Source of the DNA: an uncultured virus (IMG/VR IMGVR_UViG_3300023239_000006)
Taxonomy: Duplodnaviria > Heunggongvirae > Uroviricota > Caudoviricetes
Virus record (IMG/VR): IMGVR_UViG_3300023239_000006
Coordinates: 106,577 to 126,576 of that record
Reading direction: 5' to 3' (one strand)
Length of the DNA: 20,000 nucleotides
Below the pieces are notes generated by a model. The model was given only the letters and a program-made list of their open reading frames with translations, ran no database searches and was not told the DNA's origin. Each line of letters starts with the position of its first letter. The first letter of the stretch is position 1. This document shows, one piece after another, positions 1-20,000 of this stretch. Both the position numbers and the translations under genes were made by a program.

Positions 1-537
1 GCAGCTAGGAAAGCCTTTACTAAGATGTTTTGGGTAGTTGACGGCGATGCTGTAATTGTAGACACATTCAACTTTAATTATGTAGTAAGCAAATACGATC
101 TAGAATGTGTACATGTTTGGCGCAGCCAAAATCCAGTTAATGGACTAGAATACGGATACGGCGGAGTTAAACTACTTCCTAAGAAGTTGACTATGACTAT
201 GGACTTAGCTAGACCTGACATGACAACAAGCATTAGTCCGCTGTTTAAGGCCATGGAAGAGATCAGTAACATTACTGCATTTAACACTGATCCTTTTAAC
301 AGTTGGAAAAGTGCATTTAGAGAATGTTGTAAATTATCTAGTCGCGTTATTGATAGACAAGACGATACTGAAACTCAACAACGATTAAACACCTGGTGTA
401 CAGTTGGCACAGACATCGATGTACTTGCAGGAGCAATTGCTGGCCGCAAGTACGGTGAAGAAAATAAATTAGATGTAGAAGCATTAAAAAAGATTAATAA
501 TTTTAAATGGTTAGAGGAACAGTTCTATGGACGATAA
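1..537 (+). CDS. Glycosyltransferase-like (DxD) phage protein, C-terminal part; 5'-truncated by the window edge
   Basis: The frame is open from base 1 (AARKAFTK-MFWVVDGDA), so the listed ATG at 25 is probably internal. The hydrophobic strand plus DGD (FWVVDGDA) resembles the GT-A DxD motif. It sits next to sugar-modifying genes. Confidence 0.5.
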   Translation, partial: AARKAFTKMFWVVDGDAVIVDTFNFNYVVSKYDLECVHVWRSQNPVNGLEYGYGGVKLLPKKLTMTMDLARPDMTTSISPLFKAMEEISNITAFNTDPFNSWKSAFRECCKLSSRVIDRQDDTETQQRLNTWCTVGTDIDVLAGAIAGRKYGEENKLDVEALKKINNFKWLEEQFYGR

Positions 538-1894
538 ACAACGCATACAAAAATTCATTCCCATAATGAAAGAAGTTAGTCCAACTTTCTGTTTGGCCAA
601 ATGGCATCACACTACTATCTATTTGCAAACGGGAGAAACACACAGTTGCTACCATCCTGCACCTCACAAAATTCCTTTGGCTGAAATTGCACTAGACCCA
701 AGCGCATTACATAATACTAAAGAAAAAATTAGTGAACGTGCTGAAATGATTGCAGGCAAAAAGCCTAGTGGTTGCAATTATTGCTGGAACATTGAAGCAA
801 TGGGGGAGGATTATATTAGCGATCGCAAGGAGCGTAACGCAAGTATCTATACTGAGGAAAGACTCGGAGCTATAAAAGCTAATCCTCTAGCTCCTGTAAA
901 TCCACAATACATTGAGGTAAGTTTTGGTAATGAATGCAATTTCAAATGCGGATACTGCCATCCTAAGCATAGCAGTGCATACCACAAAGAGATCAAAGAT
1001 TTTGGACCGTATGATATGGTTAAAAATCACCGCAATGATATTAACTGGTTCACTGTCTATGAAGAAGATACTAATCCCTACGTAGAAGCATGGTGGAAGT
1101 GGTGGCCCGAGGTTAGTAAGACCTTAACAATATTACGAATTACTGGCGGCGAACCGCTATTACAAAAATCAACTTGGAGACTCTTAGATGAGCTTGATAA
1201 TAATCCTAAACCTAATCTCGAGCTTAATATTAATAGCAACTTCGGAGTTAAGACGATACTTATCGATCGATTAGTAGAAAAGGTAAATGCTCTCTTAGCT
1301 AAAGGTGCAATTAAAGACTTTAAGATTTTTACTAGCATGGATACATGGGGACCGCAAGCGGAATACATACGCACAGGGCTAGATTTAACTGTTTGGGAAA
1401 AGAACTTAGATACATATCTAACTAAGACCACGTTACCGGTTACATTTATGTGTACCTTTAATATTCTAACAGTAACAAACTTCCAAAGTTTACTAGAAAA
1501 GATCTTAGAATGGCGTGTTAAGTATAATGGCTTTGATCAGAACAAATGGCAGCGTATACGCTTTGACACTCCGTTCTTAAAAGAGCCATTACAATACGAC
1601 ATGAATTTATTGCCTAAAGATGAGTTTATGCCTTACATGCAAAGACATCTAGACTTCATTCTAGCCAATCTAGACGATAAAAACCGTAGCAAATTCAACG
1701 ACTTAGAGTATGAAAAATTCCTAAGAGTAGTAAAATACATGGAATCAGCTATCTATACCCCAGAAAAACTAAAAGAAGGCAAACGAGACTTCTTTAATTG
1801 GTTTACAGAATACGACCGCAGACGCGGTACTAATTTCTTAGAAACATTTCCAGAATTGGAAAACTTCTATTTTGATTGCGGACAAACAGAATAA
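527..1894 (+). CDS. Radical SAM enzyme with N-terminal twitch/SPASM-like Cys cluster
   Basis: CNFKCGYC (CxxxCxxC) and ITGGEP motifs; extra N-terminal cysteines (FCLAKW...HSCYH...GCNYCW). Confidence 0.85.
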   Translation: MDDKQRIQKFIPIMKEVSPTFCLAKWHHTTIYLQTGETHSCYHPAPHKIPLAEIALDPSALHNTKEKISERAEMIAGKKPSGCNYCWNIEAMGEDYISDRKERNASIYTEERLGAIKANPLAPVNPQYIEVSFGNECNFKCGYCHPKHSSAYHKEIKDFGPYDMVKNHRNDINWFTVYEEDTNPYVEAWWKWWPEVSKTLTILRITGGEPLLQKSTWRLLDELDNNPKPNLELNINSNFGVKTILIDRLVEKVNALLAKGAIKDFKIFTSMDTWGPQAEYIRTGLDLTVWEKNLDTYLTKTTLPVTFMCTFNILTVTNFQSLLEKILEWRVKYNGFDQNKWQRIRFDTPFLKEPLQYDMNLLPKDEFMPYMQRHLDFILANLDDKNRSKFNDLEYEKFLRVVKYMESAIYTPEKLKEGKRDFFNWFTEYDRRRGTNFLETFPELENFYFDCGQTE

Positions 1895-1901
1895 GGACAC
1901 T

Positions 1902-2927
1902 ATGAGCAAAACAATTTTAATTACAGGCGGCGCCGGGTTTATAGCTCACCATTTAGTTGATAAAATTTTAACCGAAACTGATTGGAAAATAGTAACCCTT
2001 GATCGATTAGATTATAGTGGCAATTTAAATAGATTGAACGAAGTAGTAATGGCTCACCCGGCAATCGAGCGCAAACGTGTACGGGTAGTTCATCACGATC
2101 TAAAGGCAGAACTAAATTCTCAAATTAGATCAATGATTGGAAAAGTTGATTTAATAGCGCACCTTGCAGCAGGCAGTCACGTCGACCGATCTATTGCGTA
2201 TCCTATGGAATTCGTACAAGATAATATAGTGGGCACTGTTAATCTAATGGACTATGCTCGTAATTTAGATAGTTTAGATCTATTTGCATATTTTTCAACA
2301 GATGAAATTTTTGGTCCAGCACCTGTTGGAGTTAGCTACAAAGAAAATGACAGATATAACAGCACCAATCCTTACAGTGCTAGCAAAGCTGCCGCAGAAG
2401 AAATGGTAGTTGCATACGAGAATACCTACGGCCTTCCAGCAATTGTTACCCACACTATGAATGTATTTGGGGAAAGACAACATCCTGAAAAGTATATTCC
2501 TATGTGTATCAGAGGTGTTCGAGATAACGAAAAAATTACAGTACATGCTAACGCAGAAAAAACAATTGCCGGATCAAGGCATTACATACATGCTCGAGAC
2601 GTTGCAGATGCATTGATGTTTTTATATCATACTGACCTTAGTAAATTAGAACCAGACTACGGTGGCGCAAAATGTCAAAAATTCAATATTGTAGGATCTA
2701 CAGAGATTGACAATTTAAAATTAGCACAGTTTATTGCAGATGTCCAAGAAAAACCGCTCAACTACGAAATGTGTGATTTCCACACTAGTCGACCTGGCCA
2801 CGATTTGCGATATGCACTAGATGGTAATAAGATGAAACAGTTAGGATGGGAACCTCAGCCTGCATATAAAAGATTAGAAGAAGTAATACATTGGACATTA
2901 AAAAACAATAGATGGCTAATAGTTTAA
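1902..2927 (+). CDS. rfbB: dTDP-glucose 4,6-dehydratase-like NAD-dependent epimerase/dehydratase (extended SDR)
   Basis: ILITGGAGFIA Rossmann motif, HLAAGSHVDRSI, STDE, YSASK (YxxxK), RPGHDLRYALD. Start moved to ATG 1902, which follows the SD-like AAGGA. Confidence 0.88.
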   Translation: MSKTILITGGAGFIAHHLVDKILTETDWKIVTLDRLDYSGNLNRLNEVVMAHPAIERKRVRVVHHDLKAELNSQIRSMIGKVDLIAHLAAGSHVDRSIAYPMEFVQDNIVGTVNLMDYARNLDSLDLFAYFSTDEIFGPAPVGVSYKENDRYNSTNPYSASKAAAEEMVVAYENTYGLPAIVTHTMNVFGERQHPEKYIPMCIRGVRDNEKITVHANAEKTIAGSRHYIHARDVADALMFLYHTDLSKLEPDYGGAKCQKFNIVGSTEIDNLKLAQFIADVQEKPLNYEMCDFHTSRPGHDLRYALDGNKMKQLGWEPQPAYKRLEEVIHWTLKNNRWLIV

Positions 2928-3700
2928 TTAATATTAATAATTTATCAACAGCATTTGATAATTTTCATAAAGAAAAATATTCACACTGTGTAATTGATAA
3001 TTTTTTAAATGAAGATGTTGCTACCCAGATAGCAGCAGATTTTCTTGCGTATGATTCTGGATTATTTAACGGCAACTATGATAATCAAATTGAACTGAAG
3101 CGTACTTGTAATATATGGGATAGATTCCCTGCGAGTATCTACCAACTAATAACATATCTTAATTCACCTACATTTATAGACGTACTATTGACATACACAG
3201 ATTGCGGCACGCTATATTCTGATCCAGGAATCCACGGAGGTGGCTTACATTCTCATCCAGATGGCGGTAAACTAAATCCGCATCTTGATTATAATCTTCA
3301 TCCTAAATTAGGCCTACAGAGAAAGTACAATCTTCTTATCTACCTTACTCCTGATTGGCAACTAGAATGGGGAGGAGATTTTGGCATATGGGGAAGTGAT
3401 GGCACTGCTCCCACTCATCTAATTAAACAAATATCTCCTATCTTTAATAGAGCAATTTTCTTTGATACTTCCCAGTCGTTCTGGCACGGACTAGCAACTA
3501 CTGTTTCATGCCCACTAAATATATCAAGAAACAGTCTAGCAATATATTACCTAACAGATCCGCCAACTGACACCAATACTCGAAACAGAGCACTTTTTTC
3601 TCCTACTTCGGATCAAAAAAATAATCTTGAAGTATTAGACTTAATAAAGAGGCGAAGCATTACTAATGGCAATAATGTAGAACAGTGGAATAGATTATGA
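2912..3700 (+). CDS. 2OG-Fe(II) oxygenase (prolyl-hydroxylase-like family)
   Basis: HxD (LNPHLDYN), distal His (SFWHG), downstream Arg (SRNSLAIYY), and WGGDFGIW / PIFNRAIFF strands typical of this fold. Confidence 0.85.
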   Translation: MANSLININNLSTAFDNFHKEKYSHCVIDNFLNEDVATQIAADFLAYDSGLFNGNYDNQIELKRTCNIWDRFPASIYQLITYLNSPTFIDVLLTYTDCGTLYSDPGIHGGGLHSHPDGGKLNPHLDYNLHPKLGLQRKYNLLIYLTPDWQLEWGGDFGIWGSDGTAPTHLIKQISPIFNRAIFFDTSQSFWHGLATTVSCPLNISRNSLAIYYLTDPPTDTNTRNRALFSPTSDQKNNLEVLDLIKRRSITNGNNVEQWNRL

Positions 3701-5025
3701 ATTTTCTTTTTGAAAACACTCAAGAACAAACAAATTTTTTAGAATGTCCAGATGTTAACTCATCAGGTATACGACGATTTACTACTAGTCCGTTTGTATC
3801 TTCTTTAATTAGATGGAAAACTACAAAGCAGCCTCTGTCCGGTCTTAACAGCATATCTGTAAAAGTAGATTTATCAAAAAATAAAAAATTATATGACAAG
3901 TACATTATATCAACCGGAGTAGCACATTCACCGTGGGATTGGTGCGGGTATACTGAGCTAAACACGCAGTATGATTCTTATATGTCTGAACGAAAATCAG
4001 TATTTGCCTATCTAAGCGAAAAGCAACTATCAGCAATTCGCAAAAAGAAATGCTACTTACTATTAGATCAATCGCATGAAGGCTATCATACTATTTGGCT
4101 GTTTAAGTGGTTTCACGACTGCTGTTCTCATTACAATATAAACCCAACTCAAGTAATATATGTAACTGGCAATCTTGCAGTTATTGAACAGTATAGTAAT
4201 TGGTGCAGTGAGAATGTACCCCAATCAAAACTATGCGTAATTCCAAATATACAATTTGAAGAATTTATACAAACCGCTGTTGAAAATCAAATAAGAACTC
4301 TGCCAACATCTAGTCAACAAGTAGAATACAAAACAAAAAATATAGAAGACATCAAAGTATACAACGCATTTCAAAAGCGATCACGTCCCCACCGAATCTG
4401 GCTGTTCAGCAAGTTATACGAAAATCAATTAATGAATGATGGCGTCAATAGCATGAATTCTTTTAGTTATCGTAACTCTCACTATGAAGGTCGAGTGCTT
4501 GATCCAGAATTATACAAATCGTTTATAAACTTGTTACCTATGTATCCTAGAAACAATCTTGATAGTAAGAATAAAAAAGGATTTGAAGGATCGTTGGGCG
4601 ACTTGTTTGAACAAGATTTAAATCAGCAAGAAACATTAGACACTTGGATCAGTGTAGTTAGTGAAGCATCATTTGCTGAAGATACTTGCTTTATAAGTGA
4701 AAAAAGTTTTAAGCCAATTGCAGTCAATCATCCATTTATACTGTATGGAAACAAAAATAGTTTAAAATATTTTAGAGAGCTAGGATATAAAACATTTGGT
4801 GAATTTATTGATGAGTCTTATGATAGTTTAGAATCTTGGGATAGACTAGATGCAATTATAAAAATAATACAAAATATTAAAGCAATGTCTTCCGATGAAA
4901 AATTAAAATGGTTCATATCAATGCAGCCTATTTTAGATCATAATTTTAAAACCTTAGAAGAAAATACAAGAAAGCGATTACCAAGTTCTATAACTTTATT
5001 GCACAACTATTTTCTTGGAAACTAA
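3697..5025 (+). CDS. Hypothetical protein, possible glycosyltransferase (GT-B/GT10-like C-terminus)
   Basis: 442-aa ORF. C-terminal ISVVSE...FISEKSFKPIAVNHPFILYG resembles the E-x(n)-(T/S)EK-x-x-P-I/F nucleotide-sugar binding segment of GT10-like enzymes. Glycan-gene context. Confidence 0.5.
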   Translation: MNFLFENTQEQTNFLECPDVNSSGIRRFTTSPFVSSLIRWKTTKQPLSGLNSISVKVDLSKNKKLYDKYIISTGVAHSPWDWCGYTELNTQYDSYMSERKSVFAYLSEKQLSAIRKKKCYLLLDQSHEGYHTIWLFKWFHDCCSHYNINPTQVIYVTGNLAVIEQYSNWCSENVPQSKLCVIPNIQFEEFIQTAVENQIRTLPTSSQQVEYKTKNIEDIKVYNAFQKRSRPHRIWLFSKLYENQLMNDGVNSMNSFSYRNSHYEGRVLDPELYKSFINLLPMYPRNNLDSKNKKGFEGSLGDLFEQDLNQQETLDTWISVVSEASFAEDTCFISEKSFKPIAVNHPFILYGNKNSLKYFRELGYKTFGEFIDESYDSLESWDRLDAIIKIIQNIKAMSSDEKLKWFISMQPILDHNFKTLEENTRKRLPSSITLLHNYFLGN

Positions 5026-5027
5026 TA

Positions 5028-6056
5028 ATGTACAATAAACAAATTATCGAAATCAATACTGATCTCAAAAGAACACGTAAAGCTATCATTAGCTTAGGAT
5101 GCTCTTTTGTTGAAGGTCAAGGCGCAGTTAATCAAGAAATTTATGACAACTATGAATGGAGTATGACAAAGACCGGAATTCCTATGAGTCCTATCTTAAC
5201 TGCTAGTCAACAAACTACTTTGCTTTCTAATCATCCTGAATTGTTACTAGAAACTGGAGGTATAAATTGGACATTTATGGAATATCAAAATGCATTTGTT
5301 AATATACTATGCAAAAAATATTTTGATGCAGGCTATACTCCCATTAATTTTGGTCTAAGAGGTAAGGGTAATCGAGCTTCAATTAAAAGTTTGTATTTTC
5401 ATCCTCAACTAAATTGGCAGGACATTGACGAGTTGATAGTTATATATGTGCCAAGCGGCCCTGAACGTTTTGATTTTGTAAGTGACGAATTCAATGAACA
5501 CCAGCAGTTTCAATGTGCTTGGCCTTGGTATGAAGATCAAGAAAAAAGCCCTCGGAAGACACTGTGGAAAGGATACGGTACTGCAATATACAGCGAAAAG
5601 TCAGCAATGCTAGAGCAAATATCAAATGTTATTGAATTGGAAAACTGGTGTAAACTAAAAAACGCAAAATTAATAATTACTCCTGGATTTGATAGATCGT
5701 ATAAAAAAGAAAGATTTAACGAAATTATTCAAAATACAGTAGAGAGGAATCATCTCCAACAAACTACAAAGTATACAGACTATGCACATGACAAAAAAAC
5801 AACTAGACGATCTGTTGCTGACCAAACAATATTTAACGCAATTGTAGAGCAATGGCCATGGGACAAAATGTTTGTTCCGCAGGGCTGCAACACATTTATG
5901 GACTTATGCCTAAAGCAAGAAGGGCTAGAACACACTGGTTACTGGGACTACAATGGCAAGGGAACTCCTAATTATTGGATAACCAAATGCTGTCATCCTA
6001 GTGCAAAGGGGCACGATCTATTTGCACAAGAACTTTTTAAATTCATTACGGCGTAA
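5028..6056 (+). CDS. SGNH/GDSL hydrolase-like protein
   Basis: Block I-like LGCSFVEG, block II-like NFGLRGKGN, C-terminal CCHPSAKGHDLFA (block V HP..GH). Confidence 0.6.
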   Translation: MYNKQIIEINTDLKRTRKAIISLGCSFVEGQGAVNQEIYDNYEWSMTKTGIPMSPILTASQQTTLLSNHPELLLETGGINWTFMEYQNAFVNILCKKYFDAGYTPINFGLRGKGNRASIKSLYFHPQLNWQDIDELIVIYVPSGPERFDFVSDEFNEHQQFQCAWPWYEDQEKSPRKTLWKGYGTAIYSEKSAMLEQISNVIELENWCKLKNAKLIITPGFDRSYKKERFNEIIQNTVERNHLQQTTKYTDYAHDKKTTRRSVADQTIFNAIVEQWPWDKMFVPQGCNTFMDLCLKQEGLEHTGYWDYNGKGTPNYWITKCCHPSAKGHDLFAQELFKFITA

Positions 6057-6057
6057 T

Positions 6058-6843
6058 ATGTATAAGTTGCTAAATGCAAGCCCGTTGCCTGATTATGTAA
6101 CTGATTATAAATTTTTAAAATCCTTAATACTAAATTACGCAGACGATGCAACACCCGGGCACCAAATTTATTCAAATAAGTTTACTTCGTATGATTCGCC
6201 TGCCCTGTTTGAGAAAAATTTACAAACTCAGCCAGATGACTGGCATTATCGATCAAAAGAAGTAACATACGCTTGCAATCTTAATGGTTATAGAGCAGAC
6301 GAGTGGCATTTAATTGACTGGCAAAATGCTGTTGTAGTATTTGGATGTTCTTGCACACTAGGAGTAGGGTTAGCTGAGGATGAAACAGTTACTGCTCAAT
6401 TGTCTAAAATGTTAAATAGACCAGTGGTTAATATGGGCGCTAGTGCATCTTCTATGCAATTTTCTTTTATAAACTCAACATTACTATCTAAGTATTTTCC
6501 AACTCCGTATGCTGTAGTCAACTTATGGACAAATATAGATAGATTTACTATTTTTAAAGATTACAAGATAGATCACGCTGGTCCGTGGGACGATACGGCT
6601 ATGTATAAAGAATATGCAACTAATATCCATCATTCAATGACAGAAGCTAGCTACATATCTATTGCAAGTAGGGAGCTTTGGAAAAATCGGTGCAAGTATT
6701 ATTCTGCTAGTTTTTTTGACCAAACAGCACACTACACAGAAAGTGCATGGATTGAAATTGATAATCAAGCAAGGGATCTAACTCATCCTGGAAGAATATC
6801 ATCTAAAAAAATGGCTCGATTAATTTCTAGAAATATTGCTTAA
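6058..6843 (+). CDS. SGNH/GDSL hydrolase-like protein
   Basis: FGCSCTLGVG, VVNMGASASS and RDLTHPG (DxxH). The likely start is ATG 6058, just after the upstream stop, rather than GTG 6001. Confidence 0.65.
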   Translation: MYKLLNASPLPDYVTDYKFLKSLILNYADDATPGHQIYSNKFTSYDSPALFEKNLQTQPDDWHYRSKEVTYACNLNGYRADEWHLIDWQNAVVVFGCSCTLGVGLAEDETVTAQLSKMLNRPVVNMGASASSMQFSFINSTLLSKYFPTPYAVVNLWTNIDRFTIFKDYKIDHAGPWDDTAMYKEYATNIHHSMTEASYISIASRELWKNRCKYYSASFFDQTAHYTESAWIEIDNQARDLTHPGRISSKKMARLISRNIA

Positions 6844-7145
6844 AAAATAGTTTTAGTTGATTTATTAATGTCGGTTTTAAGTCTAACTATATCAACCTTA
6901 AACTCTATTTTCACAATCTCGTCTTTATATTCTCGAAGCGTTTCTACTAATCTAGTAGCAATTGTATCTTGGTCTAAACTGATAGTCTGTTCTTTAATAT
7001 TAATTTCCCATACTCTGCCGTTAGCAAACTCTAGATGAACTACATCTAGATAAGCTATAGGCACCGTATTCATATAAAGATCCTCAAAGACTTCTGGCCA
7101 TTCTTTGACCAGATGTCTTGGAGGTTTAAACAGCCGACTAGGCAT
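6840..7145 (-). CDS. Hypothetical phage protein
   Basis: 101-aa ORF; its start overlaps the stop of the upstream minus-strand gene. Confidence 0.7.
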   Translation of the reverse strand: MPSRLFKPPRHLVKEWPEVFEDLYMNTVPIAYLDVVHLEFANGRVWEINIKEQTISLDQDTIATRLVETLREYKDEIVKIEFKVDIVRLKTDINKSTKTIF

Positions 7146-7782
7146 CTACTGATTCTTTAGCCTTTGTTGTTTTTTTAGCCGGAGGATCTAACTCGTCTGC
7201 ATCTTTACGTAGCTTGGCTGCTTCTTTATACATGGCATCTGCTTGACTACGATAACTTTTAGCAATATCTTTATCAGACAATGCTTCGTTTGATACAGCT
7301 TGAGCACGTACTGGCGCAGGAATGTCAGTGTCAACTGCCGGTACAACTTCTTTCTTCGGTTGCTCTCGCAACTTAACTGATGGAGTTGATCCCTTAACGA
7401 AGTTACATAGCTCGTCGATTGTGCAATTCTTTTGCTCTGCAATCAATACATTTAATTGATCCAACGGCATATTATGCTGATTAGTTGGAGTCATAATAAC
7501 TGAATCAGATGGAACCTTCTGCATACGATTATCAATTTGCATAGCCTGCAACATTGGTCTACCGTCTGGGAAATACTTGACAAACATCTGCTCACCAAAT
7601 TCAAATGAATCTTGTGCAGGCTCAGTTTCGACTAGATCCATAATAGCATTATGATATTGATCTGGCAATGTTGCTGTAGGCAACACTAATGACATATGTG
7701 ATTCGCCTGGCAATGTACGGAAAACAACAATAACTTTATTACCGCTGTTTTTCATTTTACCGATGTGTTTTAATGACTGCAT
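7138..7782 (-). CDS. Hypothetical phage protein with charged helical C-terminus
   Basis: 214-aa ORF tiling in the minus-strand operon. Confidence 0.75.
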   Translation of the reverse strand: MQSLKHIGKMKNSGNKVIVVFRTLPGESHMSLVLPTATLPDQYHNAIMDLVETEPAQDSFEFGEQMFVKYFPDGRPMLQAMQIDNRMQKVPSDSVIMTPTNQHNMPLDQLNVLIAEQKNCTIDELCNFVKGSTPSVKLREQPKKEVVPAVDTDIPAPVRAQAVSNEALSDKDIAKSYRSQADAMYKEAAKLRKDADELDPPAKKTTKAKESVDA

Positions 7783-7783
7783 A

Positions 7784-8008
7784 TTAAGCCTCCTTTTTGT
7801 TTGCTACAGATTCTAAGAATGTGTTTAACTTATTGAAAGTTTTACCTACCGCTTCTAGCTCTGCTGCTTTAAACGCCCCGCGCTGACTTGCTACTTCTAT
7901 AATACTCTTTAGTGCAACTAGATCGCTGATATTAAGATCAGTACTAGATTGTGCTCCTTGAGCTGGCTGTGCTGCAACATCTTCGATTGCTTTAACTTCT
8001 TCTGTCAT
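7784..8008 (-). CDS. Hypothetical phage protein
   Basis: 74-aa ORF; SD AAGGAG upstream; 1-nt gaps to both neighbours. Confidence 0.75.
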   Translation of the reverse strand: MTEEVKAIEDVAAQPAQGAQSSTDLNISDLVALKSIIEVASQRGAFKAAELEAVGKTFNKLNTFLESVANKKEA

Positions 8009-8009
8009 A

Positions 8010-8282
8010 TTAGGTTCTCCTTAAATGTGGACAGGCTAACATAAAGTATGTTAGTTCTTTTTGGTCTTCAAACGCCACAAACGTGGCAGATTTTAATTTT
8101 CCGTCTTTATCAATTGCAGGTGATCGAACAACACAATATCGTCCTTTCAGTCTAGCATCAACCCAATCAATTAACTCATTATCAAATAGTACCATCTCTC
8201 CAATTTTTGTTTTGGCAAAATGTGGAGGCAATGTGCTTACTCTACGTTGTTTTAAAATAGCAATAGGGTTGAGATTGAACAT
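8010..8282 (-). CDS. Hypothetical phage protein
   Basis: 90-aa ORF preceded by TATAAATA. Confidence 0.7.
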   Translation of the reverse strand: MFNLNPIAILKQRRVSTLPPHFAKTKIGEMVLFDNELIDWVDARLKGRYCVVRSPAIDKDGKLKSATFVAFEDQKELTYFMLACPHLRRT

Positions 8283-8290
8283 AGTGAAAA

Positions 8291-8298
8291 TATTTATA
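8291..8298 (-). promoter_or_regulatory. T4-type late promoter candidate (TATAAATA)
   Basis: Exact TATAAATA on the minus strand in the intergenic gap, 8 nt upstream of ATG 8282. Confidence 0.55.
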
Positions 8299-8309
8299 AA
8301 TTATTGTTG

Positions 8310-8708
8310 TTAGGTTGCTGATTCTTGGCTAAATCTTTTTGCTAGGGCCTTGTTATATCCTATCTTACGGATATCCCCAGAAAATAGATAAAGCTCGAAT
8401 GCAGCACGTTCACGTAGTACAATGATATATTTTTTTGTTATAAAATAGGGAGATTCAATAAAGTTATCCAACCAAACTAGTACTTGAGGAGTAATAGCAA
8501 AGTCTTTAGGAAAGTCTACTTTATATGTTTTAATTTTAGCATGATCGTTGATAAACGTCAATGCGTGTTCACTCAAACGTTGCCCGCCTTTGTCCTTATC
8601 GCGAACGTTCCACCACCACAGACTGCGATATTGTTTGAGCGTATCCGAGTCGGCTGGTTGTCCTGCAGCCTCTAAGAATACCTTAGTATAGGTATCCTTG
8701 ATGTCCAT
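8310..8708 (-). CDS. Hypothetical phage protein
   Basis: 132-aa ORF tiling with its neighbours. Confidence 0.75.
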   Translation of the reverse strand: MDIKDTYTKVFLEAAGQPADSDTLKQYRSLWWWNVRDKDKGGQRLSEHALTFINDHAKIKTYKVDFPKDFAITPQVLVWLDNFIESPYFITKKYIIVLRERAAFELYLFSGDIRKIGYNKALAKRFSQESAT

Positions 8709-8709
8709 A

Positions 8710-8994
8710 TTATTCTACCTTTTCACCAGTGGTTAATTTGTATACTTCAAAGTCTTCAGTTTTAAAAAGACGATTTAGTTTCTTAGCAAGATTATGCGCA
8801 TGACCAGGATTGCTAAAACTTACTTTCTTATATTTTGGGCCGGGGTAGCTAGCAACTAGACTACCACTCTTTAGATTAAAAGGTTGGCCTTTATAGAAAA
8901 CCGCCCAGATAGCTTCACTATTAAGAATCTGTTCGATCTTAAAGTTTTCTTTATTTGCATGTTCTAACAATACTTTTGGCTTTGGTCTGCTCAT
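8710..8994 (-). CDS. Hypothetical basic phage protein (MSRPKPKVLL...)
   Basis: 94-aa Lys-rich ORF; SD AGGA upstream. Confidence 0.75.
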   Translation of the reverse strand: MSRPKPKVLLEHANKENFKIEQILNSEAIWAVFYKGQPFNLKSGSLVASYPGPKYKKVSFSNPGHAHNLAKKLNRLFKTEDFEVYKLTTGEKVE

Positions 8995-8996
8995 AC

Positions 8997-9032
8997 TATA
9001 CGTGTTCCTAGTTAACCACGTATATATTTATA
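8997..9032 (-). promoter_or_regulatory. T4-type late promoter (TATAAATA, 9025-9032) plus an RBS-enclosing hairpin (8997-9024)
   Basis: Minus strand reads TATAAATA-TATACGTG-gttaactaggaa-CACGTATA-gt-ATG: a perfect 8-bp inverted repeat around AGGA. Confidence 0.6.
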
Positions 9033-9284
9033 TCAATTAAAGCCGCCCCCGTCGAACTTAACATCGATATTAGTAGTTGATTCCTTAATTACAGACAACA
9101 TAGCATGTATTTCTTGTACAGTCTTGCCTAATTTGCTAGTCATAATAGCTAATTCTGCTGTTAGATCTCTAGCTTCTTGAATACTGATACGAATATCTTT
9201 TTGTTGACTACGTTCGGCAGCAACTACCCGCTGAATTAGCTTTTCTACACTAGGTAGATTAGTAGGAAGATTACTTTGAGACAT
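9033..9284 (-). CDS. Hypothetical phage protein (coiled-coil-like)
   Basis: 83-aa ORF overlapping the end of the upstream gene. Confidence 0.7.
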   Translation of the reverse strand: MSQSNLPTNLPSVEKLIQRVVAAERSQQKDIRISIQEARDLTAELAIMTSKLGKTVQEIHAMLSVIKESTTNIDVKFDGGGFN

Positions 9285-9750
9285 TTGCTAGTACCTGCTT
9301 CATTTCAATTTCTGTTTTAAACGGACCTTGATATTCATAGCGTTGTAATGTAATAAGTTTGGGACAGTGACTCTTGACCCACCCTTTTTCAAATTTAATA
9401 ACATAGTATCCAGCACAGTACAAACTCTTGCTATCTCCGCTCTTAGTAAAGAGTGGAAGCTTTCTTTGAATATCAAACATTGAGTTGTGCGGAGTGGCAC
9501 TAGTTGTATATCCGTGGACTTCATTTGGTTCTGCACCTGTTGCTTCTTTAATAATCTTAACAACAAAAAACGCTTTGCCAAACTCTCGAGTTAGACTTTC
9601 TTTGTTATCGTAAATTTTAATTCCAAATTCATTGCTTAGAACAAACCGGTTGTCATCATTCATCCTAAGTGTTCCAAACTTTTCTCCGCCTTTTTCAACA
9701 ATCCAAAATTTATTGTCGATGATCGGTTTAGCATGTAGTTCTGTTGTCAT
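9271..9750 (-). CDS. Hypothetical phage protein
   Basis: 159-aa ORF; ATGA overlap with the stop of the nuclease gene. Confidence 0.75.
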   Translation of the reverse strand: MTTELHAKPIIDNKFWIVEKGGEKFGTLRMNDDNRFVLSNEFGIKIYDNKESLTREFGKAFFVVKIIKEATGAEPNEVHGYTTSATPHNSMFDIQRKLPLFTKSGDSKSLYCAGYYVIKFEKGWVKSHCPKLITLQRYEYQGPFKTEIEMKQVLANVSK

Positions 9751-10733
9751 AGTGTGTATCTCGCATTTAAAGGTTCAGCATATGCTTGTGCTTGATCTGA
9801 AATCTTCTTTAGATCGTACAGTCCGCAAAACTTCATAAGTCGCAGACCAACTTGACTAATGTTTTTATTAGCACTAGTTGCTTCTGCAATATTCTCAACC
9901 ATAATAGATTTAATATCGTCGGGCTGGTGTGCAAGGTCGATGAGTCGACGATTGCGTTCGTAATCTTCTAGCACTCGATGTTCTAGTCCGTTGTGGTCAG
10001 TCCATCTCTGTAGCATTAGGTTGTTCCACGAAAAGCCTTTGCTTTTACGATCTTCAAACGCTTCAGTGAGGCCTACTTTTTTGCTTGTGCCTTTAGTGCG
10101 TACACCGGGATATGCTGAGAAGACATTATCGCTAGTATCGCCACGCATACATTTTTCAAACAACAACCACTCTGGATCTGGGATTGCTTTAGGTAGTTGT
10201 GTTTTCTTGTCAATGACTCTTTTACCTTTTGCGTCAAATACGCCTTCATGGGTAATTGTAGTTTCCATTACACCGTTGTACTGTTTTACATTAGGCGCAA
10301 TTAATTGTACAAAGTCAGTGTCAGTACTAATAATGATGTGATTGTCGTTAGGATGACTCTGTATCCAGCCAGCAATAAGATCATCTGCTTCTAGGCGAGG
10401 ATGTTGCATAACTGTACAGTTAGTCTTATCTTTGATAAAGTCTTTAAACGTGTCAAATGCTTCCCAGAAGATTTTTTCTTCGTCTGCTTCTTTTTCGGTA
10501 TGTGCGGCACGAGCTGCTGCACGTTGAGCTTTATAAGGCTTGTAGTAATCTTTGCGCCAGCTGCGACCTTCTAAACAGAAGATAACGTGACTGCCGTTAA
10601 AGTCTTGCCACGCCTTCTTCACGCTGTTAAGAGTGATATGAAACGCCATGCCTAGCTTAATATCAGCGTCGCCGTTAATAACGTGTCTAGCACGAAAGAA
10701 TGTATTTGCTGTATCAACTATAATGTAATTCAT
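9747..10733 (-). CDS. rnh: T4 RNase H-like 5'-3' exonuclease/flap endonuclease
   Basis: FEN/5'-nuclease acidic motifs: IIVDTANTFFR, SWRKDYYKPYKAQR, EADDLIA, STDTDFVQL, GDTSDNV. Confidence 0.88.
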   Translation of the reverse strand: MNYIIVDTANTFFRARHVINGDADIKLGMAFHITLNSVKKAWQDFNGSHVIFCLEGRSWRKDYYKPYKAQRAAARAAHTEKEADEEKIFWEAFDTFKDFIKDKTNCTVMQHPRLEADDLIAGWIQSHPNDNHIIISTDTDFVQLIAPNVKQYNGVMETTITHEGVFDAKGKRVIDKKTQLPKAIPDPEWLLFEKCMRGDTSDNVFSAYPGVRTKGTSKKVGLTEAFEDRKSKGFSWNNLMLQRWTDHNGLEHRVLEDYERNRRLIDLAHQPDDIKSIMVENIAEATSANKNISQVGLRLMKFCGLYDLKKISDQAQAYAEPLNARYTL

Positions 10734-11182
10734 TTGTTGTTCTTTTTAACTGTGTTAATATCGATCACACCAGTGTTTACTGCACCGCCGAAATCACCAT
10801 CTATCACTACGCCTGCGCATAGTTCACGGAACCAACGATCGACAATCTCTTCTTCTTTGTCGCCATCAAACCCGTAACCTTCTTGCTTTAATTTTAACAC
10901 AAACTGTTCGTTCCAGTCAAGCTCAAAAAACCCATTACGGATGTTGTCTTTGTTTACATGTGTTTCGATTACACCTACCCAAGGTTCTTTTAAACGAGTT
11001 GCTTTATCTTTTGCGCTAAGTTTCGCTACTTCTTCTGCTTCTTTAGCAAGCACTGCTTGTTCTGTTGCTTCTTTTGCAATTTGTATAGAACGTTCTGCAT
11101 CTTCTACAGCACGTTTAGTTTCGGCTTTGATCTTATCAATGCCAAACAATTTTTCAACCCACTTGTTCATTATGTACCCCAC
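10730..11182 (-). CDS. Hypothetical phage protein
   Basis: 150-aa ORF (may start at the MNKW ATG, 11170); N-terminal helical/coiled segment. Confidence 0.72.
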   Translation of the reverse strand: MGYIMNKWVEKLFGIDKIKAETKRAVEDAERSIQIAKEATEQAVLAKEAEEVAKLSAKDKATRLKEPWVGVIETHVNKDNIRNGFFELDWNEQFVLKLKQEGYGFDGDKEEEIVDRWFRELCAGVVIDGDFGGAVNTGVIDINTVKKNNK

Positions 11183-12015
11183 TCATTTTTAAACAGCGGC
11201 ACTTGCAGTCGGTCACTGTATCGCAAACCGTTCTTCATAGCTAGCACTGCTACGTTCTTATTGTTCATAGCATATACACTTTCGACACCGCCGACTGGCA
11301 TTAAGTAGACATGTCCTTTAAACCCTGCTGCACGGAATGCAGCAATTGCACGTTCGGCATCGGCAAAGTCTTGTTCTGTAGCAATAACAAACTTCAAATA
11401 TGCTGTACCAACTTCTTCATACTCACAAACAACTTCTGGCTTAATAGCGTCTTCCCACTTTTCACCACTGCATGGCAGTTTAGCACTTACACTGAATGTA
11501 AGTTCTTTACCTACTTCACTATTCCACTTAGCCAAGAAACCTTTAAACTCCGGAGTCAGTTTTTGAGTACCGTTTGTTTCAAAAGTAATCTCTTTCAAGT
11601 CACGCATCTTGGTGTTGTTAAGCAAATCCGGATAAGCACGTTGCCAGCCCAGTAGCGGCTCGCCGCCTGTAATAACCAAGTGTTCGTCCTTCCAATGATC
11701 CTGCGGGAGAATTTCCATAATACGATCTACAATTGCTTCGCTTGTAAGCATCGGACTAAGAGTTTTGAACTCTGGCATCCAGCTAGCGTAGCTATCACAG
11801 CCAGTACTAACTAGTGGCAAGTCCTCGTATTTTGCAAACATATGAGCAACTACTGAAATTTCTTCAGCTTCCTTGCTTAGTTCACCTCTAGGCATGCCAA
11901 ATCCGCTACACGTAAAGTTGCAACCAAATGTGCGTAGAAATACAGAAGGGACGCCCATATAACGTCCTTCACCTTGAATGCTGTAAAACAGCTCTGCGAT
12001 TTTAATTTTACTCAT
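11170..12015 (-). CDS. queE: 7-carboxy-7-deazaguanine synthase (radical SAM)
   Basis: IAELFYSIQGEG...PSVFLRTFGC N-terminus, VITGGEPLL, FETNGT, SVSAKL, LKFVI, YLMPVG and RLQVPLF all match QueE. FolE is nearby. Confidence 0.88.
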   Translation of the reverse strand: MSKIKIAELFYSIQGEGRYMGVPSVFLRTFGCNFTCSGFGMPRGELSKEAEEISVVAHMFAKYEDLPLVSTGCDSYASWMPEFKTLSPMLTSEAIVDRIMEILPQDHWKDEHLVITGGEPLLGWQRAYPDLLNNTKMRDLKEITFETNGTQKLTPEFKGFLAKWNSEVGKELTFSVSAKLPCSGEKWEDAIKPEVVCEYEEVGTAYLKFVIATEQDFADAERAIAAFRAAGFKGHVYLMPVGGVESVYAMNNKNVAVLAMKNGLRYSDRLQVPLFKNEWGT

Positions 12016-12020
12016 AGTTT

Positions 12021-12049
12021 ATTATACACTCTTTTTCTGTAATTGCCAA
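12021..12049 (-). promoter_or_regulatory. Sigma70-like promoter upstream of queE (TTGGCA-N17-TATAAT)
   Basis: -35 at 12044-12049, -10 at 12021-12026, 17-nt spacer; ATG only 5 nt after the -10. Confidence 0.55.
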
Positions 12050-12186
12050 GAACCGTTGCCTTGATCTAGCCATTCTAATGTGTCTCCTTCTTTCCAATTT
12101 TGCATATCTAACAGATCTTGCGGTATTGGCATAATAAGATCGCCATTCTCGGGATCTTCTTTTAGGGTAACTGTCCAGTGTGTCAT
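12022..12186 (-). CDS. AbrB/MazE/SpoVT-like small DNA-binding protein (54 aa; not in the supplied ORF track)
   Basis: Hand translation MTHWTVTLKEDPENGDLIMPIPQDLLDMQNWKEGDTLEWLDQGNGSWQLQKKSV matches the swapped-hairpin pattern (G-x-hydrophobic-P-IP..L...W.EGD.L.W). ATGA overlap with the upstream stop. Confidence 0.75.
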   Translation of the reverse strand: MTHWTVTLKEDPENGDLIMPIPQDLLDMQNWKEGDTLEWLDQGNGSWQLQKKSV

Positions 12187-12377
12187 ATTCTATCACTTAA
12201 TAATATTTTACAAAGTAATGCGTCTTGTTCGTTATTGAACTCAAACGACATTGAATTTTCTGTAGGATGGGATGTGTACTTATCACCAGGAAGCCCAAAC
12301 TGTTCTAAAACCATCGCGCAGGTTTCATTCCACCAATGACTATTTTGATTATCCCAAGGAACGAGTATAGTATTCAT
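12183..12377 (-). CDS. Hypothetical phage protein
   Basis: 64-aa ORF with ATGA overlaps at both ends. Confidence 0.7.
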   Translation of the reverse strand: MNTILVPWDNQNSHWWNETCAMVLEQFGLPGDKYTSHPTENSMSFEFNNEQDALLCKILLSDRI

Positions 12378-12616
12378 CGGCCTCTTAAATTAGTACTAGT
12401 CTTACTAATCTTAGGACCTGCGCTTTCAAAGTCCATGCCCGCCATGCGACCTTCATACTTACTACCATTCCAATTCATCAATAGTTTAACACTCTTGTTC
12501 ATAACCACAGTAAGGTTACGTCCCTCGTTACACTGCATGACTTCAGCCTCCATCTCTCTTTTACTGGAAACCTGAGTAACAGTACAGGTGTTATCGTGCC
12601 TAGTTATTACACTCAT
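12374..12616 (-). CDS. Hypothetical phage protein
   Basis: Likely start is ATG 12616 (MSVITRH...), overlapping the TGA of the PRTase gene. Confidence 0.7.
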   Translation of the reverse strand: MSVITRHDNTCTVTQVSSKREMEAEVMQCNEGRNLTVVMNKSVKLLMNWNGSKYEGRMAGMDFESAGPKISKTSTNLRGR

Positions 12617-13110
12617 TTTGTCCACCATTCTTCATAAGGAAATTCAATCCACACATCGTTTTCGGCTTTGTTAACTTCCATACCACAGTAGTTCATACCT
12701 ACGCTGCATTGGCTAGATAAGTTATCAACAACAACAGCAAATCTTACGTTGTTACTCCAGATCTGTTGCCAACTGGTGTCATCTGGAAAACAGCCACTTG
12801 GCCAATCATTCATCAGCCAGTTTAGTGTACTGCCTTGATCATTAATGTCGTCAACAACAAGAATGTTCTTTCCGTAAAACGCATCTTCAGCCATGCCTAG
12901 ATTGCTAGTACATTCTCCGCCGTCACGCAAACTGATATCTAACGATTGCATGGGAACGTTTAAGTAATGGCTGATCATTACAGCAGGCAATAATCCGCCT
13001 CTTGTAAGTCCTACAATGAAATCCGGCTTCCAATTATCTGCGGCAATTTCTCTACAGATAGTAGAAACTAAACCTTTAAATTTTCTGTCATTAATTATGA
13101 GTTTGTTCAT
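12613..13110 (-). CDS. Type I phosphoribosyltransferase (xanthine/guanine PRT-like)
   Basis: IVGLTRGGLLPA loop, PRPP-binding motif ILVVDDINDQGSTL, and C-terminal WIEFPYE as in Gpt-like enzymes. Confidence 0.85.
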   Translation of the reverse strand: MNKLIINDRKFKGLVSTICREIAADNWKPDFIVGLTRGGLLPAVMISHYLNVPMQSLDISLRDGGECTSNLGMAEDAFYGKNILVVDDINDQGSTLNWLMNDWPSGCFPDDTSWQQIWSNNVRFAVVVDNLSSQCSVGMNYCGMEVNKAENDVWIEFPYEEWWTK

Positions 13111-13567
13111 TTTGTTCTTTACGAGTTTTTAAATAATATTCATTTTGAATCCATTCATCATTTACTAGAAATCCCCATTCTCGTTTGTGGGGACCTGGCA
13201 TAAACAATGTCCAAGGAGTTATTCCTTCTTTTAATTCAATGCGGTGATAACTAGTAGGGCTAGACACGCGAAAATGACCGGGTCCACGCCACTTACGAAT
13301 CTCGCAACTTTTTGTACCATCTGGATTAAATTCTGGAATCCATTCATAATAGCCACCTTTTAAAATTAAAGTAAAATAACTCCATGGATGATCGTGAACA
13401 TCATCTGGATCACCTTTATGGAACTTGTGTAGAAACACATTAAACGGAAAATGCTTTCGATCTTTTAGAAAAAGATAATAACGGGTTAACAACGGTTCGT
13501 TGCTCACTCGATCCATAATTATACGTTTACGACCCAGCCTATCTAAAAAATCGAGAAACCATTTCAT
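13091..13567 (-). CDS. Cupin-fold protein, putative metalloenzyme
   Basis: LHKF...HDHPW...ILKGGYYE...YHRIEL...WTLFM: cupin motif 1 (HxH...E) and the motif 2 His. Confidence 0.6.
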   Translation of the reverse strand: MKWFLDFLDRLGRKRIIMDRVSNEPLLTRYYLFLKDRKHFPFNVFLHKFHKGDPDDVHDHPWSYFTLILKGGYYEWIPEFNPDGTKSCEIRKWRGPGHFRVSSPTSYHRIELKEGITPWTLFMPGPHKREWGFLVNDEWIQNEYYLKTRKEQNEQTHN

Positions 13568-13603
13568 TTACGTGTCTCCATATTTACTAAAGAAGCAATA
13601 CAC

Positions 13604-14320
13604 TTATCGCTTATTGGATTCTTGGAGACTCAATGTATCAAAGAACTCTTTCTTTGTACCTGGATCTTTATTAAACGCACCTTTAAGCACTGAAGTAGTT
13701 GTTGAACTATCGTGTGCCATTATGCCTCGGTTCTCACAACATCCATGAGTCATTCTTAAATATACACCTACGTTTTCTGAATCAGTTGCTTTACTAATTT
13801 CTCGAGCAATGTCATTACATAGTTCCTCTTGTAGGGTGCCACGGCGAGCGCACCACTGAGCAATGCGAGTATACTTGCTAAGACCAATTAGTTTTTCTGC
13901 CGCAATAATGCCAATATAAGCAACCCCAGTAACGGGTTGGTGATGATGTGAACACATACTACGAAGTTCACTGCGAACCACGAGCATGCCTTCGTAACGG
14001 TCTGCCGAATTGTTTGGAAATGCTGTTACGTCTGGTGCTGGATCATATCTGCCTGTCATGATTTCATTAAAGTACATTTTAGCAAGCCGCTTTGCAGTGC
14101 CTTTGCTATTTGGATCTGTTTCTCGATCAATAAGCAAGCGATCTAGCACACCTTCAAATGCTTCTGCTGCTTCGGTGATTAGTGTATCCTTTTCAACATC
14201 GCTAACGTATTCGCTGATGTTGTCTCCTGCCCAAAACCGTTTGTTATCGCGTTTGAGTTTGTCGCGGATAACCTGGCTTAGCGGTCTTCCGTCTTCTTCT
14301 CTATAATTCAATTGTGTCAA
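13604..14320 (-). CDS. folE: GTP cyclohydrolase I
   Basis: TAKRLAKMY, SMCSHHHQP, IGLSKYTRIA, LQEEL, HGCCENRG Zn/catalytic motifs. TTG start with a GGAG SD. Confidence 0.92.
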   Translation of the reverse strand: MTQLNYREEDGRPLSQVIRDKLKRDNKRFWAGDNISEYVSDVEKDTLITEAAEAFEGVLDRLLIDRETDPNSKGTAKRLAKMYFNEIMTGRYDPAPDVTAFPNNSADRYEGMLVVRSELRSMCSHHHQPVTGVAYIGIIAAEKLIGLSKYTRIAQWCARRGTLQEELCNDIAREISKATDSENVGVYLRMTHGCCENRGIMAHDSSTTTSVLKGAFNKDPGTKKEFFDTLSLQESNKR

Positions 14321-14362
14321 TATATTTCTCCGATGTTTAAGCAGTGGATTGCCTGTATAGTT

Positions 14363-15436
14363 TTATTTTAGCATCTCTAATAGTTTATTGCAACTAAAAT
14401 AATGTTCAGTTAATGCATCTACTTGTTTATTTAGGCTGGGTAAAAACTTTTCGTAATTTTCCATGTACTGTATAATCTTGTAGCAGATTTCTTGTCTATG
14501 GATATTATAGTTCTCCCAAGTATCAGTCCATTCGCTCGGATACTTGAAAGTATCAAATGCCATTTCGCTGTAGCTTAGTCTATCTGGCATCATTGGAACA
14601 GCGCCCACTAATGCACCTTCATACCAACTAATGCCTAACGTTTCTTGCAAGTTTGCACTAAACACAATCTTAGATTGTCCTAGCAGATTGTGGTATTCAT
14701 TCTTTGTCAGCTGTTGATCCTGACATACAACAAACTCATACTGAGGCAAGTGCATAGCTAAGTCACGAAAGATATCTACTTGTTTCTCTGGCGCTATGCG
14801 ATGAGGGAACAGTATAAGGTCACGCTTTGGCATGTTCTTATACATAGTCAATGTATCTTCCATATACTCCATGGGCCACCCAGTCTGGACAATCTTCTTA
14901 GAAACTTTATAGTTATAAACTGTACCTAAGTTAACCTCTAACAAATTGTTACGAAACATATCGATATGAAAATTCGTAGCAAAATAGTTATGATCGAACG
15001 CATGAAAGAAACTTTTCTCAGCGTGTCTAACCCAAGGCTTATTACCAACAAGACGTCCTAAAAAGTCTTGTGGGTCATAACTGCCAGCATGCCATAGTCC
15101 ATGTGTAGTTACTGGAATACCCAGTAATTCGCTCATGTACTTGAGATTGATGATACCAGGGTGCCAAGCATCAGTAAATATAAAATGATCACCTGGGCGA
15201 ACGGCTCCATTACAAAATAAACGGCCCAGCTGCTCAACTTGACTAGCCTTGTATATATTAGTTCCGCCAAAGTTGAGAAACGCTCCAGGAGTAGTTGCAC
15301 TAGGAATATCCGCAGGGCCTGATATAATTTGAACATTGTGTCCTTTCTCTCGTAGTAAGGCAGGCACATGGGACTGCCATTGTCCAGTGTACCTTGTCTC
15401 GACTGCTTCTAAATCAACGAGAAAAATTCTGCTCAT
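14363..15436 (-). CDS. GT-B fold glycosyltransferase, possibly DNA-modifying
   Basis: C-terminal Rossmann domain with FPHRIAPEKQ and SANLQETLGISWYEGALVGAVP (E-x7-E motif of GT4-like enzymes). Lies inside the deazaguanine cluster. Confidence 0.75.
   Translation of the reverse strand: MSRIFLVDLEAVETRYTGQWQSHVPALLREKGHNVQIISGPADIPSATTPGAFLNFGGTNIYKASQVEQLGRLFCNGAVRPGDHFIFTDAWHPGIINLKYMSELLGIPVTTHGLWHAGSYDPQDFLGRLVGNKPWVRHAEKSFFHAFDHNYFATNFHIDMFRNNLLEVNLGTVYNYKVSKKIVQTGWPMEYMEDTLTMYKNMPKRDLILFPHRIAPEKQVDIFRDLAMHLPQYEFVVCQDQQLTKNEYHNLLGQSKIVFSANLQETLGISWYEGALVGAVPMMPDRLSYSEMAFDTFKYPSEWTDTWENYNIHRQEICYKIIQYMENYEKFLPSLNKQVDALTEHYFSCNKLLEMLK
14365..14393 (-). promoter_or_regulatory. Sigma70-like promoter upstream of folE (TTGCAA-N17-TAAAAT, with extended -10 TGn)
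   Basis: -35 at 14388-14393, -10 at 14365-14370 preceded by TGC, 17-nt spacer. Confidence 0.5.
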
Positions 15437-15671
15437 TGCGCTTTCCGTTATTATCCCAACGTGGGTTCTTGCCTAGGTAAGGCCGGCGCGGTCGCTTGCT
15501 TGCTAGGAACGCACCATAGTTAGGAGCACCTTCTTTGCGGTAAATTTCCGCAGGGTCAAACTCTCGAAGTTCCATACGACAAAAGTCTTGAAACGCTTCC
15601 AAGTCATCAAAGATCCGAACAATGTCGGGGCGATTTTTAAAATAGGCAACGTCGCGGTAATTCTTAGCCAT
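15414..15671 (-). CDS. Hypothetical phage protein
   Basis: 85-aa ORF with an AAGGA SD. Confidence 0.7.
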   Translation of the reverse strand: MAKNYRDVAYFKNRPDIVRIFDDLEAFQDFCRMELREFDPAEIYRKEGAPNYGAFLASKRPRRPYLGKNPRWDNNGKRNEQNFSR

Positions 15672-15701
15672 GTTAGCTTTCCTTAGTACTTAATAATATT
15701 A

Positions 15702-16082
15702 TTATGGTTTGTATTCGATGATACCATCGGATTCACCGTCTTCTGACACTACAATTTCGTAGTATCGATTTGATCCATATGCTGGAATCAAATGCTTTTC
15801 CAAGATGTCTGTTGCAATCATTTCGCAACTCTTGTGATTCATTTTACCGTCTTTAATAAATTCTGCCAATGCCCACTTAACAAGGAAGAACTCTAATTCA
15901 CGGTCTAAGTGTGTAACACTAATCTTTACTTCAACTTTGAACATGTGTCGATGTTCATTTTCAAGAAACTGGATACGTGGATCAATTGATCCAGCGTTTG
16001 GGTAATAGTGAAACCCTTCAAATTCTGTACGAACTTTAATAAACGTCATAGTTGCTGGGCGAATGTCTTGTTTAATAATCAT
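15702..16082 (-). CDS. QueD/PTPS-like T-fold protein with LxxxHRHxF motif (DpdL-like)
   Basis: FEGFH...LENEHRHMF...SCEMIA...VSEDGE. The His triad and SxE motif fit the QueD fold, but CxxxHGH is replaced by LxxxHRHxF. Confidence 0.7.
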   Translation of the reverse strand: MIIKQDIRPATMTFIKVRTEFEGFHYYPNAGSIDPRIQFLENEHRHMFKVEVKISVTHLDRELEFFLVKWALAEFIKDGKMNHKSCEMIATDILEKHLIPAYGSNRYYEIVVSEDGESDGIIEYKP

Positions 16083-16327
16083 AGAATGTACTTTGATGAT
16101 ATAGGTCCTTTGCCTTGCAACCCGAAATGCTCTTTGATTGTAGATCTACAAAGTGTACGTTGATACTGTGCTGCCTCTGTTGGACCTTCTTTAGTAAATT
16201 GCATATTATCAATAATTGTAACACATTCTTCTAGCAATAGTCTAGCAAAATTCTCTTGATTGGTAACATTGACACCTAAAATATTTTCAGTTGCCTTGTC
16301 TAATGCACGTTTAATTTTTTGGTTCAT
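16079..16327 (-). CDS. Hypothetical phage protein
   Basis: 82-aa ORF with ATGA overlaps at both ends. Confidence 0.65.
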   Translation of the reverse strand: MNQKIKRALDKATENILGVNVTNQENFARLLLEECVTIIDNMQFTKEGPTEAAQYQRTLCRSTIKEHFGLQGKGPISSKYIL

Positions 16328-16593
16328 CTCATACTTTCCATAGTTATAATTTTACCAAGTTCCTCACCGAGGTCTTTGTCATCGTGAATGATGTACATTT
16401 TATTATTGTCCTCATCACGTTTACGATCATAGTTACGAACTTCTACTACAAAGCCGCCACTACCTTTGTAGACCTGTAGTTTCATGCCATCGCTATGAAA
16501 ACGCTCTTCTGATTCTCTAGTGGGCTTCTCGTACTCAATCGCGTCGTCATTTTGATTAAGGACCCAGTTGCGGAATCGTTGTTTCAATGTCAT
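16324..16593 (-). CDS. Hypothetical phage protein
   Basis: 89-aa ORF; the frame stays open upstream to about 16728 without an ATG. Confidence 0.7.
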   Translation of the reverse strand: MTLKQRFRNWVLNQNDDAIEYEKPTRESEERFHSDGMKLQVYKGSGGFVVEVRNYDRKRDEDNNKMYIIHDDKDLGEELGKIITMESMR

Positions 16594-16723
16594 TTTTATG
16601 CTCTTTACTTTATTAACTGCGGTGCGTGTGCCTTGAACTCGGCAACCGCTAGTGCCTATTCCACGTGAATTACGGGTTGATACTTTACTAGAGGAGTTGT
16701 GTATGCTGATCCATGTGGTCCCA

Positions 16724-17236
16724 TTACTTTACAATCTCATCGTTTTTGTATTGTGACCAGTCTGCAAACTTACTACGATCCATTAGCGTATGTAGACTAT
16801 GAGACCATACGCCGGGATTGGTTGCTTTAAAATCTTTATCATCAATCTTTAGCATTGTATTATAATTCCATAACTTGATATATGGAATAGGCACACGAAT
16901 CTGCGGAATAAAGTTATTGTATTCGCAGTAACCGCTTTCATGAAACTCTTCTACCTGGCTCATTGGAATATCTAGACTGCACAGATACTCTTTCTTCAAA
17001 AAGTAAAAGATCATCTCTTCCCAACACTTATGCTCTTCGTAGTCTTTAGGGTTAAAACTATGATTAGCGCCAAAGAAGATATGCTCACAGCCCTGTAAAT
17101 TCAATGCAATATTTCCTACAGGTTGTACGCCTGTAACAAACAAAGTTTTTAACCCGTATGCAGGAGTATGTTCTACTTCATTACCGATAAAGAATACAAT
17201 ATCGTCAGCAACGCCGTCTGCGTAATCACGTTTCAT
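16724..17236 (-). CDS. Hypothetical protein, possible enzyme linked to the deazaguanine cluster
   Basis: 170-aa ORF with enzyme-like motifs (GNEVEHTPAYG, HIFFGANHSF, KIDDKDF..TNPGVW). Confidence 0.7.
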   Translation of the reverse strand: MKRDYADGVADDIVFFIGNEVEHTPAYGLKTLFVTGVQPVGNIALNLQGCEHIFFGANHSFNPKDYEEHKCWEEMIFYFLKKEYLCSLDIPMSQVEEFHESGYCEYNNFIPQIRVPIPYIKLWNYNTMLKIDDKDFKATNPGVWSHSLHTLMDRSKFADWSQYKNDEIVK

Positions 17237-17679
17237 TCTTCAAAACCTCCATCTTTCATTTCTTGTGTGCGTTTACGTTCTTGCAGTTCTGCTTCATGGA
17301 CATCACACAATGTACGTATCCATCCGTCGCCTCGTCTCTTTCCAACACTACCACACTCTTCGCATGTAATGTCTGCCCACGATTCTGCCATGCTAACTAG
17401 ACCGCGAATGTAGTCATCGCCGCCATCGTAGTAGAAACGCAGTCCACCAAACTTTTCTTTAATCTGTGCCACAGTTACTTGTGGAACAACTTCCGCTGTT
17501 TTATTCTTCCAGTTGAGGTGATGCTGGATATTAGAACAGAGTGTTTCTAACAGTAGATACCAGCCAGCGCCTACAGAAAAGCCGCCGTAATCACCTGCAA
17601 ACATCTTGGGAAACTGTTCTTCCATATTCTTGGCAAATGTTTCGTACTTGTTAAGTCCTTGATCTTCACCCATTACCAT
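17233..17679 (-). CDS. Hypothetical phage protein with C-terminal zinc-ribbon-like motif
   Basis: QIKEKFGGLRFYY, CEECG...TLCDVH (CxxC...CxxH). The start may be ATG 17673. Confidence 0.72.
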   Translation of the reverse strand: MVMGEDQGLNKYETFAKNMEEQFPKMFAGDYGGFSVGAGWYLLLETLCSNIQHHLNWKNKTAEVVPQVTVAQIKEKFGGLRFYYDGGDDYIRGLVSMAESWADITCEECGSVGKRRGDGWIRTLCDVHEAELQERKRTQEMKDGGFEE

Positions 17680-17876
17680 GTACTCAAATCAGTGATGTCA
17701 ATTTTAGTATCGACATCTTTATCATTGTCATTAAAGAGATTAAATTCAATAGTAATCCCTTCCCCTATGCCACTACTACGATCTACCCTGATAGTGAACC
17801 ATTCTATTTCTTTAAAATGGGTCACTATCTCGGTGAGCTTTTCAATTTGTTTACGATTAAGTGATAGTGTATTCAT
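17673..17876 (-). CDS. Hypothetical phage protein
   Basis: 67-aa ORF directly downstream of a consensus promoter. Confidence 0.65.
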   Translation of the reverse strand: MNTLSLNRKQIEKLTEIVTHFKEIEWFTIRVDRSSGIGEGITIEFNLFNDNDKDVDTKIDITDLSTW

Positions 17877-17882
17877 ACATTA

Positions 17883-17911
17883 ATTATAGCATCAAATTGC
17901 TCAGTTAGCAA
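17883..17911 (-). promoter_or_regulatory. Sigma70-like promoter (TTGCTA-N17-TATAAT, with extended -10 TGn)
   Basis: -35 at 17906-17911, -10 at 17883-17888 preceded by TGC; fills the intergenic gap; ATG 6 nt after the -10. Confidence 0.65.
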
Positions 17912-17913
17912 TG

Positions 17914-19452
17914 TTATTCTGCTACCAGTTTATCCAACTCGCCATCTTCGCGATCATCGTTCCACGAATCCTTGTCTTCACTGCCTTCTTCATAGAACAG
18001 ATCGTTTGAGATATTCGTAACGCCACCACGCAAGCGTGAGCCTTCCAAATTCTGCATAAAGCCTCTAGTCTCTGCGTCAGCAATCATAGCAAATGCGGAT
18101 TCTTTGTCTGGACAGCCAAACAGCTCTTCAACAAAACGATCAAAGTACAGAATGTTACGGGGAACCCAATCACTATACTCGTCACTCATGTCACGATCTT
18201 TGTTCTTCTTCCACAGTCTCCAGTCTGGTCGGATCTTAGCCTGTTCAATATCTGCCAAGTTGTTAGCACGTTGTACAGCAACAATATGTTGATAAACATT
18301 ATGACCCATCATCAGTGCATAACCAAAGCTGTCCCACGAAGTCTTGCCTTCTTTGCCAATCTTGTTTAGCATTCCTGGCTTGTAGTGACAGATATCTGAA
18401 ACATTTAGTCTGCGACCAATCTCGCTTTCGAATGGAAACGGAATGTCCGGGCGCGACGCAAGTGCTTTATTATCTGGAGCTTTGTCCATAATAACACTCC
18501 ACCGCTTGGCTGTATGCTGACTGTTAGTGTAAACAAGTCCGTGTGCAGTTGCAATAAACGGCGACGCACAATCAAAGCTAATTGTAAAGTTAGGATTAAT
18601 ATGTTTACGGACCTGACGTTGAATACTGGTCAAATAGCACGACCAATCTAATTGTGCAGTGCCCAAGAAGTGCATCCAATCCTTGCCTTCTAGCATACCG
18701 TCAAACCGCATAGTGATTATGCGGCGTAGTGCAATATGCATCTTACACATATTCGCACCGCCCATTGCCCACCCTTCAGCGGCTTTATCGCCCCAAACTT
18801 TCTTATCGCTAAACTCTTTAACACCTTCGTACCACGCTTCGGCAGTATCCCAGTTACTACCTTGTAGAACGTTTAGGAACTTAGTAGCACCTAAACGATT
18901 GTCCAAGAAGTACTTGTTATTGTGACGAGTTTTATCTAGACAGTCTTCAAATGACTTTAGTCCTGTCTTTGGACTATGAATATGGTCACATGCCCACGTA
19001 GGAACGTCTAGCATCATTGACCAATCAGCAGTTAGTTCAAGCCAGTTAAGAATATCATCACGAGTCTTGTTAGCTTTTTTGCCTTCAAAGTCTAGCCAAT
19101 CAAACTTAAGGATACCTTTACCAATCTGGTAACCACCGGAGTCGCCCAAGATCATTGTTTTGTTGCGATCACGTTGCTGAATCATTGAGTCATGATCCAT
19201 AGTCTTAACTAGATCTAGTTGTGCATGGCCTGCTGAATACAATCCGTACTTGTAATAGAAGTATCCTTCTTCTGGGTTTAAGAAGTTCATACCTTCGATG
19301 CCTCGATCAAAACCCGCTGGAATTCGATCTTTGGGTACAAAATCTCCCTTGCGTTGTTTTGCCACGTAGGTAGAATAGAAACTACTAATCGCAGGCAAAT
19401 AGACTGCGTAGTCTTTCTGTAGGGGTGTTAAATCAACTGGTTGTTTGCTCAT
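17914..19452 (-). CDS. dpdA: TGT-fold 7-deazaguanine DNA transglycosylase (DpdA/DpdA2-like)
   Basis: TGT motifs LGDSGGYQ, MMLDVP, NVLQG, GWAMGG, HFLG, SFDCASP and late HN. It is long and divergent, and lacks the CxCxxC zinc site of bacterial tRNA TGT. Co-located with folE and queE in a phage. Confidence 0.78.
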   Translation of the reverse strand: MSKQPVDLTPLQKDYAVYLPAISSFYSTYVAKQRKGDFVPKDRIPAGFDRGIEGMNFLNPEEGYFYYKYGLYSAGHAQLDLVKTMDHDSMIQQRDRNKTMILGDSGGYQIGKGILKFDWLDFEGKKANKTRDDILNWLELTADWSMMLDVPTWACDHIHSPKTGLKSFEDCLDKTRHNNKYFLDNRLGATKFLNVLQGSNWDTAEAWYEGVKEFSDKKVWGDKAAEGWAMGGANMCKMHIALRRIITMRFDGMLEGKDWMHFLGTAQLDWSCYLTSIQRQVRKHINPNFTISFDCASPFIATAHGLVYTNSQHTAKRWSVIMDKAPDNKALASRPDIPFPFESEIGRRLNVSDICHYKPGMLNKIGKEGKTSWDSFGYALMMGHNVYQHIVAVQRANNLADIEQAKIRPDWRLWKKNKDRDMSDEYSDWVPRNILYFDRFVEELFGCPDKESAFAMIADAETRGFMQNLEGSRLRGGVTNISNDLFYEEGSEDKDSWNDDREDGELDKLVAE

Positions 19453-19801
19453 ATTCTCTCCATAATTTTACTGTTATATCTAATTGTTGTCTTGCCTGTT
19501 CTAAATTGTCTAATGCTATTTTAACAGCCTTATTGTCATTTGCCAAGCTATGCAACTTTAATTCTTCGTCACGCTTCTTACGTACCCATTGTACTATGTC
19601 TAGTATATCTTGATCAAGGCCTACAGTAGCATAGCTGGTGGATAAGTATTGCCAACTGGAGCCATTAAACACTTCTATATCAGTGCCGTTGATTCTCAGC
19701 ATACCCATCATTGGATTAGCAGCGTTCGGGGCAACATACGGCAGGACAGTGTTGCCGCTATTTACCGTTACACCGTTATAACCTTGTAAGCCCTTAATCA
19801 T
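19433..19801 (-). CDS. Hypothetical phage protein
   Basis: 122-aa ORF overlapping the dpdA start. Confidence 0.72.
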   Translation of the reverse strand: MIKGLQGYNGVTVNSGNTVLPYVAPNAANPMMGMLRINGTDIEVFNGSSWQYLSTSYATVGLDQDILDIVQWVRKKRDEELKLHSLANDNKAVKIALDNLEQARQQLDITVKLWREYEQTTS

Positions 19802-19803
19802 AT

Positions 19804-20000
19804 TTAGGCCGCTTGTGCTGGAATGATATATTTGTAAGTAGCAAGACCGCTGTCTAAAGTAATCTGGATAGCACCTTCATTACTCAAAGACATCTTTGTG
19901 TTGTTAACATCCGCAATCTTAAGGATACTCAAGATTGGCACAATAGGCCAAGTCCAACCACGATCCAATTTACCCGCAACGTTTTGTGCAAAGATAAACT
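19804..20000 (-). CDS. C-terminal fragment of a probable sliding clamp (gp45/PCNA-like); 5'-truncated by the window edge
   Basis: Hand translation ...FIFAQNVAGKLDRGWTWPIVPILSILKIADVNNTKMSLSNEGAIQITLDSGLATYKYIIPAQAA*. The helix followed by three strands ending in Y-x-x-P resembles clamp C-termini. Not in the ORF track because it has no start. Confidence 0.5.
   Translation of the reverse strand, partial: FIFAQNVAGKLDRGWTWPIVPILSILKIADVNNTKMSLSNEGAIQITLDSGLATYKYIIPAQAA

Follow-up and report, generated by a model that had tools for sequence, protein, structure and literature searches.

A GT4-like glycosyltransferase with GT-B fold (GT) is a regular and so far undescribed neighbour of phage deazaguanine genes, and it is the new element of the locus analysed here, a DNA-modification cluster in the replication module of an uncultured jumbo phage. 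The window, a stretch of 20,000 nucleotides, belongs to a record of 126,576 bases which is estimated to be only about 36% complete. On its minus strand, positions 11170-19452 encode QueE, a phosphoribosyltransferase (PRTase), a cupin, FolE, the GT, a QueD-fold protein and the TGT-fold protein DpdA (Table 1). All seven genes had been named as co-oriented within about 8 kb in a preliminary description of this DNA, whose observation is confirmed and whose interpretation, a sugar-decorated deazaguanine as a candidate new DNA base, is partly supported.

Table 1. Features of the modification cluster, in the direction of transcription (window positions).
Feature	Length (aa)	Position	Strand	Basis or remark
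DpdA, DpdA3-type DNA-guanine transglycosylase (P0001)	512	17914..19452	-	identity to PA5oct DpdA3; AF2/Foldseek
Two small ORFs (148 aa, P0004)	148, 67	17233..17876	-	no family match
p170 (P0003), conserved protein between dpdA and dpdL		16724..17236	-	IMG/VR loci
Two small ORFs	82, 89	16079..16593	-	no family match
DpdL, QueD-like T-fold protein, predicted CDG decarboxylase	126	15702..16082	-	motif; identity to ACP17 and PA5oct DpdL
s85, small basic ORF (pI 9.6)	85	15414..15671	-	overlaps start of GT gene
GT4-like GT-B glycosyltransferase (P0002)	357	14363..15436	-	AF2 model, Foldseek, VIA, BFVD
FolE, GTP cyclohydrolase I	238	13604..14320	-	PF01227, phrog_2197
Cupin, cysteine-dioxygenase-like	158	13091..13567	-	phrog_4786
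Type I phosphoribosyltransferase	165	12613..13110	-	PF00156
Three small ORFs	62, 64, 84	12008..12628	-	no family match
QueE-like radical SAM enzyme, CDG synthase	281	11170..12015	-	phrog_2076

DpdA is 45% identical (9e-144) to QCG76197.1 of the Pseudomonas jumbo phage PA5oct, for which Data S1 of Cui et al. (PMC10516641) lists QCG76197 as DpdA3, QCG76199 as DpdL and QCG76203 as QueE. Neither the Pfam TGT model nor any of the PADLOC Dpd models matched the protein, and its family profile had no match in the PDB. The best 50 Foldseek matches of its AF2 model (pLDDT 79) were all to Zymomonas TGT (probability 1.00, E 1.4e-7), and the motifs GDSGG.Q (D104) and SFDCASP (D294) are invariant. The protein previously described as QueD-fold does have a QueD-like T-fold, but its actual identity is DpdL: its motif LENEHRHMF fits LxxxHRHxF, the motif of the predicted CDG decarboxylase DpdL (Cui et al. 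2023, section 16, PMC10516641), and it is 41% identical (3e-21) to DpdL YP_009609725 of the T4-like Acidovorax phage ACP17, which Data S1 lists together with DpdA2 YP_009609723, and 31% (4e-13) to that of PA5oct. It also matches phrog_17812 (3.5e-20) and has no match to PF01242.

Since the QueD-fold protein is DpdL, the cluster falls within the published QueC-less, DpdL-bearing “dDG type”, under which Cui et al. 2023 already place PA5oct and ACP17, and does not form a new kind. The Pfam models of QueC, QueF, PTPS and TGT gave zero matches across the whole record, and QueC and QueF were likewise not found in five larger relatives, in keeping with the earlier view of a phage 7-deazaguanine cluster without the preQ0 branch. 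QueD, which had been counted among the genes to search for, is encoded elsewhere in the genome in four of these five relatives. The lack of the preQ0 branch had also been taken, together with the GT, as a pointer to a new base; QueC-less clusters with dDG as the predicted or measured product have been published (Cui et al. 2023, sections 15-16, Data S1, PMC10516641), so that a missing QueC is not by itself a sign of one.

In the pathway that we propose, GTP would be converted to 7-carboxy-7-deazaguanine (CDG) by FolE, QueE and a QueD from another part of the genome. Decarboxylation of CDG to 7-deazaguanine (DG) is the predicted reaction of DpdL, and the DpdA3-type transglycosylase would put the deazapurine in the place of guanine in the phage DNA. 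FolE matches PF01227 (1.1e-37) and phrog_2197 (1.4e-44). QueE matches phrog_2076 ‘QueE-like radical SAM’ (9.8e-51) and, below the cut-offs, Pfam Radical_SAM (1.7e-6) and several NCBIfam QueE models (3e-16 to 2e-10). The PRTase matches PF00156 (3.7e-12; 46.3 bits vs a cut-off of 26.3) and is closest to xanthine/guanine PRTases (NF006613, xanthine PRTase, 2.7e-9, below the cut-off); its simplest role would be to return the guanine released by DpdA to GMP and GTP, feeding FolE. The cupin, which has no Pfam match, matches phrog_4786 ‘cysteine dioxygenase’ (1.2e-33), with H58, D59, H60 and H108 invariant; CDO_I came up in the Atlas search at 0.81 and 0.77, a lead only. As a CDO-like enzyme it may create or alter an acceptor group. 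Of the 49 relatives in which the sequence continues for 7 kb or more downstream of the GT, 47 have the cupin, and an SDR ‘Epimerase’ fragment occupies its position in PA5oct.

Biosynthesis of tubercidin and toyocamycin offers a precedent for a PRTase that makes a deazapurine nucleotide. The modification could be pre-replicative, with the PRTase converting CDG or DG to a nucleotide and the GT acting on the nucleotide or nucleoside. Such a route would suit the structural neighbours of the GT, which often accept phosphorylated small molecules, and the position of the PRTase near QueE in the studied phage, in PA5oct (homologues adjoining QueE, 29-30% by tblastn) and in BUCT-ZZ01 (annotated XGPRT), as well as its presence in 39 of 49 relatives with enough downstream flank. 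We regard it as improbable, since DpdA is present throughout, to all appearance intact and with its two catalytic Asp motifs, since the PRTase was not found in ACP17 and X1 and was seen in only 5 of 37 bacterial or MAG GT orthologue loci, and since its best family match fits guanine salvage.

The sequence of the GT itself has zero matches in Pfam, PHROG and NCBIfam. Its AlphaFold2 model (pLDDT 96.6, pTM 0.93) bears out the GT-B fold that had been assigned to it, with Foldseek probability 1.00 to the GT4 enzymes BA1558, BshA and MshA and VIA Z scores of 26.1 to 6kih and 25.2 to BshA, all of the matched GT-B enzymes being of the retaining type; in BFVD the best match is to an ACP17 protein named ‘Glycosyl transferase family 1 domain’ (TM 0.90/0.93). 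The family matches the GT4-type Pfam models PF00534 (41 of 69 members) and PF13439. In its EX7E motif (E265-x7-E273) the first glutamate is nearly invariant and the second invariant, and H116, R213 and K218 are nearly invariant; judging from these residues, the GT looks catalytically intact. Members of the family are acidic, with a median pI of 5.7 and a net charge of -8. Its best 50 structural neighbours, which include SPS, BshA, MshA, GlgM, OtsA and LmbT, take sugar, sugar-phosphate, other small-molecule, lipid or polymer acceptors, and DNA glucosyltransferases, including T4 alpha- and beta-GT, are not among these 50 PDB matches.

DpdA and DpdL have in the GT a conserved functional partner. 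Its linkage to dpdA in related genomes, the lack of which had been named earlier as a refutation, extends to dpdL. Five groups of cultured phages show this linkage, as do 80 IMG/VR relatives and bacterial or MAG loci. In PA5oct and ACP17 the gene between dpdA and dpdL is its orthologue (QCG76198 and YP_009609724), and the main text of Cui et al. 2023 (PMC10516641) never mentions it. All 17 cultured-phage records with a GT orthologue, defined as a match over 80% or more of the query, have a match to DpdL as well, and they combine the GT with two DpdA subfamilies, A2 and A3. The gene order DpdA-p170-DpdL-s85-GT holds in 80 of 80 IMG/VR loci, and all 58 loci whose upstream sequence spans 5 kb or more have both DpdA and DpdL beside the GT; loci of one clade are not independent observations. 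On bacterial or MAG genome contigs, 31 of 37 orthologue loci include a DpdA3-like gene (within 3 kb in 29, on the same strand in 29), the other six being interrupted by contig ends, and none of the 29 loci with only remote GT4 matches includes one.

Glucosylation of 5hmC by phage GT-B enzymes is well known, and T-even phages glycosylate hydroxymethyl-pyrimidines. With this precedent, the GT might have nothing to do with deazaguanine, acting instead on hydroxymethyl-pyrimidines in DNA or on host envelope or virion targets and lying in the replication module by chance. A remote GT4 paralogue of PhiXhv/Ep0xx phages, found in an amino-sugar context without deazaguanine genes, and a dTDP-glucose-dehydratase-like gene in the window (1872-2927) would agree with this. 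We consider it distinctly unlikely, given that DpdL or DpdA accompanies the GT in 17/17 phage records, 58/58 IMG/VR loci and 31/37 genome loci, that the remote GT4 loci have no DpdA3-like gene, and that the T4 enzymes are missing from the best 50 PDB matches. A ThyA-family gene is present in four of the five larger relatives; in relative L162, the sole one checked, it is a true thymidylate synthase (NF002497, 374.7 bits, cut-off 327), which rules it out there as a hydroxymethylase.

For the studied phage, PA5oct, ACP17, Phosso, X1/BUDD and BCSR5, whose clusters all bear the GT, it is plausible, and we put it forward tentatively, that the pathway ends with a glycosylated 7-deazaguanine and not with plain dDG. 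The GT, as a retaining-type enzyme, would use an NDP-sugar as donor and glycosylate the deazaguanine moiety, either once it has been inserted in DNA or earlier, as the free base that DpdA then inserts, and the final DNA base of these phages would then carry a sugar. The analysis shows the gene identities, protein folds, catalytic motifs and gene linkage, whereas the reaction of DpdL, the donor and acceptor of the GT and what the PRTase and cupin do are inferred. PA5oct DNA contains an uncharacterised modified G. The cluster of Cellulophaga phage phiST (FolE, QueD, QueE, DpdL and DpdA3; Cui et al. 2023, PMC10516641) is likewise QueC-less and combines a DpdL with LxxxHRHxF and a DpdA3-type transglycosylase beside replication genes. 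Unlike the studied cluster, it is without GT, cupin and PRTase, its DpdA3 has 259 aa vs 512 aa, and its DNA base is established as dDG. That phiST DNA is fully dDG (302,000 per 10^6 nt; Cui et al. 2023, PMC10516641) in a phage with no GT orthologue counts for the glycosylated base; that its DpdL pathway works without a GT counts against it. Also against it are the acidic family with no DNA glucosyltransferase among the best 50 structural neighbours, the Phosso DpdA3 homologue about 170 kb away from the GT-DpdL-FolE-QueE group, the cupin and PRTase not being universal among GT-bearing clusters, and the 12 of 29 DpdL-bearing phage records without a GT.

GT4 enzymes usually attach their sugar to a hydroxyl. 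No such group is obvious in DG, and CDG has nothing but its carboxylate to present; a handle-making step would therefore be needed, and none was identified. It is possible, if on balance doubtful, that the modification stops at plain dDG (or dCDG), as it does in phiST, and that the GT belongs to the pathway without decorating DNA, either acting on a soluble intermediate or by-product or serving as a factor on which DpdL or DpdA of these lineages depends. This agrees with DG lacking an acceptor group, with 100% dDG being reached in phiST from its five enzymes alone, with the many small-molecule-acceptor enzymes among the closest structures of the GT and with its acidic family. The failure of ACP17 dpdL and dpdA in E. 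coli fits a missing helper and a missing decorating enzyme equally. Conservation of the EX7E catalytic residues from 31% to 94% identity argues for a working transferase, and because bacterial islands pair the GT with DpdA without DpdL, FolE or QueE, the GT is not a DpdL helper.

FolE, a PTPS-like T-fold protein and a GT also resemble the cyanobacterial and Chlorobium pterin-glycoside pathways (PMC5683033), and pterins share the 2-amino-4-oxopyrimidine ring with deazaguanine. The GT could thus decorate a pterin made by FolE and the T-fold enzyme. This is very unlikely: CtPGT is filed with GT-1 and AviGT4-like families (PMC5683033), whereas the GT family studied here matches GT4-type models and carries EX7E; the linkage of GT and DpdA persists where FolE is absent; and QueE is present, hence CPH4 goes on to a deazapurine.

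Among known systems, PA5oct and other Wroclawvirus share with the studied phage the order polB ... DpdA3 - GT - DpdL - ... - PRTase - QueE - ... - 5'-3' exonuclease and have a GT with 42-43% identity to its GT; in contrast, PA5oct has FolE and QueD elsewhere in its genome and no cupin. ACP17 (QueD, FolE, a p170-like ORF, DpdA2, GT, DpdL, QueE) shares a GT of 35% identity and near-identical fold, whereas its DpdA is of subfamily A2, matching P0001 only at E 0.044, and PRTase and cupin are lacking. The T4 alpha- and beta-glucosyltransferases are phage GT-B enzymes which add a sugar to a modified DNA base after replication (cf. PMC13216743). They differ from the GT in belonging to other GT families and in needing a hydroxymethyl handle. 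No QTMAN-type N-terminal Pfam domain occurs among the matches of the 69 GT family members. QTMAN (GTDC1) is itself a GT4-type GT-B enzyme. It mannosylates queuosine in tRNA-Asp (PMC11755703) and so is a precedent for placing a sugar on a 7-deazaguanine derivative within a polynucleotide; unlike here, it acts in tRNA on the cyclopentenediol of queuosine, a base that cannot arise in the studied pathway without QueC and later enzymes. Bacterial Dpd systems (bDpdA, DpdB, DpdC; preQ0 or ADG; PMC10164549) likewise have a TGT-fold DpdA, deazaguanine in DNA and chromosomal islands, but the studied cluster is without a recognised DpdB or DpdC, and the partner of DpdA here is a glycosyltransferase, joined in two bacterial loci (Pelagibacterium and Shimia) by a YhhQ-like Vut_1 transporter directly upstream of the GT.

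The smaller ORFs of the cluster differ in conservation. Presence of the 62-, 64- and 84-aa ORFs varies among relatives, and of 86 loci only 21 have a tblastn homologue of the 148-aa ORF and only 20 one of the 67-aa ORF, against 48 for the 89-aa and 3 for the 82-aa ORF. The small basic s85, without a match in Pfam, PHROG or NCBIfam, lies directly upstream of the GT in 79 of 80 IMG/VR loci. For p170, Pfam, PHROG, NCBIfam, PADLOC and PDB-profile searches gave no match and the Atlas search no family; it is present in 71 of the 80 loci, always between DpdA and DpdL, and by tblastn it matches, at 31%, the ORF that immediately precedes dpdA in ACP17.

Our analysis assigned the cluster to a known kind of phage gene set, of which the DpdA-linked, GT4-type glycosyltransferase (GT) represents a variant for which we could not find a description; the same holds for the PRTase, the cupin, p170 (the protein encoded between DpdA and DpdL) and s85 (a small ORF overlapping the start of the GT gene). 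FolE, QueD and QueE together produce 7-carboxy-7-deazaguanine (CDG), and DpdA swaps guanine in DNA for a deazaguanine. The deazaguanine bases known from DNA (dPreQ0, dPreQ1 and derivatives, dADG, dG+, dCDG and dDG, the last being the DNA form of 7-deazaguanine, DG) carry small groups at position 7. All genes named in the preliminary description (QueE, PRTase, cupin, FolE, GT, a QueD-fold protein and DpdA) were recovered, all of them on the minus strand.

Positions and annotation of the deazaguanine cluster and neighbouring genes in the window
Feature	Position	Strand	Evidence
Block of six genes	527-6843	+	twitch-domain radical SAM protein (NF033640, 6.7e-96); dTDP-glucose-4,6-dehydratase-like SDR (PF16363 4.4e-49; TIGR01181 3.3e-71, below cut-off); 2OG-Fe(II) oxygenase; three ORFs with no family match (442, 342 and 280 aa)
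150-aa protein and 5'-3' exonuclease or RNase H	9747-11182	-	phrog_13349 'virion structural protein', 6.2e-14; PF02739, 4.5e-19
QueE	11170-12015	-	phrog_2076 9.8e-51; Pfam radical-SAM and NCBIfam QueE models below cut-offs
PRTase	12613-13110	-	PF00156 3.7e-12, above cut-off; closest NCBIfam model: xanthine PRTase
Cupin	13091-13567	-	phrog_4786 'cysteine dioxygenase' 1.2e-33; invariant His residues
FolE	13604-14320	-	PF01227 1.1e-37
GT (357 aa)	14363-15436	-	GT-B fold in AlphaFold2 model; E265/E273
DpdL, 'QueD-fold' protein (126 aa)	15702-16082	-	LENEHRHMF; 41% identity (3e-21) to ACP17 DpdL
DpdA (512 aa)	17914-19452	-	45% identity (9e-144) to PA5oct QCG76197.1

The 126,576-base source record has a CheckV completeness of 36% and is therefore a fragment of a jumbo phage genome of roughly 350 kb. 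In the window, plus-strand genes extend to about position 6843 and minus-strand genes from 6840 to the end, the GC content is 0.32-0.44, and there are no tRNA genes. A megablast search with the cluster against 50,697 phage records returned no match and no cultured phage. GT, DpdA and DpdL match nothing in Pfam or NCBIfam, one of the three having a PHROG of unknown function, and PADLOC gave no match for any cluster protein or for the neighbours in the bacterial islands described below. A second IMG/VR contig (L007) agrees fully with the window across the GT and to 94-100% across the remaining cluster. It extends beyond the window end, where (contig positions 1-5632) a family-B DNA polymerase of 889 aa is encoded upstream of dpdA, as in PA5oct; the cluster thus lies within a replication module. 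A weak match to a DsbA-like regulator is also located upstream of dpdA in this contig. Directly downstream of QueE, the phrog_13349 protein and the exonuclease or RNase H form a pair that follows QueE in 54 of the 80 relatives and also in PA5oct.

Cui et al. 2023 (PMC10516641) describe DpdL as the proposed CDG decarboxylase, a QueD paralogue in which CxxxHGH is changed to LxxxHRHxF; they report that all dG is replaced by dDG in Cellulophaga phage phiST (302,000 per 10^6 nucleotides). Complete dDG substitution is thus within reach of DpdL-type phages. Supplementary Data S1 of that paper lists FolE, QueD, QueE and DpdL, without QueC, for PA5oct (together with DpdA3) and for ACP17 (together with DpdA2). 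The gene for the QueD-fold protein is indeed present in the window, and the identity of its product could be refined to DpdL based on its motif and its match to the ACP17 protein. The window cluster is of the published QueC-less DpdL type, and the lack of QueC, which had earlier been taken as a pointer to a new base, is a defining trait of that type and no mark of novelty. The lack itself was confirmed: no QueC, Gat-QueC or QueF is encoded in the 36%-complete record, in which Pfam models of QueC, QueF, PTPS and TGT matched nothing, and QueC (PF06508) and QueF (PF14489) were found in none of five relatives that are 51-70% complete. QueD (PF01242) was likewise not found in the 36%-complete record, where FolE and QueE are present; since the true QueD is located tens of kb away from the cluster in four of the five larger relatives, it is probably encoded in the missing part of the genome. 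With the DpdL of BUCT-ZZ01, a freshwater Synechococcus phage, the window DpdL shares 67.5% identity, compared to a median of about 39% identity to the DpdL of its own clade and about 78% for the neighbouring GT, FolE and QueE. Judging from these identities, dpdL of the window looks like it was swapped for a foreign allele.

For the DpdA model (pLDDT 79), the best 50 Foldseek rows were all Zymomonas tRNA-guanine transglycosylase (TGT) with a probability of 1.00. Across 18 relatives no variation is seen in the motifs GDSGG.Q and SFDCASP, which contain D104 and D294 (the latter within FDC), the catalytic Asp positions of TGT. By model and motifs the window DpdA thus has the TGT fold with both catalytic Asp motifs, and its match to the PA5oct protein places it in the DpdA3 subfamily defined in Cui et al. 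2023 (PMC10516641). A phmmer search of DpdA and GT against PDB sequences returned nothing, and the DpdA-family profile gave chance matches only in the PDB, with no TGT among them. The DpdA3 of phiST aligns weakly with window-type DpdA and has DNG in place of the DSGG of the others, the DpdA2 of ACP17 reaches only an E-value of 0.044 with the window protein, and the profiles of DpdA and p170 gave no match with the BUCT-ZZ01 proteins compared. DpdA3-like proteins from bacteria retain DSGG.Q and an (F/Y/C)D motif.

The GT was modelled with AlphaFold2 from an alignment of 69 diverse relatives (pLDDT 96.6) and has a GT-B fold with two Rossmann domains. Foldseek matched the model with a probability of 1.00 to the GT4 enzyme BA1558, BshA, MshA, PglA and glycogen synthases, and VIA gave Z-scores of 26.1 for sucrose-phosphate synthase, about 25 for BshA and 24.4 for MshA over 299-316 residues. 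The C-terminal domain contains an E-x7-E pair (EX7E), a mark of GT4 enzymes, in which E265 is conserved in at least 90% of the 69 sequences and E273 is invariant. Fold and EX7E point to a GT4-like retaining GT-B glycosyltransferase. PF00534 (Glycos_transf_1) is matched by 41 of the 69 relatives (best 1.3e-8) and PF13439 by three, while the window GT itself matches none at E<=0.01. The family is acidic (median pI 5.7), and its best structural neighbours in the PDB by VIA act on sugars, sugar phosphates, other small molecules, lipids and polymers, not on DNA. When the PDB was searched by Foldseek and by VIA, the best 50 rows included neither the T-even alpha-GT nor beta-GT; a cyanophage 'DNA alpha-GT' appeared only at rank 40 (E 2.7e-6) in a BFVD search. 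Overall the gene family is very abundant, with matches to more than 8,000 clusters at 90% identity and to 1,180 representatives at 50% identity, and it is also found in bacterial islands. The nearest functional precedent is QTMAN (GTDC1), for which mannosylation of queuosine in tRNA has been reported (PMC11755703). Membership of the GT in the QTMAN family was not found by sequence, and a QTMAN-type N-terminal domain was not among the eight Pfam families matched by the 69 members (E<=0.01). We also considered that the GT could be a pterin glycosyltransferase, to which we assign a low probability: CtPGT and other pteridine glycosyltransferases are classed with the GT-1 and AviGT4-like enzymes in PMC5683033, and the window family instead matches GT4-type Pfam models.

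Nowhere does the main text of Cui et al. 2023 (PMC10516641) contain the term 'glycosyl'. The gene between dpdA and dpdL in PA5oct (QCG76198) and ACP17 (YP_009609724) is an orthologue of the window GT. A tblastn search with the GT matched 22 phage records, 17 of them at 80% query coverage or more (eleven PA5oct-like records, Phosso, two ACP17 records, BUDD, X1 and BCSR5). DpdL was matched in all of these 17, and in the phage loci inspected the GT lies a few genes from DpdL, FolE and QueE. Two different DpdA subfamilies partner the GT among these phages. Five PhiXhv/Ep0xx matches were rejected as orthologues and classified as remote paralogues (65% coverage, 24.5% identity, amino-sugar gene context). 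In IMG/VR, a search with a 13-sequence GT sub-alignment collected close relatives only (73-100% identity), in which the order DpdA-p170-DpdL-s85-GT is kept in 80 of 80 loci. Where the upstream flank measures 5 kb or more (58 loci), DpdA and DpdL are both present without exception; where the downstream flank measures 7 kb or more (49 loci), QueE is found in 49, FolE in 47, the cupin in 47 and the PRTase in 39. All these loci form one clade and their counts are not independent observations. The linkage of the GT to dpdA first noted in the window is therefore borne out across phage genomes. In Xanthomonas phage X1, a PP-loop protein of the PAPS-reductase family (PF01507, 1e-13; L004 7332-7865) is encoded between FolE and GT; in the X1 lineage it might amidate or adenylate CDG in the manner of a QueC-like enzyme.

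More independent evidence for linkage comes from 37 loci on bacterial and MAG contigs that contain a GT orthologue (identity of 33% or more across 150 residues or more). A DpdA3-like gene is present in 31 of them, in 29 cases within 3 kb and in 29 on the same strand, and DpdL in 25; the six loci without DpdA are all truncated by the end of the contig. Among 29 loci whose GT4 match is only a remote one, DpdA is never encoded. The GT-DpdA pair of isolates from Pelagibacterium, Devosia, Azospirillum, Shimia, Sulfitobacter and Thalassobius occurs without detectable FolE, QueE or DpdL, so that GT and DpdA together make up the conserved unit. A Vut_1 (YhhQ-like) transporter gene lies directly upstream of the GT in the Pfam-scanned Pelagibacterium and Shimia loci, and the scanned islands also hold a resolvase or integrase, an ABC-3C system, a HEPN protein or a CoiA-like nuclease. 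Four alphaproteobacterial isolate contigs (L104, L116, L111 and L106) carry the GT-DpdA3-like pair in such islands; a MASE1 histidine kinase and a LuxR-type response regulator are encoded beside the pair in two loci and a response regulator alone in a third. The alphaproteobacterial islands may represent an undescribed bacterial deazaguanine-modification system for DNA (or tRNA). Three further cluster contigs (L096, L100 and L109; GT identity 93%, 60% and 48%, respectively) had been assigned by binning to MAGs of Crocinitomicaceae (Bacteroidota), which may be a hint at the host of the phage clade or a binning artefact.

What the data show directly are gene identities, folds, motifs and linkage. 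Based on this linkage, a plausible if tentative reading is that the final DNA base of GT-bearing clusters is a glycosylated deazaguanine. The GT would attach a sugar to the deazaguanine, either after DpdA has placed it in DNA or while it is still a free base, and the GT-bearing clusters would form a further-decorated branch of the DpdL-type pathway. We remain cautious because DG lacks a hydroxyl group and CDG offers a carboxylate alone, which is the main chemical obstacle to glycosylation. Moreover, 12 of 29 DpdL-bearing phage records carry no window-type GT, among them phiST and its relatives, whose DNA base is described as plain dDG (PMC10516641). That these phages reach plain dDG without a GT favours an alternative in which plain dDG is the final base here as well and the GT serves another pathway step; we consider this somewhat less likely than a glycosylated base. 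In Phosso, a DpdA3 homologue is located about 170 kb from the GT, and BUCT-ZZ01 has no GT orthologue; there, two other group-1 glycosyltransferases flank a 416-aa ORF and DpdL. Together with the acidic GT and its non-DNA structural neighbours, the GT-less DpdL phages, BUCT-ZZ01 and the Phosso distance weaken the simple reading. The gene order in BUCT-ZZ01 (L091, 2584-10043) is QueE, XGPRT, ORF, QueD, FolE, GT (447 aa), 416-aa ORF, DpdL and GT (388 aa), so that the two GTs, neither orthologous to that of the window, flank a presumed DpdA and DpdL; in Shimia and Sulfitobacter, a relative of the 447-aa GT is encoded close to the GT-DpdA pair.

Glucosylation of hydroxymethyl-pyrimidines in DNA by the GT has a low probability: it would leave the linkage to DpdA unexplained, and a ThyA-family gene is present in four of the five relatives (incomplete records), the only copy checked, that of L162, passing the equivalog cut-offs of thymidylate synthase and thus being an ordinary enzyme of this kind rather than a dCMP or dUMP hydroxymethylase that would make the acceptor. 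To our knowledge, all sugars described in DNA are attached to pyrimidines, and no paper on a glycosylated deazaguanine in DNA or on a DpdA-linked GT was found in the literature searched. A conserved GT beside DpdA would unite the deazaguanine and the sugar strategies and, if the reading of a sugar-bearing deazaguanine is correct, a glycosylated base of purine type would, as far as the literature searched shows, be without precedent in any genome. Expression of dpdL and dpdA of ACP17 in E. coli is reported to have yielded no dDG (PMC10516641), and PA5oct DNA contains a restriction-resistant modified G, described in PMC12191111 with no chemical identity given; both observations fit a missing component. 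The GT could account for the ACP17 failure, for the nature of the modified G in PA5oct, a candidate therapy phage, and for the targeting of PA5oct by defence nucleases that sense hypermodified DNA. More tentatively still, DpdA-linked GT4-type GTs might constitute a widespread undescribed branch, in which phages (the uncultured jumbo clade, PA5oct, ACP17, Phosso and X1/BUDD) and alphaproteobacterial YhhQ-GT-DpdA islands put a sugar-bearing 7-deazaguanine in DNA, the modified G of PA5oct being the same base. Since several GT-bearing phages are in culture, this proposal is directly testable.

The accessory proteins may contribute to the pathway in several ways. The PRTase is closest to xanthine/guanine PRTases and would most simply recycle the guanine released by DpdA to GMP and to GTP for FolE; a pre-replicative nucleotide route via this enzyme, of the tubercidin/toyocamycin type, has a low probability. 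An acceptor group for the sugar could be generated by the CDO-like cupin, an idea that we hold loosely because the cupin is not universal. As a universal maker of such a handle it was rejected, being missing from PA5oct and ACP17, and PA5oct QCG76201, tried as a cupin homologue, gave no alignment and is an SDR fragment instead. Profiles of p170 and the cupin gave chance matches only in the PDB, and Atlas searches with these two proteins returned weak leads only; beyond such leads, neither they nor s85 could be assigned a fold or family. ACP17 encodes a p170-like ORF (YP_009609722). Homologues of the plus-strand block of six genes were almost never met in the loci of relatives, which seldom extend so far; this block could supply or tailor a sugar nucleotide, or could be an unrelated modification module.
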